Shown here piece after piece: positions 1 to 64,000 of a stretch of DNA of 64,000 nt. Positions within the stretch are counted from its first letter, which is position 1, and each line of letters begins with the position of its first letter. The notes beneath the pieces were generated by a model. The model had not been told where the DNA came from, searched no databases, and was given only the letters and a program-made list of their open reading frames with translations. The position numbers and the translations under genes were made by a program. The stretch is from Candidatus Levyibacteriota bacterium (GTDB lineage: Bacteria > Patescibacteriota > Microgenomatia > Levybacterales > GWA1-39-11), in the NCBI GenBank assembly GCA_036788695.1, contig DAIQMY010000001.1, forward strand, positions 150,792-214,791. Direction: 5' to 3'.

Positions 1-2417
1 CAGGCGGGTGGAGGACCAAACGCTCCGCCGCAGTGCGCAATTAGATTGATTTGAAATAATCCTATACTGTAATCGGGGCATACCTTATTAGTAGCAAATG
101 GATCACTTCCACTTTCAAGGTTACAGATGAGTGAGGCAGTAAGTGCGAGGTCGGGTTGGTTATTAAAATATGGAAGGAGATGTTCATATGAGCAGTATCC
201 TGTTCCTTCTTTAGGTCTGGTGCAGGCATTGGGTGACTGGGAGCCTCCGGGTCCAGCTGTGGATGCGCTTGCTTGTGCCCAGGCAGAGTTTGTTATATTT
301 ATATCAGTTTTTACGGGAAGGACAGTAAAGGTAAATGATGATGCTGCGGCGTTTCCTGAATCTGAAAGATTCCATGACAGTGTGCGGTCAGTTGTGTCAA
401 GCGTATAATTTCCCGAAGTTTTATTATCAACAAGTATAGTATTTTCAGGAATTTGATCAAAAATAATAATATCCTCTTTCCTGACGGTTGAATCTGATGT
501 GAGGGTGTAGGAGATAGTATAGGTAATTTCTCCTATCTCAGCTAATTCTGTTTGTGAAACTGTTTTTTGTAGTGTGAAGCTTGGAATGGGGTTTTGCGTT
601 GGCGGCTGTCCCACGCCTCCCCCTCCCCCTGTCCCACCACCAATTGTGGAACTGCCTGAATTATCAGAGGCAATCGTGATTACAGTCATCACGAACACAA
701 TGAAGAGTAGAATTACGCATGATACGCCAACGGTTACCCCTCCTGCGGGCGTTTTAAGAAAAGTCAGAGCCACTTGACTTACTCCTTTTTTTGCAAGCTG
801 TTGCTCTCCTTTCTTTGCTGCAGATGATGCTGCTTTTTGTGCAGCCTTTTCTCTTAGGCTTTTTCCTAAGCTTCTATTCATGTTTGAAATAGTGGAAAAA
901 GGACTTCTGTCTCGCACGCCACTTCTAAGAATTCGTGATTGCATATGAGGCTGAGAAGTAGATTGGCTAGTTTTTCCTTCCTGTTTTTGTCTTTGTTCTC
1001 GCTGACGCTTATAAAAATCGTAGCTTACGGCTCCAAGTGGGGAGATGACATATCTTCCGTATTTCCAGGTCTTACTTTGCCAAACCTTTGCGTCTCTTAT
1101 TTTTCTTAGCAGCTCAAACCTATCAAAGCCATTTGCAGCAGCTTTTGTTAATATTTTATTGATCTCTATTTTTTGGTATTCCTTTGCAGTTTTTGGTTTT
1201 CTTGCCACCTGTTGCGGTTTATTTGGGGAAGCCGTTTTTTTGGGTAGTATTTTTTTAATTCCCACAACAAAAGAAGGCGGAATTAAATGTTTTGTTTTGC
1301 TATATAAAATCCCAAGAGGCGAATATTTATACACGTTTTTGTACCACTTGAGTGTGGTTGAGGCAGTTTTTTTTGTTGCGGCTAGTGTATTTGATTTTTT
1401 TTGCACTTTTTTTGTATGCAGACTGGTATTATTTTCCTCACTTTTTTCTGTTTTTTCTTTTTTTGAGATATTTCTGTCTGAAATCCCTGCCGCAATTTTT
1501 CGACCCAATTCCCATTCTTTTAAGCGAGGACTTAGTTTGCCCATGAGAAAGCCTAATGGAGTATACTTATATATATCCACATACCCCTTTGCCCCTTTTT
1601 TTGCAGCAGCCTTGAGTGTTTGTCCTGCTTTGGATGGAGTTTTTTTTGGAGTTGTAGGCGTGGGCGGTAACGGTTGTTTTATATTTTCCGGAGACGTGAT
1701 GTTTTTATCTAAATCTTGTGTGGAGGAATCCGTTTGTGAAATTGGTGTGGAGGGTGAATTTTCCGCGGGAGAACTTTGTGCAGATGCGATTTCTTGTGGT
1801 GAATTTGTTTGAGACTGATCAGATTTTGCCTCAGACTGGGCAGTCGTGGTATTAGGTGTGTTCGGGAGCGCTGCCTTTGCAATGGTCTGAGAAGTCTTGC
1901 CTATCTGTTCTTCGTAGTTTCGGTTTTCGTTTACCCTGAATGAGCTATCCTTTTCAAAGGATATAGATGAACTTTTACCAATCCCTCTTTCATTGGTTCC
2001 AGAAGATTCAGGGGGTGTCTTTGCTGATATATTTTCTTCACTTGCGTTTTCTTTTTTGTCTTCCCCATTTTCATTGTGTACCATGTGAACATTGCTATGT
2101 TCTGAGGCGTGCTCTCTCCCATGACCATCTTTCTTGTGGTCTTCTGTTTTTTGTTGGCTCGTTTCCTCCTCCTTTTTGTCTTCGGTATTTTCAGGTTCTA
2201 ACACAAGATTTTTGGTAGCTCGGGCTTTTTCTCTTTCTAGAATATTTATTTTCTTATGTATTTCTGTTTTCTGAGTTTCTCCTTCCTTTAGCGAAAGGGT
2301 ACCGTTTGTAACTGAATCCTCTATGTTGCGCTCGTTAGTCACAAGCTGCTTGATTGAGGAGTCTATATTTTTTATCTGATCCTCGGAAGTAGGGGGTGTA
2401 TCAGAATTGTTTGCCAT
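1..2417 (-). CDS. Partial (C-terminus runs off window edge) large membrane-anchored VirB1-like cell-wall hydrolase: N-terminal charged low-complexity region with three Y-x-Y-x-P-L-G repeats, one TM helix, DUF11-like conserved-repeat beta domain, C-terminal lysozyme-like/lytic transglycosylase motif
   Basis: Manually translated minus strand from ATG (complement of 2415-2417) down to position 1 with no stop (>805 codons). It is not in the ORF track because no stop lies inside the window. TM segment VALTFLKTPAGGVTVGVSCVILLFIVFVMTVITIA. C-terminal NLESGSDPFATNKVCPDYSIGLFQIN resembles the Glu-Ser catalytic and G-L-x-Q-I-N motifs of SLT/lysozyme-like folds. Start is 19 bp downstream of the VirB4 ATPase gene on the same strand. 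Confidence 0.5.
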   Translation of the reverse strand, partial: MANNSDTPPTSEDQIKNIDSSIKQLVTNERNIEDSVTNGTLSLKEGETQKTEIHKKINILEREKARATKNLVLEPENTEDKKEEETSQQKTEDHKKDGHGREHASEHSNVHMVHNENGEDKKENASEENISAKTPPESSGTNERGIGKSSSISFEKDSSFRVNENRNYEEQIGKTSQTIAKAALPNTPNTTTAQSEAKSDQSQTNSPQEIASAQSSPAENSPSTPISQTDSSTQDLDKNITSPENIKQPLPPTPTTPKKTPSKAGQTLKAAAKKGAKGYVDIYKYTPLGFLMGKLSPRLKEWELGRKIAAGISDRNISKKEKTEKSEENNTSLHTKKVQKKSNTLAATKKTASTTLKWYKNVYKYSPLGILYSKTKHLIPPSFVVGIKKILPKKTASPNKPQQVARKPKTAKEYQKIEINKILTKAAANGFDRFELLRKIRDAKVWQSKTWKYGRYVISPLGAVSYDFYKRQREQRQKQEGKTSQSTSQPHMQSRILRSGVRDRSPFSTISNMNRSLGKSLREKAAQKAASSAAKKGEQQLAKKGVSQVALTFLKTPAGGVTVGVSCVILLFIVFVMTVITIASDNSGSSTIGGGTGGGGGVGQPPTQNPIPSFTLQKTVSQTELAEIGEITYTISYTLTSDSTVRKEDIIIFDQIPENTILVDNKTSGNYTLDTTDRTLSWNLSDSGNAAASSFTFTVLPVKTDINITNSAWAQASASTAGPGGSQSPNACTRPKEGTGYCSYEHLLPYFNNQPDLALTASLICNLESGSDPFATNKVCPDYSIGLFQINLIAHCGGAFGPPPA

Positions 2418-2435
2418 ATGATAGTTTTAAAATAA

Positions 2436-4424
2436 TCATTCATTATTCACCTTGTTGTTATCTGTAACAGGAGACGTAATAGGCTGTTGTGTAATTGGTT
2501 GAGATGCCTGTGGAGTAGGTTTCATAGCGGGTTGCGTTAGAGGCGCTTCTGTAGGAGGAGCTTCCTGTTTTGCGTCTGCTTCTTTTATGAATTGTTCTGC
2601 TGCCTGCGTATTTGTTCGTTCTGCCTCATCCAAAATGTCTTGAGGTTTAGAGGTGACCAGTTGATACTCAAAGTTTGATGCCAAAAATTGAGCTGTTAAG
2701 TGGTTTTGCCCTGCAAAAAAAAGTCCCTCTCCAACCTGCGCTGTTAGCAGAAATTGCTTTTCACCTTCTGATAAGTTAAGGGTTGAGGCGAGCGTTTCTA
2801 CCTCAGATGAGTTTTGTTTTAACAGGACCTGCATAGAAGAATTAGATAAGATTGCCTTGCCATAGTCGGAAGACAGGAAATCTTCTATGTCTTGGGTAAG
2901 CGTTGTAACTCCCAGGTAATATTTTCGTGCTCGCTTTGCAATTCCTTGCAAGAATGCAGCAGAGTCAGGATTTTTCATAAGATACCATGCCTCATCTACT
3001 ATTAATATACGTTTTTTCAATTTAGTTCTTACTCTGTTCCAAATAAAATCTAATATTACCTGCATGGCGACTGGCCTAAGAGATTCTTCAAGCTGTTTTA
3101 TTGAAAAAACGGTAAGTTGATTTTTAACATCGTAGTTAGTCTGTGAGTTTAATAGTCCTGAGAACCCTCCTTTGATGTACTTTTCTAGTCTAAACGCAAG
3201 GTCCTTGGCATCTGTTTCTTCCATATTCAAAAGTGTTTTATATAAATCCTCAAGAATGGGTGGTTCATTGCCAAAAGTTGATGGGTCAGGGATTATCCCT
3301 TTTTGCTTGTAACACAAAACGAGCGCGCGGTCTAAAATTGCCTCCTGTGTTGGAGAGAATTCACCAAGCATAATCTTGAGAAGTGAGTGGAGGGATAAAA
3401 ACTTTATTCCAAGCTGCGCTTCTGATCTGTCATCTGAAAGAAGGGCAAACGGATTAATTTTTACCTCAGAGTCTTTTGAAAAAGATATGTATTCTCCATC
3501 GAGCGCATGGCAGAGTGCTTTATATTCATCCTCAGGATCTATGATGAGAATTTCTGTGTCAAACATCATTTGACGCAACACCTCAAGCTTAACTAGAAAT
3601 GATTTTCCAGAACCAGATTTCCCAAAGACAACAGAATTTGCATTCTCAAATGAGAAGCGATCCACAATGATAAGTGAATTATTTAGCGTGTTTACTCCAT
3701 AAAAAATACCGTTTGGTTGAGATATTTCATAGGATGTGAAGGGAAACGTTGAGGCAACGGATGTAGTATCCATGTTTCGGGTAATAAATAATTTATCCTC
3801 CCCCAGGGGGAGTGTTGTTTTAAATCCGTCCTCCATTTGAAGAGTAGCGGGTTTTATAACCAGCAAGTTTGAGGCAAGTAGGGAAGTGAGTTCATTCGTT
3901 TTCTTATCAAGTTCATCAACTGTTTTTGCTGAAAGTGTAACATAGAGTCCAAATTGAAAGAATCGTTCAAGTCCCCGCGCTAACTCTTCACGCAGGGCGA
4001 TCGCGTCCTCAAGGGATGCTCGAACCTTAGGATCAGGTTCTATGCCGTTTTTCATATCTGATTCAATCGTTGCTTCCATTTCTCCAATTTTGCGTTTCAA
4101 ATTGGAAAGAATATCCCGACTTTCAACTGGGTATATAAACATAGATACGTTCATGGTTTCCTTGTAGTCTATAAGTATAGAAAGCCAATTTGGAGAAACT
4201 TCGCGCGGATAGTCAATTACAATAAACGTTCGGTAGAAAGCGTCTCCTACGCGAATATATTTAAAATCTACCTCAACGGATGAGGGAGCAAGAAGATCTA
4301 TCAGAGACACAGACCCACTTTTTAATTTCCCAACATCGTGTGTGATTTGAGGTTGTGGTGCAGATTGAGCTGTTTGTGCAGGTGCACTTTTTTCTGTTTG
4401 TTTTTTCTTTCCTAGTCCTAGCAT
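2436..4424 (-). CDS. virB4: VirB4/TrbE/CagE-family T4SS ATPase, C-terminal ATPase portion (662 aa)
   Basis: Walker A VVFGKSGSGKSF and Walker B RILIVDEAWYL (the DEAW motif is typical of VirB4). N-terminal stretch LIDLLAPSSVEVDFKYIRVGD...YPREVSPNWLSIL resembles the VirB4 middle region. Own RBS AAAGGAG 9 nt upstream of ATG. Confidence 0.8.
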   Translation of the reverse strand: MLGLGKKKQTEKSAPAQTAQSAPQPQITHDVGKLKSGSVSLIDLLAPSSVEVDFKYIRVGDAFYRTFIVIDYPREVSPNWLSILIDYKETMNVSMFIYPVESRDILSNLKRKIGEMEATIESDMKNGIEPDPKVRASLEDAIALREELARGLERFFQFGLYVTLSAKTVDELDKKTNELTSLLASNLLVIKPATLQMEDGFKTTLPLGEDKLFITRNMDTTSVASTFPFTSYEISQPNGIFYGVNTLNNSLIIVDRFSFENANSVVFGKSGSGKSFLVKLEVLRQMMFDTEILIIDPEDEYKALCHALDGEYISFSKDSEVKINPFALLSDDRSEAQLGIKFLSLHSLLKIMLGEFSPTQEAILDRALVLCYKQKGIIPDPSTFGNEPPILEDLYKTLLNMEETDAKDLAFRLEKYIKGGFSGLLNSQTNYDVKNQLTVFSIKQLEESLRPVAMQVILDFIWNRVRTKLKKRILIVDEAWYLMKNPDSAAFLQGIAKRARKYYLGVTTLTQDIEDFLSSDYGKAILSNSSMQVLLKQNSSEVETLASTLNLSEGEKQFLLTAQVGEGLFFAGQNHLTAQFLASNFEYQLVTSKPQDILDEAERTNTQAAEQFIKEADAKQEAPPTEAPLTQPAMKPTPQASQPITQQPITSPVTDNNKVNNE

Positions 4425-4463
4425 GTTTTACAATAACTCCTTTTTGTCGTATGTAGCGTATTT

Positions 4464-5078
4464 CTACACAATAATATTTTTAACGTCACTTGTTGAAAAG
4501 TCCACATTCATGCTTGTCTGGTTGAAAAGTTCAAAAAATACTCGTCCTAACTCTTCAGCCTTAATGACTCTACTGGAAAGCCCTATTCGTTCAATTTGCG
4601 TCATAACATTTGTTCTCTTGCTAGCTATTGCATCCGCGGTGCGTGCTTCGTGCGTCTTTTTACTGCCTCCTGATGTTGGCCCTAGCTCGAGCGCATTAAA
4701 TGGGATTACCACATATGTTTTTTTATCTAGCAGCCCATCTTCTTTTATAAGTTCCTGGATGAAATCCTTGTAGAGCCTTAAGTGCTCAGCCACTCGTGCG
4801 TTTTGGGTAACGGTAATTTTGTGATCAAGAGATGAGACATATGATGAGAGATCAATTCTTTTGGAAACTATCACAATCTGGATTGCAAAAGAGAGAGAAT
4901 TTAAAAGCGACATATACCCATATATACGCGCGTTTTGTTCGTCTTGGGAAAGAAGAAAAAAGTTAACAGATGAAACTTCCAGGATAGAGCATGCATTTTT
5001 TCCTTTTAAAAATACCGTGTCATCCCGAATATCTTCGATCTCAATAAAGGATTGTGTTGTCGATTTAATTTTAGCCAT
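4464..5078 (-). CDS. Stand-alone VirB4 N-terminal (CagE_TrbE_VirB-like) domain protein, 204 aa
   Basis: IEIEDIRDDTVFLKGKNACSILEVSSVNFFLLSQDEQNARIYGYMSLLNSL resembles the N-terminal domain of Gram-positive VirB4 homologs (PrgJ/TcpF/TraE type). Sits directly upstream of the ATPase part on the same strand, separated by a TAG stop and a 39-nt spacer containing an RBS. Confidence 0.5.
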   Translation of the reverse strand: MAKIKSTTQSFIEIEDIRDDTVFLKGKNACSILEVSSVNFFLLSQDEQNARIYGYMSLLNSLSFAIQIVIVSKRIDLSSYVSSLDHKITVTQNARVAEHLRLYKDFIQELIKEDGLLDKKTYVVIPFNALELGPTSGGSKKTHEARTADAIASKRTNVMTQIERIGLSSRVIKAEELGRVFFELFNQTSMNVDFSTSDVKNIIV

Positions 5079-5086
5079 GGGCAGTT

Positions 5087-6154
5087 TTATAAAGTATTTT
5101 GTGCAACTCCAAACAATTCACGTCTTAATTTTTCGCGTTGGTCTACAGATATTACTTGAATAGGTTGAGCCACTGATCCATCAAGCGTTATTCTGGTATC
5201 TTGAAACTCTTGTTTTTTTAACGTGTCCTCAAGGTGCAGGGTATATGTTCCGCTTGGAAGTGGAGTTGCGGCTCTAAAAAAACCATTTGCGTCAGTTCGG
5301 AAGGTTCGGAGTGGAACGTTTTGCGTATCAAGCACTTCCACAATGATGTGGGGGAGCGGTTTTCCTCTTGGGTCAAGTATTTTGCCTTGTAAAATATTGG
5401 CTATGTCTATGCCTCCTACAGATACTTGAGAGGGTGCCACTGGAGGGGTTATCGGTTGCGTTTCAGCTACTGCATGAGGCGTAGGAGGAACAATTTGTGA
5501 TTGAGAAGCAGAAGATTCTGTTTGGCTTGTACTTTCCTGAACAGGAGGGACTGAAGTTTCCGTATGGGGAGCAGATAATTCCCCAGACGTTCCTTCTTGC
5601 GTGTGTATGGCAGAGGCTTGCGTTGTGGGAGTTTTTTCATCGGCCTTAATAACTCTATTCGTAAATCCGCCCTGCTGTGTTGTGCCATCTTTGAAGAGGT
5701 TGCTCACGTTTTCTACTTGAGACTTCTCATCAGCATCAGGCTTAAAATAAGAACTTGCAAGCTGATTAAAAAGTTTTGCTTTTTGTACTGCTGCGCTGTC
5801 TCCTGAATTTGAGTCAGTAACGTTAGTGTGCGACGGAGGGGTAAATGTAAAGTATGGCATTTGTACTCCGTGTTTTTTGTAAATATATTGATTTTCCGCG
5901 GGAATTGCCTTAAAGAAGTTAAAAAGCATCTTATCCATAGGTCTTCCATCAATAGGCACAAACGCAAGACAAAGCCCTACGCCTCCTGAGAGAAGCATAA
6001 AGGGAAGCTTTAGTAAAAACGGAATGGGGAAAAAATAGAACAAGAGTGCAAAAACCCCGCCACCTAAAAGATATAAAAATTGTTTTACCGTAACAGATCC
6101 TATAAGCCTAAATTTAAACCCTGTAACGTCTTGGGGGATAGGATGATTTTCCAT
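5087..6154 (-). CDS. VirB3/PrgI-like small T4SS membrane protein fused to a long Ser/Thr/Pro/Gln-rich linker and a C-terminal transthyretin/carboxypeptidase-regulatory-like beta-sandwich domain
   Basis: N-terminal FKFRLIGSVTVKQFLYLLGGGVFALLFYFFPIPFLLKLPFMLLSGGVGLCLAF gives two TM helices in the VirB3/PrgI arrangement. Position immediately upstream of VirB4 in the conserved VirB3-VirB4 order. C-terminal GKILDPRGKPLPHIIVEVLD...GTYTLHLEDTL resembles a prealbumin-like fold. Confidence 0.4.
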   Translation of the reverse strand: MENHPIPQDVTGFKFRLIGSVTVKQFLYLLGGGVFALLFYFFPIPFLLKLPFMLLSGGVGLCLAFVPIDGRPMDKMLFNFFKAIPAENQYIYKKHGVQMPYFTFTPPSHTNVTDSNSGDSAAVQKAKLFNQLASSYFKPDADEKSQVENVSNLFKDGTTQQGGFTNRVIKADEKTPTTQASAIHTQEGTSGELSAPHTETSVPPVQESTSQTESSASQSQIVPPTPHAVAETQPITPPVAPSQVSVGGIDIANILQGKILDPRGKPLPHIIVEVLDTQNVPLRTFRTDANGFFRAATPLPSGTYTLHLEDTLKKQEFQDTRITLDGSVAQPIQVISVDQREKLRRELFGVAQNTL

Positions 6155-6402
6155 ATATTAAAGGGTATAACGTGAAACATATGCTTTCAAGATTATCAAA
6201 ATAGGTCAAAAAAAAGACATTCTGTGCGTAACGTGAAAAGCGCTGTGCTTTCTTGACACGCGCTTATGTTTTGCCGTACCATAAATAAAGAGAATGTTGT
6301 AAGCAGTTTGTTATTTTGTAGTTAAGAAGAATAGTGAAAAGAAGCCTATAATGCGAGTAAGATAATGATAAAAGAAATACTTTCTAAAATTATTTCATAA
6401 CT

Positions 6403-6741
6403 ATGGAATTTACACCGGAAAAGAAAAAAACAGTAGAGAAAATGATAGTTGATTCAATGATAGACGCTGTAGGGGCAGGAATTGTTCCTGAAGAAGAGCT
6501 TACTAGTATCTCTGATTTTGTTTTAGCTCGAATAGATGCCATAAACAATGAAGATGAATTGGTTATTTTTCTTGTTGAACTTTCTCAAAAATGGTCATTT
6601 TTCTTACCGATTGAACGCTTCATTGAAGGTGAGGCGAAAGAGGCGGAAGATAAAAAGTCAGTAGATAAAGCAGAAAATCTTATAAAGGATGGACAAATAG
6701 ATCAAGCGCTGCAGGTTTTAAAGGCAGCAGAGGGAGCATGA
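6403..6741 (+). CDS. Small acidic hypothetical protein (112 aa), translationally coupled to the next gene
   Basis: ORF with ATG start; its stop overlaps the start of the 645-aa ORF (6741/6743). Highly acidic composition. Confidence 0.45.
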   Translation: MEFTPEKKKTVEKMIVDSMIDAVGAGIVPEEELTSISDFVLARIDAINNEDELVIFLVELSQKWSFFLPIERFIEGEAKEAEDKKSVDKAENLIKDGQIDQALQVLKAAEGA

Positions 6742-6742
6742 T

Positions 6743-8680
6743 ATGACAAAGAATATACAAACAGAGGCAGCAGCGCGTGCCATAACAAATAGAACAGAGC
6801 TAACTCCGGCTGAGCAGCAAGATAAACAAAAACAGCTCGCAGCAGGTGCTGCAAAAAGAAGTCTTGAAAAAAGACGTGAGGCCCTGGGTGGAGACGACCA
6901 TGGCTTTATGGAGGGAATGAGGAGTACAAAAAAAGAGACACTTGATGTGCCAACCGCAGATGATGCAGAGAAGGTAATTGAATCAGCCGCCAATACTCCT
7001 GAACAAAAAAGCGAAGCAAAAAAAATAGACGCAGTTTTGCGAGCAGTATTCTCAGGAGATAAAGCCTATCTTGAGGAACATCAGAATGCAACAAGTGACT
7101 CGTTAATTGCTCCTATTCGTGAAATGATGAGAAGGGACCCTGCCTTCAAAGAACTAGCAGATGCGATTGACAATAGTCCTGCTTCTTTCAATGAATGGGT
7201 TCAATTTGTGGCAGAGCAGTTAGATTCGGGGCGTAATCCAGGGGATAACAGGTTTGTGGACAATCTTCAGGCAAAGTATAAATCGTTTATGGAGAAGGAC
7301 AGAGAGGAATCGGGGGATAAGACGGCAATTCGAAGAAAGCTTGATATGCAAAAAGCAAAAGAAGACGCGCTAAACGATCAGTATCAGGCAAATATAAAAG
7401 AAGTTGAAGAAAATCGAGCACGAAAAGAATCTTTTTCTGATATGGATAACGGTGCGGGAAAAGAATTAAAGGAGATAACTGATACGGTTGCTAGTGAGGC
7501 TGAAGATCGGAAGCGGATAGAGGAGGAGATTGCGGAATTAAGAGTTGATAAAGCAAGAGTAGATGAAGATGCGCATAGCACTAATTTGTCAATAAGAAGA
7601 GAAGCCGAGCAAACACTGCGTCGATTGAGGACGAATATTTCTGATAAAGAAAAAGAGCTTGCCCCATTTAAAAAAAATATTGTTAAAAAAGAATCATTGA
7701 CTTCTGAAATGAAAGGATTAAATAATACGCACGAAAAACTTTTGCAAGATCAAGGAAGTCTTGCAACTCAAATTGAAACGATTCGTGAGGAGCGAACAAA
7801 GATAGAGAAACAATTAAATATCGGAGGCGGTAAGGATAAGGAGGACTTCGTAGGGGACCTGCGAGCTATTATGGGTGATGCTTTTCGGGACACTATGATT
7901 GCCAGATTTGATGCACAGCAGGCAGGCGTTAGTGAATCCTTTAAGGAGCTTATTGCGGAAGCACGCGATCCTCACGTTAAGGCAGCACTGGAGCAGCTGC
8001 AAGATAGTCATAATCGTTGGAAGGATTGGGATTCGGTCTGGAAAACAAAGCTGAAGGTTCCTTATGGTCGCAAGGAAGAGCCAAGTATGCAAAAGGATCT
8101 TATGAAGGAAGATGTAGACATTTTGCTTAAAGAGGGTCCTGAGAGTTTTATGAGAAGATTTCTTAGCCACAAGATGGATCCGGATACGAAAAACGCAGGT
8201 AATCCTCAGGGAATGATGTACTCTAAAGAAAAGATAGACGAACTCATTTCAGATAAAGACTTTATGGCTGCGGTACAGCCAAAGGCTGCCGGGTTATTAG
8301 TTCGCCAGGCAGTACAGACAAACGTATTGTCTGAGCGTCAAATGGCTGAGTTGAGAGATACAGAATGGGGAATGAGTGCGATTGAAAGTGCGCTGATGTT
8401 GGATAAGACTGCAGTTGAGAGCGGTAGAGCGCATCAGGCAATAGACTACATAAAGAAGCATCCAAAATTTGCGTGGTGGATGCTTCTTACGTTTTTATGG
8501 CCACCAGCAGGATTATTCGTTGCGGGAGTATACGCAGGTAAAGAGGTTGTGTCTGGAGTATTTCCGGGTAAAAATAAAGAGCATGCCGGAGGGCATGATA
8601 AAAAGCCTGTGAATGTTGAGCCTCCTCCATCACCTCACAATGAGCAGCAGTTTGCGCCTAGCCTCGCACCTGCGCATTAA
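6743..8680 (+). CDS. Large charged coiled-coil protein (645 aa) with a hydrophobic segment near the C-terminus (HPKFAWWMLLTFLWPPAGLFVAGVYAG); unknown function
   Basis: Long ORF with K/E/R/D/Q-rich, helical-looking sequence and a C-terminal TM helix. No recognisable catalytic motif. Confidence 0.55.
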   Translation: MTKNIQTEAAARAITNRTELTPAEQQDKQKQLAAGAAKRSLEKRREALGGDDHGFMEGMRSTKKETLDVPTADDAEKVIESAANTPEQKSEAKKIDAVLRAVFSGDKAYLEEHQNATSDSLIAPIREMMRRDPAFKELADAIDNSPASFNEWVQFVAEQLDSGRNPGDNRFVDNLQAKYKSFMEKDREESGDKTAIRRKLDMQKAKEDALNDQYQANIKEVEENRARKESFSDMDNGAGKELKEITDTVASEAEDRKRIEEEIAELRVDKARVDEDAHSTNLSIRREAEQTLRRLRTNISDKEKELAPFKKNIVKKESLTSEMKGLNNTHEKLLQDQGSLATQIETIREERTKIEKQLNIGGGKDKEDFVGDLRAIMGDAFRDTMIARFDAQQAGVSESFKELIAEARDPHVKAALEQLQDSHNRWKDWDSVWKTKLKVPYGRKEEPSMQKDLMKEDVDILLKEGPESFMRRFLSHKMDPDTKNAGNPQGMMYSKEKIDELISDKDFMAAVQPKAAGLLVRQAVQTNVLSERQMAELRDTEWGMSAIESALMLDKTAVESGRAHQAIDYIKKHPKFAWWMLLTFLWPPAGLFVAGVYAGKEVVSGVFPGKNKEHAGGHDKKPVNVEPPPSPHNEQQFAPSLAPAH

Positions 8681-8699
8681 GGAAAAGTGGGAAGTATGA

Positions 8700-9056
8700 T
8701 TAGAGTTTCTCTTCTGTTTTCGGAGGACTTGTGAGTTGGTTTAAGTCAACGCCCGTGAATTGAGACAAAAGGTTTATCATGACAAATGACATCATGATAA
8801 TAACTAGCCCAATAATTGCATAGGTAAGTCTTTTTCTGGCATTGTCCACTTTTTCTTTATCCCCTGAAGACGTTACATATTGGTAGCCTGAGTAAATGAT
8901 AAGAAATACGGCAACTACGCCGGATAGGACTAGTGCTGCATTAATTACATTTTGTAAGACAATCCATATGCAGGATATGGTAGCTACTCCTGTTGCATCT
9001 GGAATTCCCTCCAATGGTCTTACACATTCTCCCCAATCTTCTGTGAATAAATCCAT
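8700..9056 (-). CDS. T4SS pilin-like small membrane protein (VirB2/TrbC-type, T4SS_pilin family), paralog 3
   Basis: Two hydrophobic helices flanking the loop YVTSSGDKEKVDNARKRLTYAIIGLVII. The same architecture and motif recur in three neighbouring genes. Confidence 0.6.
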   Translation of the reverse strand: MDLFTEDWGECVRPLEGIPDATGVATISCIWIVLQNVINAALVLSGVVAVFLIIYSGYQYVTSSGDKEKVDNARKRLTYAIIGLVIIMMSFVMINLLSQFTGVDLNQLTSPPKTEEKL

Positions 9057-9121
9057 GTGCTATTAGCATAAAACAAATGTGAAAGATAATTCAAGAGGAA
9101 AGGTGTAAGTAGGCACCGTAC

Positions 9122-9577
9122 TTATTGGCTAGTATTCCGAAGTGTAGGTATTTCAAACCCAGAAGTAAGGTAATTACCGGTAAAGATGTAAAGGACTGCG
9201 TTTATGATAACGTAGGCTAATATAACTATGATAAGTCCTACAATTGCTGCAACTATTGTAGAGCGTGCAGTATCAATTTTTCCTTTATCTCCGCCTGAAA
9301 GAATCCATCGAACGCCTCCATACAAAAGGAAAATAAGGGATAAAACAATTCCGATAATTATAATAGCGTTTATAATAAAAGCAATCAGTTGATTTGGTGA
9401 CACGTCAATATTCCCGATTGATTTAGGTGACTTAATTATTATAGGTTCAATATTCTGAGCAAATGCAGGGGTCGCTAGAACGGACATAAGAAGTGAGCCA
9501 AATGATACTGAGGCGGTATTTATTATTTTTTGCAAACTCATATGATTAATTAGAACATGTTTTTTTTTGCATGTCAA
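9122..9577 (-). CDS. T4SS pilin-like small membrane protein, paralog 2, with an N-terminal Sec-type signal peptide
   Basis: Core IFLLYGGVRWILSGGDKGKIDTARSTIVAAIVGLIIVIL. The track start at 9577 is TTG. An in-frame ATG at 9541 gives MSLQKIINTASVSFGSLLMSVLATPAFA-QN, a classic signal peptide. Confidence 0.6.
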   Translation of the reverse strand: MTCKKKHVLINHMSLQKIINTASVSFGSLLMSVLATPAFAQNIEPIIIKSPKSIGNIDVSPNQLIAFIINAIIIIGIVLSLIFLLYGGVRWILSGGDKGKIDTARSTIVAAIVGLIIVILAYVIINAVLYIFTGNYLTSGFEIPTLRNTSQ

Positions 9578-9583
9578 TAAGCG

Positions 9584-9913
9584 TTATTGTTTTCCTATGT
9601 CTTGTAGGACTTGCGCGCCCAGGAGTAAGCCCACAATTCTTACAATGATAAAGGATAGGAGGATAATAATAAGCCCTACTATTGCGTACGTGATAGTGCG
9701 TCTTGCGCGGTCCAGTTTTGCCTTATCTCCTTGAGACGTAATCCATAAAACTCCCGCGTATAAAAGAAAAATAAGAGACGCAATAATGCCTATGGTAACG
9801 AACAGTCCTAATCCGAAGTTAATAATATCAGATGGGGCGTTTGCGCCTGATGGGATATTTTCAGGTGTTTGCACGTCTCCATATCCGGGTATTTTTAAAG
9901 ATAAGTATTTCAT
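9584..9913 (-). CDS. T4SS pilin-like small membrane protein, paralog 1
   Basis: Core IFLLYAGVLWITSQGDKAKLDRARRTITYAIVGLIIILL. Its ATG directly abuts the stop of the upstream pilin-like frame (TAATATG). Confidence 0.6.
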   Translation of the reverse strand: MKYLSLKIPGYGDVQTPENIPSGANAPSDIINFGLGLFVTIGIIASLIFLLYAGVLWITSQGDKAKLDRARRTITYAIVGLIIILLSFIIVRIVGLLLGAQVLQDIGKQ

Positions 9914-9914
9914 A

Positions 9915-10401
9915 TTATTGAAAGCCTGGTATTCGCAAAATGTTTATACCTATAAACTCAAGTATCGCAATTGAGAGAATAATAAATATTAGTCCAGTGA
10001 TTGCTGCGGTTATTTGTTCCCGTGCTTGACCCACTTTTTCTTTGTTTCCCGCAGATGTCATGATGGTATATCCTGCGCGGATAAAGAAAAGGAGAGCTGC
10101 AACTCCTCCGATTGAGAGTACTATGGTAAAAATATCACGTACAAAAAATTGAGGCTCTGTGCTGATCTTTATTCCAAGTGCTGTTGGAATTTTTTTGCAA
10201 TACCCAGTTGTCTGATCTATATCTTGCTTATCGCAAAGCGCTCGGGGTTGAGACCATGGAATTGCAACTCCTAACTCTTTGCCATATGGATCTTTTATTG
10301 CTGTGCCTATTGTTCCTGTTTCTCCGCCGCTTGCTATTGTAAGCGGAATAAAGTAGTAGGTGAAATCGTTTTGTTCGCAGGTAAAAGTGTTTCCATTTTT
10401 T
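9915..10401 (-). CDS. Fourth T4SS pilin-like domain in an open frame of ~160 codons that lacks any ATG/GTG/TTG start; likely the C-terminal domain of a fusion with the upstream secreted protein via a -1 shift at an A8 tract, or else a pseudogene
   Basis: Manual translation of the minus strand gives ...KKIPTALGIKISTEPQFFVRDIFTIVLSIGGVAALLFFIRAGYTIMTSAGNKEKVGQAREQITAAITGLIFIILSIAILEFIGINILRIPGFQ*, which matches the pilin paralogs. The frame stays open upstream to a TAA at about 10423 and overlaps the last 20 codons of the 419-aa ORF in the -1 frame. The only in-frame Met lies inside the TM helix. Confidence 0.45.
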
Positions 10402-11557
10402 TTAAGTCCCGGCCGTCTTTAATTTTAAGAAGATATTTTCCTTCTGTAAGGGTTCCAAATACATATCCGTCGGCATCTTTTGATTCTGAACTGAGGAACA
10501 TATCTATCTCTCCTGTTCCATCTTCGGGTTTGGGGTTTGCGTTTACAACTAAGCATCTAGGCGCACTCTTGTAATCATTATCCAACCCTTCAACCTGTAG
10601 CCAATAATCATTATAAATATTTGAGTCCTTGCCTGATTTTATGTTTCTACCTTTTAAAATAATGGGTAGGGTGAATCCATTTTTTGTACTATTTGTATTT
10701 AGATTTGTGACAGTTTCCGCTTTTGGCTTTATAATCTCAGGGTAAAAGTGAGTTACGTAAAATACCGCATCCGCCTTTACATCATCAGGGCTTACGCTTT
10801 TACTATCTTTCCCCTGCGATAAATATACATGGTATGTTTTTCCTGCGTGAAACCAATCTCCAGAAGTGAACTGATTCGTTTCAGTACAGTCTTCTTTAAG
10901 TGTTTTTTCTCCATCCCCACACAACTTGCTTAGTATAACTATTCCGTCTCTTGGTTGCGCTTCTTGCCAGTCATCCTCCCCACAATCTTGAGGTTTACTT
11001 TTGAGGCAGTAGAAATATTTTGCGTTTTTAGTAGGATTGGAAAGATTAATAAATCGAACAGAAATATAAGGAACGCTTTCATCTATAAATGCTTGATTCG
11101 TTTTTGGATTTTTTGGAAGTCCTCTTGTTGCGCCCAGTCCCTTACAGATATAGTAAGATTCAGTAGTAATGCAGTCACTCAGGTTTGGATTATTAACTTC
11201 ATCTAAAAATCTGTCTTCGTCAGTTTTTCCCTCCTCGTTTGCACATGTACTTTCTGTAAAAAGAGTTGAATCATCAATTGTAATGGTAGATGTTCCTAAA
11301 GGTTTTTGTATTTTGCGATTTTGTGCCGGAATATCAAAGTACCTGCATAAATTTGTGCAGATATTGTCATCAGGGGGGACAAATGAGATGTCCTTTAAGG
11401 GCACTTCTTTCCCTTTAATAGTTTTAGTTACCAATTTTTGGGAAGAACATTCGCTTAGGTCTTGTCCGCTGAATTGAACACCCGTGGCGTATGTTGTAGC
11501 TGTTGTGAAAATTAAAAATAAGAAGAAGACAGGCAATAGCAGGAAAGTTTTCTTCAT
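10334..11557 (-). CDS. Secreted Cys-rich protein (about 407 aa from the internal ATG; the track ORF starts at a TTG at 11593); candidate pilus-associated adhesin
   Basis: Signal peptide MKKTFLLLPVFFLFLIFTTATTYATG. Numerous Cys residues suggest disulfide-rich extracellular domains. The 3' end contains the A8 tract (plus-strand T run 10396-10403) where a -1 shift joins the downstream pilin frame. Confidence 0.55.
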   Translation of the reverse strand: MKKTFLLLPVFFLFLIFTTATTYATGVQFSGQDLSECSSQKLVTKTIKGKEVPLKDISFVPPDDNICTNLCRYFDIPAQNRKIQKPLGTSTITIDDSTLFTESTCANEEGKTDEDRFLDEVNNPNLSDCITTESYYICKGLGATRGLPKNPKTNQAFIDESVPYISVRFINLSNPTKNAKYFYCLKSKPQDCGEDDWQEAQPRDGIVILSKLCGDGEKTLKEDCTETNQFTSGDWFHAGKTYHVYLSQGKDSKSVSPDDVKADAVFYVTHFYPEIIKPKAETVTNLNTNSTKNGFTLPIILKGRNIKSGKDSNIYNDYWLQVEGLDNDYKSAPRCLVVNANPKPEDGTGEIDMFLSSESKDADGYVFGTLTEGKYLLKIKDGRDLKKMETLLPANKTISPTTLFRLQ

Positions 11558-11598
11558 ATAACTATCATAGGAGGTTTTTTGCTCTAAAGTCAAGAAAT

Positions 11599-12930
11599 TT
11601 ATGGAAGAAAGCGGTATCCTCTACCTTTTATAGTAGTAAGATGTGTCGGGTTGTTTGGGTCTTCTTCAATCTTTCGTCTGACTCTGTATATGATTTGATC
11701 AAGTGCTTGGTCGGTCACGCCCTCACGTGTCTTTTCATCTGACCATACAGACTCTATTATTTCCTCTTTTGTACACACCTTATCAGTGTTTTGAATTAAA
11801 AACCGTAACAGTTTAAATTCTGATGGTGAGAGTATATCCGTTAGCGACTCGTTCCCTGCTTTTATTTCTTGAGTATCTGTGTCAAATGTTATTTTCTCAG
11901 TTGCGGGGTGTGGAAAGTGGGACAGATTTTTTTCAAATAAAGGAATTTGAATTTCTCCGTTCTGAACAAGATAAGAGTATTGCAGAAAAGAATCTTTTGG
12001 AGTATCTTTTGGGGATTTGAGAAGTATTTTTTGCTCAATTGGTATAAGCGAATTCCATATTTCAGTCAAAGCTCCTTGAATTGCAGCTTTTGAAAGTAAA
12101 AAAGTTGCCATATCCGCGTGCTTTCCCTCTTGAGCAAGCACAGTTTCAAGGGCTATTCTGGATAATTTTCCATGTCCCCCTGTAAGTTTTATAATTTCTT
12201 TGTGCGTTGCAGGACTAACCGTTCTTCCGCTCGTTTTCTCAAGATAGGCAAAGCGGAAAGCATTCGCCTCAGCGTCACAAAGGGGAAGGAAAACGTGGTT
12301 TCCTACGACAAATTCATAGAAATCCCCGTATATGCTAGGTTCCAATAACTCCTCAAGCGGTCGTTCTAGGGAGAAAACGCAAGAAAATCTATATTTTGCC
12401 CTATTTCGTAAAACATGCAAATCTGTAAAAAAAGAAGAACTTATCTGTGGGAAATAGGTGTCAAATCTATCAAAGAGAAGAACTACGGTTAGCTCCCGCT
12501 CTATAGACAAATAGTCTATGGCACGTTTTAACGCCTGAAAAAGTATTAATTCATCCTGAAAAGAAATCGCCTCCTTGAGAATGTTGTTTACCGCCTCTTG
12601 TTCTTCCTCCATCTTCCGTTCTGAAAAAGAGTAGGAAAGGGAGATAAGAATAAATTTTATTAGTTCGTAAAAATTTCTTCCCTTAATCTCTGATAGATCC
12701 ATATAGACAAAGTGGTACCATTTATAGTTTTCTCCTAGGTGAAGAACGCGCAAGGGATTATTGTAGGCTAAAAGCCGCAAGACGTTTGAACGACCAACTC
12801 CAGGAAGGCCGACAACTTGCGCGGAGTTTCCCTTTTGAACGTATGAGAGAATTTTATCTATCTCATGTGTCCTGGAGGATGGAGGATAAAGAGAGTCAAA
12901 ATGCATGGGTTCTGAGGCTAAAGTAGTCAT
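11599..12930 (-). CDS. Putative transcriptional regulator: N-terminal P-loop NTPase-like domain (AAA/STAND-like) plus C-terminal OmpR/PhoB-type winged-helix DNA-binding domain
   Basis: P-loop-like VVGLPGVGRSNVL. C-terminus TKEEIIESVWSDEKTREGVTDQALDQIIYRVRRKIEEDPNNPTHLTTIKGRGYRF matches the trans_reg_C winged-helix signature (W...V.V.I.RLR.K...........I.TV.G.GYR). Confidence 0.55.
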   Translation of the reverse strand: MTTLASEPMHFDSLYPPSSRTHEIDKILSYVQKGNSAQVVGLPGVGRSNVLRLLAYNNPLRVLHLGENYKWYHFVYMDLSEIKGRNFYELIKFILISLSYSFSERKMEEEQEAVNNILKEAISFQDELILFQALKRAIDYLSIERELTVVLLFDRFDTYFPQISSSFFTDLHVLRNRAKYRFSCVFSLERPLEELLEPSIYGDFYEFVVGNHVFLPLCDAEANAFRFAYLEKTSGRTVSPATHKEIIKLTGGHGKLSRIALETVLAQEGKHADMATFLLSKAAIQGALTEIWNSLIPIEQKILLKSPKDTPKDSFLQYSYLVQNGEIQIPLFEKNLSHFPHPATEKITFDTDTQEIKAGNESLTDILSPSEFKLLRFLIQNTDKVCTKEEIIESVWSDEKTREGVTDQALDQIIYRVRRKIEEDPNNPTHLTTIKGRGYRFLP

Positions 12931-13003
12931 ATGTTAGTTAATTGTAAGCTTCTTATAAGGATAATATCAAGTTTGAAGGTGCATCTTCCCCTATACTTGC
13001 CTC

Positions 13004-16000
13004 ATGAATGAAAGATTTTTGCCACAAGAATTGACAGCAGGAAGGGTATCTTCTACACTTAATGTAAGGAGTACTATGCCAGAGCCACAAAAAGAAGAAC
13101 CTATTGTTCTCAAAAAAAATGAAGTGCATCCTCCCAGGATAAGTAATTCTCCACGACCAGAATCAATACAAGAGCTTATGCAAAGTCAGGCAGAACGTGA
13201 GGCGGCACGAGCCATAATGGAAGAGGCTCGGAAGCAAGGAAAAACATTATCTGAGGATGAAAAAAAAATGATTCTTGCTTCAGGAATTAAATTTCCTATT
13301 TTTGGAGGCGCTGATGTGCCAGAAAATGATTCTTATAATCCAGACAGTGAAGACAGTGAAGAAAACCAGGGCGGAGAGGTTATAAGAAGGGGTTTTGAGC
13401 TGCGACCCCCACGTGATCACGCCCATAACCCGCAACTCCTTGATGAGATAGAAAAATTTAATAGGGTAGCTGAGTTGGGTGTTGATTTTGATGATCTCAA
13501 ACGCGAGGCAGATAAAATCATGAATCTTCAGTCGTTAGACCCAAACAATCCGATTACATCTGAGCAAAGACAAGACCTTATAAGACAGCTTTCTAAGAAA
13601 GGACAAGAGATTGCGGAAGCAAGAATGAATAATCCAGACAGGTTTGGTTTTTACCTTGAAACCCAAGACTTACGAGAATTGGATGATGATCCTATAGCAT
13701 GGCTAGATTCTCAATTTGGTCAAATATACAATTTGTCTAGATTGGGGAATGAGTTAGATTCTCCCGCTTTGCAGCGTGCGCAGACAGAAGTACAAGAAGC
13801 ATCTGCATATCTCCTGAAGAGATTTGGAAAATTCAGAAAAGAGGGGATTAAAAATGCCAAAGACGTTGATCAGGCAAATCAGGATAGTAAGTTGTTGTTG
13901 GAATTTAATGAAACATTTATGATCAGGTTAAACCTCATTTTTGCCAGAACAGCAATTGATCAAAGAAATATGGAGCAAATACAGGGCGCAGTTGGAAGAC
14001 TAAGAACTTTAGGTTTTGCCGGAGCCCAAGCTTTTGACAATGGAGCAGTTGGTGCTATGTATAACCGTATGGAGGCGATGCTTGGGAATTTGCGGCTTGC
14101 AGAAGGTGGGCGTGAGCATCACCTTAATCCTATGTCTTTAAACAAGTTGCAGGAAAGAACTATAGACGAGCAGATAAAACTTGCAAAAGAAGGCGTAGGT
14201 ATATTTGCCGATAGATATAAGGATATCCTGTTGGATCCAAAGAAACGGTTGAATGCTGATGACGTATTAAAACGCGAGATAATCAGGTCTGTTAGAACAG
14301 CATACGATATTTTAGTTGTATCCCAGAGAGTAGCAATAGTTGCCGCTCGCGGTAATTATAGAGGAGACAGGCAGCAGTACTTCTCTGATAATGGTGGTGC
14401 TTTTGCTGTATTTAACTTGGAACAAATGACTATTAATAAGTGGGACCTATTAAATCATGAGGAGCAGGAGTTCTTTGATTTTCTCAAGCTTGACATGGCT
14501 ATTAATAATAAAAAAGGAGTAGATGTATCCGGGTTGACGCGTGAACAATTATTAGACTTAGGAGGAAGGCTATTTAGGGATCTGTATGTAGTTCCTGATT
14601 TTTATTCATCATCCTGGAGAATGAATGGAATGAGGGATCAGTTGGGGAGGGTAATTCAGTATAGGGCTGAAAACGACAAAATGATTGAGAAGTTGATAGA
14701 AGATCCTAATTTTACTCCCGCTGATGAAAGACTAGTGGAGTTGCAACGGCAAATGAGGGCAGACAAAGAAAGTTATATGAAGGCATGGGATGAGCGTAAT
14801 CCTTCAAATAGAATATTGCCGGGAGATCGCGAAATTGCGCAAAGACAATTTTCCCGCCAAATGTTTGAGAAAGTCTTAACCCGTGACCAAAGAGAGCTAT
14901 GCCTGAGAGTTCTGACACCGGACGACATGATGGATGTTATAAATGTTGCAATAAAAAAAGCCGGTACGCAGTTAGGAAAAGAGGTTGGAGACTTTGCTCT
15001 GTTTGTACAGTTGAAGCAAAGTTTGGGACATTTAGGACATCGCTCTGGATCACCGGAAGATATACGTAAAGAGACACGTAACTACAGGACTGAAGTTTGG
15101 GAAAAGATTCAAAAATTTAAAACAGAGGATGTTATACAGTTGATAAGAGGTCGGGCACGACCAGATATATACACGGAAGACTACAATAACTTGCGTGAGT
15201 TATATACGCTTTTTGAGAAAAATGATCCAGAATTGGGAGTACTAACTAATGAGCAGAAAGAATTGCAAAAAACGGGGGGCATAGAAGCATTTCATACATA
15301 TGATAGGTTTATTGAGAAATACGGTTCAGTAATTCAGGCAGTACGTCAAGACGCAATGCGAAACAGCTTAACTGGTCCAGAGCAGGTAGATATGACCAAT
15401 CTAAACCCTCGACAGATTGAAATGGTTAACAGAATGCTAGGGAATGGAGCAGCGGTTACTCTCCAAAATATCTATAAGGACATGAACAAATTTATAAATC
15501 GTCACGGTATTGTCAAGGAACTTGTGACAAGCCATAAGTACATAGATCTTTACAATAGAGTAATAAACGTAGAGGATGTAATGCTTGACACATTAGAATC
15601 AATACCTGAAAACGCGAGCTTCCAGAAGTTATCAGATTATTTCACTGCAGAGTCAGGAGCAGATGCCTTAAAACGAAACTTTAATGATATAGGAAATGCG
15701 GTGAATGCAGGGAACGCATTTATTAAATTTATCACAACTGAAGACAAGGAAGGAAGATTTAAAGAATCCAAAGTTATGAAAGGCGCTGTGGAGGCGTATA
15801 ATGGTCGCGGAAACGGTGCTGAAGTTATGCGATTTACCTATGGAACAGAATTATTATATTCTCTGCAGTACTATTGGGTTAATATGTTGCGTTTAGGTGC
15901 ACTTCCGTTAAGAAAGCCAACCTCAGTGAAGCAGGAGCATTATGGAATTGGAGCAAAATCCTTAACCAGAGAAGATGTCCGTGGAGATTTGGATCATCAC

Positions 16001-16195
16001 AAAACAGAATTTGTAGGACGAGGAGCAGATGCTGATCAGTGGTTTGTCCAATTAGAGGAGCTAACAGGGACAGATATGGAATCTACAATGAAGAGAAATG
16101 CGCTAACACTTCTGATATATGCGTTCTTGGGGATAGTGGTAGGAGCGCCGGTTGGGGCTGCGGCAGCAGCACTGGCAGGAGCGCAGAAAGGATAA
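13004..16195 (+). CDS. Very large hypothetical protein (1063 aa), charged and mostly helical, with an extreme C-terminal hydrophobic tail (LLIYAFLGIVVGAPVGAAAAALAGA); unknown function
   Basis: Uninterrupted 3.2 kb ORF with ATG start, divergent from the regulator gene. No recognisable enzymatic motif. Confidence 0.55.
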   Translation: MNERFLPQELTAGRVSSTLNVRSTMPEPQKEEPIVLKKNEVHPPRISNSPRPESIQELMQSQAEREAARAIMEEARKQGKTLSEDEKKMILASGIKFPIFGGADVPENDSYNPDSEDSEENQGGEVIRRGFELRPPRDHAHNPQLLDEIEKFNRVAELGVDFDDLKREADKIMNLQSLDPNNPITSEQRQDLIRQLSKKGQEIAEARMNNPDRFGFYLETQDLRELDDDPIAWLDSQFGQIYNLSRLGNELDSPALQRAQTEVQEASAYLLKRFGKFRKEGIKNAKDVDQANQDSKLLLEFNETFMIRLNLIFARTAIDQRNMEQIQGAVGRLRTLGFAGAQAFDNGAVGAMYNRMEAMLGNLRLAEGGREHHLNPMSLNKLQERTIDEQIKLAKEGVGIFADRYKDILLDPKKRLNADDVLKREIIRSVRTAYDILVVSQRVAIVAARGNYRGDRQQYFSDNGGAFAVFNLEQMTINKWDLLNHEEQEFFDFLKLDMAINNKKGVDVSGLTREQLLDLGGRLFRDLYVVPDFYSSSWRMNGMRDQLGRVIQYRAENDKMIEKLIEDPNFTPADERLVELQRQMRADKESYMKAWDERNPSNRILPGDREIAQRQFSRQMFEKVLTRDQRELCLRVLTPDDMMDVINVAIKKAGTQLGKEVGDFALFVQLKQSLGHLGHRSGSPEDIRKETRNYRTEVWEKIQKFKTEDVIQLIRGRARPDIYTEDYNNLRELYTLFEKNDPELGVLTNEQKELQKTGGIEAFHTYDRFIEKYGSVIQAVRQDAMRNSLTGPEQVDMTNLNPRQIEMVNRMLGNGAAVTLQNIYKDMNKFINRHGIVKELVTSHKYIDLYNRVINVEDVMLDTLESIPENASFQKLSDYFTAESGADALKRNFNDIGNAVNAGNAFIKFITTEDKEGRFKESKVMKGAVEAYNGRGNGAEVMRFTYGTELLYSLQYYWVNMLRLGALPLRKPTSVKQEHYGIGAKSLTREDVRGDLDHHKTEFVGRGADADQWFVQLEELTGTDMESTMKRNALTLLIYAFLGIVVGAPVGAAAAALAGAQKG

Positions 16196-16207
16196 AACAT
16201 AAAAATT

Positions 16208-17932
16208 TTATCTTCCAAGCATTCCTTTAAAGAATTTTTTCGCTCCTCCAATAGCTTCAGGTGTGGTTGATCCGGCTTTATATTCTGCCTTTGCTCCAAA
16301 CGCCATTTCTTTGACACCACTAATACCTTTTCCTCCTACTGCCTGGGAAGCGCCAAAGGATGTCCTAATATCTTTTAGTCCAAAGTCCATAGCGCCAACT
16401 GCCTTTCGGGTTCTATCAAGTATACTTGGCATGGATATGATAAAGCCAAAGCCTATAAATGCCGCTATAGCAGGACTTCCGCCGACCGCGTCACCTATAA
16501 GCGGAGGAGAGAAGAGCCCACCTTGACTTCCTACGTTGCTCATAATTGTTTTCCCAAGTAATATTACGCCAAACGCCATAGGAAAAACTGATAAATGGCC
16601 CATGAGATGCCGTATCCAACTAGAAAATCCTAATTTACTTCCCGGAAATATTCCAGCAGTTATCCAGAGGGGAGCAACTATTACATCTATGAGAACATAG
16701 ATAAAAGATTTTATAAGCGTAAACCATACGCGGAACAATGAGAATATAATAGCAATGAGTATTATTAAAAATGTAACAATAGTAAAAAGGCTGATAATCG
16801 CTGCCCTGAAGAACGATTCAACAAAATTACACCCTCCTCCCGCAAACAACCCTCCTATGGGCGTATCCCTTAGCCATCCTCCCAATCCTGGCACATATCC
16901 CAATGCTCCTACGCCCGCTGTGACCCCAATTTTCCCTAGATCTACGACTCCACACCCAATAGAGCTGACGGCATTAAAGGGGGTGAAGAAGACCTGGAAA
17001 AAAGATGAGATGGTAGACTCTAAAAAGTCTATTGAGATATTTCCTAAAACCTTGCTAATGCCCCAGGAAGTTTGCCCGGCGATCCCTATAATTCCGGGAA
17101 TATGATTTATACCGCTCAGATTTGGTGTGTCTATACTAAATGATTTGTTTACTACGCCAAATACGGTAGAGGAGGTGCTAACATTTGTTGGTATAAGACT
17201 ATTAAATGTTAGAATAACAAGATAAAGGGTCACATACATAAAATCTATAAGAAGTCCGGCGATTGCGTAAGAAAAAGTGACTAAAATAAGCGCTATTATC
17301 ATTTTGGGGATTTGGTTTTGAATACTCATAACCGTACGTGCATCAATTTTTACCCTGAACATAATTGCAAGTCCCACAATAGTAAACCCTAAAACAAAGG
17401 CGAGGTATGCAATATCTCTAAATCGTGCCCATATTCCAACAAGCGGTCGTAACCTGTCAAATCCTACTCCGTTTTCTTTAGGGTCATTCTCTGCGTAAGC
17501 GCTGCGTGCTACGCCAAAGTTTCCTGCCATATATGCTGCGTAGTCCACTCCGGATACTGGTAGAGTAAAGGTTTCACCTATAAGTCTTCCCATGACCTGT
17601 GTTGCTCCTCCTCCTTGGGCCTCATATCCTATTTGTCCACTTTTTAGATCTACCCCCAAACAGGTTTTTTTTGGGTCTAGAGGGTTATATCCTGAAAGCA
17701 CGCAGACTGTGCTTGCTAGTGTATTGATGAGTGTCGCTTGAGTAAGCGTATTAAGATTTTGAGGAACTTGAGGGTTAACATTTCCATACAGCATTTGATT
17801 ATTCATTGTTGCGACAGTTGGATAGGTAGTTGCAGAAGGAGTAATTATGGGTGCTTGAGCAAGAATGGGTTTTATACTGCTTGCAATAAGAAAGAAGACA
17901 AGAACGTACAGAATATGTTTTAGTTTTCTCAT
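16208..17932 (-). CDS. Polytopic membrane protein, VirB6/TrbL-like candidate, with a signal peptide and an N-terminal extracytoplasmic domain followed by at least six TM helices
   Basis: Internal ATG at 17932 gives signal peptide MRKLKHILYVLVFFLIASSIKPILAQA (the track start at 17977 is TTG). Multiple long hydrophobic helices and Gly-rich loops, and its position in a T4SS-like island. Family assignment is by architecture and context only. Confidence 0.4.
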   Translation of the reverse strand: MRKLKHILYVLVFFLIASSIKPILAQAPIITPSATTYPTVATMNNQMLYGNVNPQVPQNLNTLTQATLINTLASTVCVLSGYNPLDPKKTCLGVDLKSGQIGYEAQGGGATQVMGRLIGETFTLPVSGVDYAAYMAGNFGVARSAYAENDPKENGVGFDRLRPLVGIWARFRDIAYLAFVLGFTIVGLAIMFRVKIDARTVMSIQNQIPKMIIALILVTFSYAIAGLLIDFMYVTLYLVILTFNSLIPTNVSTSSTVFGVVNKSFSIDTPNLSGINHIPGIIGIAGQTSWGISKVLGNISIDFLESTISSFFQVFFTPFNAVSSIGCGVVDLGKIGVTAGVGALGYVPGLGGWLRDTPIGGLFAGGGCNFVESFFRAAIISLFTIVTFLIILIAIIFSLFRVWFTLIKSFIYVLIDVIVAPLWITAGIFPGSKLGFSSWIRHLMGHLSVFPMAFGVILLGKTIMSNVGSQGGLFSPPLIGDAVGGSPAIAAFIGFGFIISMPSILDRTRKAVGAMDFGLKDIRTSFGASQAVGGKGISGVKEMAFGAKAEYKAGSTTPEAIGGAKKFFKGMLGR

Positions 17933-18029
17933 AGGGCAGGTAGTTTTAGTATGGCTCAAAAAGCAACAAAAAGTCAAGGAATATATAAGTAGGGGTTTTT
18001 ATTGACAACTATATATAAAACAGGGTATC

Positions 18030-18596
18030 ATGCGACTAGGTATGAAAGTAAAAGTTTCCACCCTAATTTTTATAAGTTTCTTTTTTGTTTTTATAAGTGC
18101 AAAAACGGTTTCTGCGCAGGTGATAGAGCTTTCACCGACCATTCCTATATCAACACCTGCTGCAGCAGTTCAAACTGTAGATTACCAACTTCCATATCCG
18201 GGTCTTCTTCCAGACAACCCTTTATATGTGTTTAAGGCGGCGCGAGACAAGGTAGTAGAATTTCTTATTTCTGATCCGGTTAAAAAAGCTGAATTTTACC
18301 TACTTTCATCAGATAAAAGGGTAAACACAGGTTATTACCTTATTATAAAAGGAAAGCATGATATGGGAATGTTATATATCTCCAAAAGTAATAGCTACCT
18401 AAGTCTTGCAAATTCTGCCACTACACAAAGCGGTGAAAATGGGAAGAGCATTCGTGACAGGCTAGACTTGGCAGTAAAAAAACATATAGAGTTGCTTAAT
18501 TCTTTAACAAAGAGAATTGATAAAAAAAATAGCACAAAACTTGCAAATGAGATTAAGAGATTAGAGAAATTTCAAACGCTTATAAATAAGAAATAG
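18030..18596 (+). CDS. Secreted hypothetical protein with a DUF5667-like motif (LPYPGLLPDNPLYVFK)
   Basis: Signal peptide followed by the conserved LP.PG.LPD.P.Y motif, characteristic of a domain common in CPR-type genomes. Confidence 0.5.
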   Translation: MRLGMKVKVSTLIFISFFFVFISAKTVSAQVIELSPTIPISTPAAAVQTVDYQLPYPGLLPDNPLYVFKAARDKVVEFLISDPVKKAEFYLLSSDKRVNTGYYLIIKGKHDMGMLYISKSNSYLSLANSATTQSGENGKSIRDRLDLAVKKHIELLNSLTKRIDKKNSTKLANEIKRLEKFQTLINKK

Positions 18597-18807
18597 TCTT
18601 ATCTTCTCTCAGTCTTCGTTTCGTGTCTGGCATTCTCTTTAATCACACTTCGCACCGTATTATAAATGATCTGATTTTTTGAGTCTTATAGGCGTAACTA
18701 GAACACATAAAATACTCAGCAGAAAAGTGGAAATCTCTTCAAATTTCTTACATGAAAATAGTGAGGCTAAAAAAAGACCTGCATCTTTTTGATACAGTAA
18801 TTACCTG

Positions 18808-18836
18808 TTGACAGGATAAATATAGTGTCTTACCAT
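18808..18836 (+). promoter_or_regulatory. Candidate sigma70-type promoter for nrdR (TTGACA, 17 nt spacer, TACCAT) with an overlapping NrdR-box-like sequence AGGATAAATATAGTGT (18813-18828)
   Basis: -35 TTGACA at 18808-18813 and -10 TACCAT at 18831-18836. The 3' half of the overlapping 16-mer (ATATAGTGT) matches the NrdR box consensus half acaCwAtATaTwGtgt; the 5' half is degenerate (12/16 overall). Confidence 0.3.
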
Positions 18837-18923
18837 AGTTTTTGGCACTAAATATGGTTCAAGCCTATGATAGCCAAATAAGAAAGATCAATTAGGCAAA
18901 GAGTAAATTGAAAACAAAACAGA

Positions 18924-19373
18924 ATGCATTGTCCATATTGTACAAGTCAGGAAACGGAAGTAGTTGAAACGAGAGTAGGTGAGGATGGCACAAATATTAG
19001 GCGTAGAAGAACATGCGCTGCTTGTCAAAAACGTTTCACAACATACGAGCGGATAGAGAACATACCACTAATAGTCAAAAAAAAAGACGGGAAAAGGGAA
19101 CAGTTTGATCGGGATAAATTGCAGAAAGGAATGATCACGGCAACTCAAAAAACAACAGTTACCGTTGTAAACATAACACAAATAGTAGATGAGATTGAGC
19201 GAGAGCTGCGGGGAGGAGAAAGCGTTGAGATTGAAAGTAAAAAGATAGGGCAACTGGTTGCAGCGAAACTGAAAAAGATAGATAAGATAGCATATATTAG
19301 GTTTTCAAGTGTATTTAGACAATTTGTTGACCTAGAGGACTTTCAGAAAGAATTACAAAAATTAATTAAATAA
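18924..19373 (+). CDS. nrdR: Transcriptional repressor NrdR (zinc ribbon plus ATP-cone)
   Basis: MHCPYCTSQETEVVETRVGEDGTNIRRRRTCAACQKRFTTYERIE is the canonical NrdR N-terminus. Located immediately upstream of the ribonucleotide reductase gene. Confidence 0.9.
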   Translation: MHCPYCTSQETEVVETRVGEDGTNIRRRRTCAACQKRFTTYERIENIPLIVKKKDGKREQFDRDKLQKGMITATQKTTVTVVNITQIVDEIERELRGGESVEIESKKIGQLVAAKLKKIDKIAYIRFSSVFRQFVDLEDFQKELQKLIK

Positions 19374-19375
19374 TT

Positions 19376-21826
19376 ATGACAAAACAATTAGAAGGACTAT
19401 CACAAAAAGTATTTTTAGATCGTTATTCCCTAAAGGATAAAGATGGTAACCCTGTTGAGAAAACTCCAGATGAGATGTGGAAGCGGGTTGCCCGTGGAAT
19501 CGCCGAGGTAGAGCCCCAAGATAAAAGAGCTGAATGGAGAAAGAAATTCTACAATGTAATGCGAGACTTTAAGTTTCTGCCAGGAGGTCGTATTTTTGCG
19601 GGAGCAGGAACCGGGTATGATGTTACTTACTATAATTGTTTCGTTATCCCAAGCCCTAAAGATTCAAGAGACGGAATACTAGACAACCTTAAATCTATGA
19701 TTGAGATTATGGCGCGTGGCGGAGGTGTAGGTCTTAATCTTTCTTCTCTGCGCCCTCGGGGTGCTCGCGTTAAAAAAGTAAATGGATTCTCATCAGGTCC
19801 TATTAATTGGGCAGAATTATACTCACTTGCTACTAAAGATATCGTGCAGCAGGGTGGAAGCAGGCGCGGTGCTCTTATGCTTATGCTTCATGATTGGCAT
19901 CCTGATATAGAAGAGTTTATTACCGTAAAACAGGATTTAACCCGTATAAATGGTGCAAATCTTTCCGTTTGTGTTTCTGATGCGTTTATGGAGGCGGTGA
20001 AAAAAGACGCAGATTGGGATTTGGTTTACCCAGACCTAGATGATCCTCTTTATGATTCTCATTGGGATGGAAATCTTGATGAATGGAAGAAATTAGGGGG
20101 GAAGGTAAAAGTGCAGAAAACCATCAAGGCAGCAGAGTTGTGGAACCTCATTTGTGAAGCGGCTTGGCGATCAGCAGAACCAGGTCTTCATTTCTTGGAA
20201 AGATCAAATAAAAGATCAAATACCTATTATTTTGAGAAACTTATTGCGACTAATCCCTGCGGTGAGCAACCCCTATCTGCATGGGCGGTTTGTAATTTAG
20301 GCGCTATGAACTTAGTTTCTTATGTAAAAAATGAGAAATTTGATTATGAAACATTTGGTGAGGATGTAAAAGTTGCAATGCGATTTTTAGATGATGTTAT
20401 TGATTCAACATATTACTTTCTTCCCGAAAATGAAAAATGCGCAAAGGATATAAGGCGAACTGGACTTGGCATCATGGGGTTAGGAGATGCCTTAATCATG
20501 ATGAAGTTGCGATACGGTGCGGAAGAATCTCTTCCTGTAATTGAAAAAATCTTTAAAACTCTTCGGGATAACGCATATATTGCCTCGTCTGATATAGCAC
20601 GAGAAAAGGGATCATTCCCCATGTTTGATCGTGAAAAATACCTAGAGGGGTATCATATTAAAGCACTTCCAAAACAAATTCGTGATAGGATTGCAAAAAA
20701 TGGAATTAGAAACGCTGTACTACTAACAATTGCTCCAACAGGGACAACAAGTCTTCTAGCGGGAACAACATCCGGCATAGAGCCGGTGTATGAATTCGAA
20801 TTTATTAGACGTTCTAAGTTGGGAATTGATAAGCTCTATCATCCTCTTTATGACCAATGGAAAAAAGATCACCCAGAAGAGAAGCGTCCATCCTATTTTG
20901 TATCCGCAAATGACCTTGCCCCTATGGATCACGCTAAAGTTCAGGCAATAGCACAGCAATACATAGATTCTTCAATTTCAAAGACCGTAAATGCTCCTAA
21001 TGCACACACAATAGATGACGTAAAAACGCTTTATATGGCTGCATATGATTTGGGCATGAAAGGAATTACCTATATGAGAGACGGATCACGCCAGGGGGTG
21101 TTGCAGCGTGAAGAGAAAAAAGAAGACTTACCTGCAGGTGAGGCAGGGAAAAAAGAAGGAGCAGTATCAGTTCCTCCTGCAAAGTCTCCAATTCTTCGCC
21201 GTCCCATGGTGATGCGTGGACTAACCTATAAAACACAAACTCCGTTGGGGGATGCATTTGTGACCATAAATAGTGATGATAATAACAATCCATTTGAAAT
21301 GTTTGTAACTATTGGGAAATCAGGATCAGACGTTGCTGCTATGGCAGATGCTTTAGGCCGTATTATATCATTGGTATTGCGTCTTCAGAGTCCAGTTGAG
21401 TCGCGTGAACGTGTCAGGCAAATTATTGCGCAACTTTCAGGAATTGGTGGAGTGCGCTCTGTTGGATTTGGTCCTAATAGAGTTAGATCCGTTCCGGATG
21501 CTATGGCAAAAGTACTTGCTGAGGAGTTTGAATTTAAGGTAAATGGGAGAGTGGTAGATTCACCTAAAACTGCGACTCCTGCAGATGCGGTACCAACAGC
21601 AGTTAATGGTGGAGCAAGCCTAAGCGCTACCGGGACACCAGTTATTAATGCAGATGCTGTAAGTCAGACACCGCAAGACACAAAGACTGCAACAATTGAA
21701 CAATTACCACTTGAGGCAGTAGAAACTCATTCTCATGCAGATGTGTGCCCACAGTGTGGAGTTGCCTCATTTGTTCATGAAGAAGGATGCAGCAAGTGCT
21801 ACAGTTGCGGACATGCCGAGTGTTAA
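19376..21826 (+). CDS. nrdJ: Ribonucleotide reductase, probably class II adenosylcobalamin-dependent (NrdJ-like), with a C-terminal Cys-rich zinc-ribbon tail
   Basis: RNR active-site region TNPCGEQPLS, a single large polypeptide with no adjacent small subunit, an adjacent PduO-type adenosyltransferase, and a C-terminal CPQCG...CSKCYSCG. Confidence 0.8.
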   Translation: MTKQLEGLSQKVFLDRYSLKDKDGNPVEKTPDEMWKRVARGIAEVEPQDKRAEWRKKFYNVMRDFKFLPGGRIFAGAGTGYDVTYYNCFVIPSPKDSRDGILDNLKSMIEIMARGGGVGLNLSSLRPRGARVKKVNGFSSGPINWAELYSLATKDIVQQGGSRRGALMLMLHDWHPDIEEFITVKQDLTRINGANLSVCVSDAFMEAVKKDADWDLVYPDLDDPLYDSHWDGNLDEWKKLGGKVKVQKTIKAAELWNLICEAAWRSAEPGLHFLERSNKRSNTYYFEKLIATNPCGEQPLSAWAVCNLGAMNLVSYVKNEKFDYETFGEDVKVAMRFLDDVIDSTYYFLPENEKCAKDIRRTGLGIMGLGDALIMMKLRYGAEESLPVIEKIFKTLRDNAYIASSDIAREKGSFPMFDREKYLEGYHIKALPKQIRDRIAKNGIRNAVLLTIAPTGTTSLLAGTTSGIEPVYEFEFIRRSKLGIDKLYHPLYDQWKKDHPEEKRPSYFVSANDLAPMDHAKVQAIAQQYIDSSISKTVNAPNAHTIDDVKTLYMAAYDLGMKGITYMRDGSRQGVLQREEKKEDLPAGEAGKKEGAVSVPPAKSPILRRPMVMRGLTYKTQTPLGDAFVTINSDDNNNPFEMFVTIGKSGSDVAAMADALGRIISLVLRLQSPVESRERVRQIIAQLSGIGGVRSVGFGPNRVRSVPDAMAKVLAEEFEFKVNGRVVDSPKTATPADAVPTAVNGGASLSATGTPVINADAVSQTPQDTKTATIEQLPLEAVETHSHADVCPQCGVASFVHEEGCSKCYSCGHAEC

Positions 21827-21904
21827 GATTGAATTAAGACTTATGAATTTAGAAGTAAATTTTTGTTTCAGAATTCCTAGATCTTAATAATTTGTTAACG
21901 TTGG

Positions 21905-22027
21905 TAACTTGGGTGGAATTCCCGGCCTGTGCCGCAACTGTTATAGACAGAAAACTTCGTTGACCGGTTCCGCTCGAGCAAGCTTTTTTATGGCCTTCTC
22001 GAGTACCGAGGAGGCTTTTTTCGTTTT
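21905..22027 (+). promoter_or_regulatory. Putative cobalamin (AdoCbl) riboswitch with an intrinsic-terminator expression platform, upstream of the PduO-type adenosyltransferase
   Basis: 21911-21942 GGGTGGAATTCCCGGCCTGTGCCGCAACTGT resembles the conserved aptamer core GGUG..AAUCC...GC.G.CCCGC.ACUGU. Downstream hairpin CCTTCTCG-AGTAC-CGAGGAGG (21994-22014) is followed by T6 (22016-22021). A duplicated CTCGAG element (21973-21978 and 21999-22004) could form an alternative antiterminator pairing. Confidence 0.45.
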
Positions 22028-22037
22028 TAAAACACAT

Positions 22038-22586
22038 ATGGTGATTTATACAAAAACTGGAGACCGCGGAAAGACAGCGCTTTTTTCCGGGAAAAGAGTA
22101 TGGAAGGATGACACCCGGATAGATGCTTATGGGACACTAGATGAGCTAAATTCTGTGATTGGAATAATACTGTCCTTTAATACTAAAAAGACAAAAGAGA
22201 ATAAATATATTGTTCGCATTCTTTTATCTATTCAAGTGGCAATTTTTCCAATCTGTTCATATCTGGCAGACCTTCCAGATACGCTTTCTGATGTAGATCT
22301 TGAACTAGAAACAAAAAAATTGGAAAAAGAGATAGACAAAATGACAAAAAAAATGCCAGAACTTTCTAATTTTATTCTACCGGGTGGAGGAGTGGTAGGT
22401 GCGAATTTACATTTAGCAAGAACAGTAAGCAGGCGGGCAGAGCGGAAAATTATAAAACTTCATAAAAAAGAAAAAGTAGATATTTGCGTAATCCAATATG
22501 TAAATAGACTCTCAGATGTGTTTTTTACCCTGGCCCGATACGCAAATTATCTAGAGCATAAAAAGGAGACCATTTGGGAGAGATAA
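22038..22586 (+). CDS. pduO: ATP:cob(I)alamin adenosyltransferase, PduO/MMAB type
   Basis: MVIYTKTGDRGKTALFSGKRVWKDDTRIDAYGTLDELNSVIG matches the PduO-type ATR N-terminus. The true start is probably the ATG at 22038 rather than the track start at 21909. Confidence 0.8.
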   Translation: MVIYTKTGDRGKTALFSGKRVWKDDTRIDAYGTLDELNSVIGIILSFNTKKTKENKYIVRILLSIQVAIFPICSYLADLPDTLSDVDLELETKKLEKEIDKMTKKMPELSNFILPGGGVVGANLHLARTVSRRAERKIIKLHKKEKVDICVIQYVNRLSDVFFTLARYANYLEHKKETIWER

Positions 22587-22588
22587 TC

Positions 22589-23929
22589 ATGAGTGAATTT
22601 CTTTTGCCCCAACAAAAAAACCACTTACCCCCTTTTTTCGTAGAGACAGAAGCAACACCAGTTATTCCCTCAATGGCTTTTGATGTTGCAAGAATTAAGA
22701 GAAGCGGGGAGGAAGACCTTTACGGTTTAAAAGATACTGGTTTTCAGGTGAAGACACAAATTGACCTATTGCTTGAGAATTATAAAAATGGGATTCCCCT
22801 CTCAAACTCATTTCAACAATTAGAACAGGACATCCAAGGTTTTAAGACAGAATACCTGGTTGAACTTCCTGTGTTTCCTATTGTTTTAGAGAAAGCATTA
22901 TATAAGGGAGAAATGAGATTAGTGGGGAAACTGTATGGAGGAAAGCCTGTAGTAGATGCGACTGATGATAAGGAAAGACATGGAGCGGTTAAGAAGTCTA
23001 TTAAAAAGATAGAAGAAAAGTTAATTGATGCGCCGGCAGGAACTATGGCTGTTATGACTAGTCCCAAGGGATGGAGTGGGTATGAAGGGATAACATATCC
23101 AGATTCTCAAACGTATTGTTTTGAAGTTCAAGAGGATGGTGGGATAAGAGGTTTTACCTTAAAAACAGACATGAGTCTTTCTCAAAACAAAGAACTTTTA
23201 ATGAATTTAGGAGTACCTAAAAATGATTTTAAGGAGGAAAAAGATGCAATAAGCAGCATAAAAGAAGTGGTAAGCAATGTAGCATTTATACCTTCAGAAA
23301 ATGGTAAAAAGATTGAAGATATAGTGCAAATAATAAAGCATATAAAAGGTGACGAATCAGCTTATAAGGATAGTAGTGGGAAAAGTAGGACTTTTAACGA
23401 GATGATAAATCACTTAAAAAACCCGGAACACTTGTGGACCTTAGACTCAAAAACAAGAAGATTAATAGATGATTTTAGGGAATACGCATCATACCGCTTT
23501 GCAACTAAAGACAGTCTGTTAAGGCAGGACTTGGGAACTGGTTTAGGATACACTGTTTTAAAGCTTATGCATGAGATAAGAATGCCCCAAATAAAAGGTA
23601 AATATATGGAAAAGGGTAAGGTCTATGATCCGGCTCAAAAAGTTGTGGTTCCCTTTAATGCACGGGATACTCTTGAGAATTTGAAAAAAATTGGTGGATG
23701 CGCGGGTGGAGGAAATAAAAATAAAATAGGTGATCCAGTTAAGCAAATTATTAACTCCATAACGCCTCGGTTAGGATCTACAAATTTGTTTGAAGATGAA
23801 GGGCAGGAGTGGTTTACGTGCCCTAAATGTAGTTTTAAGGCAGACGGTCCGGTAGGGAATCAGTGCCCAGGATGTAAAATTACCATGGAGGAATACGCTC
23901 AGGAAGAAGGAGCAGTAGTTTGCGCATAA
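22589..23929 (+). CDS. Hypothetical protein (about 446 aa) ending in a CxxC...CxxC zinc ribbon; unknown function
   Basis: ATG at 22589 lies 2 nt after the pduO stop with GGGAGAG 6 nt upstream (the track start at 22574 is TTG). C-terminal WFTCPKCSFKADGPVGNQCPGCK. No recognisable enzymatic motif. Confidence 0.5.
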   Translation: MSEFLLPQQKNHLPPFFVETEATPVIPSMAFDVARIKRSGEEDLYGLKDTGFQVKTQIDLLLENYKNGIPLSNSFQQLEQDIQGFKTEYLVELPVFPIVLEKALYKGEMRLVGKLYGGKPVVDATDDKERHGAVKKSIKKIEEKLIDAPAGTMAVMTSPKGWSGYEGITYPDSQTYCFEVQEDGGIRGFTLKTDMSLSQNKELLMNLGVPKNDFKEEKDAISSIKEVVSNVAFIPSENGKKIEDIVQIIKHIKGDESAYKDSSGKSRTFNEMINHLKNPEHLWTLDSKTRRLIDDFREYASYRFATKDSLLRQDLGTGLGYTVLKLMHEIRMPQIKGKYMEKGKVYDPAQKVVVPFNARDTLENLKKIGGCAGGGNKNKIGDPVKQIINSITPRLGSTNLFEDEGQEWFTCPKCSFKADGPVGNQCPGCKITMEEYAQEEGAVVCA

Positions 23930-23931
23930 AT

Positions 23932-24087
23932 ATGGATAGCAATATATGTGAGGTTTGTTTTAAAATAAAATGTAGAGGGTGCGGGTGGGAGCCGGATTAC
24001 AATCAGGTAGTTCTTATCCAAAAAGAAATCCTCACCGCCTGTCCTGATTGTGGCTGGAAACCAGGGGAATCTATCACTACCTCTTGA
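23932..24087 (+). CDS. Small Cys-rich zinc-ribbon protein (51 aa), not in the ORF track
   Basis: Manual translation gives MDSNICEVCFKIKCRGCGWEPDYNQVVLIQKEILTACPDCGWKPGESITTS*. Three CxxC-like pairs; the start is 2 nt after the preceding stop. Confidence 0.35.
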   Translation: MDSNICEVCFKIKCRGCGWEPDYNQVVLIQKEILTACPDCGWKPGESITTS

Positions 24088-24105
24088 ACATGGTACAATC
24101 CACAT

Positions 24106-24537
24106 ATGCCTCAGAAGTTACCTTTAAATGAATTCCTGAAAACCTTTGAAAAAGTTCCTCGCGTTGCAATAAGTCTTTTTATAAAAAACAGCAGCCATGA
24201 AATTCTTTTAACAAAGCGTCTAATTGAACCTGGTAAAAACACATGGCATCTTCCCGGAAGCTTTATTTTAAAAGGAGAACGGATAGAGGAGTGTATAGCA
24301 CGTATTTTAAAAACTGAACTTGGATCAGAGAGTAGTTTTCGTGCCTATGTAGAAAATGTATTTGAGGATTTAGAAAAAGACCCACGCGGTCACATAGTAG
24401 AGATGATTTATAGAGTAGAGGGGGATATAACTCCTCATGCTACAGAAGAGACTGCGGAATCATGTTATTTCAGTGTCTTGCCTAGGGATATAGGATTTAA
24501 CCATAAAGAAGTCCTCCGGGTTTTAGGGTACAAATAA
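24106..24537 (+). CDS. NUDIX hydrolase
   Basis: Nudix box GSFILKGERIEECIARILKTELG (G x5 E x7 R E x2 E E x G). Confidence 0.8.
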   Translation: MPQKLPLNEFLKTFEKVPRVAISLFIKNSSHEILLTKRLIEPGKNTWHLPGSFILKGERIEECIARILKTELGSESSFRAYVENVFEDLEKDPRGHIVEMIYRVEGDITPHATEETAESCYFSVLPRDIGFNHKEVLRVLGYK

Positions 24538-24696
24538 GTACTATTTAGCCTCAAAATGAATAGAACAACCTGTAGTAAACACCATAAAATGTGGATAAAA
24601 GGTTTATAAGATAAAAGAGTAGACCTGTAGTATGTATTTAAGATAAATAAAACTTGTGAGTACTACTACTTCTACGAAGATTATATACTTATATCT

Positions 24697-25401
24697 ATGC
24701 CAAGCTTCATTTTAGACTTTTTATTTCCAAAAAAATGCATAAGTTGTAAAAAATTCGGGTCTTATATATGTGATGCATGCTTTTCTTCTATAGAGCCGTT
24801 TGACCAATATGTGTGTCCTATGTGTCTTAAGCACTCAATTACCGGTGAAACGCATCCAGGTTGCGTTACCCCTTTTTCTCTGGATGGGTTAATATGCGGA
24901 GTGGTATATAAAGGGGTTATGAAAAAAATGATTTTTAGACTCAAATATAGCCCTTATGTTTTGGATATAGGCACAATTATGGGAGAAATAGCAGTTGATG
25001 TTTTGAGTCAAAATGAGCTTTTTTCTAGAGTACTCTCCTCCCATCCTATAGTTGTGGAAGTGCCTCTCTCTTCTTATAAATTGAAAAAAAGAGGTTATAA
25101 TCAGGCAGAAATCCTGAGCAAATTTTTGGCAAATGAATTAAATATATCTTTTACGAAGGAAATATTAGTAAGAATTAAATCAACAAACCCTCAATTTAAG
25201 TTAGATAAAAAAGAACGACAAAAAAATGTGTTGGGGGCTTTTGAAATAAACAAAAAATATAAAAACATAACAAAAAACAAAACGGTAGTTTTAGTAGATG
25301 ACCTTTCTACTTCATGTGCTACCTTACGGGAATGCGCAAAAGTGTTAAAACGAGCCGGTGCAAAAAAGGTATATGGTGTAACTTTTGCCAGGGAACTGTA
25401 A
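24697..25401 (+). CDS. comF: ComF/GntX-family protein (double zinc ribbon plus phosphoribosyltransferase domain)
   Basis: N-terminal CISCKK...CDAC...CPMC zinc fingers and C-terminal PRTase motif VVLVDDLSTSCATLRECAKVLKRAGAKKVYGVTFAR. Confidence 0.8.
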   Translation: MPSFILDFLFPKKCISCKKFGSYICDACFSSIEPFDQYVCPMCLKHSITGETHPGCVTPFSLDGLICGVVYKGVMKKMIFRLKYSPYVLDIGTIMGEIAVDVLSQNELFSRVLSSHPIVVEVPLSSYKLKKRGYNQAEILSKFLANELNISFTKEILVRIKSTNPQFKLDKKERQKNVLGAFEINKKYKNITKNKTVVLVDDLSTSCATLRECAKVLKRAGAKKVYGVTFAREL

Positions 25402-25525
25402 GTATCAGCTCGAAGAATACCAATATGTACGGTATAATACCTATATACGAATTTTTAATAAGCCTTGCATCCTACGGTATTTTAGAGGAAGTATGTTTTG
25501 AGGTTCTTAAAAACGTTTATATAGT

Positions 25526-25972
25526 ATGAAAATTTTTAATAAACAAGCACCAGGAAATTTTAATGTTGAAGAGAGATATGAGGCGGGAATTGTTCTTCAG
25601 GGTCAAGAGGTGAAAGCCATAAAATTAGGGCATGCGGATCTAACCGGATCATACGTAAAACTTTTGGGATCTGAGGCGTATCTTATAAATTCCCGTATAT
25701 TCCCTTATGAATATGCGCGAGCGCAAGGTTATCAAGAGACAAGAACTAGAAAATTATTACTTCATAAAAAAGAATTATTAAAGTTAAAAAATAAACTTTC
25801 TGAAGGGAAACATACTTTAGTTGGTCTTTCTCTTTATGATACGAAAACAGGACTTGTAAAGATAGAGATTGGGCTTTCAAAAGGGAAAAAGAAACATGAG
25901 CGGGAAAAGGACGTAAGGCGCAGAGAATTAGACCTGCAATCCGAAAGGGAGTTTAAAGAAAAAAACTACTAG
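25526..25972 (+). CDS. smpB: SsrA-binding protein SmpB
   Basis: EAGIVLQGQEVKAIKLGHADLTGSYV and overall SmpB-like sequence. The tmRNA gene lies immediately downstream. Confidence 0.9.
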   Translation: MKIFNKQAPGNFNVEERYEAGIVLQGQEVKAIKLGHADLTGSYVKLLGSEAYLINSRIFPYEYARAQGYQETRTRKLLLHKKELLKLKNKLSEGKHTLVGLSLYDTKTGLVKIEIGLSKGKKKHEREKDVRRRELDLQSEREFKEKNY

Positions 25973-26058
25973 AATAGCCTCAAAACTGGACATTCAGCCT
26001 CAGATTTGGTATACTACATGTAATCTTTTCGAGGCCAGGAACGCTTCGAAAAGACTCT

Positions 26059-26459
26059 GGGGATGCAATGCATCGACAGGAATTGCTCTTTTACAACTGC
26101 AAGCCGGCGATGGTTCACAGCCGTAAAATAGGACCAAAAATACACGGTAAGTTTAATCTTACCCAGGGTCTCAAACGCGTTTTCGCGGATAGAGACATGT
26201 TTAAAGTAGGGCAACCTGCTTTTAACTTCGCTTAATAGCGCCTTGCTTACGCCCTTTCTTTTCTTAACGGATAAGCGTAGGTAAAAACCTTGTTAAGATA
26301 GGATTCAAGAAGTGATTAAACTTGAATTAGAAAAATTAGATCTTGGAACTGTTTCCCCTGTCAATTGGGTCAGAAATAGTTCGACAACAAAAAATTGACT
26401 ACGCTTGTAGATGTTTTAAAAAGTAGTTTTTGGACGGGAGGTCAAACTCCCCATCTCCA
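26059..26459 (+). ncRNA. ssrA: tmRNA (ssrA), about 401 nt, one-piece
   Basis: 5' GGGGATGCAATGCATCGACAGG (tRNA-like 5' end). 3' GGACGGGAGGTCAAACTCCCCATCTCCA (T-arm plus acceptor strand complementary to the 5' GGGGATG). Candidate tag ORF GCG GAT ... GCT TAA TAG (26185-26238) encodes ADRDMFKVGQPAFNFA followed by a double stop. Confidence 0.75.
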
Positions 26460-26466
26460 CACTTTA

Positions 26467-26491
26467 AGCCCTCAAAACCTGAGGGCTTTTT
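26467..26491. terminator. Rho-independent terminator (bidirectional position between ssrA and the convergent minus-strand gene)
   Basis: AGCCCTCA-AAACC-TGAGGGCT hairpin followed by TTTTT. Confidence 0.6.
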
Positions 26492-26496
26492 CGTAT

Positions 26497-28281
26497 TTAG
26501 TAGTCTACTGAATACACTTTGTTTTCAGAGACTACATATATTTTTTTCTCTTTCTCGTCTGCTGCGATTGATTTTGGAGCTTTCATGCCGGAAAGAGGTA
26601 TGCTTAACACAAGATTTCCGTTTTTATCTACAACATATACGATCTTTTTTTCAGGATCGAGTATATATAAATTTGCATAGTCTATATCTGTATATATGCG
26701 GGAGTTAGTAGATAATGCTTTGCCTTTATAGCTGAAGCTGTCTTCCTTTCCTCTGGTATATTTTTTTATAGACCCATTTTCTATCACATAAATTGATGCG
26801 TCTATTGCAAGGCTTGAAGGATTTTGAATTGTTGTATCACCTGTAAAATACGCAGCCTTTCCAAAACTTTCCGGGAGATATTTGTAAATTGTTTTATCAG
26901 TTTTTGAAAGAAGGTAGATATTCCCTCCAAACGTATCGATTGAAATAGGATTTGCCTGTTTTTCAATTATCGTTTCTATTTCTCCATTAGATTTTGTGAC
27001 TCGCTCAACTGTTTCTCCGGTTAGAATATAGACATTTTTTTCATCTGCCGTAATTCCATAAACGGAGCCCACTCCATTAAACGTAGAGACTACTGATCCG
27101 TCAGATGTTAATAATCCTCCCTTTGAACTTCCAATCACCGCAATCTCTCCTCCCTTTGCTGTTATATATACAATGTTTGGAATTTCGGTGTTTTTTCTAG
27201 CATCAAAAAAAACATTTATTTTTGATTTCCTGCCTGAGGCATCTTCGCCCAATGATTTGTTCACGCTTTCTAAGAATACACCAAGTGATTTTCGAGCATT
27301 ACTTTCCGGCGGGAATTGTGAGATTTTACTTTCAACATTTGATTTTATTTCAGATAGCTCTTCTATCGCAAGACTCTTATTCAGGCTCATAAGTGCTATA
27401 GCGTCTTCATACTTTTGTTTATTTTCAGAAAGAATTAATTGTGCTTGTTCATTAAGGTGAGCATTTTCTCTTCCTGTTTTTTCAAGAAATATAGCTATCG
27501 CCAGAACAACAAGTAAAACTAAAACGCAAATAACAATAAGTTGTTTTTTTGAAAAATTTCTCAGTGATGGAAGTTTTATTTTTTTGATTATCCCTTCCAA
27601 ATGGAATTTGGGTATATGTACTACTTTCTCTTTTTCCTCTGTGTTTGTCAGGTCAAGCGTGTCGTTGTCAGGCGCCGCTTCATCTTCTTCAGCTACTTTT
27701 CTTTCTCCGATCATGCTCCATATGAGTGCGGCTTCTTTTCCTGTTGGGTTATCATGAATGAATGGGGCAATAGATTCACTAATATTGTGAGGGGTGCCTG
27801 CGCTCAATGATTTTTCAATTTCATCAGATGATACAGTTGTGAGTAAGCCTTCCGTTGCGACTAAAATAATATCTTCTGGTTCAACAATTCCTGAAAAACC
27901 AGTTGTTGTATTGGGTTCGCCAGTTGCAATAATTATTGTTTTTCCACCGCGCCGCAATAAAACGCTACCCGAATGAGCAATTATTATGTAAAGTGTTGAA
28001 TTAACTATTGTTGTGAGAACAAGTGATAATGACACGTTTTTAGAGAGTTCGCCCACAACTGTTTCAACAGCCCTCTTCAGTGTCTCTAGATTTTTTTCGT
28101 CCAGAGCAAAAAACTCTCTTTGTAGGCGCTCCAGAGTATCTTTCCCTAGTGATGCGATTGTTTCCTTACCTTCCTCACAAAGACTTACGACAAGGTGTAG
28201 CTTGCCTGCGCTATAAGCCTGCGCCCAAGAAGAGGAAGTAGCAGTAGCGACAACTTTGGCAACGGGAGAAGAATGTTCCAT
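26497..28281 (-). CDS. PP2C-family protein phosphatase-like domain, one TM helix, and a C-terminal beta-propeller-like repeat domain
   Basis: N-terminal AHSGSVLLRRGGKTIIIATGEP and EPEDIILVATEGLLTTVSSDEI resemble PPM/PP2C motifs. Mid-protein TM LIVICVLVLLVVLAIAIFL. The C-terminal region has repeated hydrophobic-Tyr beta-strand motifs. Likely start is the ATG at 28281 (the track start at 28296 is TTG). Confidence 0.5.
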   Translation of the reverse strand: MEHSSPVAKVVATATSSSWAQAYSAGKLHLVVSLCEEGKETIASLGKDTLERLQREFFALDEKNLETLKRAVETVVGELSKNVSLSLVLTTIVNSTLYIIIAHSGSVLLRRGGKTIIIATGEPNTTTGFSGIVEPEDIILVATEGLLTTVSSDEIEKSLSAGTPHNISESIAPFIHDNPTGKEAALIWSMIGERKVAEEDEAAPDNDTLDLTNTEEKEKVVHIPKFHLEGIIKKIKLPSLRNFSKKQLIVICVLVLLVVLAIAIFLEKTGRENAHLNEQAQLILSENKQKYEDAIALMSLNKSLAIEELSEIKSNVESKISQFPPESNARKSLGVFLESVNKSLGEDASGRKSKINVFFDARKNTEIPNIVYITAKGGEIAVIGSSKGGLLTSDGSVVSTFNGVGSVYGITADEKNVYILTGETVERVTKSNGEIETIIEKQANPISIDTFGGNIYLLSKTDKTIYKYLPESFGKAAYFTGDTTIQNPSSLAIDASIYVIENGSIKKYTRGKEDSFSYKGKALSTNSRIYTDIDYANLYILDPEKKIVYVVDKNGNLVLSIPLSGMKAPKSIAADEKEKKIYVVSENKVYSVDY

Positions 28282-28288
28282 AACTCCA

Positions 28289-28531
28289 TTATACAAAAAT
28301 TGTTACAAGAAGCAGTAGTAATGTTCCAAAAATAACGCTATATGCTATAAATTTAAGAACAGGAGAGAATGAAACCTGATTAACAAGTTTTGTAAGGGAT
28401 GAGATTTGACGCGTTAAAACTATGGTGAATAGTAAAAATAGCAACTCTAATAACACCAGAGCAATTTTTATGAAAACATCAGGTGAGTTTAAAAAATTAG
28501 TAACGTTTGTAATTATATCTTCTAGGCTCAT
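28289..28531 (-). CDS. Small membrane protein, hypothetical
   Basis: Short ORF with two hydrophobic helices. The internal ATG at 28531 is the probable start. Confidence 0.35.
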   Translation of the reverse strand: MSLEDIITNVTNFLNSPDVFIKIALVLLELLFLLFTIVLTRQISSLTKLVNQVSFSPVLKFIAYSVIFGTLLLLLVTIFV

Positions 28532-28535
28532 ATTG

Positions 28536-29213
28536 TTATACGGGTTTATCAACTACTAATTCGCCGATTATTTTTCTTACCAGGTTGGGATTCGGTGCGC
28601 GGTCGTATTCAATATTTTGATGAATACCCTCTGTTTGTATGAATATATCTCCATAATCAAAAAAACTTCTGATCCCGCCTGCTTGAGTAAATGATACGTC
28701 TACAATACTTGGAAGGCGAGCTTCAGAAATCATTTTTACAAGAATATTTGGTACATCTATGTCCATTGCTCGTTTGTTAGTGACTATCCCTACGTTAAAA
28801 TACCAAATTGCGAAATTTAATAATATAAAAGCAAAAACTATCAAATAGTAAAACAATGTAGAAAGTATTAAAAGGATTGGGGATATAATTATTGCGGGAA
28901 AAAAGATTGGTGCAAAGAAAAAAATTACGGGGGGGACAAAAAGAAGAAGTATAGATGAGAGAGTCCAGGGTACATTCGTGATGAAGTCTCGTCTCACTAA
29001 TAGTACCACATCCTCATCTGCCTCCTGATTTTGGAATGTTACACCGTCAGGGTAAACAGACATAGAAGAATAAAACTTAGGTTTTTTGTGTTCGTGATGA
29101 TGGACAAGAAGCTCTGATTTTGGATCTTTTTCCTGTGCATTTTCCTGATGTTTTTCTGAAATTTCTTTCTGTTGGCTTAAGATAAACTCACCTTTTAATT
29201 TTTCATTATCCAT
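28536..29213 (-). CDS. Membrane protein with a bacterial PH-like (bPH_2/YdbT-like) domain
   Basis: Two TM helices followed by ...GIVTNKRAMDIDVPNILVKMISEARLPSIVDVSFTQAGGIRSFFDYGDIFIQTEG, resembling the bPH_2 fold found in YdbS/YdbT proteins. Confidence 0.45.
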   Translation of the reverse strand: MDNEKLKGEFILSQQKEISEKHQENAQEKDPKSELLVHHHEHKKPKFYSSMSVYPDGVTFQNQEADEDVVLLVRRDFITNVPWTLSSILLLFVPPVIFFFAPIFFPAIIISPILLILSTLFYYLIVFAFILLNFAIWYFNVGIVTNKRAMDIDVPNILVKMISEARLPSIVDVSFTQAGGIRSFFDYGDIFIQTEGIHQNIEYDRAPNPNLVRKIIGELVVDKPV

Positions 29214-29263
29214 AATATAAGAATTCGTTTGTTTTTTACAATTCAAGTAATTATAGCAGACTG

Positions 29264-31018
29264 CTACTGTTTTTCGACGTTATAGAGAGGTCCTACTATC
29301 TGCAGGTTTGCGGGTGCACGAAGGTTGAAGTATGTTTTAAAGTCCGCAGCAGAAAATGTTTTTGATCCACCGTCTCCGTTAAAGGTTATGGAAGTGGTTC
29401 TTCCGCTTCCTTTATCCCAATCAACTGATGCGCCTGACACTGAATTAAATGGTGTACCACCCCTACTTGAAAGTTCCTGTCTCACGCGTGCCGCATCCCA
29501 CGTTTCAGTCCCGGCGGGATTTGGTTTATCAGGTTGGTATAGATGTTCGTGAGTGCTTGAATCTTTTTGTGCAAGCATTAAAACATTCACTATATCTCCC
29601 ACTTCCTCACTCTTCATCCACGCGGTACCACTATAAGCACTTCTTGATCCCCAGTCACAGTAAAACCACGGAGATGCCTTATCATAGGCGCTATTTTTTA
29701 AGTCATCAAATGAATTTATTGTGTCTGTGGTTGTGTCTTTTGCATTTTTTGTATATGGGGTACTATTCCATCCGATATCACTTGATGTGTAAACGTACCC
29801 TCCATGTGTTGATGAGAACCATGCTTTAATTGGATTGCCTCCATTTGTGAGGACTTGTCCTGCTGTTGCATTCACAGCGTCTATCCAGGATTGAGCATTG
29901 AGCTCTTTTTTAACAACTTGGCATGATTGAGAAGGACAGATAGTGCCGCTGCCATTATTTGTATAGGCAAGAGCATATGAGCGTGCGGCTATAGCTTGAG
30001 CCTTTAATGCTTCAGATGGCCAGCCTGACGGTACTTCGTAAACATGCTTAACATATTCTTCTATATTCCATGTATCATCAAATGATTGACCATATTCATT
30101 TGTCCCCGTAACATGAATGGATGCTCCCTGATTATATCCAGATGTGAGATCGGCATTATAATATGATTTTAATATCTGCTCTGCGTTCTGTCCCGCCTCA
30201 GCCCTTCCCTTAGCTCCATATTGATTTAGTCCAACTCTGTTTGGTACCCCAAAAGTAAAAAATCCAAAACGGGGAGAAAACCCAGGATCTTTACCATTTG
30301 TTAAGTCAGAAGAGCACCCTCCACCAATTCCCGCGTATGCTGATTGGGGAATGTTTAAGCTCGCAAGTCTTTGTGACAAAATAGACTGTTGCTTTGCTGA
30401 AAGTTCAGCAATCTGTGAGGTAAGGGTTGCTTGATATGCACGTGCACCGTCCACTAATTTTTGTACATCTGCCTTTTGTGTATCAACCTGTTTTTTTATT
30501 GAGGCGAGCTTTACTTGTTCTTCCTCGAGCGCTTTTTTTCGATCCTCAAGATCAATTATTTTTAATGCAATTGATGTAATAATTGCTTTATCTTCATCTT
30601 GACCTTTTTTTTGGTATGCAATTATTTTCGTTGCGTCTTGCGCGTCTTTTGATGATAAAAATATAAGCAAAGGAGAGAATACATAATTTTTTATGTAATA
30701 GTCACGTACTGCTTTGTTAAAAACAGCTCGCTGTTCCCCTAAATCTATATAGCCCTGGGCAATGTTTTTTTTCTTTTCAGCAATATCTGATTCAATGCCG
30801 ACAACTTGGGCGGTTATTGCGTCCAACTGTTTTTTCATGCTTACCAATTGTGATTCAAACGGAGCTGTTGCGCGTTGAGATGATGAGAGTGAACTTTGGA
30901 GCTCCGCAATTTTACGGCTAATATCATCAAGCTCATCAGAATATGCTTGGGATTTTATAAAAAAGATTGAAGAAATTAAAAAAAGGATAACTACAACAAG
31001 ACTTAAAAGTTTTCTCAT
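29264..31018 (-). CDS. SpoIID/LytB-domain peptidoglycan hydrolase with signal peptide and N-terminal coiled coil
   Basis: EEYVKHVYEVPSGWPSEALKAQAIAARSYALAY closely matches the SpoIID signature (EEYL.GVVP.EMP.SWP.EALKAQAVAARTYAL); GLNQYGAKGRAEAGQNAEQILKSYY matches a second SpoIID motif. Confidence 0.75.
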   Translation of the reverse strand: MRKLLSLVVVILFLISSIFFIKSQAYSDELDDISRKIAELQSSLSSSQRATAPFESQLVSMKKQLDAITAQVVGIESDIAEKKKNIAQGYIDLGEQRAVFNKAVRDYYIKNYVFSPLLIFLSSKDAQDATKIIAYQKKGQDEDKAIITSIALKIIDLEDRKKALEEEQVKLASIKKQVDTQKADVQKLVDGARAYQATLTSQIAELSAKQQSILSQRLASLNIPQSAYAGIGGGCSSDLTNGKDPGFSPRFGFFTFGVPNRVGLNQYGAKGRAEAGQNAEQILKSYYNADLTSGYNQGASIHVTGTNEYGQSFDDTWNIEEYVKHVYEVPSGWPSEALKAQAIAARSYALAYTNNGSGTICPSQSCQVVKKELNAQSWIDAVNATAGQVLTNGGNPIKAWFSSTHGGYVYTSSDIGWNSTPYTKNAKDTTTDTINSFDDLKNSAYDKASPWFYCDWGSRSAYSGTAWMKSEEVGDIVNVLMLAQKDSSTHEHLYQPDKPNPAGTETWDAARVRQELSSRGGTPFNSVSGASVDWDKGSGRTTSITFNGDGGSKTFSAADFKTYFNLRAPANLQIVGPLYNVEKQ

Positions 31019-31078
31019 GGGAGTAATAATAATAACAATTTTTACCTATGCTTACAACCCGGGGAAGGAGGTTGTGGG

Positions 31079-31150
31079 TGGGCGCGGCAGGATTTGAACC
31101 TGCGACCAATTGTGTATAAGACAACCGCTCTACCACTGAGCTACACGCCC
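31079..31150 (-). tRNA. tRNA-Ile with anticodon UAU (decodes AUA), 72 nt
   Basis: Reverse complement GGGCGTG-TA-GCTC-AGTGGTA-GAGC-G-GTTGT-CTTATAC-ACAAT-TGGTC-GCAGG-TTCAAAT-CCTGC-CGCGCCC-A. Clean cloverleaf with a 7-bp acceptor stem, U33, anticodon TAT, A37 and discriminator A. Confidence 0.7.
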
Positions 31151-31205
31151 AAAAACGAAACTGTGGTAAATTATAGCACGAGAAAGGTAAATATTCGATT
31201 CGTAA

Positions 31206-33638
31206 TTATACAAGGCCGCCGTTGCCGCCACCTAGTTTATCTTCTCCCGGGTTACCAAATGGGTCCTCACCGCCAGGGCCCAGGTCACCAAACACCTCAA
31301 AGAGTTTAGATCGTTTTGCAATTTCTGCTTCTACCAATTCCTTGGGTTTTCCGTACTTTAGTCTGGATAATTCTTTAACTAGTTCAGCGACCCGAGGGTT
31401 TGCCATCCTTCGTTCTGCTTCAATATCCCGTGTAAGATCCATTGAAAATGGGGGAGCTGGTTCATTTTTTATAACAGTTTTTACATAAGCGTGACGAGCT
31501 TCAATATTTATTAAATCAGCTTCGGTAAAGGTAGGTTGGAATTCATGCTGAAGATAATTTGCGTCAGATACACCTACTCGGAAGGATACAATGGTTCCAA
31601 CATTTCCAAAGATAGCATTTTTAATTTCCTCTTCAATCTGTCCTATGAACTGGTTTGCAACTATCAAGTTCAATCTATATTTTCTTGCCTCAGAGAGTAT
31701 TTGTGCAAAATCAGGTGTTGCAAAGTTTTGGAACTCGTCAACATAGAGGAAAAAATCGCGTCTTTGTTCTTGTGGAATATCTTGTCTACTCATGGCAGCA
31801 ACGAGTATTTTAGGAACGAGTATAAGCCCAAGAAAGTTTGAGTTTTCTTCACCTATTTTCCCTTTGGCAAGAGAGATAAGAAGAATTTTACCCTCATCCA
31901 TTGAGCGTCTAAAATTAAAGGAGGAATCAGATTGACCAATCATATTTCTCATCATAGTGTTTGTAACAAATCGTCCAAATTTTGAGGTAATATAATCCAG
32001 TACTTCAGATTTATGAAAATCTGATGTCTGAGCAATCTGGTCAGTCCAGTAACGTCTAATAATAGGATCTTTTACTTTGGGAAGAAGTTCTTGAACAAAA
32101 TTTTGATCAGTTAAAACACGCATAACCTCTACAAAGGTGTTCCCTGGCTCCGACATAACAGTAAGCATAGCGTTTCTTACAGCGTGTTCAAATCGAGGTC
32201 CTATGATACCTGTTTGGTGTGGGTCAAAGAGTTTATACATGAGCCCTATAATAGATGTTACAACCAAATGTTTTTGTTCTTCGGTTTGTGCTTCAAGCAT
32301 GTTTAACCCCATGGGGCGTTCTGTGTCTGATGGGTCAAAAAGTATTACGTCTTCCGCGCGTTCAGGTGGGATAAGCGGTAAGATTAAGTCTATTGTGTCA
32401 TGAGGATCAATAAAGCAAACTCCGTGACCGGCCTTAATATCTTGCAGTATCATATCTTTTAGAAATTCAGACTTTCCGACCCCCGTTTTTCCAACTATAT
32501 ACATATGCCGTCTCCTGTCATCTTCTCCTATGTATATAGGCTTGGAATTTCCTCTGTATTCACTTTTCCCTATGTAGAGTCCGGTTGTTGGAATACTTGC
32601 GGGCGCAGGCGCGCTGCGGGCAGCCAACCAGTGGATATGTGGGCTTTCAACTGATTTATTTGGAAAGTGGAAAATAGTTGCGAGTTCATCAACTGAAAGT
32701 ACAGAACCTTTCTTCAGAAGAGGGAGCGTTCTGTAGATAAAATCCACCATGAACATCCCTTTAAAATACTTCATTTTTTCCTTGGAGAAAGAATTATATG
32801 AGGAGAATTGTGTAAATGAGGTCACCATATTTTCTAAGTGCGCATTTGCTGCTTCTTTTGAGGAAGATGAGACAACAAGTCTAATATAGGTATTAAATGC
32901 GGGTTTTGACAGTTTTCCTTCAATTGCTTCTAGTTCTTTTTGGTCGACTGAATATTTTGCTGTCTCAGGATTTGCTTCTCGTTTTTTAATACCGGTGATA
33001 TGTGCTCTCCCTTGCTTTTTCCATTTCCCGTCAGTAGGGGTGATAAGTATTTGAATAGCAGCAGACTCCCCTTCCTGCATTTTTCCAAGAGTTGAAACCA
33101 TAGTTGACATTGGATCAACAGGAAGTTGCTGAAATGACTTGATCGGGATATAAGGCGAAGACTTAAGAACCAGTCCTGCAAATGCTACCTTGCTTTCATC
33201 CGTAAAAATATCATATTCCTCAGCAGGTGAAATGTTTGCGTCGGGATATGCTCCGTGGATTTGTTTCTCAACCATATCCTCCAATTTTTTAGGAATTGAT
33301 ACATAAAACCTGATATCTCCTGGTTTTGCGACTATTTCAAACGCGATATAATCAGGTACTTTTGAAAATCCAAGTAGTCCTTTTGCGCCTTTTATTCCAG
33401 AAAAGGCTGAAAACATTTGTTCTGCTGCATCTATCTTTATCTCATTTTCGCGAGGTAGCTGTACCTCAAGCAAGACCATATCAAGAGCCTTTTTCTGTCT
33501 TTCTCGGTTTTTTTTCCAGAAAAGATAAGCAATATACGCTCCTAGGACCGCAAACACAATTATGCTGGTGAGAAGAATCCCTATTGCAAGAACAAAAAGA
33601 AGCGTGATGATGTTGTTTACTACGTCTATTCCTGTCAT
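31206..33638 (-). CDS. VirD4/TraG/TraD-like type IV coupling protein candidate (membrane-anchored P-loop ATPase, 810 aa)
   Basis: N-terminal TM region. Walker A HMYIVGKTGVGKSEF. Walker B FFLYVDEFQNFA (the DEFxN motif is typical of T4CPs). Followed by ARKYRLNLIVANQFIGQI, which is like the T4CP xxQSxxQL motif. HerA/FtsK-like alternatives cannot be excluded from sequence alone. Confidence 0.5.
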   Translation of the reverse strand: MTGIDVVNNIITLLFVLAIGILLTSIIVFAVLGAYIAYLFWKKNRERQKKALDMVLLEVQLPRENEIKIDAAEQMFSAFSGIKGAKGLLGFSKVPDYIAFEIVAKPGDIRFYVSIPKKLEDMVEKQIHGAYPDANISPAEEYDIFTDESKVAFAGLVLKSSPYIPIKSFQQLPVDPMSTMVSTLGKMQEGESAAIQILITPTDGKWKKQGRAHITGIKKREANPETAKYSVDQKELEAIEGKLSKPAFNTYIRLVVSSSSKEAANAHLENMVTSFTQFSSYNSFSKEKMKYFKGMFMVDFIYRTLPLLKKGSVLSVDELATIFHFPNKSVESPHIHWLAARSAPAPASIPTTGLYIGKSEYRGNSKPIYIGEDDRRRHMYIVGKTGVGKSEFLKDMILQDIKAGHGVCFIDPHDTIDLILPLIPPERAEDVILFDPSDTERPMGLNMLEAQTEEQKHLVVTSIIGLMYKLFDPHQTGIIGPRFEHAVRNAMLTVMSEPGNTFVEVMRVLTDQNFVQELLPKVKDPIIRRYWTDQIAQTSDFHKSEVLDYITSKFGRFVTNTMMRNMIGQSDSSFNFRRSMDEGKILLISLAKGKIGEENSNFLGLILVPKILVAAMSRQDIPQEQRRDFFLYVDEFQNFATPDFAQILSEARKYRLNLIVANQFIGQIEEEIKNAIFGNVGTIVSFRVGVSDANYLQHEFQPTFTEADLINIEARHAYVKTVIKNEPAPPFSMDLTRDIEAERRMANPRVAELVKELSRLKYGKPKELVEAEIAKRSKLFEVFGDLGPGGEDPFGNPGEDKLGGGNGGLV

Positions 33639-33650
33639 ATGTGTATTTCT

Positions 33651-34172
33651 TTAAGCAGCTTTTTTACCACCTAGAATTTTAGGTAATTTCCCCCATTTTA
33701 AAATTTTCCACCTGTCGTGAGTGGCTTTATTAAGAACTTTCCCATCTCCTGTCCCAAACGGTTTAGAATTCAGTACGTTAAAATCAGAAATTGTAGGAAT
33801 ATTTTGATCTAGGGATACGTTGTTGCCAGATATGCCTTCCACGGGGTGAATATGCCCAGTTACTTCAGCTTGTGTTCCATCAAGCGCCTGTACGGTTTCC
33901 TGTGCAGTTAGGTGTTCACTTGTAGGCTGAACAAATTTGACTACATCCTCAGAAACCTTTGGGTCGATAGATTCTTTGGCAGCTTCAATATTAGGGGAAG
34001 TTTCAAGTGTTTTTTCAATTGCTGCATCAGATACAGCATTACTTGTTATCTCTTTTTCAACTTCTACTGCCTCTTCTGTGGCAATTTCATTTGAGAGCCC
34101 TGTATCTTTTCCCTGTGCTGACAGTTCTGGGTTAAGAGATGTATTTTTAACTTCGTTTTGTGCTTGACCCAT
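33651..34172 (-). CDS. Acidic hypothetical protein (173 aa)
   Basis: ORF with ATG start. Low-complexity acidic sequence with no recognisable motif. Confidence 0.35.
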   Translation of the reverse strand: MGQAQNEVKNTSLNPELSAQGKDTGLSNEIATEEAVEVEKEITSNAVSDAAIEKTLETSPNIEAAKESIDPKVSEDVVKFVQPTSEHLTAQETVQALDGTQAEVTGHIHPVEGISGNNVSLDQNIPTISDFNVLNSKPFGTGDGKVLNKATHDRWKILKWGKLPKILGGKKAA

Positions 34173-34253
34173 GCATCCATGATATCACCTATGCATTCTT
34201 TTGGCAATTTCACAAACCTAACAGAAGAGTAACAAGATGAAACGAGTAATATG

Positions 34254-34345
34254 CGGAGGAGACAGGATTTGAACCTGCGCGAGCCTGTTTAAGGGGCTCA
34301 GGGGGTTAGCAACCCCCCGCAATGGACCAACTATGCGACTCCTCC
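34254..34345 (-). tRNA. tRNA-Ser (anticodon GCU), class II with long variable arm
   Basis: Reverse complement GGAGGAG-TC-GCA-TAGTTGGTCCAT-TGC-G-GGGGG-TTGCTAA-CCCCC-(variable arm GAGCC...GGCTC)-GCAGG-TTCAAAT-CCTGT-CTCCTCC-G. Confidence 0.85.
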
Positions 34346-34411
34346 AAGCCTTGCAATTATACCATGAGGAAGTAGAAATATGGCTTGTTACATGATATAG
34401 TCTGAATGTGA

Positions 34412-34496
34412 GGAGAGGTCGCATAGTGGTCTAGTGCAGCGGTTTACTAAACCGCCGTATCGCAAGATACCGAGAGTTCGAATCTCTCCCTCTCCG
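34412..34496 (+). tRNA. Class II Ser-type tRNA with apparent anticodon ACU (atypical); paralog of the tRNA-Ser(UGA) at 35456
   Basis: GGAGAGG-TC-GCA-TAGTGGTCTAG-TGC-A-GCGGT-TTACTAA-ACCGC-(variable arm GTATC-GCAA-GATAC)-GAGAG-TTCGAAT-CTCTC-CCTCTCC-G. The 5-bp GC-rich anticodon stem forces a TTACTAA loop, giving positions 34-36 as ACT. Confidence 0.55.
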
Positions 34497-34519
34497 CATT
34501 ATTATAATTCTCTTCTTTT

Positions 34520-34530
34520 TGGTATAATTC
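34520..34530 (+). promoter_or_regulatory. Extended -10 promoter element TGGTATAAT, 8 nt upstream of the ATG of the 142-aa gene (short or absent leader)
   Basis: TGgTATAAT at 34520-34528; ATG at 34537. Confidence 0.3.
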
Positions 34531-34536
34531 CCCTTC

Positions 34537-34965
34537 ATGAGTATTATTGAAGCAGCAACATCTATATTTGAAGATAAAATTCAAAGAACAGCCGCAAGGG
34601 AAATGAATATGCGATATAAAAAAGGGGAGGAGCTGATACTGGATACAGCAAGAGACGCGCGGTGGATTGTTTCAGAAAGTGGATTTTCAGATATTTTAAT
34701 GGTTCAGGATTCGCTTCGGGCATTTGTAGATATAGGAATTAGGAAAAGAGATTTGCAGATTGCAGACGATACAAGGTTGGCTTTTCTAAATATTCCAAGC
34801 CCTATGGTACAAAAAGCTATATTGAGGGGAGCTTGTCGGGAGGCAATCTTGTTTTGGGATGAAAAACTGCGTGAACCTGATGCATTATATGAAGTTGTAC
34901 AATATGGTCCTGAGAGGATTGATTTTTTTAATTTTCAACTTGCCAACCTACAACAAAAGACGTAA
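34537..34965 (+). CDS. Hypothetical protein (142 aa)
   Basis: ORF with ATG start and a promoter-like element immediately upstream. Confidence 0.4.
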   Translation: MSIIEAATSIFEDKIQRTAAREMNMRYKKGEELILDTARDARWIVSESGFSDILMVQDSLRAFVDIGIRKRDLQIADDTRLAFLNIPSPMVQKAILRGACREAILFWDEKLREPDALYEVVQYGPERIDFFNFQLANLQQKT

Positions 34966-35053
34966 AGAGGCGCAGTTACTTGTCTTACCGTATTCTCACA
35001 GTTTTCATATAGACTTTTTGTGTAGTCCGGCAGTATACTGTATATAATAAGGT

Positions 35054-35365
35054 ATGCTAGCACTACTATTAATAATTCTTATTGCCCTATGGTTTTTAGG
35101 ATATATTCACATTGCAGGGTATATTCCTAACTTTCCCTTATTTTCTATTAATAATCACAGTGTTTCTTTGTGGGACATTTTAATTCTTTTGGCAATTGGG
35201 TGGGCAATAGGAATTCTCCCAAGCCCTCTTCGTCAAATAGCTGCGGCACTCCTTATTATTTGGATTCTTGCAACGCTTGGAATAATCGCTATTGGAGGAC
35301 TTGCACAAATAATAGTTCTTGCTATTATCGCGGGAGTGATCCTTGCGCTTCTAGATGTTGTGTAG
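35054..35365 (+). CDS. Small hydrophobic membrane protein (103 aa), hypothetical
   Basis: ORF composed almost entirely of hydrophobic helices. Confidence 0.35.
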   Translation: MLALLLIILIALWFLGYIHIAGYIPNFPLFSINNHSVSLWDILILLAIGWAIGILPSPLRQIAAALLIIWILATLGIIAIGGLAQIIVLAIIAGVILALLDVV

Positions 35366-35455
35366 CTTCATATTAGACCCCAAATACGTTATAATACATA
35401 AACTTGGAGAGATCGTGTAAGGAACTTTATAGACCTTGTTTGACTCTCCATATAT

Positions 35456-35542
35456 GGAGAGGTCGCATAGTGGTTTAGTGCGAAGGTCTTGAAAACCTTT
35501 ATGGGGGAAACCTCATCGGGGGTTCGAATCCCCCCCTCTCCG
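35456..35542 (+). tRNA. tRNA-Ser (anticodon UGA), class II
   Basis: GGAGAGG-TC-GCA-TAGTGGTTTAG-TGC-G-AAGGT-CTTGAAA-ACCTT-(variable arm)-GGGGG-TTCGAAT-CCCCC-CCTCTCC-G. Confidence 0.85.
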
Positions 35543-35650
35543 CATAAGGTCGTTGATGTGCCAAGCTTGGCTGTGAAATAACGGAAATCCTATTGATTTG
35601 TTCTGTCTCCTCTGTTAAGAATTTATTAATTTCTCAATACCAAAAAAATT

Positions 35651-36697
35651 ATGAAAAAAAAATTAACCGTTCTTACATCTTTAATAGGTATAGTGGTTAT
35701 CGCGGGATTTTTTTACCTTCAGAAAAATGAAAAAATGGTAAGTCCATTAGAAATGTTGAAGCCAACTCCAACCCCAAAACCTTTGCTTGTCTATACATTT
35801 AACAATCTTAGGAAAACGTCTTTTCTGAAAACACAAATCACCATGGGGAGAATAATTGATGAGACAGATGATTCTATCTCTCAAATGTTTTATTATAAAG
35901 TACCAACACGCCCTAGCTCTCAAAATGTAAAAACGGTAAGTGGGCTTGCAAACATACCCAAAAAACCTGGCGAGTACCCGGTAATTGTTATGTTGCGGGG
36001 ATTTGTACCTAGTGAATTATTTTTTTCTGGAGTAGGGACACAGCCTTCTGCGACTCAACTAGTGAAGAATGGGTACATAACACTTGCTCCTGATTTTTTA
36101 GGTTTTGGGGAATCAGATACATTTGCGTCTGACTCATTTGAGAATAGGTTCCAAACATACACAACTACGCTTTCACTTTTTTCATCTATTCCCACATTGA
36201 ATGAAGGGTTATCCGCAAGTTATTCTGGAACTATTACGGCAGATACTACAAAGATAGGATTATGGGGGCATAGTAATGGGGGGCATATAGCTCTCTCAAC
36301 ACTTGCCATAAGTGGAGCAAAATACCCTACTGTTTTATGGGCACCTGTTTCAAAATCATTTCCGTATTCAATTTTATACTACACGGATGAATCAGATGAT
36401 CAAGGTAAAACATTACGATGGGTTTTAGCTCAATTTGAAAAAGCATATGACACTTATGATTTTTCTCCTGAAAGATACTACCAATGGATTAAGGCACCAA
36501 TTCTTATAAATCAAGGGGGGGCAGATCAGGAAGTTCCATATTGGTGGAGTGATGAGCTTATGGAAGATTTAAAAGAAAAAAAAGTAGACGCTGTTGCAAC
36601 GATATATCCTGGAGCGGATCACAACATGCGACCCCTAGAAGCTTGGAATCAGGCAGTTGGAGCAACTATAGAGTTTTATAATACTCACTTAAAATAA
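35651..36697 (+). CDS. Secreted alpha/beta-hydrolase-fold enzyme (esterase or peptidase-like)
   Basis: Signal peptide. Nucleophile elbow GLWGHSNGGHIA (G-H-S-x-G) and a downstream Asp/His-containing region (GADHNM). Confidence 0.65.
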   Translation: MKKKLTVLTSLIGIVVIAGFFYLQKNEKMVSPLEMLKPTPTPKPLLVYTFNNLRKTSFLKTQITMGRIIDETDDSISQMFYYKVPTRPSSQNVKTVSGLANIPKKPGEYPVIVMLRGFVPSELFFSGVGTQPSATQLVKNGYITLAPDFLGFGESDTFASDSFENRFQTYTTTLSLFSSIPTLNEGLSASYSGTITADTTKIGLWGHSNGGHIALSTLAISGAKYPTVLWAPVSKSFPYSILYYTDESDDQGKTLRWVLAQFEKAYDTYDFSPERYYQWIKAPILINQGGADQEVPYWWSDELMEDLKEKKVDAVATIYPGADHNMRPLEAWNQAVGATIEFYNTHLK

Positions 36698-36784
36698 AAG
36701 AATTTGAATTATTTAGTCTAGGTAGTTATAATCCTTTCATGGTAAGAAAAGAAGATAAATTAAGTGGATTGGTAGCTAATTTCC

Positions 36785-37294
36785 ATGAGTAAGATGATTG
36801 AAAGAGTTACATTAAGATTTGAAACAAAGAGAAAAGAGCAGCATGAAAAGGGGGAAGGTGATTTAGCTAAGACATGGGGGAAACTAATGAAGGATAAGAA
36901 ACAAGAAGCAGGAGATCTCCCTTCCCGTTTTGCATTTAAATACTCTTCGGCAACGGAACGGTCTTATTATACTTTTGTAGAGCATGATAACACAAAGCTA
37001 GTATTTGATGACATTGATAGAGATCAAAATACTGGAGTAAGACAGTGTGTTGTTTTACATGATGGGGACGTTACTCTTTTAGCTACAGTTAAGCCGGTAG
37101 GTTGGGATGGAAGAGATAAGCATAGGTGGGAAGTCGTTGCTGATAGTCAGTTACAAAAGCTACTTCTTGAAAGCATTTATGGAAGTTTTAAAAATGCACC
37201 AGTTTTTGACCCAAAAGGAAAATTTCCCTGGAAAGGACTTTATCCAGATACCACAGAAGTTTTAAAAATATTACGCTCTGAAGGTAAGATGTAA
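36785..37294 (+). CDS. Hypothetical protein (169 aa)
   Basis: ORF with ATG start. No recognisable motif. Confidence 0.35.
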   Translation: MSKMIERVTLRFETKRKEQHEKGEGDLAKTWGKLMKDKKQEAGDLPSRFAFKYSSATERSYYTFVEHDNTKLVFDDIDRDQNTGVRQCVVLHDGDVTLLATVKPVGWDGRDKHRWEVVADSQLQKLLLESIYGSFKNAPVFDPKGKFPWKGLYPDTTEVLKILRSEGKM

Positions 37295-37489
37295 GTTATA
37301 GATTGTAAGATGAGCACAATCTGGATAAGAGTAGTTGGGACTACTTTTTTTTATCTTTCTTCTGCTTTTTTTTCTCCTTTTTTGCGTGAGAATGTCTTTC
37401 AGCCATATATTAATAGTAGACGAGTCTTTTACAAAATTCAAGAGACATATTCTGCCCACCCTATGGAAATAAAAAAAGCACCTAAAAGT

Positions 37490-38332
37490 CTACTTAATCT
37501 TCTGGGCTTTTATAACTACATTATTTACTTCCCACCTATTGGTAAAGATTTTAGCTAAAAGCTTTTTAAAAGTATAAAATGTTTTAAAAGCATGAAATGT
37601 ATGTACTTCTAAAATTTTAAACCCACTTATTTCAAGCTCCATTTTTAAAATATCAATAGAGTAGTCTCTTACGTGCCCACTTAGATTTATTTTGTTTTTA
37701 CGAAGGTGCTCGTTTAATGGAGTTGAGATTAAGAATATTCCATGAGGGTTTAGACTTTTATTAACATCGCTTAAAAAAATGAGTATTTTTTTTGGGGAGA
37801 TATGTTCAAGCACTTCAATTGCTAGAATCACATCAAATTTACTTTTATTAAATATTCTTGACATGTTAAGAATGTCGCCCACAACAAAGTGACCCTTAAA
37901 TTTTTTCCTTGCCCTATCAACTACAGTTTTTGAGATATCAAGTCCAAACATATTTATCTTTTTTCCTTTTTTCTTTGCTAATTCTTCGAGATACCCCTGT
38001 CCAAAACCAAGATCAAGAAAGGGACCTTCTGTTTGTGGGAGTAAAGAGAATATTTTGTATATTTTATCTTTTGTCATTCGATCCTGATCGCTAAAGGAAA
38101 GCTCTTTTTTAAAATGGTTATTCCAAAAAAGTCCAGAATTTCTATTCGGGATTTCTTTAAGTTTTTTTTCATACAACTTCTTAAAAATATCCCGATTTTT
38201 ATCAGAAGCTGCAAGTTTTCTTGCGTCTTCAACTATAAAAGGGTTCTTGTTGCATTCTGAACAAAGCAATTCATTTTTTGTTTTTTGTTTGCAAAAATAA
38301 CAGAGAAAATTCACTTGACTTTTATTATCCAT
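37490..38332 (-). CDS. Class I SAM-dependent methyltransferase with an N-terminal Cys4 zinc ribbon
   Basis: CYFCKQ...CSEC zinc ribbon. Motif I FLDLGFGQGYL, and motif-II/III-like DVILAIEVLEHI. Confidence 0.65.
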   Translation of the reverse strand: MDNKSQVNFLCYFCKQKTKNELLCSECNKNPFIVEDARKLAASDKNRDIFKKLYEKKLKEIPNRNSGLFWNNHFKKELSFSDQDRMTKDKIYKIFSLLPQTEGPFLDLGFGQGYLEELAKKKGKKINMFGLDISKTVVDRARKKFKGHFVVGDILNMSRIFNKSKFDVILAIEVLEHISPKKILIFLSDVNKSLNPHGIFLISTPLNEHLRKNKINLSGHVRDYSIDILKMELEISGFKILEVHTFHAFKTFYTFKKLLAKIFTNRWEVNNVVIKAQKIK

Positions 38333-38350
38333 TTTTTCTAATAATATACT

Positions 38351-40552
38351 ATGCTTAGAATAGCGTTCTTGCTACGAGTTATTTTACCAGTAATCGTACT
38401 ATTTTCGTACTGCTATTTTTATGTAAATAATACCTACGCTAGCGATTTTTCGAACGACCCTTGGGTTAATTCTCCTATTGCTCTTAACGTCGGGCTAGCA
38501 AGTCATAATTTATTTACATTTGGGAACAAAATATACGTATTAGGAGGAGCAAACACAGACGATTATAACTCTGTGTATTCAACGGTTAGTAATAATGATG
38601 GATCAATTTCAAATTTGAGTTTTGTGAATAATCTTCCAGAGACAAGGTATTGGTCAGCTTTGGCAAAAACAAATAAAAAAGTATATCTTCTTGGAGGAGC
38701 GAAATTTGATGCAGGCGAATATTTTAAGGACACTGTTTATGGTGCTAATATTTTGGATGGTGGAGGAATTTCCACTTGGGATGCATTGGAACCTTTACCA
38801 ATTCCACTCGGGCAAGGAGGGTCAACGGTAGTAGGGAATTGGATATATTACTTAGGTGGGAAAAATAGTGACAGCGTTAAAGATAAAGTCTATTACTCTC
38901 ATATTAATGAAGATGGAAGTATTGAGAATTGGAATACTAGTCTTGTCAGCCTTCCTCATCCTATGACTGGAATGGGAGTAGTATCCTACAAGAATAATAT
39001 TATTGTGGTAGGGGGTGTTGTTTCCGGTATGGTGACAAACAAAGTATATAAGGCAGCAGTTGATCCTGCAAACGGCACTATCTCTGAATGGCAAGAGCTC
39101 ACGGATTTACCATCTCTTTTCAATGGAACAAATCAAGCAATCGTTGTAGAAAATAAATTAATAACAGTAGGGGGTGGGGATAGTAACGGTCCCACAGATA
39201 AAGTCCTATATACAACTATTAATCCTGATGGAACTATTCAGGATTGGGTGGAAAGCGCTAATGTTTTGCCTCAGCCAGTAGGGGGAGGAGCAATAGGATA
39301 TGTAGATGGTTATTTATATAGTATAGGCGGATATAATAATGGATATTTAAATAATGTCTATTACAGTAAGATCAGTATAGATAAAGTCTTAGACGTTCCT
39401 TTATTAAAACAGACCGATCCTTTTTGGGGGGACTTAGTGTATGATTCAGCAAATGTTTGGTCGCCACAGGATCCATCAATTGCTAGCTGGGGATGCGCTT
39501 TAACGTCTGCCGCCATGATCTTTAATTATCATGGCATTACTACCTTACCAAATGATCTCCCTCTTACTCCAAAGAGGTTGAATGAATGGTTAAAGAGTGA
39601 GGCTGATGGGTATGTTGGGAGCGGACTTGTTAACTGGCTTGCGTTATCTAGGCTGTCTAGAGAGGCTAAAGATAAAAACCCCAATTTCTCATACGATGCG
39701 TTGGAATATACTAGAACCGGATTTAATTCAATAACCCTGAAAGATGATTTGAAAAACAACCTCCCTTTAATTTTAGAGGTGCCGGAGCATTTTATTGTAG
39801 CGCAAGGAAGTACGAATGATACATTTTATATAAATGATCCGTATTACTCAAAAACATTACTTTCAGACTACGGTAATACCGCACTCTCAATGGGTAAATT
39901 TACTCCCTCAAATACTGATCTTTCCTACGTTATGTTAGTTGTAGATGATGGAGTAAATCTTTCTGTTTTTCAAAAATTCGGACCCTTAAGTATTCCTGTT
40001 GGATCAGGATTCCTTCAGCAACCACTAGTAAAAGAGGAGGGAACTGAAAAAAGTGGACCTCCTATGAATTTTCACTATATCCCAAAACCAACAGATGGTG
40101 GAGATTTTTTAGTAAATGTTTCTTCAAATATGACAAAACCATATACCCTCAAAGCCTACTTTTATGACATAAACGGAAACGTAAGGATAGAAACTATAAA
40201 AGGAATTGCAGGGGGTGATGTTCCAGAAAGTTATATAATATTATTTAATAAACAAAACCTTGAGAGTTCTACAATTTCCAAAAAATACTCATTCGATTCG
40301 TTAATTGCAGATTTAGACAGATTCTATAAAGATAAACAGATTACAAATACAAAAATATATAAAGCTTTGAGGTTAGATGTTGTTGAGGCAAAGAAGCTTT
40401 CTGTTAAACAAAAGAAATTATCCAGAGCACTTTTAGGCACATTTATTATTATGCTTGATACAAGTCATAAACTTTTCATAAAGAAAGATGCGTATCAAGT
40501 GCTCAGACCGCAGGCAGTTTTTCTCTATAACTCACTAAAAACTACAAATTAA
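38351..40552 (+). CDS. Secreted Kelch-repeat beta-propeller protein fused to a C39-like papain-fold cysteine peptidase/transglutaminase-like domain
   Basis: Repeated Kelch-like blocks (IYVLGGANTDD, VYLLGGAKFDAGEY, WIYYLGGKN, IIVVGGVVSG, LITVGGGDSNG, YLYSIGGYNNG). Downstream WSPQDPSIASWGCALTSAAMIFNYHG resembles the C39-family catalytic Cys region. Confidence 0.5.
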   Translation: MLRIAFLLRVILPVIVLFSYCYFYVNNTYASDFSNDPWVNSPIALNVGLASHNLFTFGNKIYVLGGANTDDYNSVYSTVSNNDGSISNLSFVNNLPETRYWSALAKTNKKVYLLGGAKFDAGEYFKDTVYGANILDGGGISTWDALEPLPIPLGQGGSTVVGNWIYYLGGKNSDSVKDKVYYSHINEDGSIENWNTSLVSLPHPMTGMGVVSYKNNIIVVGGVVSGMVTNKVYKAAVDPANGTISEWQELTDLPSLFNGTNQAIVVENKLITVGGGDSNGPTDKVLYTTINPDGTIQDWVESANVLPQPVGGGAIGYVDGYLYSIGGYNNGYLNNVYYSKISIDKVLDVPLLKQTDPFWGDLVYDSANVWSPQDPSIASWGCALTSAAMIFNYHGITTLPNDLPLTPKRLNEWLKSEADGYVGSGLVNWLALSRLSREAKDKNPNFSYDALEYTRTGFNSITLKDDLKNNLPLILEVPEHFIVAQGSTNDTFYINDPYYSKTLLSDYGNTALSMGKFTPSNTDLSYVMLVVDDGVNLSVFQKFGPLSIPVGSGFLQQPLVKEEGTEKSGPPMNFHYIPKPTDGGDFLVNVSSNMTKPYTLKAYFYDINGNVRIETIKGIAGGDVPESYIILFNKQNLESSTISKKYSFDSLIADLDRFYKDKQITNTKIYKALRLDVVEAKKLSVKQKKLSRALLGTFIIMLDTSHKLFIKKDAYQVLRPQAVFLYNSLKTTN

Positions 40553-40613
40553 TTTTCCGATTTCAAAAGTATGGGTTGAAGAATGCTACAGTTCTCCTGC
40601 ATAATAGGAGAGT

Positions 40614-41435
40614 ATGGTAAGCTTAAAGGTTGTAAAAAGAAACGGAGATCTTGAGCCGTATAGTGAAGAAAAGGTGATTCATACCATGAACCGTGTAGGC
40701 GTCCCTCCTCAGATTCAACCAGATGTTCTGAATCATGTACGCGAGCAGTTTGCGGGGGATTATATTACAACAGATGAAATATTTAAGCACGTATTTGAAT
40801 ATCTAAAAAAAATTGATAAAAAGGCAAGCCTTCGGTTGAATTTAAGAAGAGCTATTACTGATTTAGGTCCAACAGGATTTCCATTTGAAAAATACCTCGC
40901 CCGCATCTTCCAGGATCAAGGTTATAAGACTACGGTAGACGCACACTTAAAGGGAGAATGTGTTAATCATGAGATAGACATTATTTTAGAGAAGGAAGGA
41001 AAGCGGGATATAGTTGAGGTAAAGTTTCATAATGATCTTCAGGGAAAAACAGATCTTCATGTAGCACTCTACACATATGCTCGATATTTAGATCTTAAAA
41101 CAAAGCACCAAATTGATAACGTTTGGGTTATTACAAATACAAAATTGAGTCAGGATGCAGTTATCTATGCGCAATGTAAAAAAATGAAGATTTTGGCATG
41201 GAATTATCCATCGGAAAATCACTTACAACACTTTGTGGAATCTCCCAAAATGTACCCGGTCACTATTCTTACAGACTTAACAAGAGAAGAAAAACTAAGA
41301 CTTATTGAGGATAATTTAGTATTATGTAGGGACCTTCTTGCATTATCAGAGCAAGAGGTGGAAAGCTTTCCTTTTATAAAGCGATCACATCTAATACGAG
41401 CGCGGGAAAACGCAAGGTTACTACTGAATACGTAA
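40614..41435 (+). CDS. ATP-cone domain fused to an Mrr-like PD-(D/E)xK restriction endonuclease domain
   Basis: N-terminal VVKRNGDLEPYSEEKVIHTMNRVG (ATP-cone). Downstream HEIDIILEKEGKRDIVEVKF (E/D...EVK nuclease core). Strong RBS ATAGGAGAG upstream. Confidence 0.55.
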   Translation: MVSLKVVKRNGDLEPYSEEKVIHTMNRVGVPPQIQPDVLNHVREQFAGDYITTDEIFKHVFEYLKKIDKKASLRLNLRRAITDLGPTGFPFEKYLARIFQDQGYKTTVDAHLKGECVNHEIDIILEKEGKRDIVEVKFHNDLQGKTDLHVALYTYARYLDLKTKHQIDNVWVITNTKLSQDAVIYAQCKKMKILAWNYPSENHLQHFVESPKMYPVTILTDLTREEKLRLIEDNLVLCRDLLALSEQEVESFPFIKRSHLIRARENARLLLNT

Positions 41436-41498
41436 TTGCTTATTTATGTATTTATCATTGACATAGACAGGCATTCATACTAGGATTAAATTAAGAAG

Positions 41499-41960
41499 AT
41501 GTTAAATTTTTTGAAGATATCATTTCCTTATGCTGTAGCTCATGCCCACTGTGATATTCCCTGTGGAATATACGACCCAAACGGTGCCCAGTTAGCGGCG
41601 CATACTGTGCTTAGGATGACACAGTTACTATCTGAGAAAACTGAGACCCATGACGTAGCAAGAATTACTCATGTTAAAGAGGAACATGGTGAGGCAATTG
41701 AAGAAGAGTTGGGTACGCTTGAAAATGATTATTTTAAACCAGAACACTTTGAGCAATTTCCGGAATTAAAAGGTCTTCTTTCTGATTCAGTGAAGTTATC
41801 TATTGAAACCCGGCAGCACATAGATATTCAAAAAGCTGAAGAGCTACTTGAGAAAGTCTTACAAATTTCAGAGATATTTTATAAAACAAAGAATGTAACT
41901 CCAGTAAGGGTTTCTTCTGTTTATCCAACAAAAGGAGAGATTGTAGCCTATACCGCATGA
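41499..41960 (+). CDS. sodN: Nickel-containing superoxide dismutase precursor (NiSOD)
   Basis: Leader MLNFLKISFPYAVAHA followed by HCDIPCGIYDP, the Ni-hook (His1, Cys2, Cys6 of the mature protein). Confidence 0.85.
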   Translation: MLNFLKISFPYAVAHAHCDIPCGIYDPNGAQLAAHTVLRMTQLLSEKTETHDVARITHVKEEHGEAIEEELGTLENDYFKPEHFEQFPELKGLLSDSVKLSIETRQHIDIQKAEELLEKVLQISEIFYKTKNVTPVRVSSVYPTKGEIVAYTA

Positions 41961-42241
41961 TTCTAGGTATCTTCAAAATAACAGGTCACAGTATGGAGCC
42001 TACGATTAAAAATGGTGATAGTGTTCTTGCGGTGGGCATGTTTTCCATCAAAAAAGGGGATGTGATTGTATTCCAGAATGACTCTAAATATTTTGTAAAG
42101 CGGGTAGCCGCAATAATTGGGGATAAGGTGAAAGTTTTAGGAGATAACCCGGAAGATAGTTTTGACAGCCGTAATTTTGGAGAAATTGAAAAAGATGTTA
42201 TTATTGGGAAAGTAATAAAAAAATTTAAATGGTTTTTTTAA
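41957..42241 (+). CDS. sodX: NiSOD maturation peptidase SodX (S24/S26 signal-peptidase-like)
   Basis: GHSMEPTIKNGDSVL catalytic Ser motif. Overlaps the sodN stop (ATGA). Confidence 0.75.
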   Translation: MILGIFKITGHSMEPTIKNGDSVLAVGMFSIKKGDVIVFQNDSKYFVKRVAAIIGDKVKVLGDNPEDSFDSRNFGEIEKDVIIGKVIKKFKWFF

Positions 42242-42741
42242 TAGCATTTATACTCATCGTTATCTTGCTCCTCTTGCTTTCGGCAGTTTGGCCGCCGGAT
42301 TCACCTTGGAGTCCATGGTGGAAAACATACAAAAAAGCAGGACTTGCCGCGATTAGGCTTGCAGATATAACATCAAAAGATAAAGTATATGAATTAGGTT
42401 CAGGGGACGCAGAATTTTTGCTTCTCGTGGCAAAAGAAACTGGTGCTGCTTGCGTAGGTATTGAGATTGACCCGCTTCGTCACATAGTAGCCTTGTTCAG
42501 GGTGAGGATGAATGGTCTAGGATCATACATTACGCTCAAGAAAAAATCTTTTTACCATGAAGATATTTCTTCTGCTACTGTGATTTATATGTATCTCATA
42601 CCAAGAGTTCTTAAAAAGATTACTCCAAAGCTGCAAAAGGAACTAAAAAAAGAAACACGCATTATTTCTTATAAATACAAGATGGATCTACCACTTATAA
42701 AAGAAGATAAGAATCGTAAGCTGTATATGTACCACATATGA
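42229..42741 (+). CDS. Small membrane-anchored class I SAM-dependent methyltransferase-like protein
   Basis: N-terminal TM, then VYELGSGDAEFLLLVAKETGAACVGIEID (motif I-like). Confidence 0.45.
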   Translation: MVFLIAFILIVILLLLLSAVWPPDSPWSPWWKTYKKAGLAAIRLADITSKDKVYELGSGDAEFLLLVAKETGAACVGIEIDPLRHIVALFRVRMNGLGSYITLKKKSFYHEDISSATVIYMYLIPRVLKKITPKLQKELKKETRIISYKYKMDLPLIKEDKNRKLYMYHI

Positions 42742-42774
42742 TTTGCGTAAAGGTGCTATACTATTAGAGTTATT

Positions 42775-43041
42775 ATGGAATCGCCCCGATGTCAGAGTTG
42801 TGGGCAACCACTCTCTATTACTAACTTCGGTACAAATGCAAGTGGTACTTATAATGAAGAGTACTGTAGTATGTGTTTTCAGAAAGGACAGTTTACGGAT
42901 TCGGACATCACGCTTTCCCAAATGATGCAAATATCCGTGAATCATATGGTAAATGCGCTTCACATGAATGAGAATGAAGCAAGAAGTACTGTTTTAGAAG
43001 TAATACCAAAACTTAAAAGATGGAAAAATGTGAGAACTTAA
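42775..43041 (+). CDS. Zinc-ribbon domain protein (88 aa)
   Basis: CQSCGQ...CSMC pairs. Confidence 0.4.
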   Translation: MESPRCQSCGQPLSITNFGTNASGTYNEEYCSMCFQKGQFTDSDITLSQMMQISVNHMVNALHMNENEARSTVLEVIPKLKRWKNVRT

Positions 43042-44081
43042 AGTTTCTTTTTAAGGCTTAAAAGACTCCATCTTACTTTATCTGCAACTTTAATAAATTC
43101 ATACATTACTGGGTTTATTATCAGGTCATAACTTCCTACGTATTCTGTAAGAGTTGCGCCGTATCCTTGTTTGAATTTGTGGAAGCCATACCATGGATCT
43201 TTTGTGTTGGGATCAGGGTTTAGTGCGCCCCACATATCAAACTTTTTCAATTTTTCTTTTTTCCCAAAACGGATTGCTTCCCACATTATTAAATTGTTTG
43301 CCATCATTTCCCTGTGTTCCCTGGAAGACGCGCCATAGGGATAGTAAAGAGTATCATGAAACGAGAAAAGTACCCAAGAAGTCAGTATCTTTTCAGTTTC
43401 ATCAACGTTGACTGATGCATGGAACAGGTGGTATGAAAGTGCGGAGGTTTTTTTAGATAATTCTTCCCAGAGTTTTCTGTGATAAGAACGTGTATGAGCA
43501 TAAAATTTTTGTCGTGTAGTTGTTTCTTCATATAGTTTTAAAAATGATAAAAATCCTTTCTCTGAGTTGTCCTCTTTAATTTCTACATTATGCTTTAGGG
43601 CAATTTTTATATTGTAGCGGGTCTTTGGATGCATACCTGATAGAAGGCTTTCTTCTCCAGGAGTTAAATCTAGAACAAATGAATACTTAGTGAAGAGTGG
43701 GCGGAAGGAGTATTTTAGTGGGATATTTTCATTTAGTATCAATTGTTCAATTTCAAACGTACCGGCTGAGGCAGTAATATTTGGTTCAAGTTGTATGTAT
43801 ATACAATTATGTTTTTTTGCCTGCTCAGCAATATCTGCTAGAAGTTTAGTATTTGGAAGATTTCCCTTTGGAAGATAGCCAATAGTATATGGTAATTTCG
43901 GAATTTTGTGAATAGTCATGGTGTAGCAATTTGTAATATTTTTCTTTTCCCCAATTTCGCCACGTCTTACAATTTTGACCCCAGTACTTTTCCTAAATTC
44001 ACCCCATTCATATGACTGAAGAGGGTGTGTAACTGCCTTATTATATTCCTCTTTATAATTGTTTGTGATATCTGTAAACAT
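43038..44081 (-). CDS. FemAB-family peptidoglycan interpeptide-bridge aminoacyltransferase candidate
   Basis: N-terminal LQSYEWGEFRKSTG resembles the FemAB N-terminus (SWEWGEF). Length and alpha/beta pattern are consistent. Confidence 0.55.
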   Translation of the reverse strand: MFTDITNNYKEEYNKAVTHPLQSYEWGEFRKSTGVKIVRRGEIGEKKNITNCYTMTIHKIPKLPYTIGYLPKGNLPNTKLLADIAEQAKKHNCIYIQLEPNITASAGTFEIEQLILNENIPLKYSFRPLFTKYSFVLDLTPGEESLLSGMHPKTRYNIKIALKHNVEIKEDNSEKGFLSFLKLYEETTTRQKFYAHTRSYHRKLWEELSKKTSALSYHLFHASVNVDETEKILTSWVLFSFHDTLYYPYGASSREHREMMANNLIMWEAIRFGKKEKLKKFDMWGALNPDPNTKDPWYGFHKFKQGYGATLTEYVGSYDLIINPVMYEFIKVADKVRWSLLSLKKKL

Positions 44082-44113
44082 ACAAAATTGGTACTGATTA
44101 TAAGTATGTACCT

Positions 44114-45967
44114 TTATAAAAATGGTGGTGCACCGTTTTCAATTATCTCTGTATTATTATCTAATACTTCTTGCGGTAATTCAAAGATGAATCTTGAAAC
44201 AGAATTTGTTACTCTCTGTCCAAAGAAAAGTCTTCTTCTGGCAAATGTTAAATAAAGCTTTTCTTTAGCACGTGTAATTCCTACATATGCAAGTCTTCTC
44301 TCTTCCTCAATGCTTTCTGATTCTAAAATTGATTGTGCGTGAGGAAATAACCCTTCTTCCATTCCAATTAAGAAAACCATTTTAAACTCTAAACCTTTTG
44401 CTGCGTGGATTGTCATTAAGGTGATTGCGTTTTTTTCCGCATTTTTGTCTTTCGTTTCCGGAACGTACTCTTGCTCAACTAGTGCAATATTCTCTAAAAA
44501 GTCAACTACGTTTGGAAATTCTATAGCAACTGATCGTAATTCTTTTATGTTCTCAAGTCTACTTCTGTCTTCCGGATCATTCTCATCATACATCTTTAAA
44601 TAATTTGTATGAGATAAAACTTCATCCAATATATCAATAGTTGGAGCATCATGTATTTTCCCAAGTGCTATAGATTTTTCAAGATATGCAGTAAAAAGAC
44701 TCAGTCTTTTTTTCCCAAGTTTTTCAATTCTTTTATATGCGACCTTATCCTTCTGATTTACAAGAAATGATAGAAATGAAATTGCATCTTTTACTTCTTT
44801 TCTTGAATAAAACCTTGTTCCGCCTACTAAAACGTAAGGGATACTGTGATGAAGAAAAGTTTCCTCAAGTGCACGGGACTGCGCATTTGTTCTGTATAAA
44901 ACTGCCACGTCTTTTAGATGAAACGATGTATCATGTGACCTTTTTTGTAGTACTTTTTGAATGATAAATTCGGCTTCATTGTGTTCACTATCTGCTAGAA
45001 ACAACTCTATGTTTTCCCCAACTTTTTTATCAGTCCAGAGTGATAAAACTGGATGGGTGGTATTATGTGATATAACTGAAAATGCTGCGTCTAGAATCGG
45101 TTGTGTTGATCTATAATTTTGCGACAAGGATAACTCTTTAGTTTCAGGAAAATCTATCTTAAATTTTTCTAAATTTTTGTAGTCTGCTCCTCTAAATGAA
45201 TAAATACTTTGTGAAAAATCTCCTACTATGCATATATTTCTATGTTTTCCTGACAAGAATTTAGTTAATAGATATTGTGCAGGATTTGTGTCTTGATATT
45301 CATCAACTAATATATATGAAAATTGATTTTGGAAAATGGACAGAATATCAGAGTTGCTTTTGAATAATTCAATTGTTTTAAGCATTAAATCATCAAAATC
45401 TACCGCATCTTGTTCTTGAAGTAATTTTTGATAGACACTATATACCGCAGCGACTCCTTTTTGAAAATTTCCCCGTGCTATTGATGCATAGGTTTCAGGG
45501 TCAATCATTTGGTTTTTTGCATCAGAGATGGTATGAAGCGCACTTTTTGGTTTTATGTCTTTTGGGGAAAAATCCAATATTTCAAAGGCTTGTTTAACCA
45601 CATCTAACTGATCTTCAGTATCATATATACGAAAGGAATGTGATAAAGAAACATGGTTGCCATATTTTCTGAGTATTCTTGCGCACAGAGAGTGAAAAGT
45701 TCCAACAATTGGCAGCTCACTATTTTGTAAATGATAAGCCATGGCGGACTTTATTCGTTCTTTCATTTCGGACGCAGCTTTATTTGTGAAAGTAACCATG
45801 AGAATGTTTTCACCCTTGATATGTTTCTCCTGCATAAGATAGAGAACTTTATGAATGAGAACCCGCGTCTTTCCGGACCCAGCACCTGCTAGCACTATGA
45901 GTGGTCCGTCAGTTGTAGTGACTGCATTTCTTTGTTCGGAGTTTAATGTATTGAGAATGTCTTGCAT
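44114..45967 (-). CDS. pcrA: UvrD/PcrA/Rep-family ATP-dependent DNA helicase
   Basis: LNSEQRNAV, Walker A AGAGSGKTRVL, and a series of SF1 helicase motifs (VDEYQDTN, TFHS, TIHAAKGLEF, VGITRAK). Confidence 0.85.
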   Translation of the reverse strand: MQDILNTLNSEQRNAVTTTDGPLIVLAGAGSGKTRVLIHKVLYLMQEKHIKGENILMVTFTNKAASEMKERIKSAMAYHLQNSELPIVGTFHSLCARILRKYGNHVSLSHSFRIYDTEDQLDVVKQAFEILDFSPKDIKPKSALHTISDAKNQMIDPETYASIARGNFQKGVAAVYSVYQKLLQEQDAVDFDDLMLKTIELFKSNSDILSIFQNQFSYILVDEYQDTNPAQYLLTKFLSGKHRNICIVGDFSQSIYSFRGADYKNLEKFKIDFPETKELSLSQNYRSTQPILDAAFSVISHNTTHPVLSLWTDKKVGENIELFLADSEHNEAEFIIQKVLQKRSHDTSFHLKDVAVLYRTNAQSRALEETFLHHSIPYVLVGGTRFYSRKEVKDAISFLSFLVNQKDKVAYKRIEKLGKKRLSLFTAYLEKSIALGKIHDAPTIDILDEVLSHTNYLKMYDENDPEDRSRLENIKELRSVAIEFPNVVDFLENIALVEQEYVPETKDKNAEKNAITLMTIHAAKGLEFKMVFLIGMEEGLFPHAQSILESESIEEERRLAYVGITRAKEKLYLTFARRRLFFGQRVTNSVSRFIFELPQEVLDNNTEIIENGAPPFL

Positions 45968-46020
45968 ATTGCTATAATGGAGTATTCCCTATCATATGGG
46001 AATACTATTATAACTGCAAT

Positions 46021-46698
46021 ATGGAGAAAAAACGGATAATAGCGAATTGGAAATCATATAAGACAGCAGAGGAAACTGTGCTTTTTCTAGATTCGTTGAA
46101 AGCAGCTTGGGACGAATTACCATTGGAGAATAAGGAAATAATAATTCTCCCTTCCTATATGTCTCTTTCGACTGCGTACGTTTATAAAGAGACAGAGAGT
46201 TTACCTATTTTTATAGGGGCGCAAGATATTTCAACATATGATGAGGGGCCATATACCGGTGAGGTAAGCGGGAGGCAGATTTCGGAGTTTTGTCAATTTG
46301 TGCTTATTAACCACTCAGAAAGAAGAAGATACAATCATGAAGGAGACCAAGAGGCAAGAGCAAAAGTTCTTCAAACACTCAAATATAATTTAACACCCCT
46401 GTATTGTGTTCAGGATGAGAACGCTGCAGTACCTGATAATGTATTTGAAATTGTGTATGAGCCTCCTTCCGCAATTTCAACATTCCAGGAAGGAGCAAGA
46501 GTACAAGATGTAGCAGAAATAGAGCGGGTCTTTAGTGTTTTGGGTAAACGGTATCCGCAGGCAAAACTATATTATGGAGGAAGTGTTGATGCAGAGAGTA
46601 TTAAGAATCTAGTGCTTTTACCTCATATTGCAGGATTTTTGGTAGGAAGCGCAAGCTTAAGCCCTGAAAGTTTTGCAAAAATATTAATGGCATGGTAA
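46021..46698 (+). CDS. tpiA: Triosephosphate isomerase (divergent)
   Basis: ANWKSY, GAQD, YTGE, INHSERR, YEPPSAIST, YGGSV and GSASL correspond to the TIM signature blocks (NWK, GAQN, FTGE, GHSERR, YEPVWAIGTG, YGGSV, GGASL). Confidence 0.75.
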   Translation: MEKKRIIANWKSYKTAEETVLFLDSLKAAWDELPLENKEIIILPSYMSLSTAYVYKETESLPIFIGAQDISTYDEGPYTGEVSGRQISEFCQFVLINHSERRRYNHEGDQEARAKVLQTLKYNLTPLYCVQDENAAVPDNVFEIVYEPPSAISTFQEGARVQDVAEIERVFSVLGKRYPQAKLYYGGSVDAESIKNLVLLPHIAGFLVGSASLSPESFAKILMAW

Positions 46699-47834
46699 TA
46701 AATAAAAAAATAGCAATTGGTGTAGGCTTTGTTATTTTAATCATTTTTCTTTTGATTATACTCAAGACACTGCCCATATTTTGGGGAGTATTTATTGATA
46801 AAAAAATTAATGTTAAAAAAAGTGAAAATGGAAACATAAATATATTACTGCTAGGTATTGGAGGGGCAAAACATGATGGGCCAGATTTAACTGACACAAT
46901 TATTTTAGCAAGTATAAATCCTCAGAAAAATATTGTTCACCTGGTTTCAATACCCCGAGACTTATATGTGGATAGTCTACAAAGTAAGATAAATGCAGCA
47001 TATGCAAATGGACAGGAAAAAGGTGGGAAAGGTATATTGCTTGCACGTTCAACTGTTGCCTCAATAACCGGGATAAGGCCGGACTACGTATTTGTATTAG
47101 ATTTTTCTGGGTTTATAAAATTAGTGGATTTGATAGGGGGGATTGATGTGCCTGTTCAAAACACTTTGGATGATTATGCATACCCTGAAGAGGGGAAGGA
47201 GAACGAATTGTGTGGTGTAACAGATGATGGACTTGCTTCTTTTTCTGCGCAAATCGCAACGGGAAGTGCAACAGAATTTGATTTATTTCCTTGTAGATTT
47301 TTACATTTACATGTTCCTGCAGGGGTACAACATATGGATGGTGAGTTAGCATTAAAATTTGTACGCTCAAGGCATGCGCTTGGGCAAGAGGGGTCAGACT
47401 TTGCAAGAAGTAAGCGGCAGCAGTTAGTTATAAACGCAGTAAGAGACAAAATATTATCCCTTGGAACACTTGCGAATCCGGTTAAGTTGATAGGAATAGT
47501 TGGGATATTGGGAGACAATATACGTACGGACATACCAGAAGGGCAATTTGATGATTTTATAAAGCTCGCGCAAAAAATGAAAGGTGCAAAAATTGAAAGC
47601 ACGGTAATAGATGAAGGAGATCTGGGGCAAGAAAGATATGGGTTATTAATAAACCCTCCGCTTCAAGAATATAATGGTCAATGGGTTTTAGCTCCTAGAG
47701 CAGGGCGTGGTAACTATTCAGAAATAAAGACTTATCTTTCATGCGTCTTGAAGGGTGGGAAGTGCTTGATTACAAAAGATAGTGTTGAAATAGTGAAGGC
47801 ACCGCCTAGCGTGACTCCAAGTTCTCATAAGTAA
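46692..47834 (+). CDS. LytR-CpsA-Psr (LCP) family cell-wall glycopolymer transferase
   Basis: N-terminal TM, then NILLLGIGGAKHDGPDLTDTIILASINPQKNIVHLVSIPRDLYV (the LCP core motif). Confidence 0.8.
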   Translation: MVINKKIAIGVGFVILIIFLLIILKTLPIFWGVFIDKKINVKKSENGNINILLLGIGGAKHDGPDLTDTIILASINPQKNIVHLVSIPRDLYVDSLQSKINAAYANGQEKGGKGILLARSTVASITGIRPDYVFVLDFSGFIKLVDLIGGIDVPVQNTLDDYAYPEEGKENELCGVTDDGLASFSAQIATGSATEFDLFPCRFLHLHVPAGVQHMDGELALKFVRSRHALGQEGSDFARSKRQQLVINAVRDKILSLGTLANPVKLIGIVGILGDNIRTDIPEGQFDDFIKLAQKMKGAKIESTVIDEGDLGQERYGLLINPPLQEYNGQWVLAPRAGRGNYSEIKTYLSCVLKGGKCLITKDSVEIVKAPPSVTPSSHK

Positions 47835-50025
47835 TTTTAAAAATTGTAGTTTTCCCGTTTTTACTTTTAAAAATGCGTCGTCCAAGAAGATTAAAGTTAT
47901 TGATATTTAACCCCGAATATTTGCTTTTTTCAAGCTCTCCAACGATTACATATGAGATGTTATACTTTTTAATAATCTGCTTTGCTTCATCATATGTTCC
48001 CGCGTAAGCTTTTCGGATTTCTTCAATTCTTGGTGCGGGCACATCATATGTTCCGCGCCACAACCATTCATGTACTGTCCACCCTAAAATAGTTGGTAAT
48101 CCAGTGTTTGCTGATATTCTTGCAAAGTCCGTATAAGAATCTCCTTGAGCCTCTAGGATAACTGGCTGTCCGTAAACATTTTTTTGCAGAAAATCTATTG
48201 CTTCAAGATCTCCTGGGTATAAATTCACAAGATAGCTAGTTCCATCTAAGCCAGAATAGGTTTTAAAATCACCATAGTATGATTTTATAGCAAAGAATGG
48301 ATAGGTAAGAACAAGAGTAAGTAAGAAAAGGCTAGTAAGTAAGAAAAGTATTTTTAATAGTTTTCTTCGAATTGATATGAGAAGAAAAATGATTATATAG
48401 CCACTTGCTATCCCTAACATGATAAAGGACTGATAAACAAGTTTAAACATGGTATTTGCCCGGTAATGTTGAGGATAAATATCTTTAGCATATAGTATCT
48501 CAGGGAGGAGAATTAAGAGAGTTGATAGGAGAATGAGTATGAGAATAAATAGATTTCTACGCCCAGTTTCTTCAGAAAATGATAAATAGGAAAAATATTT
48601 CTTCCTGTTTTTAGTCTGTATGTTCACGTTTTTTGCAAAAAATAAAAATACAAAGAATACAAAAGCAAAGAAGTAGAAAAATCCATAAAGAATTAACAAC
48701 TGATAAAGTGGAGAGTGCTGGCAGTGGTCCGCCTCAAAAAGAAAGGGTCCAAGTTTTTGTAGATTGGGATAAATGTTAGATACACATAAAACTCCGATTC
48801 CTGAGACGAAAGGTTTGAAAAAGAGACTAAAAGGGATGGTAAAAACAGCATATAGCAATACAGTGATTCCTGCTTCTAATATAAATTTTTCAAAAGCCTG
48901 CTTTAATCCCAGAATTTTTTTAATTGGGAAATACCCTTTTGTTTTCTTAAGCGCTATTTTTACATGGGTAAGACTAAGAGCAAGAAATACAAAAAAGGTT
49001 AGTAGCATATAAATAATTCCATCCCATACATTTGTCATATACATAATGGCAAGCAGAAAAGATAAAAAAACAATTTGTGTTTTTAATAGTTTTTTTGAGT
49101 TAATGATTCCATACAGTAAGGCAATTATGGTAAGTACAAATGGGATATCTGCTACATGCCCATGAAGATCTGATACGACAAATGAATAAAGTGGGAATTC
49201 ATGGATGGTAAATGGAATAAATCTGGTCGCGTTTGGATACCAATAGCTATTTGGAAACAAGTGAGGAGTAAAAGATAAAAGCCATGGAGGCACAGGATTT
49301 TCACCTTTGTATGCTGTAAAAAATGCATAAAGTGTATGTAGGTTTCCTGAGAGTGATATGAGTGTTCCGCCTAATATTCCTCCTAGAACTGAAATCTTTT
49401 TGCCGTATTTATAAAACATACTGTAAAGAATTGAGAAACCCCCAGTGAATGTGAATGCGAAAAGCGTTGCTATCATAAGGTTATAGCTTATGTTTGAAGG
49501 AACTCCTGAAAGTCGTGTTAATACTGCTGCTGTTAAATGCCCAAAAAAGTAATAGTTTATGGAGAAGGGAGCAAGCCAGATATCTTTAGGCGGAAAGTAT
49601 GAGGAGCGAAGTATTGAATTAACAAATCCATAATCCATAAACTTCTCAAGCCCATGGATGCTTGGTTCGTGCGATCGTATATATGCCCAAATGATAATAC
49701 ACAGAAAGAAAAGCACTTCTTGAAGCATAATAATACCTGTATTCTTGAAAGAAAAAGAATAAAAATATTTTTTAAATAGTATAAAATTTATGATTCCTGA
49801 AGCAGTTATGAGAGCAAGGAGTGAATATAGGTGAAATGGTAATACGTGAAGCGTTCCTAGAAGAAGTGATCCGTAAGACAAGATACCAATTCCTACTATT
49901 TTAGAAAAAATATAATATCTGTTTTTTGTATCCTGGAATAAGTACTTCGTGAAGGGTAAAAAAATTATACCAATAATAAAAAGAGTTACCCACCACCTCA
50001 ATATAAAAATAAAATCATTTATCAT
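47806..50025 (-). CDS. Large polytopic membrane protein of the DUF2298/YYY-type (putative glycosyltransferase-associated), 739 aa
   Basis: More than 15 hydrophobic helices. A C-terminal soluble domain with LEAQGDSYTDFARISANTGLPTILGWTVHEWLWRG resembles the conserved C-terminal block of DUF2298 proteins. Confidence 0.45.
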   Translation of the reverse strand: MINDFIFILRWWVTLFIIGIIFLPFTKYLFQDTKNRYYIFSKIVGIGILSYGSLLLGTLHVLPFHLYSLLALITASGIINFILFKKYFYSFSFKNTGIIMLQEVLFFLCIIIWAYIRSHEPSIHGLEKFMDYGFVNSILRSSYFPPKDIWLAPFSINYYFFGHLTAAVLTRLSGVPSNISYNLMIATLFAFTFTGGFSILYSMFYKYGKKISVLGGILGGTLISLSGNLHTLYAFFTAYKGENPVPPWLLSFTPHLFPNSYWYPNATRFIPFTIHEFPLYSFVVSDLHGHVADIPFVLTIIALLYGIINSKKLLKTQIVFLSFLLAIMYMTNVWDGIIYMLLTFFVFLALSLTHVKIALKKTKGYFPIKKILGLKQAFEKFILEAGITVLLYAVFTIPFSLFFKPFVSGIGVLCVSNIYPNLQKLGPFLFEADHCQHSPLYQLLILYGFFYFFAFVFFVFLFFAKNVNIQTKNRKKYFSYLSFSEETGRRNLFILILILLSTLLILLPEILYAKDIYPQHYRANTMFKLVYQSFIMLGIASGYIIIFLLISIRRKLLKILFLLTSLFLLTLVLTYPFFAIKSYYGDFKTYSGLDGTSYLVNLYPGDLEAIDFLQKNVYGQPVILEAQGDSYTDFARISANTGLPTILGWTVHEWLWRGTYDVPAPRIEEIRKAYAGTYDEAKQIIKKYNISYVIVGELEKSKYSGLNINNFNLLGRRIFKSKNGKTTIFKITYENLESR

Positions 50026-50098
50026 TGAATTGAATTATTATACTATATTCTATGTGGATTGAGCGTTTTTCCCAGGAAAGATAGATCAAGTAAGTTTT

Positions 50099-51499
50099 TT
50101 ACCAATTTACCTGTGGAGATTTAAGGCAGGAAGATATATTTTCAAAACCAAATAATTGCATTGTTATTCTATCATTTTTAGGATCAGGGAAAAGTACTTT
50201 ACATTCAGAGAATGGTACAGGGGTGTCATTATCTTTATACCATTTTAGTCTCATTGTTCTACTTCTCGACGCGAAAAGAAATTGTATATTGTATGTAGCT
50301 CCATCATTCCCCGAAATTGTTTTCTCTGTGTTATATATCTTTTGCCCAAAGTACATGTGTGTTCCCCAAATATGCTTTCCTATGATATCAGTTGAAAAAA
50401 ATAAACCTACAATTAAAAACATAAAAAATATATATAAAAAAAATAGCTTTACATATTTGTTTTTTATAGTCCAAATTGCTGTCAGGGATAAAAATAGAAG
50501 AAAAGGGATAATGGGGAGTTCATATCGCGGAATTGTAAAAGTTTGAAATGTTAATATACAAAGAGTATATATTGCCGAAAATAAAAACATAAAAAGAAAG
50601 AGCCTTGAATTTTTACTTCCAGAAGTAATAAAAAGTTTGAAATTTTGTCTATTTTTCCCTACGATTAAATAACGAAATAGGAAAAAAAATGTGATTAGAA
50701 GTAGAACCCATAGAAAATTTAAAAATAAAACTTGAAGAGCGTGAGTTAGGAAAAAGAAATTGATAAATTTAAAGAATAATAGATTGTTTATTATAGTATA
50801 AAAGGAGCCGTGCTGGGCAGTTTCTGAAAATATATAATCTTTCCACGCACTTTTTCCGGATATATGCAAAAATAAAGACCATAAGAGATACGCACTAGCA
50901 GGTAAACCGTACGGAAAGAGAAAGGAAAGATTTTTTAGAAAAGTTTTTTTAATGGGGAAAGTATCTATTATAAAAAAGCTAAGAAGAGCAATAAGACCTG
51001 TTTCCTTTGTTAAAATAAGAAGCGTGAGAGAGAGTGAAAATAAAAACCGTTTCTTTGCCAAAAATAATGCGCAACAAAGTAGCAAAAAACATGTTAGTAG
51101 ATAATCTGTTAAGGCAAAAACTGCCGTTGAGATAAATAGTGGTTGGATTGAAAGAGCTACTGAGAAGAAAATTGCAAATGTTTTATCTATCATGCGCTTT
51201 CCAATATAATAAGCAGATATTATTCCTATAATTCCAGTTATATATCCGAGCAGACTATACGTAACACTATGAACACCTGCGATTTGGAAGATGAGAGCAG
51301 AAATGACCTCTTTTAGAGGAGGATGAATGGAGTTGAATTGAGAAAAGTAAAGCGGAAATCCTCCCTTTAAAAAATAATAAGATTTGACAAAGTCTATGTT
51401 ACCGTCACGTAAAGGAATAACAGTTACAAATGGAATTATTAAAATGGTAAATATAAATAGTGGGATGAGAATATATATATTTTTATATAATATTTTCAT
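50099..51499 (-). CDS. GT-C fold glycosyltransferase (family 39/83-like, ArnT/PMT type)
   Basis: Polytopic membrane protein with an LTKETGL-type loop motif and the overall GT-C topology. 4-nt overlap with the upstream gene. Confidence 0.5.
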   Translation of the reverse strand: MKILYKNIYILIPLFIFTILIIPFVTVIPLRDGNIDFVKSYYFLKGGFPLYFSQFNSIHPPLKEVISALIFQIAGVHSVTYSLLGYITGIIGIISAYYIGKRMIDKTFAIFFSVALSIQPLFISTAVFALTDYLLTCFLLLCCALFLAKKRFLFSLSLTLLILTKETGLIALLSFFIIDTFPIKKTFLKNLSFLFPYGLPASAYLLWSLFLHISGKSAWKDYIFSETAQHGSFYTIINNLLFFKFINFFFLTHALQVLFLNFLWVLLLITFFFLFRYLIVGKNRQNFKLFITSGSKNSRLFLFMFLFSAIYTLCILTFQTFTIPRYELPIIPFLLFLSLTAIWTIKNKYVKLFFLYIFFMFLIVGLFFSTDIIGKHIWGTHMYFGQKIYNTEKTISGNDGATYNIQFLFASRSRTMRLKWYKDNDTPVPFSECKVLFPDPKNDRITMQLFGFENISSCLKSPQVNW

Positions 51500-53139
51500 T
51501 TCGTTAGGATACCCATAATTTCTTGAGAAGAATAATGTTTTATATTTTTAAAAATAATAATTTTTGGATGGTCGTAGACCTGAAATGATTCCTCTGATGC
51601 ATCATCGTTTATTTCAAGCCCAAATAAAGAGGGATACGAGGAGAACTCCGCTACTTTTTTATATCCCAATTTTTCGGCAAAAAGATATTTATAATACTTA
51701 CTTGTTGTAGGATAACTTTCTGGTAAATGGATGAGTGAACCATGAAGTCGTCTTGTCGTAAGACTTATATAGTCAGCAGATGAGAGCATGGTGGCCAAAT
51801 ATTCTCCTTTGTTGCTAAATTCATTATCATAAATTGTAAGCTGTCTAGTGGTAAATGGAGTATCCTTTCCTGGAATATATATAGGGAGTCCGTCATCCCA
51901 GTGTTCTGTAAGCACTATTTCACCTGGCTTAATATTTTCTAACATCCAAAGTGAGGCAGTATATCTTGTCTGCGGTTTTGAGTAAATTGACATATATGAA
52001 ACTGCCCAGAGGACTGTAGCTAGTAAAAATATCCAAAGCATTATCTTCCCAATAAAATTATGTTTTTTTAAAAAAAATGAAAGAGTAAAGGCAGCATAAA
52101 GTGAGAAGAACGGCAAAAGAGGAGTCATATATCTTATAAATTTTGCGTGCCATGAAGCAGCATACAGAAAATAAATAACAGGGAATACGAGAATAAAAAG
52201 ATATGAAACCTGTTTTTTTTTAAAAGTAAAATAAAAGACAAGACCAAATCCTATAATTGATAGAGCAAAAACAGGTCCCATTTGCCAAAACAGATTATAT
52301 ATTTCATACAGATAAGAAATTGTTTTATCAAATTGATGGGTATATGGAACAATTATTCTTCCGGTTGCGACCCCGGTCTCATAATTCATCGATTGTAAAA
52401 ATTTGTGATAAGAAAAGAAAGTATATGGAGAAAAAAGAAAAAAAGTAACAAAGGTCAGTATGACAAAAAACACTAGTTTAAAAATAAAAGAAATAATTTT
52501 TTTCCCCCGACTTTGAAAATCTATTAGAAGAAAACTCAAAAAAGGAATCATCAGAAAAGATAATGCCGTAGTCTTGGCTGCGATCCCTAGTCCAGAAATA
52601 ATAGCGAGTGCGGCAAGCACGAGTGTTTTAGGTTTCTCATAATAACACAAGGAAAGATAGACAAGAAGCGTAATTGTCAAAATAAGAAAGCTTTCAGTGG
52701 TTGCAAAATGTGCTATCTGTATGGAAGAAACAGTAAATGCAAAAATAAAACTTGCAATAATTCCCGTTGTTTTATTGAATAGTTTTTTGCCAAGTAAAAA
52801 TAAAATCAAAATTGTGAGAGTTGAAAAAAATGCAGAAAAAGTTCTTCCAACTTGATTTATATGCCCCCATTCAGTAGTCCAAATGTTTGTTTGCTGTAGG
52901 GAGTTCATAATTTCCCCCGTACTTTTATAGAGATATACAGGCAAGCCCCCATAGGCAAAAAAGTCAGGGTCAAGTTGTGATACAAATTGAACCTTTGTAA
53001 CAGCGTTATCTATATTTCGTTCATCTGGGTGGAAAATTTGATAATTATCCCAATTTGTATTGTAGAAACGCATATATCCACCTATTAAAATAATGAATAC
53101 CACAAGAAGTAATTGAGAGTGTTTTTTAAAAATATTCAT
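51496..53139 (-). CDS. GT-C fold glycosyltransferase (family 39-like, PMT_2 type)
   Basis: First extracytoplasmic loop HPDERN (DE catalytic motif of GT-C enzymes) after TM1. At least 11 TM helices. Confidence 0.55.
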   Translation of the reverse strand: MNIFKKHSQLLLVVFIILIGGYMRFYNTNWDNYQIFHPDERNIDNAVTKVQFVSQLDPDFFAYGGLPVYLYKSTGEIMNSLQQTNIWTTEWGHINQVGRTFSAFFSTLTILILFLLGKKLFNKTTGIIASFIFAFTVSSIQIAHFATTESFLILTITLLVYLSLCYYEKPKTLVLAALAIISGLGIAAKTTALSFLMIPFLSFLLIDFQSRGKKIISFIFKLVFFVILTFVTFFLFSPYTFFSYHKFLQSMNYETGVATGRIIVPYTHQFDKTISYLYEIYNLFWQMGPVFALSIIGFGLVFYFTFKKKQVSYLFILVFPVIYFLYAASWHAKFIRYMTPLLPFFSLYAAFTLSFFLKKHNFIGKIMLWIFLLATVLWAVSYMSIYSKPQTRYTASLWMLENIKPGEIVLTEHWDDGLPIYIPGKDTPFTTRQLTIYDNEFSNKGEYLATMLSSADYISLTTRRLHGSLIHLPESYPTTSKYYKYLFAEKLGYKKVAEFSSYPSLFGLEINDDASEESFQVYDHPKIIIFKNIKHYSSQEIMGILTK

Positions 53140-54416
53140 GAGGAAGATGCGATGTCAGCAATTTTTTGACCTAACTCAACTGCATAATTTGTTCCCCTAT
53201 CCCATGGGTATACCTGTTCAATATTTGCAAGATACACCTTTTTAAAAGGCGTATAGAATGAAGGTATAAATCTGGAATAGTTTGGTGGAATAATAGGCTG
53301 CGCAAAAGGTGCACGAAAAACTTTAAAGGAAATAATATCTTTGTAATACTCTGGATTAATTTTTTTGAGCCATGGGTCATATAACTTTAATAATTTATTC
53401 TCATCCAGGGTAAATCTTGGGTCTGATGTTTCCATGTAGTTTCCGACATATAGTAAATGTTCATTATTATAGTGTTTTTTATCCATAAAATTAGTATGTT
53501 CAACTATAGCAAGTATAGGTGACTTGAGGTCACACATAGAAAGCCAATATGTTCCGTTTGAGAAGAATGGTTTTTTAAGTCGTAACACCAGATTCATAGC
53601 CGCGATGCCCTTGAGTTTTCCGAGTGAATCTTTGTAATCTTCAGGAAGTTGATTGGCAATTTTTTTAAATAAAAATGAAGGAGTTGTGACAATAACTGAG
53701 TCAAATTTTTTTACATACTCTTTTCCACGAGTTACGTATTTTATTGTAACATTATCATCTGATGAGAGATGAGTTACTTCTGTTTTAAAATAAAATGTAC
53801 CTCCCTTTTTTTCTATAACATCTTGTAGATGGGTTGCAAATTCTAAAAAACCTCCTTCAGGGTACGCAAGATTTGAAGTTCTTTTATAAATTCTTGCCCA
53901 AAACCAGGATAATGAAACTTGCCTTGAATATTTTCCTAATTTGTTCACCATTAACGGTTCCCATAATTTCTTATAAGCATTTTCTCCCATACTTTTCATA
54001 AGATAAGGTTCTGCTTTAAATTTTTCGAGAGGTTTCCATAGTGGGTTATATCTAAGTAATGCAAGAGATATTCCCATCCGAAAACGATCAATAATATTTA
54101 ATTTTGGAAATTTTAAAACTGAAAGTGGGGAATCAAGTTGATATATATCATCCTCTACGAAAGAGCAGGTAATTGGACGTTTAACAAGAACTTTGTGGCC
54201 TATCTCGTGTGCCAGGGCTAAAACGCTTTTATCGTTTGTGAACCAGTGGTGATAGTGATATTCAAGTGACCAGTCCCACCCTTTTTCTTTATAGCCAATT
54301 GCAAGCCCGCCAGGCTTAGTATCTAACTCAAAAATGGTAACGGTATGCCCTTTTTTTGTTAAATAATAGGCAGCAGATAATCCTGTGAATCCAGAGCCAA
54401 CAATTGCAATATTCAT
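53136..54416 (-). CDS. FAD/NAD(P)-dependent oxidoreductase (amine-oxidase/PPOX-like Rossmann fold)
   Basis: N-terminal IAIVGSGFTGLSAAYYL...TIFE...GG dinucleotide-binding motif. Confidence 0.6.
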   Translation of the reverse strand: MNIAIVGSGFTGLSAAYYLTKKGHTVTIFELDTKPGGLAIGYKEKGWDWSLEYHYHHWFTNDKSVLALAHEIGHKVLVKRPITCSFVEDDIYQLDSPLSVLKFPKLNIIDRFRMGISLALLRYNPLWKPLEKFKAEPYLMKSMGENAYKKLWEPLMVNKLGKYSRQVSLSWFWARIYKRTSNLAYPEGGFLEFATHLQDVIEKKGGTFYFKTEVTHLSSDDNVTIKYVTRGKEYVKKFDSVIVTTPSFLFKKIANQLPEDYKDSLGKLKGIAAMNLVLRLKKPFFSNGTYWLSMCDLKSPILAIVEHTNFMDKKHYNNEHLLYVGNYMETSDPRFTLDENKLLKLYDPWLKKINPEYYKDIISFKVFRAPFAQPIIPPNYSRFIPSFYTPFKKVYLANIEQVYPWDRGTNYAVELGQKIADIASSS

Positions 54417-54438
54417 AAATAAATTTGAGAAAAAGCCT

Positions 54439-55809
54439 TTATAGTATAAGCAACAATATAGATCCTGACACTATAAAAAGAATTGAGATGGATGTCAAGA
54501 AAATGCTTTGACTGACGCTTCCCGTTGGTGGCAGGGGCGGAGGAGAAGTAGGTGTTATTGCAGTTGCTGTCGGGATAGGGGTCTGTGTAGGGGCTAGGGT
54601 TGGGGTAGAGGACGATGTAGGAGTAGGAGTCGTTGTAAGGTTAATAGTAGGAAGGGCCGTGACGGTTGGTGTGGGTGCTAGTACTTGGGTAGGGGTAGGC
54701 TTTGCGGATGGTGTCGCGTCTTCAGCAATTTGTGAGCCAGATGCAAGAATTGTGAAGGAGCTTGCGACAGTTTTTGTTGCGCCGTTTGCGTCAGCAGCTT
54801 GTAGCTTTATTGTATATGCCCCTTGTGTCAGTGAAACAGCAGGTCTATACGCCCAGTTTCCATTTGGATCAGTTCTTACTTGTACATTTATTAAATCAGG
54901 TTCTGTAGATAGTGCTATAAGCGAATTTGGGAATGCAGTACCTTTGAATTGAGGCTTCTCATCAGTATATGTTTGACCATTTCTAGGTGAAATAATTAGA
55001 ATTTGTGCAGTTTTTTTACCAGTAGGGATTGCAAGAAGGCTTGATTGTGAGCTGAGGTTTTCCTCATCAGTACTAGCAATAAATGAATAGTTGCTAGATA
55101 AGGTAATCGTGGGTATCTCTGTGGATGGGGAATATGTGTATAGTATGTCAGATGTAAGATCCCCTTTTTTTGCGGAGAGGGAAATATGTGTATTAGGCAC
55201 GAGTGTTAGTATTTGGTCATGAGAAGTATTTCGTATAAGGTATGTTGGTATAGAATATTTTCCTTCAGAATTTGTAACAGCAGATATTGGGGCAGCATTC
55301 GGTATTTTAATATCTAATAAAACATCATTTGCGTTTTCGCCATTAGGTAAAATAACTTTTCCTGAAAGTGCATACGTGTTTCCTGAAGAAGGAGCATCTC
55401 CGTCAGCAGTTGTCGTGGTATAGAAGGTTCCATTATCCGTATACTCGTCCCCATTTGACAGGAGTGTGAATTTATATTGTGTATTTGGTTTCAGATTTGT
55501 AACTGTTATGAAATGGTTTATATATGATTGATTTCCCTGAGCGTCTCTGACATCAAATACAACAGAAGGAGAATCCGGATTATTGATTTGTACTGCTGAT
55601 AAGGTGGGGTCAAGCGTTGTAAAAGTTACAGTAAATGAACTATTTGTGATGTTTGATATGGACACGTTTTGTGGTTTTTCGTTAGGAGTTGCTTGGCTTG
55701 ATTTGAACACTCCAATTTGTACTAAAAATGCAGTTACAAAAAGTCCAGAAATAAGTATTATGAATGCAAAAACTGTAGGAATTCTTTTCTGGAATAAGTT
55801 TTTTTTCAT
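54439..55809 (-). CDS. Cell-surface protein with FN3/Ig-like domains, a Pro/Thr-rich stalk and a C-terminal LPPTG motif followed by a hydrophobic segment
   Basis: Signal peptide. FTVTFTTLDPT and other beta-sandwich-like segments. A long PT-repeat. C-terminal PPLPPTGSVSQSIFLTSISILFIVSGSILLLIL. Confidence 0.5.
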   Translation of the reverse strand: MKKNLFQKRIPTVFAFIILISGLFVTAFLVQIGVFKSSQATPNEKPQNVSISNITNSSFTVTFTTLDPTLSAVQINNPDSPSVVFDVRDAQGNQSYINHFITVTNLKPNTQYKFTLLSNGDEYTDNGTFYTTTTADGDAPSSGNTYALSGKVILPNGENANDVLLDIKIPNAAPISAVTNSEGKYSIPTYLIRNTSHDQILTLVPNTHISLSAKKGDLTSDILYTYSPSTEIPTITLSSNYSFIASTDEENLSSQSSLLAIPTGKKTAQILIISPRNGQTYTDEKPQFKGTAFPNSLIALSTEPDLINVQVRTDPNGNWAYRPAVSLTQGAYTIKLQAADANGATKTVASSFTILASGSQIAEDATPSAKPTPTQVLAPTPTVTALPTINLTTTPTPTSSSTPTLAPTQTPIPTATAITPTSPPPLPPTGSVSQSIFLTSISILFIVSGSILLLIL

Positions 55810-55814
55810 ACTAG

Positions 55815-56153
55815 TTATATTTCCGGGATAGATATCTCATTCGGGTTGTCTATGCTTGTTGTAGGAGTAGGTAATAGTATTGATTGTGATTGAGTTGGCG
55901 TTGGTAAAGGTGGGGTAGGCGTAGGTGACGCGCTTTGTGTGGCAATATTTTGACCCAAATCCACCGGTATCTGAAGTCGTGATCTGAGGTCTTCAATTGT
56001 CTGATTATTAAAATTTGGTGAAATAGGAATAATTTGCTCAGTTACATTACTGTTAATCGTTGACGCGTTGAAAATGTTATAGATAGTCAATGATATCCAC
56101 ACGAGAACTACAAACGTTGTAAATACTGCAAGGTATGCTAAATTTTTTAACAT
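55815..56153 (-). CDS. Membrane-anchored Pro/Thr-rich small protein (112 aa), hypothetical
   Basis: N-terminal TM helix followed by a PTPTPPLPTPTQ low-complexity region. Confidence 0.35.
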   Translation of the reverse strand: MLKNLAYLAVFTTFVVLVWISLTIYNIFNASTINSNVTEQIIPISPNFNNQTIEDLRSRLQIPVDLGQNIATQSASPTPTPPLPTPTQSQSILLPTPTTSIDNPNEISIPEI

Positions 56154-56165
56154 AGATATATTTGT

Positions 56166-56771
56166 TTATTCTTTTGCAAAGTACGCTTTGCCTGAAAACG
56201 ATAGTTCTAATTGTCCTTTGTCTGTTTTTCCAGTTGTAATTTTTTGAATACTAATTATTCTTTGGAAATTCGTTACGTTTTCAATAAACGTATTAACATT
56301 TTGTTCGCTTCCTGTTACATCAACTGTTATTGCATATCCGTATAACTTCCCACCTGCTTCAAGTGGATAATATTGAAGGGGAGACACGGTTAGCGACCCA
56401 AGTTCAACCTGATTTCTAGATGCCAATGTTTCAATTTGTCGAGTTAGTGTTGGAATATCTGGTATTACTGGAATTGCATTATATATTAATGGCAAATCCG
56501 GCTTGATTTGTGAATACTCAGCATCAAGACTCTGAAGTGCTGCAAGTTTTTTCTGCAAAGCAACATAAACATTCTTATTGTCCTCAAGTTTTTTTTGTAG
56601 ATTAGTAATAGTAGAAATAGCAGGTCGGAGAATAAAAAACCCAAAGAAAGATACTGAAAAAAGAGTGAACACTATGTATAAATAAGCGCCTGTTTCCTTT
56701 CTGGTTTTGACGCGTAAAAATTCCTGACGTAGCCAATATACTGGTTGTTTCTTTTTTTGTTCCGTGTTCAT
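56166..56771 (-). CDS. PilO-like type IV pilus assembly protein candidate
   Basis: Short cytoplasmic N-terminus, one TM, a coiled-coil segment (LQKKLEDNKNVYVALQKKLAALQSL) and a C-terminal alpha/beta domain. 4-nt overlap with the upstream PilN-like gene. Confidence 0.45.
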   Translation of the reverse strand: MNTEQKKKQPVYWLRQEFLRVKTRKETGAYLYIVFTLFSVSFFGFFILRPAISTITNLQKKLEDNKNVYVALQKKLAALQSLDAEYSQIKPDLPLIYNAIPVIPDIPTLTRQIETLASRNQVELGSLTVSPLQYYPLEAGGKLYGYAITVDVTGSEQNVNTFIENVTNFQRIISIQKITTGKTDKGQLELSFSGKAYFAKE

Positions 56772-57322
56772 AGTGAAATATCTGTTTGTTGTAAAGTAGT
56801 AACGAGTTTAAATCTAATCCCTTGATCAAGGCTCGTTAGTTCCTCGATAGATATGGAAACAACAGATGGATTTTTCTTTAACTTATCAATAAGTGTATTA
56901 AGCGTAAATATGGAGTAAGTCTGACCATCAATTGCAATACTGGTATCAGAAACATTTAAATTGCTTGTTAAAAATTCAGAGGTATTAAGATAGCTTACTA
57001 ATTCGCTTAGAAAAACCACTTTTTTTTGAGTATCGTTCTCAATTGTTTTAATTGTAGATAGCCTATTCTGAAGATTTCTATATTTTTTTTCGTTTACTGC
57101 TTGGGCTTCGATAAAAATTTGAGATTTTCGTATTTGGTCATTAAGGTCAACTATCTGTCGGTCAATAATAAATCTATAGCCTAGTGCGGCAAGCGTTAAA
57201 AGTTCAACCCCCACAATAATTACTCTCCCAGTATTTATTGTCCACTTGATGAATAGGCTAGAAGTTGATTCTGTATCTTTTCTGCCAAGGTTAATAGATA
57301 GGCGCTGTGCGTCATTTTGCAT
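56768..57322 (-). CDS. PilN-like type IV pilus assembly protein candidate
   Basis: N-terminal RLSINLGRK (like the PilN INLLP motif), one TM (VIIVGVELLTLAALGYRFII) and a periplasmic coiled coil. Confidence 0.45.
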   Translation of the reverse strand: MQNDAQRLSINLGRKDTESTSSLFIKWTINTGRVIIVGVELLTLAALGYRFIIDRQIVDLNDQIRKSQIFIEAQAVNEKKYRNLQNRLSTIKTIENDTQKKVVFLSELVSYLNTSEFLTSNLNVSDTSIAIDGQTYSIFTLNTLIDKLKKNPSVVSISIEELTSLDQGIRFKLVTTLQQTDISL

Positions 57323-57384
57323 GATTTAAGTGTAATGCGTTTTCGTGTGTTTGTCAAAGAAAAAAAGATGGGGTTTTGGTAAAA

Positions 57385-57705
57385 TTACTTACTTTTTTTT
57401 GAGGGTGCTTTTTTAACTGCGGGTTTTGCTTTCTTTGCTACAGATACTTTTTTTGCCTTTATATCTGCCCCTACAGCTTTTTTCGTAACGAGTGCTGACT
57501 TAATTCTTGATCCTTTATTTTTGTGAATCAAATGTTTTTTAACAGCCTTATCGATTACTGAGAAGGCACTGGAGATATCTTTATCGCTTTTAGATTTCTT
57601 CGCGGCTCGAACAACTGTTTCAAGCTTATTGCGGAAGAGTTCATTTTCAATAGCGACCTTTTTATCTCTTCGTAGTTTTTTTATTGCTGATTTAATAACT
57701 GGCAT
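57385..57705 (-). CDS. rpsT: 30S ribosomal protein S20 with a Lys/Ala-rich C-terminal extension
   Basis: MPVIKSAIKKLRRDKKVAIEN...KHLIHKNKGSRIKSAL matches S20. The probable start is the ATG at 57705 (the track ORF begins at a TTG at 57753). Confidence 0.8.
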   Translation of the reverse strand: MPVIKSAIKKLRRDKKVAIENELFRNKLETVVRAAKKSKSDKDISSAFSVIDKAVKKHLIHKNKGSRIKSALVTKKAVGADIKAKKVSVAKKAKPAVKKAPSKKSK

Positions 57706-57876
57706 AATAAATAATAGTTCTTTAGAAAACCTTGTTTTCCTAAAGACAGACAATATTGTACCATGCTATACTTGAAAAATAAAGCCCAGGGTAGAATTTT
57801 TTAGTATTGCCACAAGATGTAGGAAATAGTGATTTTGCAGTTGTAGTGTTATTTTTAAAGTTATTAAGATAGAAAA

Positions 57877-59520
57877 ATGAAAGAAATCTTCCAAAAAAGC
57901 ATAAATGCGCTTATTTCAAAACAAACAAACATTTTTTCCGCTGCTCTTTTTATTATTCTAACTACAGTAATATCTCAGTTATTAGGACTTTTTAAATATA
58001 GAATACTCGTTTCCTTATTTGGTGCATCAACAGAGCTTGGTGTTTTTTTCGCAGCCTTTAGAGTACCAGATTTTATTTTTCAGGTTGCTATAGCGGGTGC
58101 ATTATCAACGGCATTTATACCAGTATTTACTGAATATGTGGTACATGGAAAGAGAAGGGAAGCAGATTCTTTTACTTCATCACTTCTTACCATTGGTGTA
58201 ATTTTTTATGTTCTGGTAAGTATTATTGTTATTTTATTCTCTTATCAACTCGCGGAGTTAGTTGCTCCAGGTTTTTCCCCTCATGAGCTGAGATTGATGG
58301 CCCAGTTTATGATTATTATTCAACTTGCTCAAATGTTTTTTATTTTGGGTACAGTTGCAACAGCCGTCCTTCAGTCTTTGCAGCATTTTTTGATTCCTGG
58401 GATAGCAACAGCCGCATATAACTTGGGAATAATTTTAGGGCTTGTTGTTTTTGTCCCCTTTATAGGTTTCTATTCGGCAACTGTAGGTGTAGTTATAGGT
58501 TCTGTTTTATTTTTTATTGTGCAGCTTCCTCTTCTTATCCATTCAGGGTTTGTATATAAACCAACTATAGATTTAAAGAACGGTACGTTAAAAGTCATTC
58601 ATCTTATGGTTCCCAGATCAGCTACATTGATTGTAACGCAGCTTGCGATAACTGGTAACGTTTTTTTTGCGTCTTTTTTAGGGGCAAGAAGTTTAGTTGT
58701 TTTTGACCTAGCTCAAACGCTTGTTATGGCACCGGTGTTATTATTCGGTCAGTCTATCGCACAAGCATCATTCCCTGCTTTATCTCAGAAAAAAAATGAT
58801 AAAAAAACATTTGATTCAATTTTTATCTCCTCATTTAATCAGATATTATATTTAACGCTTCCATTGTCTGTATTATTTATTGTTTTAAGAATTCCACTCA
58901 TTCGACTTTTTTTTGGTGCTTCTCGATTTGACTGGACTGCTACAGTAGACACAGGAAGAACTCTTGCGTATTTTTCCGTATCTATCGCAGCTCAATCTCT
59001 GATATATCTATTGGCTAGGGGATTTTATGCTCATAAAGACACGAAAACTCCCTTTTTTGTGACTATTTTTGCAGTCTGTATAAATATCAGCATTTCATAC
59101 GTTTTTGTTCTTATTTATCACCTTCCCATATTTTTTCTTGCGCTAGCGTTCTCGATCTCAAATATACTTGCCTGCATTATCCTTTTTTTACTTTTAGACA
59201 AAAAAATACATTTACCAAAAAGAAGTATTATCATAACAAGCACAAAAATTCTTTTTGCAACCTTAATTATGGGAATTGCCTTGTATATTCCCATAAAATT
59301 GCTTGATCAGTTGGTTTTTGATACCACAAAAACAATAAATCTGATTCTTTTAACGGGTATTGCGTCTTCTGCCGGGTTAATTACATATATACTCTTTACA
59401 TGGCTGTTTAATATCCAAGAAGCAAGGTATGTGGTAGAAGTCGTAAAGAAATTTAAAAATGGGAAAAAATTATTACAAGACATGGGGGAATTAATAAACG
59501 GTCCAAAGCCTACGTTGTAG
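57877..59520 (+). CDS. murJ: Lipid II flippase MurJ (MviN family)
   Basis: More than 12 TM helices. N-terminal region LGASTELGVFFAAFRVPDFIFQVAIAGALSTAFIPVFTEY is characteristic of MurJ. Confidence 0.8.
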   Translation: MKEIFQKSINALISKQTNIFSAALFIILTTVISQLLGLFKYRILVSLFGASTELGVFFAAFRVPDFIFQVAIAGALSTAFIPVFTEYVVHGKRREADSFTSSLLTIGVIFYVLVSIIVILFSYQLAELVAPGFSPHELRLMAQFMIIIQLAQMFFILGTVATAVLQSLQHFLIPGIATAAYNLGIILGLVVFVPFIGFYSATVGVVIGSVLFFIVQLPLLIHSGFVYKPTIDLKNGTLKVIHLMVPRSATLIVTQLAITGNVFFASFLGARSLVVFDLAQTLVMAPVLLFGQSIAQASFPALSQKKNDKKTFDSIFISSFNQILYLTLPLSVLFIVLRIPLIRLFFGASRFDWTATVDTGRTLAYFSVSIAAQSLIYLLARGFYAHKDTKTPFFVTIFAVCINISISYVFVLIYHLPIFFLALAFSISNILACIILFLLLDKKIHLPKRSIIITSTKILFATLIMGIALYIPIKLLDQLVFDTTKTINLILLTGIASSAGLITYILFTWLFNIQEARYVVEVVKKFKNGKKLLQDMGELINGPKPTL

Positions 59521-59600
59521 ATATGAGTATTTTTTTAAATTAATGCTAATCTGTTTTATAAGTCACAAAATATATCCTCTTTTTTTCTTTATTAAAAATA

Positions 59601-61028
59601 ATGGAAGATAGACTACGTCATAAATGTGGAGTATTTGGTGTATTTGGTAAAGGACTTGACGTATCAAAAATAACATATTTCGGTTTATACGCATTGCAAC
59701 ATAGAGGTCAAGAGAGTTCCGGAATTGCAGTATCAAATGGTAAAAAAATTTCATCCCACAAGGGCGCAGGTCTAGTTGCCCAAATATACACAGAACAGAT
59801 ATTAAAAAAATTAAAAGGAAATATTGCAATTGGTCATAATAGGTATTCCACATCCGGTGGAGCTCATGGCGCGCATACGCAGCCTGTTTGTGTGAAAGGG
59901 GATAAGATGGCACTTGCACACAATGGAAATCTTCCAGTATTGGAAAAGTTAGAAAATTTTTTGACCGCAAAGGGGTTAAAAACTCAAGGGCATAATGATT
60001 CAGAGCTTATGCATATGGCAATTTCTTATTATCTTAAAAAAGGTGAAAGCATTGAGAATGCCGTACGTCTGTCATTCCCATTATTTACTGGATCATTTTG
60101 TTTATTAATAATGACAAAGGATAAATTAGTTGCAGTGAGAGATGCTTTTGGAATCCGTCCATTATCTTTAGGTAAAACGAAAGAAGGGTATATTGTATCT
60201 TCTGAAACATGTGCAATTGACACGGTATCCGCAGAATATCTGCGAGACGTGAATCCCGGAGAGATGGTTGTCATTTCTCAAAATGGTCTTCGTTCATACA
60301 AGCTTGAAAACGCATCGCAAAAACTTGATATTTTTGAACTTGTGTATTTTGCAAGACCAGACAGCATACTATTGGGTAAGCGCGTACACAACATAAGAAG
60401 AAGATTGGGGCAAGAATTGGCTCGTGAGGTAAAGATTGATGCTGACGTTGTCATTCCTGTACCTGATTCCGCTATTCCTGCTGCTATTGGATACGCGGCT
60501 GCATCAGGTATTCCTTTTGATTTTGGGCTCGTTAAAAATAGATACATTGGAAGAACATTTATATTGCCTGAACAAAGACTTCGGGAGAATAGTGTTCAAA
60601 TGAAATTGAATCCCATTCACGATATTATTGACGGAAAGAAGGTGATAGTTATTGACGATTCAATTGTGAGAGGCACAACCTTAAGAAAACTAGTTGAACT
60701 CCTGAAAAAAACAGGAGCAAAGGAAGTGCATGTGCTAAGCAGTTCACCTCCTGTGGTTTATCCGGACTTCTATGGTATTGACACTCCTGATCAGAAAGAA
60801 TTAATTGCATTTCATAAGACAATACAGCAAATACAAGAATATATTGGTGCTGATTCTCTACACTATTTATCATATGATGGGCTGATTAAGGCGACTGACC
60901 TTTCTGAAGATTTGTTTTGCATGTCTTGTTTTACCGGGGAATACCCAATTGATATAGGAGAAAACTACAAATCTATTGGTGTACCAAAGGCAAGAGGTAA
61001 AGGAGTAAGAATAAAAACAAAAGATTAG
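59601..61028 (+). CDS. purF: Amidophosphoribosyltransferase (PurF) with an N-terminal propeptide
   Basis: Propeptide followed by CGVFGVFG (N-terminal nucleophile Cys), plus PRTase motif VIVIDDSIVRGTT. Confidence 0.9.
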   Translation: MEDRLRHKCGVFGVFGKGLDVSKITYFGLYALQHRGQESSGIAVSNGKKISSHKGAGLVAQIYTEQILKKLKGNIAIGHNRYSTSGGAHGAHTQPVCVKGDKMALAHNGNLPVLEKLENFLTAKGLKTQGHNDSELMHMAISYYLKKGESIENAVRLSFPLFTGSFCLLIMTKDKLVAVRDAFGIRPLSLGKTKEGYIVSSETCAIDTVSAEYLRDVNPGEMVVISQNGLRSYKLENASQKLDIFELVYFARPDSILLGKRVHNIRRRLGQELAREVKIDADVVIPVPDSAIPAAIGYAAASGIPFDFGLVKNRYIGRTFILPEQRLRENSVQMKLNPIHDIIDGKKVIVIDDSIVRGTTLRKLVELLKKTGAKEVHVLSSSPPVVYPDFYGIDTPDQKELIAFHKTIQQIQEYIGADSLHYLSYDGLIKATDLSEDLFCMSCFTGEYPIDIGENYKSIGVPKARGKGVRIKTKD

Positions 61029-61034
61029 TCTTAT

Positions 61035-61634
61035 ATGAAAAAACTTGTAGTTCTCATCTCTGACACTGGAAAAGGAAGTAACATGCGCTCATTGATTGAT
61101 GCATGCATGAGTGGCTTATTACGCGCGGAGATAGTACAAGTAATTTCTGACACAGAAAATGCAAAAGGACTTGCGTATGTTAGGGAAAATAATATTCCGT
61201 ATAGTATAGTCCCAAATAAAAATGATTTATTGAGTAAGCTACAAGTGTATACACCTGATTTTATTTGTCTATCTGGATGGAAGCAGTTTATTGTTGGGGA
61301 AGTAATTGATGAATTTCAGGGTAAAATTACAAATTTACATCCTGGAATTATTCCAGAAACTATAAACGGTGAATATGAAAATCCTGACGGAACAAAAGCG
61401 TTATGGAATAGAGGAAAACTTACTGGGGCTGCAATTCAGAATGTTTTGAATTCTCACGCAACATATGCAGGTTCGTCAATTCACATCTTAACGCATGAGT
61501 TTGATTTTGGACCGGTTCTTGGCAGGTGTTTTGAGAAAGTCATACCTCAGGATACGGTAGAGTCTTTATATACAAGGCTAAAAACAAAAGAAAACAAATT
61601 ATACCAGGAGGTAATGATTCAACTATGTCACTAA
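61035..61634 (+). CDS. purN: Phosphoribosylglycinamide formyltransferase (PurN-like)
   Basis: LISDTGKGSNMRSLIDAC, NLHPGIIPE and HILTHEFDFGPVL correspond to the PurN blocks (SGxGSNL, NIHPSLLP, HxVxExxDxGxII). Confidence 0.65.
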   Translation: MKKLVVLISDTGKGSNMRSLIDACMSGLLRAEIVQVISDTENAKGLAYVRENNIPYSIVPNKNDLLSKLQVYTPDFICLSGWKQFIVGEVIDEFQGKITNLHPGIIPETINGEYENPDGTKALWNRGKLTGAAIQNVLNSHATYAGSSIHILTHEFDFGPVLGRCFEKVIPQDTVESLYTRLKTKENKLYQEVMIQLCH

Positions 61635-62947
61635 AAAACATTCTTATATTGGGATCCGGTGGACGTGAACATGCGCTTGCTGATGCATATTCTAAAGATA
61701 AAAAAGTAAAAATGGTATATGTCGCGCCTGGGAACCAATTTATGAGTTTTAAAAATAAAAAAATAATTCCGCTCTTGCATGTTCCGGCAACTAATTTTAA
61801 AGAAATATATAACGCGTGTAAGAACTATAAAATTAATCTTGTAGATGTTGCCCAAGATGAACCTATATCTCTTGGCTTTATTGATCTTCTCAAGAAAGAA
61901 GGAATACCTTGTTTTGGCCCATCACAAGCAGCTTCAGAAATTGAATGGAACAAAGAATGGTCGCGTTCGTTTATGAAAAAGTACAACCTTCCGATTCCTC
62001 AGTTTTCAATTTTTACGAATGAAAAGAAAGCAATAGAATATATTACTCACAAAAAAGATCAACCTCTTTACATAAAAGCGTCTGGTTTGGCTCAGGGAAA
62101 GGGAGCTATATTTGCAGTCAATAAAAAAGAGGCAATTCAGGCTGTTTTGAAAATGAAGGAGTTTGGTTTAGCGGGTGCCACTTTTTTAGTAGAGGAATGT
62201 ATGGTGGGGGAGGAGTTTTCATTATTTGTAATTTGCGATGGTGAAGATTACAAAATAATAGGTGCAGCCCAGGATCACAAGACGGTATTCAATAAAGGCT
62301 TGGGGAAGAACACTGGAGGCATGGGATGTGTTTTCCCCTCTACTCTAGTTGATAAAAAAATAATCCTTGAGACAGAAAAGAAGATTATAACCCCTTTTTT
62401 AAAAGGAATGGTTCAGGAAGAAAGAAGATATTCAGGCATACTATATGTTGGTTGTATGATTACAGAAAAAGGAGTTAAAGTTGTAGAATTTAATTCGCGT
62501 TGGGGAGATCCTGAAGCAGAGGTTATTCTTCCCGCAATAAGAACTGACTATCTGAAAATTGTTGAAAGTGTACTTCGGGGGGAATTAAAACAGCTCTCAG
62601 TTGTACTTGATAAAAATACGAGGGTGAGTGTTGCCGGATGCGCACATGGGTATCCTGAAAATTACAGTAAGACACGGGGGAAGAAGATATTTGGACTTGA
62701 AGAGAAAATACCTGGAATAAAAATATTTGGATCAGGAATAGACAAAAAGGGAGATGAGTTTATTGTATCAGGAGGTAGAATATTTCATGTAATGGGTGTT
62801 GGGAAAAATATTACTGAGGCAAGAAAAAGAGCATACGGAGCAATAGCGGGCATGTATGTAGAGGATAATAATTTACATTACAGAACAGATATTGGTTTTA
62901 AGGACATCGAAAGAGAAATTAAAAATAGAGAAAAAATGAGAATTTAA
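61625..62947 (+). CDS. purD: Phosphoribosylamine-glycine ligase (PurD)
   Basis: ILILGSGGREHALA at the N-terminus and an ATP-grasp core. Confidence 0.9.
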   Translation: MSLKNILILGSGGREHALADAYSKDKKVKMVYVAPGNQFMSFKNKKIIPLLHVPATNFKEIYNACKNYKINLVDVAQDEPISLGFIDLLKKEGIPCFGPSQAASEIEWNKEWSRSFMKKYNLPIPQFSIFTNEKKAIEYITHKKDQPLYIKASGLAQGKGAIFAVNKKEAIQAVLKMKEFGLAGATFLVEECMVGEEFSLFVICDGEDYKIIGAAQDHKTVFNKGLGKNTGGMGCVFPSTLVDKKIILETEKKIITPFLKGMVQEERRYSGILYVGCMITEKGVKVVEFNSRWGDPEAEVILPAIRTDYLKIVESVLRGELKQLSVVLDKNTRVSVAGCAHGYPENYSKTRGKKIFGLEEKIPGIKIFGSGIDKKGDEFIVSGGRIFHVMGVGKNITEARKRAYGAIAGMYVEDNNLHYRTDIGFKDIEREIKNREKMRI

Positions 62948-62979
62948 ATCTCCTGTTATCTTCTTGGATGCGTGCTTCA

Positions 62980-62988
62980 TGGTATAAT
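62980..62988 (+). promoter_or_regulatory. Extended -10 promoter element TGGTATAAT, 6 nt upstream of the lepA ATG (leaderless-type transcript possible)
   Basis: TGgTATAAT at 62980-62988; ATG at 62995. The identical TGGTATAAT also occurs at 34520. Confidence 0.3.
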
Positions 62989-62994
62989 CTTTGG

Positions 62995-64000
62995 ATGAAT
63001 CAAAGAAACATTCGAAATTTTGCGATAATTGCGCATGTGGATCATGGAAAATCTACGTTAGCTGACAGGCTTCTTGTATTGACAGGCACGATTAGAAAAG
63101 AAGAAATCGGAGAGCAGTTTTTAGACTCAAGCCCAATCTCAAGAGAACGGGGGATAACAATTAAGCTTGCACCAGTACGCATGAATTACAATTTGGATGG
63201 TGAAGATTATATTTTAGATCTAATAGATACCCCTGGACATGTTGACTTTTCTTATGAGGTAGTGAGGACACTATATGCGTGTGAGGGTGCAGTGTTGTTA
63301 GTAGATGCTACAAAAGGAATTCAAGCCCAAACCGTGGCAAATTATAACTACGCCAAAAAAATTGGGCTGAAAGTAATACCTGTTATTAATAAAATTGATC
63401 TCCCCATGGCAAGAGTCGATGAAGTGGAGAAGCATATGATAGATTCTTTAGGCTTTGAGAAATCTGAAATTCTTTACATATCTGCTAAAACTGGTGAAGG
63501 GGTTGAAGACTTATTAAGAGTAATTATAGAAAGAGTTCCTTCTCCATCTGGATCATCTGATGTGCCAACTCAAGCATATATTTTTGACTCAATATATGAT
63601 GAGCACCGCGGTATCGTTATCTTTGTACGAATTGAAAATGGGATTATAAAAAAGGGTGATGAAATCGTTTTTTTATCAGACAATTCACGCGCGCAGGTTA
63701 TGGATATAGGTTTTATGAGACCAACCTTTAATTCAAGCATAGAAATTGCAAACGGTGAGGTGGGTTATGTAATTACGAATGTGAAAGATATAACTCAGGC
63801 TAAGGTTGGGGATACCATGACTACTGTTAAAAACCCAGGAGAAGCTCTTCCCGGATTTTTACCTTTGAAGCCATTTGTTTATTTATCCATCTATCCATCT
63901 AGCAACAGTGAGTTTCAAGCTTTACGAAAAGCAATTTACAAATTAAAGTTAAACGATGCAGCACTTACTATTTCCCCTGAACACTCAACGATTTTTGGAC
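62995..64000 (+). CDS. lepA: Elongation factor 4 (LepA), N-terminal part; continues beyond the window
   Basis: MNQRNIRNFAIIAHVDHGKSTLADRLL (G1 motif) and DTPGHVDF (G3). No stop before the window end. Confidence 0.85.
   Translation, partial: MNQRNIRNFAIIAHVDHGKSTLADRLLVLTGTIRKEEIGEQFLDSSPISRERGITIKLAPVRMNYNLDGEDYILDLIDTPGHVDFSYEVVRTLYACEGAVLLVDATKGIQAQTVANYNYAKKIGLKVIPVINKIDLPMARVDEVEKHMIDSLGFEKSEILYISAKTGEGVEDLLRVIIERVPSPSGSSDVPTQAYIFDSIYDEHRGIVIFVRIENGIIKKGDEIVFLSDNSRAQVMDIGFMRPTFNSSIEIANGEVGYVITNVKDITQAKVGDTMTTVKNPGEALPGFLPLKPFVYLSIYPSSNSEFQALRKAIYKLKLNDAALTISPEHSTIFG

Follow-up and report, generated by a model that had tools for sequence, protein, structure and literature searches.

Why would a bacterium encode a serine tRNA with the anticodon ACU? 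Anticodons that begin with A are treated as universally missing from split codon boxes, or as sporadic noise, and the reason is considered an open puzzle (PMC8007984; bioRxiv 10.64898/2026.05.15.725136); the surveys in question drew on cultured genomes (GtRNAdb) and cultured phages. The window analysed here, a 64-kb stretch of a Candidatus Levyibacteriota contig, contains three class II serine tRNA genes, on which ARAGORN and the Rfam model RF00005 agree. The gene for tRNA-Ser(GCU), the canonical AGY decoder, is on the minus strand at 34253-34345 (53.2 bits). After a spacer of 66 bp, tRNA-Ser(ACU) is encoded divergently on the plus strand at 34412-34497 (54.6 bits), and tRNA-Ser(UGA), a UCN decoder, is found on the same strand at 35456-35543 (60.3 bits). 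A preliminary description of this DNA had recognized the same three genes on the same strands, and both programs call the anticodon ACU, with an Rfam score well above the gathering score of 29.

The Rfam alignment places the ACU anticodon exactly where the preliminary description had put it, in the loop UUACUAA closed by the stem GCGGU/ACCGC. All stems of the cloverleaf are paired, the acceptor over 7 bp and the T stem over 5 bp, and its anticodon loop of 7 nt contains U33. The acceptor stem is GGAGAGG/CCUCUCC with discriminator G73, the D-arm is GCAU..GUGC with G18G19 present, the variable arm has a 5-bp stem and a 4-nt loop, and the T-arm (GAGAG-UUCGAAU-CUCUC) is canonical, while CCA is not encoded in the gene. 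The features by which seryl-tRNA synthetase (SerRS) identifies its substrates are all there: G73, G1-C72, G2-C71, A3-U70, C11-G24 and the long variable arm. The standard 7/5 geometry and the pairing of ACU with a serine codon rule out an allo-tRNA, which would have acceptor/T arms of 8/4 or 9/3 and a non-serine anticodon.

The canonical bacterial tRNA-Ser(GCU) has the same amino acid identity set and the same codon box as the ACU tRNA, and its loop (UUGCUAA) differs only at position 34; however, the ACU genes are about 66% identical to the neighbouring GCU genes (mean loop-masked identity 0.66 over 55 loci) and are usually closer to the UCN type, as is the case in 12 of 15 loci. In this genome the closest body to the ACU gene is that of the UGA gene, with a loop-masked identity of 0.77, versus 0.66 to the GCU gene. 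The acceptor stems of the ACU and UGA genes are identical and their D-arms are one base apart, in agreement with the near-identity noticed in the preliminary description. The nearest neighbours of this ACU gene overall are other ACU tRNAs, at 89-94%. On these comparisons of tRNA bodies, the ACU genes do not look like recent G34A derivatives of a GCU gene.

Two small hypothetical ORFs on the plus strand (34537-35365) separate the ACU and UGA genes, one of 142 aa (34537-34965) and the other, membrane-like, of 103 aa (35054-35365); neither has a Pfam match. In one relative (L003) only an empty gap of 27 nt separates the UGA gene from the ACU gene. The earlier observation that small hypothetical genes flank the cluster and that no integrase accompanies it holds up, as no integrase or mobile-element genes were found near the ACU gene. 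Its neighbourhood is a syntenic core (a TraG-like DUF8128 protein, SpoIID, SmpB and tmRNA) and GC content around the cluster is flat, at 0.39-0.40; together with the CPR-type tRNA body, these features rule out a phage or mobile-element tRNA island in the chromosome. A consensus scan found a promoter-like site (TAGAAA, 17 nt, TG-TATAGT; 9 of 12 matches, the -10 being of the extended TG type) on the plus strand at 34373-34401, ending 10 nt upstream of the ACU gene; it is a pattern match only, which falls short of proving expression. A second site (TTCATA, 17 nt, TATAAT; 10 of 12 matches) is found on the plus strand at 35367-35395, upstream of the UGA gene. Further along, at 43038-44081, about 8.5 kb downstream of the ACU gene, there is a FemAB-family gene.

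A read or assembly error, which the preliminary description had allowed for as the source of the anticodon, can be dismissed because independent assemblies (ENA ERZ794922, Logan SRR2107210 and two GenBank MAGs) all contain the identical ACU gene. Six syntenic orthologues in the Levybacteria, located via a neighbouring protein and not via the tRNA sequence, all have the loop TTACTAA and show compensatory changes in the acceptor, D, anticodon and T stems; the TraG-like neighbour is only 73-87% identical across the Levybacteria species that share the gene. In 89 aligned ACU copies, 19 of the 27 stem pairs covary through double changes, and the variable arm covaries too. A pattern scan returned at least 120 loci in metagenome contigs and at least 120 in viral contigs, and tRNA-Ser(ACU) was confirmed in 238 of 240 loci among the matches listed. 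As in the natural tRNAs with unmodified A34, then, the A34 is both encoded and conserved, here in six syntenic orthologues and at least 238 further loci. The family occurs in Microgenomates such as the Levybacteria, in Parcubacteria such as Paceibacterota/Nomurabacteria, and in uncultivated AT-rich phages, where its members are part of tRNA arrays. Many CPR contigs again have GCU and ACU genes side by side; among the matches listed, a GCU gene stands beside the ACU gene in most cellular loci, and in 1 of 120 phage arrays. The ACU gene is real and conserved, neither an error nor a pseudogene, and the tRNA-Ser(ACU) family to which it belongs is old and widespread.

The family is nonetheless patchy among close relatives: four of them (L011-L014) have no ACU gene next to the cluster, so that the gene is dispensable, or mobile. 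We found no decayed ACU copies in the relatives' loci that lack the gene, the sole matches being halves of the UGA gene. Another relative (L024) has ACU and UGA genes, no GCU gene in the 15 kb seen, and very low usage of AGC. Cultured and annotated phages (50,697 records) were queried with two full ACU tRNAs, a 34-nt anticodon arm and a 10-family megablast, some matches being confined to the 3' end; the records checked held no ACU tRNA, and the serine tRNAs in them are GCU, UGA, CGA or GGA. The regions examined in Melnitz-3 and in an uncultured phage of 595 kb had no ACU tRNA either. Our literature searches found no published description of a tRNA-Ser(ACU) that occurs naturally in a bacterium or phage.

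To interpret an ACU anticodon, we considered the meaning of the AGN codons in this genome. AGA is the commonest arginine codon, at 15.2 per 1000. In alignment columns at least 80% conserved, 41 of 43 AGA codons in the window stand opposite arginine and none opposite serine, and the codons that relatives use opposite window AGA are AGR (50%) and CGN (30%), with serine codons at 0.8%. AGA and AGG are arginine codons and AGU and AGC are serine codons here; AGA has not been reassigned. The residue alignment and the codon interchange thus rule out a tRNA that reassigns AGA or AGG to serine, as had been proposed in the preliminary description. The fraction AGU/(AGU+AGC) is 0.45-0.83 in ACU-bearing and 0.41-0.68 in ACU-lacking Levybacteria loci, small samples in which the two groups are not clearly separated by any codon-usage adaptation to the ACU gene. 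The pooled AGU/AGC usage values are only mildly suggestive of adaptation.

We think it probable that the ACU gene encodes an expressed serine tRNA that keeps its A34 unmodified and reads AGU by Watson-Crick pairing, alongside tRNA-Ser(GCU). SerRS does not read the anticodon, and because all of its identity features are present, the product of 34412-34497 is predicted to be charged with serine. The tRNA is also predicted to be expressed and to act as a functional elongator. The encoded A34 would most likely stay unmodified, because CPR bacteria appear to be without the tRNA-Arg(ACG)/TadA inosine system, and all three bases of AGU would thus be read in Watson-Crick pairs. AGC, plus AGU by wobble, would be covered by the adjacent tRNA-Ser(GCU), and AGA and AGG would stay arginine. 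Unmodified A34 can, in some contexts (Gly, Pro and Mycoplasma Thr), read beyond U. For an unmodified A34 and for specificity towards AGU we argue by analogy with published artificial tRNAs. In E. coli a tRNA given the anticodon ACU read AGU at 9.4%, its reading of AGC and AGA being below detection (PMC11066159), and overexpression of Ser-tRNA(ACU) led to better growth of E. coli (bioRxiv 10.64898/2026.05.15.725136). These engineered tRNAs (Schmitt et al. 2024, PMC11066159; bioRxiv 10.64898/2026.05.15.725136) have the same anticodon, read AGU selectively, escape TadA in an orthogonal body and are neutral or beneficial when overexpressed, but they are artificial, whereas the family described here exists in nature and is both conserved and widespread, a situation that does not occur according to those papers.

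A natural parallel is the tRNA-Thr(AGU) of Mycoplasma and the Mollicutes, in which A34 is unmodified (Andachi 1987; Inagaki 1995, both as related in PMC11066159). In that account, as we propose here, an encoded A34 is left as adenosine in a conserved tRNA that is used in translation, the genome is small and AT-rich, and the lineage is one whose TadA system has been reduced or lost. In the same account the threonine tRNA belongs to a four-fold box, reads several ACN codons and can misread without harm, whereas the ACU tRNA belongs to the split AGN box, beside arginine codons, and coexists with a G34 isoacceptor. The ANN tRNAs of four-fold boxes are likewise encoded and long retained in AT-rich lineages, but they replace the GNN isoacceptor, and at least those for Arg and Leu are deaminated by TadA; the ACU tRNA differs in that its box is split, the GCU isoacceptor is kept, and the lineage apparently has no ACG/TadA system.

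It is unlikely, in our estimation, that A34 is instead converted to inosine by TadA or some other deaminase, in which case an ICU anticodon would read AGU and AGC, and weakly AGA, and would duplicate or replace tRNA-Ser(GCU). Eight CPR contigs with the same serine cluster carry tRNA-Arg(GCG), five of these also tRNA-Arg(CCG), and none tRNA-Arg(ACG), which CPR bacteria are said to lack (PMC8629427); inosine formation at ACU is improbable for this reason. Neither TadA nor tRNA-Arg(ACG) was found in the 64-kb window by ARAGORN and Pfam, nor did a Pfam scan find a deaminase among its small proteins, although a window says little of the whole genome. The ACU loop (U32 U33 A34 C35 U36 A37 A38) does have U33-A34-C35 and A37-A38 in common with the TadA substrate (C32 U33 A34 C35 G36 A37 A38), but the bases at 32 and 36 are different; an ACU anticodon placed in an orthogonal tRNA was not converted by E. 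coli TadA, which was blocked by loop changes at 32, 37 or 38 (PMC11066159). ICU would also insert serine at AGA, the commonest arginine codon, and GCU is kept beside ACU in most cellular loci, although the relative with ACU and UGA, no GCU in the region seen and very little AGC is what replacement by an inosine-containing tRNA might look like. Three phage arrays have both Ser(ACU) and Arg(ACG), so that their hosts presumably have TadA, and in the only split-box A34 tRNA that was sequenced in E. coli, Phe-tRNA(AAA), part of the A34 had become inosine (bioRxiv 10.64898/2026.05.15.725136); deamination is therefore possible in TadA-bearing phage hosts. For the bacterium itself, the expanded TadA activity suggested in the preliminary description agrees poorly with the arginine tRNAs of its relatives and with the sparing of ACU by the E. 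coli enzyme.

Another proposal, which we consider about as unlikely, is that the altered loop evades an anticodon nuclease or tRNA-targeting toxin that cuts tRNA-Ser(GCU), making the ACU tRNA a phage counter-defence and a resistant back-up in CPR cells. It has been proposed that phage tRNAs dodge nucleases through changes in the loop (PMC10264068), and phage tRNA arrays very often include a member of the family, hardly ever beside a Ser(GCU) gene (the 1 of 120 among the matches listed); among close Levybacteria its distribution is patchy. A nuclease that targets Ser(GCU) is, however, neither known in these hosts nor found in the window, the body of the Levybacteria copy is of the CPR type and its place is a conserved tRNA cluster of the chromosome with no mobile-element genes nearby, and AT-rich codon usage, with AGU about twice as frequent as AGC, accounts for the phage copies equally well. 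Escape from a nuclease would in any case be compatible with a decoding role and not opposed to it.

We regard it as very improbable that the tRNA donates serine outside translation, to a FemAB-type peptidoglycan transferase for instance, and is kept off the ribosome by its odd anticodon: staphylococci do have dedicated cell-wall tRNAs, and the FemAB-family gene downstream would suit such a role, but the anticodon loop is strictly conserved, as decoding predicts, ACU fits a real serine codon in frequent use, the T-arm and G18G19 are canonical, and the same tRNA occurs in phage arrays of the translation type. Least probable of all is an inactive or decaying tRNA-Ser(UGA) paralogue, or a tRNA reassigning AGA to serine, since the UGA-like body and the usual avoidance of A34 are outweighed by purifying selection and covariation across species and phyla, by conservation across the Levybacteria with an invariant loop, compensatory stems and about 66% identity to the co-resident GCU gene, by the lack of degenerate copies in loci without the ACU gene, and by the alignment of AGA with Arg and CGN codons, not Ser. 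The structural reading in the preliminary description stands, while none of its functional options (paralogue, TadA substrate, reassignment) fits the evidence.

We would give roughly even chances to a broader claim, that in tRNA-Ser(ACU) the split-box A34 rule has a natural exception, both ancient and widespread, in the form of an AGU specialist with an authentic A34 in two major CPR lineages and many uncultivated phages, with serine excepted because SerRS ignores the anticodon and a change from G34 to A34 is thus free of any charging cost. Ser(ACU) is under selection and common in just the groups that surveys miss, CPR bacteria and environmental phages, and annotators should not throw out ACU tRNA genes as pseudogenes. 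With regard to the "forbidden" anticodons, the family narrows the choice of explanations: recognition of position 34 by synthetases, and misreading caused by inosine, are favoured over a general failing of A34 on the ribosome. The family also offers natural tRNAs with which that idea could be tested; if the claim is true, it is a natural system for asking why A34 is otherwise excluded from the decoding set. When the commonest phage anticodon arms were searched for in IMG/VR with A34, there were three matches for Asn, two for Tyr and none for Cys, while Asn-G34, Ser-GCU and Ser-ACU each gave at least 120. A34 is thus almost absent from these phage tRNAs for Asn, Tyr and Cys, and serine is the exception, probably because of the indifference of SerRS to the anticodon.

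According to ARAGORN, the 64-kb window has four tRNA genes: tRNA-Ile(UAU) at 31075-31151 (-), tRNA-Ser(GCU) at 34253-34345 (-), tRNA-Ser(ACU) at 34412-34497 (+) and tRNA-Ser(UGA) at 35456-35543 (+). All four exceed the gathering score of the Rfam tRNA model (29), the three serine genes with 53.2, 54.6 and 60.3 bits, respectively. The two programs confirm in every detail the preliminary description of a cluster of three serine tRNA genes, one with an apparent ACU anticodon. The Rfam alignment places the ACU anticodon within the 7-nt loop UUACUAA, on the stem GCGGU/ACCGC. The gene shows the full feature set of a bacterial serine tRNA: G1-C72, G2-C71, A3-U70, C11-G24, discriminator G73, G18G19, a canonical T-loop (UUCGAAU) and a 5-bp variable arm. 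Its U36-A37 context is the one in which t6A37 is normal in bacterial tRNAs reading ANN codons. A promoter-like sequence pattern, an extended -10 site (TG-TATAGT), ends 10 nt 5' of the gene. Between the ACU and UGA genes lie two small ORFs (34537-35365, +) of 142 and 103 aa, neither of them annotated; the product of the second is hydrophobic.

We scanned JGI metagenome contigs and IMG/VR viral contigs for the pattern GGTTTACTAAACC, a 14-28 nt gap, and GTTCRAATC. There were at least 120 matching loci in each collection, counts that are lower bounds, as the large scans are tied to one anticodon-stem sequence. Among the matches listed, ARAGORN called tRNA-Ser(ACU) in 118 of the 120 metagenome loci and all 120 viral loci, and these 238 genes include 172 distinct sequences. 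From 89 distinct Levybacteria and metagenome members, RNAalifold recovered the cloverleaf with a long variable arm, with double compensatory changes in 19 of 27 predicted pairs. Many metagenome contigs carry Ser(GCU) 30-1500 bp from Ser(ACU), and eight (L091, L109, L123, L136, L139, L145, L168 and L170) have a compact cluster of Ser(GCU), Ser(ACU), Arg(GCG) and Ser(CGA), with Ser(UGA) also present in seven, Ser(GGA) in the eighth, and Arg(CCG) in five. The ACU bodies of these eight contigs are similar to that of the window gene. A second ACU body type (GGAGGCGTGGATGAG...) adjoins an enolase gene; the named relatives of the enolase belong to Candidatus Paceibacterota or Nomurabacteria. Together with the Levybacteria members, this places the family in both Microgenomates and Parcubacteria.

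The preliminary description had raised the possibility that the ACU tRNA is a substrate of an expanded TadA activity. Such deamination would be costly, since AGA is the most used arginine codon and an ICU anticodon would place serine there. Arg(GCG) is found in all eight of the CPR contigs with the compact serine cluster and Arg(ACG) in none, directly supporting the published claim that CPR avoid the ICG/TadA system: tRNA-Arg(ACG) is apparently lacking in CPR, and GCG, UCG and CCG tRNAs serve instead (Shulgina and Eddy, PMC8629427). TadA is not needed where an ACG tRNA is lacking. At positions 32 and 36 the ACU loop departs from that of the TadA substrate. An orthogonal tRNA given an ACU anticodon within an Arg2-like loop contained no inosine in E. 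coli, and its reading was 9.4% at AGU, 0.36% at AGG and below detection at AGC and AGA (PMC11066159). Overexpression of a native-body Ser-tRNA(ACU) gave better E. coli growth, with a low predicted mistranslation load (bioRxiv 10.64898/2026.05.15.725136). The Arg(GCG) genes of the relatives, the two loop mismatches and the E. coli data argue against an expanded TadA substrate, and we infer that A34 remains adenosine rather than inosine.

An inactive or decaying paralogue had also been considered. The identical ACU gene is present in independent assemblies (ENA ERZ794922, Logan SRR2107210 and one GenBank MAG), and in a second GenBank MAG it differs by a single D-loop base. Because the search pattern imposes the loop in the large set, loop conservation was judged from the syntenic set only, 80 loci from GTDB species representatives that were fetched through the neighbouring TraG-like protein and are thus independent of the tRNA sequence. 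ARAGORN calls tRNA-Ser(ACU) at the serine cluster in L003, L030, L020 and L024 (87%, 87%, 74% and 73% TraG-like protein identity to the window) and in same-species loci. Among these syntenic orthologues the loop TTACTAA is invariant, while the stems vary with compensation: the acceptor stem is GGAGAGG, GGAGGGG or GGAGGAG, the 3' strand matching in each, the anticodon stem GCGGT/ACCGC or ACGGT/ACCGT, and the T stem GAGAG/CTCTC, GCAGG/CCTGT or GCGAG/CTCGC. This pattern is that of a gene under selection; it contradicts decay and predicts a working tRNA. Occurrence is patchy, as only UGA and GCU are found here in L011-L014 (86-88% protein identity) and in more divergent loci, with no degenerate ACU remnant; the absence covers about 10 kb on each side of the marker gene, and an ACU gene could be present elsewhere in those genomes. 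Rearrangement of the serine cluster is frequent among close relatives and affects gene order, orientation and spacing; in L003 (5124-5320), UGA is followed by ACU with merely 27 nt between.

The suggestion of a codon reassignment fared no better. The 55 long ORFs of the window use AGA, their commonest arginine codon, 288 times, AGG 107, AGU 220 and AGC 138. The proteins of the window were compared by tblastn with relatives that have no ACU gene at the locus, and columns in which at least 80% of relatives agree were taken as conserved. The relatives have arginine in 41 of 43 conserved columns with AGA in the window, and serine in none; they have arginine in 12 of 13 AGG columns and serine in 8 of 9 AGU columns. 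A comparison of codon interchange, independent of the translation table, found AGR (50%) and CGN (30%) opposite window AGA, with AGY and TCN together at 0.8%. Opposite window AGU were AGY (30%) and TCN (17%), with arginine codons at 0.5%. These alignments show that AGA is arginine and AGU serine.

When the 7-nt anticodon loop is masked, the window gene is most similar to other ACU genes (89-94% identity) and next to Levybacteria UGA or CGA genes (about 87%). Mean identity between ACU and co-resident GCU genes is 0.66 over the 55 loci holding both, and ACU is nearer to a UCN-type serine tRNA in 12 of 15 loci, which excludes recurrent G34A point mutation of GCU as the source. The low identity to GCU and the closeness to the UCN type point instead to a long-separated isoacceptor lineage.

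As a control, the commonest phage Asn, Tyr and Cys anticodon arms in the fetched loci were changed from G34 to A and scanned in IMG/VR. The Asn arm gave three matches and the Tyr arm two, one of each called as a tRNA by ARAGORN, and the Cys arm gave no matches and no calls. At least 120 matches were found for each of the Asn G34 arm, the Ser GCU arm (otherwise the same as ACU) and the Ser ACU arm, for which ARAGORN called 120 of the 120 listed. Serine is thus the clear exception among the A34 arms scanned. The lone Asn(AUU) (L337, 5882-5955) and Tyr(AUA) (L340, 2459-2544) lie inside otherwise normal phage tRNA arrays and, unlike Ser(ACU), may stem from recent mutation or sequencing error. SerRS recognizes the variable arm and acceptor end and makes no anticodon contact, while for AsnRS, TyrRS, CysRS and most other split-box synthetases positions 34-36 are identity elements. 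The simplest reason for the serine exception would therefore be an anticodon-blind SerRS. A second factor is poor pairing of A34 with the third base, A or G, of AGR codons, as seen in the E. coli data. In the AT-rich CPR genomes and phages (median GC 0.39), where AGU is used about twice as often as AGC, a tRNA that reads AGU by Watson-Crick pairing could plausibly serve as a helper; codon usage gave no clean split between ACU-bearing and ACU-less Levybacteria loci.

Our literature searches turned up no account of a natural tRNA-Ser(ACU) family. All split-box ANN anticodons except Ile have been listed as universally missing, phages included (Ehrlich et al. 2021, PMC8007984). In a GtRNAdb survey of 4,047 bacteria, split-box ANN genes turned up only sporadically, and their absence has been called a "deep mystery" (bioRxiv 10.64898/2026.05.15.725136). 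The closest known cases belong to four-fold boxes: Lactobacillales tRNA-Leu(AAG), with I34, and Mycoplasma tRNA-Thr(AGU), with unmodified A34 as cited in PMC11066159. We propose that tRNA-Ser(ACU) may work like the latter, but in a split box.

The viral ACU genes belong to tRNA arrays with as many as 21 members, and their partners are Asn(GUU), Thr(UGU), Gln(UUG), Arg(UCU), Glu(UUC) and Lys(UUU); Ser(GCU) accompanies ACU in one of 120 loci among the matches listed. Phage genes were checked for in a handful of IMG/VR contigs, and one ACU-bearing contig encodes a T4-type clamp loader with about 55% amino acid identity to pelagimyophages and Methylophilales phage Melnitz, the closest cultured phages. 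The ACU-bearing viral contigs are true phages, with the reserve that some IMG/VR contigs may be misclassified. Among 50,697 deposited phage records, not one has the ACU anticodon arm, and the tRNA-Ser genes checked there are GCU, UGA, CGA or GGA. Arg(GCG) is also found in four phage arrays (L217, L260, L287 and L319). Three others (L235, L248 and L293) hold tRNA-Ser(ACU) and tRNA-Arg(ACG) together, and their hosts presumably have TadA.

The window has a typical CPR gene set (tmRNA, SmpB, SpoIID, Ni-SOD, FemAB and type IV pilus genes) and a flat GC profile (0.31-0.42), and neither the profile nor the neighbouring genes give any sign of a mobile element around the tRNAs. The TraG/VirD4-like ATPase near the tRNAs (31206-33638, -; 810 aa; DUF8128, with weak TraG-D_C and TrwB matches) is a highly conserved, core syntenic Levybacteria gene with thousands of close homologues (65-89% identity), the named ones being Candidatus Levybacteria or Patescibacteria. 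A small T4SS-pilin-like protein is encoded at 9122-9577 (-); no other conjugation genes lie near either gene, and both are chromosomal. The tmRNA gene (26059-26462, +; Rfam 105.8 bits) is directly 3' of smpB (25526-25972, +) and was missed by ARAGORN, which does call tmRNA in related loci L026 and L028. At 41499-42241 (+), the nickel superoxide dismutase gene is followed by an S24/S26-type peptidase gene overlapping its end and probably encoding the SodN maturation protease, and a gene for a FemAB-family aminoacyl-tRNA-dependent transferase is nearby (43038-44081, -). Many third-party MAG records (L009, L011, L012, L014, L015 and others; TPA_asm, "binchicken" and SRP co-assemblies) carry the title "uncultured Gammaproteobacteria bacterium"; these names are unreliable, as gene content and closest relatives are those of Levybacteria/CPR. 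The tRNA-Ile(UAU) gene adjoins the TraG-like gene in the window and in nearly all of the 80 Levybacteria/Microgenomates loci (L009-L088). AUA is very common in the window (608 uses, 32 per 1000), which suggests that these CPR read AUA with a UAU tRNA, instead of or besides the lysidine (TilS) route; to our knowledge, such reading is known from only a few bacteria, for example Mycoplasma mobile.

Follow-up and report, generated by a model that had tools for sequence, protein, structure and literature searches.

A pilN-pilO cassette beside a variable, putatively separable glycosylation island in a conserved envelope gene block of Microgenomates

We consider it moderately probable that the pilN/pilO-like and glycosyltransferase genes lying side by side in the 64-kb window (the whole stretch of DNA analysed, from a Levybacteria genome of the CPR) form a mosaic of separable units, a pilNO cassette and a glycosylation island, set in a conserved envelope synteny block of Microgenomates. 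As defined here, the cassette comprises pilN, pilO and the genes for a small bitopic protein and an LPPTG-bearing (Big13) surface protein (57322..54439), and the island the genes for an FAD oxidoreductase, GT-Cs and DUF2298 (54416..47806). An earlier note on this DNA had suggested that pilN/pilO and glycosylation may make up one pathway. The occurrence of the cassette without the island, and of the DUF2298-lcp pair without the cassette, together with variable island content, indicates that these are two separable modules and not a single dedicated pathway.

The layout described in that note stood. All eight co-oriented open reading frames are present on the minus strand, their identities are essentially correct according to Pfam and NCBIfam, and they do run "almost without gaps", as neighbouring genes overlap or lie at most 73 nt apart (-4, 12, 5, 22, -4, -4 and 73 nt in order from pilN to the DUF2298 gene). 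The LCP-family glycopolymer transferase gene (46692..47834, plus strand; Pfam/NCBIfam) is indeed convergent, its 3' end overlapping that of the DUF2298 gene by 29 nt, and forms half of a conserved lcp-tpiA synteny anchor. At the opposite end, rpsT, encoding ribosomal protein S20 (57385..57705, minus strand), is a conserved neighbour upstream of pilN, with murJ (57877..59520, plus strand) divergent beyond it. These genes belong to a cell-envelope synteny block conserved in Microgenomates (murJ, rpsT ... lcp-tpiA-uvrD-femAB). The wider synteny (groES/EL, lepA, murJ, lcp, tpiA) is likewise kept in these genomes, making gene-order conservation weaker functional evidence than usual.

Both PilN and PilO truly belong to the families of the type IV pilus alignment subcomplex. 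The pilN-like gene (56768..57322, minus strand) encodes 184 amino acids, in which a single TM segment is accompanied by a coiled coil and an alpha/beta domain. Taken as a single protein it scores 20.7 bits against Pfam PilN, slightly below the 22.8 cut-off; PF05137 is matched by 20 of 22 PilN orthologues (best E 6.8e-12), and the family profile matches M. xanthus PilN 3jc8_Na (E 5e-5). PilO (201 amino acids; 56166..56771, minus strand; 4-nt overlap with pilN) reaches 44.9 bits in Pfam against a cut-off of 22, and the best Foldseek matches of its AF2 model (pLDDT 85) are PilO structures 3jc8_Oa, 2rjz and 5uvr. In canonical systems the INL(LP)-type N-terminus of PilN binds PilM. The cytoplasmic N-terminus of the window protein carries a SINL motif (encoded at 57298..57287) whose I10 hardly varies; MPAININLLPQ is the start of the Gottesmanbacteria orthologue L032, and in the window's clade only INL remains of the motif, with G next. 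Retention of this PilM-binding-type motif points to an ordinary PilN role.

Compared with the PilM-PilN-PilO(-PilP-PilQ) subcomplex of type IVa pili (M. xanthus 3jc8; P. aeruginosa PilO 2rjz, 5uvr), the pair is alike in family by sequence and fold, in gene order, pilO following pilN with a stop/start overlap, in the INL(LP) N-terminus of PilN, and in the bitopic build of both proteins (TM segment, coiled coil and ferredoxin-like domain). It differs in having no upstream pilM and no pilP/pilQ, in having as downstream partners a bitopic protein (60-residue core) and an Ig-like protein that carries a sortase-type wall anchor, and in its setting, an envelope block of housekeeping genes apart from ATPases and pilins. 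The earlier observation that no pilM or ATPase is adjacent was borne out over the whole 64-kb window and some 10 kb around 18 Pfam-annotated places. Neither the window nor the places with Pfam calls showed pilM, pilB, pilC, pilT or pilD; pilM and a pilin motif were absent from every fetched locus, an ATPase was absent wherever Pfam calls existed, and a prepilin motif was found neither in the window nor among 117 loci. What ties the pair to pili is therefore only its family membership together with the PilM-binding-type motif. The type IV pilus loci described in CPR and in Gram-positive bacteria are similar in belonging to single-membrane organisms with PilN and PilO and no secretin. In those loci, however, the machinery genes co-localise, as do pilM1N1O1 and pilB/pilC/pilT in Nanosynbacter TM7x (PMC12206443, PMC6744442), whereas here pilN-pilO stand apart from other type IV pilus genes (63 loci; ATPase only where Pfam calls existed).

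The small bitopic membrane protein (112 amino acids; 55815..56153, minus strand) has a single TM segment, carries a PT-rich tail and matches nothing in Pfam or PDB. Its conserved core comprises the TM segment and the motif P(I/L)xPxF(D/N)xxxIxxLxxR (56027..55977); the tail (55937..55818) is lineage-specific, a correction to the earlier description of the protein. Pfam and sequence features identify the next product (456 amino acids; 54439..55809, minus strand) as a secreted Big13 surface protein carrying an anchor signal of sortase type, in which a signal peptide (predicted cleavage after SSQA40) is followed by fn3, Big_13, a PT linker of 63 amino acids (54723..54535; 65% P/T/S), LPPTG (residues 426-430, encoded at 54534..54520) and a C-terminal TM segment. 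Both PT-rich proteins had been placed near the GT-C genes, and they lie directly upstream of them. The S/T/P-rich tail of the small protein occurs only in island-bearing loci or lineages, and the Big13 linker is longer in island-bearing loci (mean 60 versus 42 windows); PT/PS linkers are also present in island-less Big13 orthologues, and the correlation of tail and island is confounded by phylogeny, the island-bearing and island-less loci differing in lineage. What stands of the claim that these proteins are "obvious substrates" is the tracking of the island by the tails; with lineage as a confounder, the Ser/Thr/Pro-rich tails of these neighbours are plausible candidate glycan acceptors.

The order PilN-PilO-small protein-Big13 was found in all 63 loci with PilO, at PilO identities from 90 down to 25% and with overlaps or tiny gaps, an arrangement far beyond chance. 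The cassette is common to Levybacteria, Gottesmanbacteria and other Microgenomates, while the island is inserted between the surface-protein gene and lcp-tpiA in part of the lineage only. Where present (50 loci), the island is conserved in order and variable in content, with zero to four GT-Cs and with or without the FAD oxidoreductase, a 13-TM protein (X620) and SDR and HAD-like genes; in a 98.7%-identical strain, GT-C #2 is swapped for an unrelated 13-TM gene (slot ~51534..50019). Seven scored loci (L025, L026, L027, L029, L032, L033 and L034) have the cassette without GT-C or DUF2298 genes, and the island is also absent after Big13 in the Gottesmanbacteria-type loci L115, L117 and L119. Big13 in island-less loci abuts lcp/tpiA or other surface-protein genes, and such loci argue against obligate coupling of the cassette and glycosylation. 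Two further loci (L047 and L057) retain DUF2298-lcp-tpiA with housekeeping genes upstream and the cassette not nearby. In 83 of 99 loci a convergent lcp comes after the DUF2298 gene; lcp-tpiA is equally conserved in island-less L033, L117 and L119, so that adjacency to lcp may be plain synteny.

Each module is preceded by its own promoter-like element. That of the pilN unit (TTGACA-17-TACACT; 57329..57357, minus strand) ends 6 nt before the pilN ATG, so that the transcript probably has no leader or only a very short one, and every Levybacteria-type locus (L006-L024) has TTGACA-17-TA(C/A)ACT at a constant position ahead of pilN. The second element (TTGACA-17-TATAGT; 54470..54498, minus strand) lies inside the surface-protein gene, within the final codons for its TM segment, and the ATG of the FAD-oxidoreductase gene follows ~50 nt downstream. 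Across 11 orthologues its codons are Leu TTG in 11 (background 13%), Thr ACA in 10 and Ile ATA in 11, and the codons between these vary, suggesting that the island is probably driven by its own promoter inside coding sequence. No terminator-like site was found at the gene junctions, including the cassette/island boundary, and read-through co-transcription of the two co-oriented modules is likely.

The island begins with a gene for a cytoplasmic FAD-dependent oxidoreductase of Amino_oxidase type (426 amino acids; 53136..54416, minus strand; NCBIfam PRK07233, 385 bits); its stop and the start of GT-C #1 share 4 nt (ATGA), and in L016 it is fused in frame to the GT-C. GT-C #1 (547 amino acids, ~10 TM segments; 51496..53139, minus strand) matches PMT_2 with 46 bits and PMT with 30 bits and bears an invariant loop-1 motif, H37-P-D-E40 (53031..53020). 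The report of two GT-C enzymes holds insofar as both match PMT_2; GT-C #2 (466 amino acids; 50099..51499, minus strand; PMT_2 28 bits) is divergent, swappable and without HPDE. Calling them GT39-like was over-specific: the PMT_4TMC domain is absent from both, neither has a sequence match to solved PMT structures, and the two belong, as far as their sequences tell, to the PMT_2 superfamily, with GT39 not demonstrable. With actinobacterial Pmt and eukaryotic PMT1/2 they share the PMT/PMT_2 match of GT-C #1 and, in that enzyme's first outer loop, an acidic D-E pair, as well as Pro/Thr-rich secreted proteins as plausible acceptors; they differ in the features just listed and in the company of several paralogues, DUF2298 and a flavoenzyme. 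The last gene (47806..50025, minus strand) encodes a 13-TM membrane protein of 739 amino acids with a full-length match to DUF2298/TIGR03662 (chlor_Arch_YYY; 466 bits), a likeness to the DUF2298 and PMT_2-type modules of Chloroflexi and Archaea such as the DUF2298-PMT_2-Rossmann-PMT_2 neighbourhood of Chloroflexi bacterium 44-23 (PMC8756737), although both GT-Cs here fall below the TIGR03663 cut-off (16 bits).

The earlier note held that coupling of pilus genes to O-glycosylation was undescribed, which overlooks TfpW, an arabinofuranosyltransferase of GT-C type whose gene lies in a Pseudomonas pilus locus and which acts on pilin (bioRxiv 10.1101/2020.04.19.049825; PMC11194591). Shared features are a GT-C beside type IV pilus genes, a lipid-linked donor with redox/epimerase help and modification of extracytoplasmic Ser/Thr. 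TfpW, however, adjoins a pilin gene, whereas here the neighbours are pilN/pilO with no pilin nearby, PT-rich proteins other than pilin are the candidate acceptors, and the flavoenzyme is of amine-oxidase/CrtI type and not a DprE1 homologue. GtrABC, PPPRS-MATE-GT136 (PMC11127046) and mycobacterial DprE1/DprE2 with Emb/Aft likewise combine GT-Cs at the membrane's outer face with cytoplasmic redox/epimerase enzymes acting on the donor, and gene gain and loss in them leads to strain-level glycan diversity; elaborate Gram-positive three-component versions feature multiple GT-Cs along with FAD oxidoreductases and NAD(P) epimerases (PMC11194591). Unlike the island, these systems lack DUF2298, and the island contains neither a donor synthase (GT2 or UbiA type) nor a dedicated flippase.

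Under the favoured mosaic of separable units, the four genes of the cassette would form an ancient operon transcribed from a promoter of their own. PilN would dock a PilM encoded elsewhere, and the co-translated bitopic protein (60-residue core) and the Sec-exported, LPPTG-anchored Ig-like PT-stalk protein would extend the PilN/PilO complex into the wall, in a single-membrane cell a possible functional analogue of PilP/PilQ or archaeal FlaF/FlaG. The island would be a lineage-specific, hypervariable extracytoplasmic glycosylation unit (FAD oxidoreductase, 1-4 GT-Cs, DUF2298 and sometimes an SDR epimerase and a HAD-like protein), transcribed at least partly from the promoter embedded in the surface-protein gene end. 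Its cytoplasmic flavoenzyme, apparently translationally coupled to the first GT-C and in one case fused, may modify a polyprenyl-phosphate-linked sugar or its lipid; the GT-Cs would transfer the sugar at the membrane's outer face, and swapping of island genes may yield strain-specific surface glycans. The Ser/Thr/Pro-rich stalk of the LPPTG protein and the small-protein tail are tentatively the likeliest acceptors, and a wall glycopolymer handled by the adjacent LCP is nearly as likely. PilN/PilO would then be neighbours of the glycosylation genes and not parts of a glycosylation machine, and the two sets may share a substrate protein.

It is unlikely that all eight genes constitute one pathway, in which PilN/PilO would serve as a scaffold when a glycoprotein layer or a decorated pilus is exported or assembled, and GT39-like enzymes would O-mannosylate both PT-rich proteins. 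The tight, co-oriented spacing with no terminator-like site at junctions, the order kept in 50 loci, PT-rich proteins immediately upstream of the GT-Cs with S/T/P tails only where the island is present, and the PMT/PMT_2 match of GT-C #1 fit this reading. It is contradicted by the seven scored loci and three Gottesmanbacteria-type loci with the cassette alone, by DUF2298-lcp without the cassette, by island content that is not fixed even among near-identical strains, and by separate conserved promoters; GT39 membership is not demonstrated, and the motif in PilN suits its ordinary role. PilM is itself an FtsA-like protein, and PilN/PilO might form a PilM-independent envelope complex, for example docking FtsA or MreB via the PilN N-terminus and acting with the small and Ig-like proteins in wall growth or division. 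The cassette always lies among murJ, lcp, femAB and rpsT, apart from the pilus genes looked for in the fetched loci and at Pfam-annotated places, in contrast to the co-localised components of other CPR (PMC6744442, PMC12206443). We nevertheless judge such a complex improbable as well, with bona fide pilus PilN/PilO as the closest sequence and structure matches, an INLLP-type motif that is a PilM-binding signature, PilM, PilB and PilC generally encoded by CPR, and no positive evidence for FtsA interaction.

Possible, if doubtful, is that the GT-C/DUF2298 island builds or decorates a wall glycopolymer or lipoglycan that is ligated to peptidoglycan by LCP, in an arabinan- or GtrABC-like manner unrelated to the PT-rich proteins, its position beside pilNO reflecting insertion into a permissive spot of the envelope-gene block. 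The conservation of lcp-tpiA in island-less loci weakens the argument from the frequent DUF2298-lcp pairing, a pair kept even when the cassette is elsewhere, and the island is devoid of genes for making a polymer (initiating transferase, polymerase, ABC or Wzx exporter). The co-occurrence of S/T/P-rich tails with the island also counts against a polymer acceptor, while PT/PS linkers occurring without the island count for one. The same block holds murJ and femAB, and the combination of GT-C paralogues with an SDR epimerase, a HAD-like protein and a flavoenzyme resembles polysaccharide-modifying systems (PMC11127046, PMC11194591).

The eight genes proposed in the earlier note were confirmed in that arrangement, all on the minus strand, and were given Pfam and NCBIfam identities. 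In the direction of transcription they encode a 184-aa PilN-like protein (57322..56768), a 201-aa PilO (56771..56166), a 112-aa single-TM protein with a PT-rich tail and no family match (56153..55815), a 456-aa surface protein, here called Big13 (55809..54439), an Amino_oxidase-type flavoenzyme (54416..53136), two GT-C membrane proteins, GT-C #1 (53139..51496) and GT-C #2 (51499..50099), and a DUF2298 protein (50025..47806). The successive junctions measure -4, 12, 5, 22, -4, -4 and 73 nt, and the 3' end of the DUF2298 gene is overlapped by 29 nt by a convergent plus-strand LCP transferase gene (46692..47834; LytR_cpsA_psr 117.8 bits, cut-off 24.6; TIGR00350 93.8 bits). On the 5' side of pilN lie rpsT and then a divergent, bona fide murJ. 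The best-supported reading of the locus is a mosaic of two parts, a cassette running from pilN to Big13 and an island formed by the flavoenzyme, GT-C and DUF2298 genes.

PilO matches PF04350 with 44.9 bits (cut-off 22) over profile positions 2-141 of 145, and its family profile finds the M. xanthus (3jc8_Oa, 6e-7) and P. aeruginosa (2rjz, 0.009) proteins among PDB sequences. An AF2 model built from a 99-sequence alignment (pLDDT 85) consists of a TM helix, a long coiled coil and a ferredoxin-like domain, with PilO structures as its best Foldseek matches (3jc8_Oa, 2rjz and 5uvr). The PilN-like protein scores just under the PF05137 cut-off (20.7 against 22.8 bits); this model is matched by 20 of 22 PilN orthologues (best E 6.8e-12), and the PilN family profile finds M. 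xanthus PilN (3jc8_Na, 5e-5). In canonical systems, the INLLP peptide of PilN is the binding site for PilM. The cytoplasmic N-termini of the PilN proteins studied here carry a near-invariant Ile inside I-N/D/E-L/F, in the form ININLLPQ in a Gottesmanbacteria locus (L032), VNINL in the related loci L027, L033 and L115, KIEFLPQE in L025 and L026, and SINLGRK in the window. Judged by this resemblance, the I-N-L peptide appears to correspond to the canonical PilM-binding site.

We collected 119 related loci by an exact-sequence look-up, two profile searches with neighbourhood look-ups and two scans, one of species-representative genomes with the PilO profile and one of metagenomes anchored on DUF2298, and annotated all of them with HMMs made from the genes of the window locus. 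The order PilN-PilO-small protein-Big13 is kept in all 63 PilO-containing loci wherever sequence is available, at PilO identities from 90% down to 25%, the genes overlapping or lying at most ~50 nt apart. The carriers are Levybacteria, Gottesmanbacteria and other Microgenomates, and the exact PilO protein of the window also occurs on ENA ERZ794922 NODE_17. The window belongs to Candidatus Levybacteria, the name that NCBI also gives to close homologues. Many records (L014, L015, L017, L018 and others) are titled ‘uncultured Gammaproteobacteria bacterium’ despite clearly Microgenomates gene content and synteny, evidently a placeholder or mislabel of these MAGs. In L115 the gap between pilO and the surface-protein gene (~10601-10790) contains an intact, conserved ORF for a 62-aa small protein that the source annotation left uncalled, and L119 has the same uncalled gap (10613-10795).

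No pilM, secretion ATPase or other pilus machinery gene was found in the 64-kb window. At the related loci having Pfam calls there is no pilB, pilC or pilin gene within ~10 kb and no secretion ATPase, pilM is found in no related locus, and a motif search of the window and 117 loci (~1.7 Mb) returned no prepilin motif. The gene directly upstream of pilN is rpsT, not pilM, in all loci. In this respect the cassette is unlike the CPR pilus loci of the literature, in which the components co-localise (PMC6744442; PMC12206443); the supplement of PMC12206443 consists of a genome list without per-gene hits for Levybacteria, and essentially no literature on Levybacteria pili was found. The small protein and Big13 were considered as possible pilins and rejected, as both lack a class III signal and the cleavage site of Big13 is of the SPase I type. 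A link between pilN-pilO and the type IV secretion genes of the window was rejected as well, the two not being syntenic in other loci.

Big13 begins with a Sec signal, whose cleavage site S-[RQ]-A is conserved, and continues with Ig-like domains (fn3 and Big_13), a linker rich in Pro, Thr and Ser (63 residues, 65% P/T/S in the window) and a P-x-[TSAG]-G sorting signal. The window protein has LPPTG at residues 426-430 and a 26-residue hydrophobic end without a charged tail, and many orthologues have a basic tail (ending ...LLTRG.../...KKK); a search of the 64-kb window turned up no sortase gene. In the small protein, ~60 residues form a conserved core made up of the TM segment and the motif P(I/L)xPxFDxxxIxxLxxR, and the profile of this protein returned only noise from the PDB.

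The island does not share the constancy of the cassette. The seven loci scored as island-less (L025, L026, L027, L029, L032, L033 and L034) have no flavoenzyme, GT-C or DUF2298 gene after Big13, and neither do L115, L117 and L119. Big13 is followed there by convergent lcp-tpiA (L033, L117 and L119), by tpiA (L115) or by other surface proteins without a Pfam match (L025, L026, L029 and L032). The genes that follow the surface-protein gene in the last group (L025 12243-14635, L026 10857-12596, L029 11642-13792 and L032 12191-14725) are of two kinds, bitopic proteins with Cys-rich ectodomains and small Pro/Ser-rich proteins ending in [LV]PxAG and a TM segment, an ending that suggests a second kind of C-terminal sorting signal. 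The flanking genes murJ, rpsT, lcp, tpiA, uvrD/pcrA and femAB are common to the island-less genomes and the window, which marks the island as inserted into a conserved block of envelope genes. The neighbouring murJ was considered as a flippase for the island and discarded, being a TIGR01695 equivalog (256 bits, cut-off 235) that is conserved where there is no island.

Among the 50 loci with an island, content varies: the flavoenzyme is sometimes missing, GT-C genes number from 0 to 4, and some loci have X620, a 13-TM family without a Pfam match, or an SDR epimerase and a HAD-like protein. DUF2298 stands alone after Big13 in L101 and L104, and L047 and L057 retain DUF2298-lcp-tpiA, preceded by housekeeping genes, but lack a cassette in the surrounding 10 kb. 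L002 is 98.7% identical to the window in DNA over 12.5 kb, and in it an unrelated X620-family gene for a 617-aa, 13-TM protein (L002 15238-17181) replaces exactly GT-C #2 (window ~51534..50019). Given this variation and the swap in L002, the island behaves as a surface-glycan diversity locus and not as a fixed pathway, and it offers a natural experiment in surface-glycan diversification in which cassettes are exchanged between near-identical strains. The metagenome scan anchored on DUF2298 stayed within the same clade (46-53% identity) and reached neither Chloroflexi nor Archaea. The description of TIGR03662 points to a DUF2298 module outside CPR. Such a module is noted in the appendix of one paper (PMC8756737).

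GT-C #1 is clearly paralogous (hhalign probability 100%) to the commoner ‘GT-C #2’ family that other loci carry. Both have H-P-D-E as an invariant motif of the first outer loop, and this motif holds a loop-1 Asp-Glu pair; the window's own GT-C #2 is divergent, lacks HPDE and matches PMT_2 only (28 bits). The PMT_2 score of GT-C #1 (46 bits) exceeds its PMT (PF02366) score (29.9 bits), and both models also recognise lipid-directed GT-Cs, ArnT among them. Neither enzyme matches PMT_4TMC (PF16192) at E <= 0.1 or, by phmmer, any PDB sequence at E <= 1; the best PDB match of the GT-C profile was STT3 at a non-significant E of 0.045, and NCBIfam matches fall far below their cut-offs. A single-sequence AF2 model of GT-C #1 was unusable (pLDDT 44.5), and essentially no literature on CPR mannosyltransferases was found. 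With no PMT_4TMC domain, no sequence match to solved PMT structures and sub-cut-off NCBIfam matches, both proteins can only be called PMT_2-superfamily GT-C enzymes, and ‘GT39-like’ is not established. The lipid-directed alternative, an ArnT-type (GT83) role, is unlikely: there are no arn genes in the window, and CPR bacteria are regarded as single-membrane organisms without LPS (PMC6744442) and without lipid A.

The DUF2298 protein is an above-threshold member of TIGR03662 (466 bits over residues 5-730, cut-off 300; Pfam DUF2298 319 bits). It has no detectable homology to GT-C #1 (hhalign probability 2.4%), neither phmmer nor its profile found a significant match among PDB sequences, and no literature on DUF2298 was found. 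The flavoenzyme (NCBIfam PRK07233, 385 bits) lacks a signal peptide, and its stop overlaps the start of GT-C #1. In L016 (12479-15403) a flavoenzyme and a GT-C are joined in frame into 974 residues with full-length matches to both families, reflecting either a true gene fusion or an assembly error of one base where the two genes overlap at ATGA. [quoted passage not shown]

Several GT-Cs with an FAD oxidoreductase and an NAD(P) epimerase have been noted in the elaborate Gram-positive three-component pentofuranose systems (PMC11194591; PMC11127046). However, GtrABC and PPPRS-MATE-GT-C systems unite a GT-C, a lipid-linked-donor synthase and a dedicated flippase in one locus, whereas the island has the GT-C part only, no GT2/UbiA-type synthase or GtrA/MATE flippase being found among island genes with Pfam calls or scans. 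Similarly, in DprE1/DprE2-type epimerisation of polyprenyl-P-pentose an FAD_binding_4 flavoenzyme (DprE1) is paired with an SDR reductase, whereas the island flavoenzyme is of the Amino_oxidase/PRK07233 type and the SDR epimerase occurs only in some related loci and is absent from the window. The resemblance is therefore functional and does not amount to membership of these systems.

A generic promoter and terminator scan performed at chance (46 sites found against 47.5 expected) and placed no terminator-like site at gene junctions; only two promoter-like sites were retained, on the strength of their conservation across loci. The element TTGACA-17-TACACT (57329-57357, minus strand) ends 6 nt before the pilN ATG and retains its position and geometry in all Levybacteria-type loci, indicating that pilN heads its own transcription unit, with an mRNA that is probably leaderless or has a very short leader. 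Co-transcription with rpsT as the only source of pilN expression was rejected in view of this conserved promoter between the two genes. The other site, TTGACA-17-TATAGT (54498..54470, minus strand), is near-consensus sigma-70-type and lies inside the codons of the Big13 C-terminal TM segment, ~50 nt before the flavoenzyme ATG; it is also present in L016 (12284-12312) and L017 (3298-3326). Among the 11 orthologues that have the peptide, TTG encodes Leu in 11/11 (background 13%), ACA encodes Thr in 10/11 (34%) and ATA encodes Ile in 11/11 (34%); TTG and ATA are rare codons, fixed here while the intervening codons vary freely. Fixation amid free variation suggests selection on the DNA and points to a putative internal promoter that would serve the island within this sub-clade. 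Transcripts started at the cassette are still likely to read through into the island.

Which molecules the island enzymes might modify is addressed by two sets of observations. The P/T/S linker is present in all Big13 orthologues and is longer where there is an island (mean 60 against 42 qualifying windows), and the small-protein tail is S/T/P-rich only in island-bearing loci, being absent or acidic in island-less ones. This contrast would fit glycosylation of the two proteins, but it is confounded by phylogeny, since island-bearing and island-less loci may not be independent lineages. DUF2298 is encoded beside lcp in 83 of 99 loci, and this near-constant association makes a wall glycopolymer a serious alternative acceptor. 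The earlier note had suggested that the eight genes may represent a dedicated surface-layer or pilus-decoration pathway coupling pilN/pilO to protein O-glycosylation by GT39-like enzymes, and this interpretation is partly supported. The PT-rich neighbours are plausible substrates. PilN and PilO are not components of a glycosylation pathway, and a GT39 assignment of the enzymes is not supported; nor is a coupling of pilus genes to O-glycosylation undescribed, since the GT-C enzyme TfpW is a known precedent for GT-C glycosylation linked to pilus genes (bioRxiv 10.1101/2020.04.19.049825).

Under the mosaic reading, the cassette would be an ancient pilN-pilO-small protein-LPPTG operon that probably encodes the membrane-to-wall part of a type IV pilus machine; PilM and the pilus motor would be encoded elsewhere. 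The adjacent part would be a GT-C/DUF2298 glycosylation island, hypervariable and transcribed from a promoter of its own, whose products probably decorate exposed Ser/Thr/Pro-rich stalks or a wall polymer. For attachment to host cells, CPR bacteria rely on type IV pili and on surface structures, and we know of no account of how the pilus machine crosses the CPR wall; the pilM-less PilN-PilO operon with an Ig-like and a small membrane protein offers a concrete candidate for the part of the machine that spans the wall. Two aspects seem to be new: a pilM-less PilN/PilO pair that is constantly accompanied by a small bitopic protein and an Ig-like protein anchored to the wall in Levybacteria, Gottesmanbacteria and other Microgenomates, and a cassette-swapping island made of uncharacterised families. 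The latter puts DUF2298, the PRK07233 flavoenzyme and the 13-TM family in a testable context beside candidate acceptors. If the separation of the two modules is right, annotating the locus as a ‘pilus glycosylation pathway’ would be misleading. More speculatively, and in our estimate improbably, Microgenomates PilN and PilO, uncoupled from PilM and the pilus genes, might form with the tiny bitopic protein and the sortase-anchored Ig-like stalk protein an undescribed membrane-wall complex. It could serve either as the missing component by which the CPR pilus crosses the wall or, independently of PilM, in the envelope or in division, and in Levybacteria its exposed PT stalk would be the dedicated target of the island, so that a conserved machine would bear glycan coats that differ between strains.

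Several other features of the window deserve mention. Gram-positive-type type IV secretion/conjugation genes occupy 2436-17977 and 31206-33638, and include a VirB4/TraG P-loop ATPase (2436-4424), a PrgI-like protein with a CarboxypepD_reg domain (5087-6154), three small VirB2/TrbC-like membrane proteins (8700-9913), a VirD4-like coupling ATPase (31206-33638) and, lying among these, several large proteins without a Pfam match (6743-8680, 13004-16195 and 16208-17977). ARAGORN predicted a tRNA-Ile with anticodon TAT (31075-31151) and a tRNA-Ser with anticodon ACT (34412-34497), both anticodons unusual for bacteria. NrdR, a ribonucleotide reductase (large-subunit barrel and TSCPD domain) and a cobalamin adenosyltransferase are grouped at 18924-22586, which fits a B12-dependent reductase. 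A 733-aa protein with Kelch repeats and a peptidase C39-like domain is encoded at 38351-40552, and a nickel superoxide dismutase gene is directly followed by that of its S26-type maturation peptidase (41499-42241).
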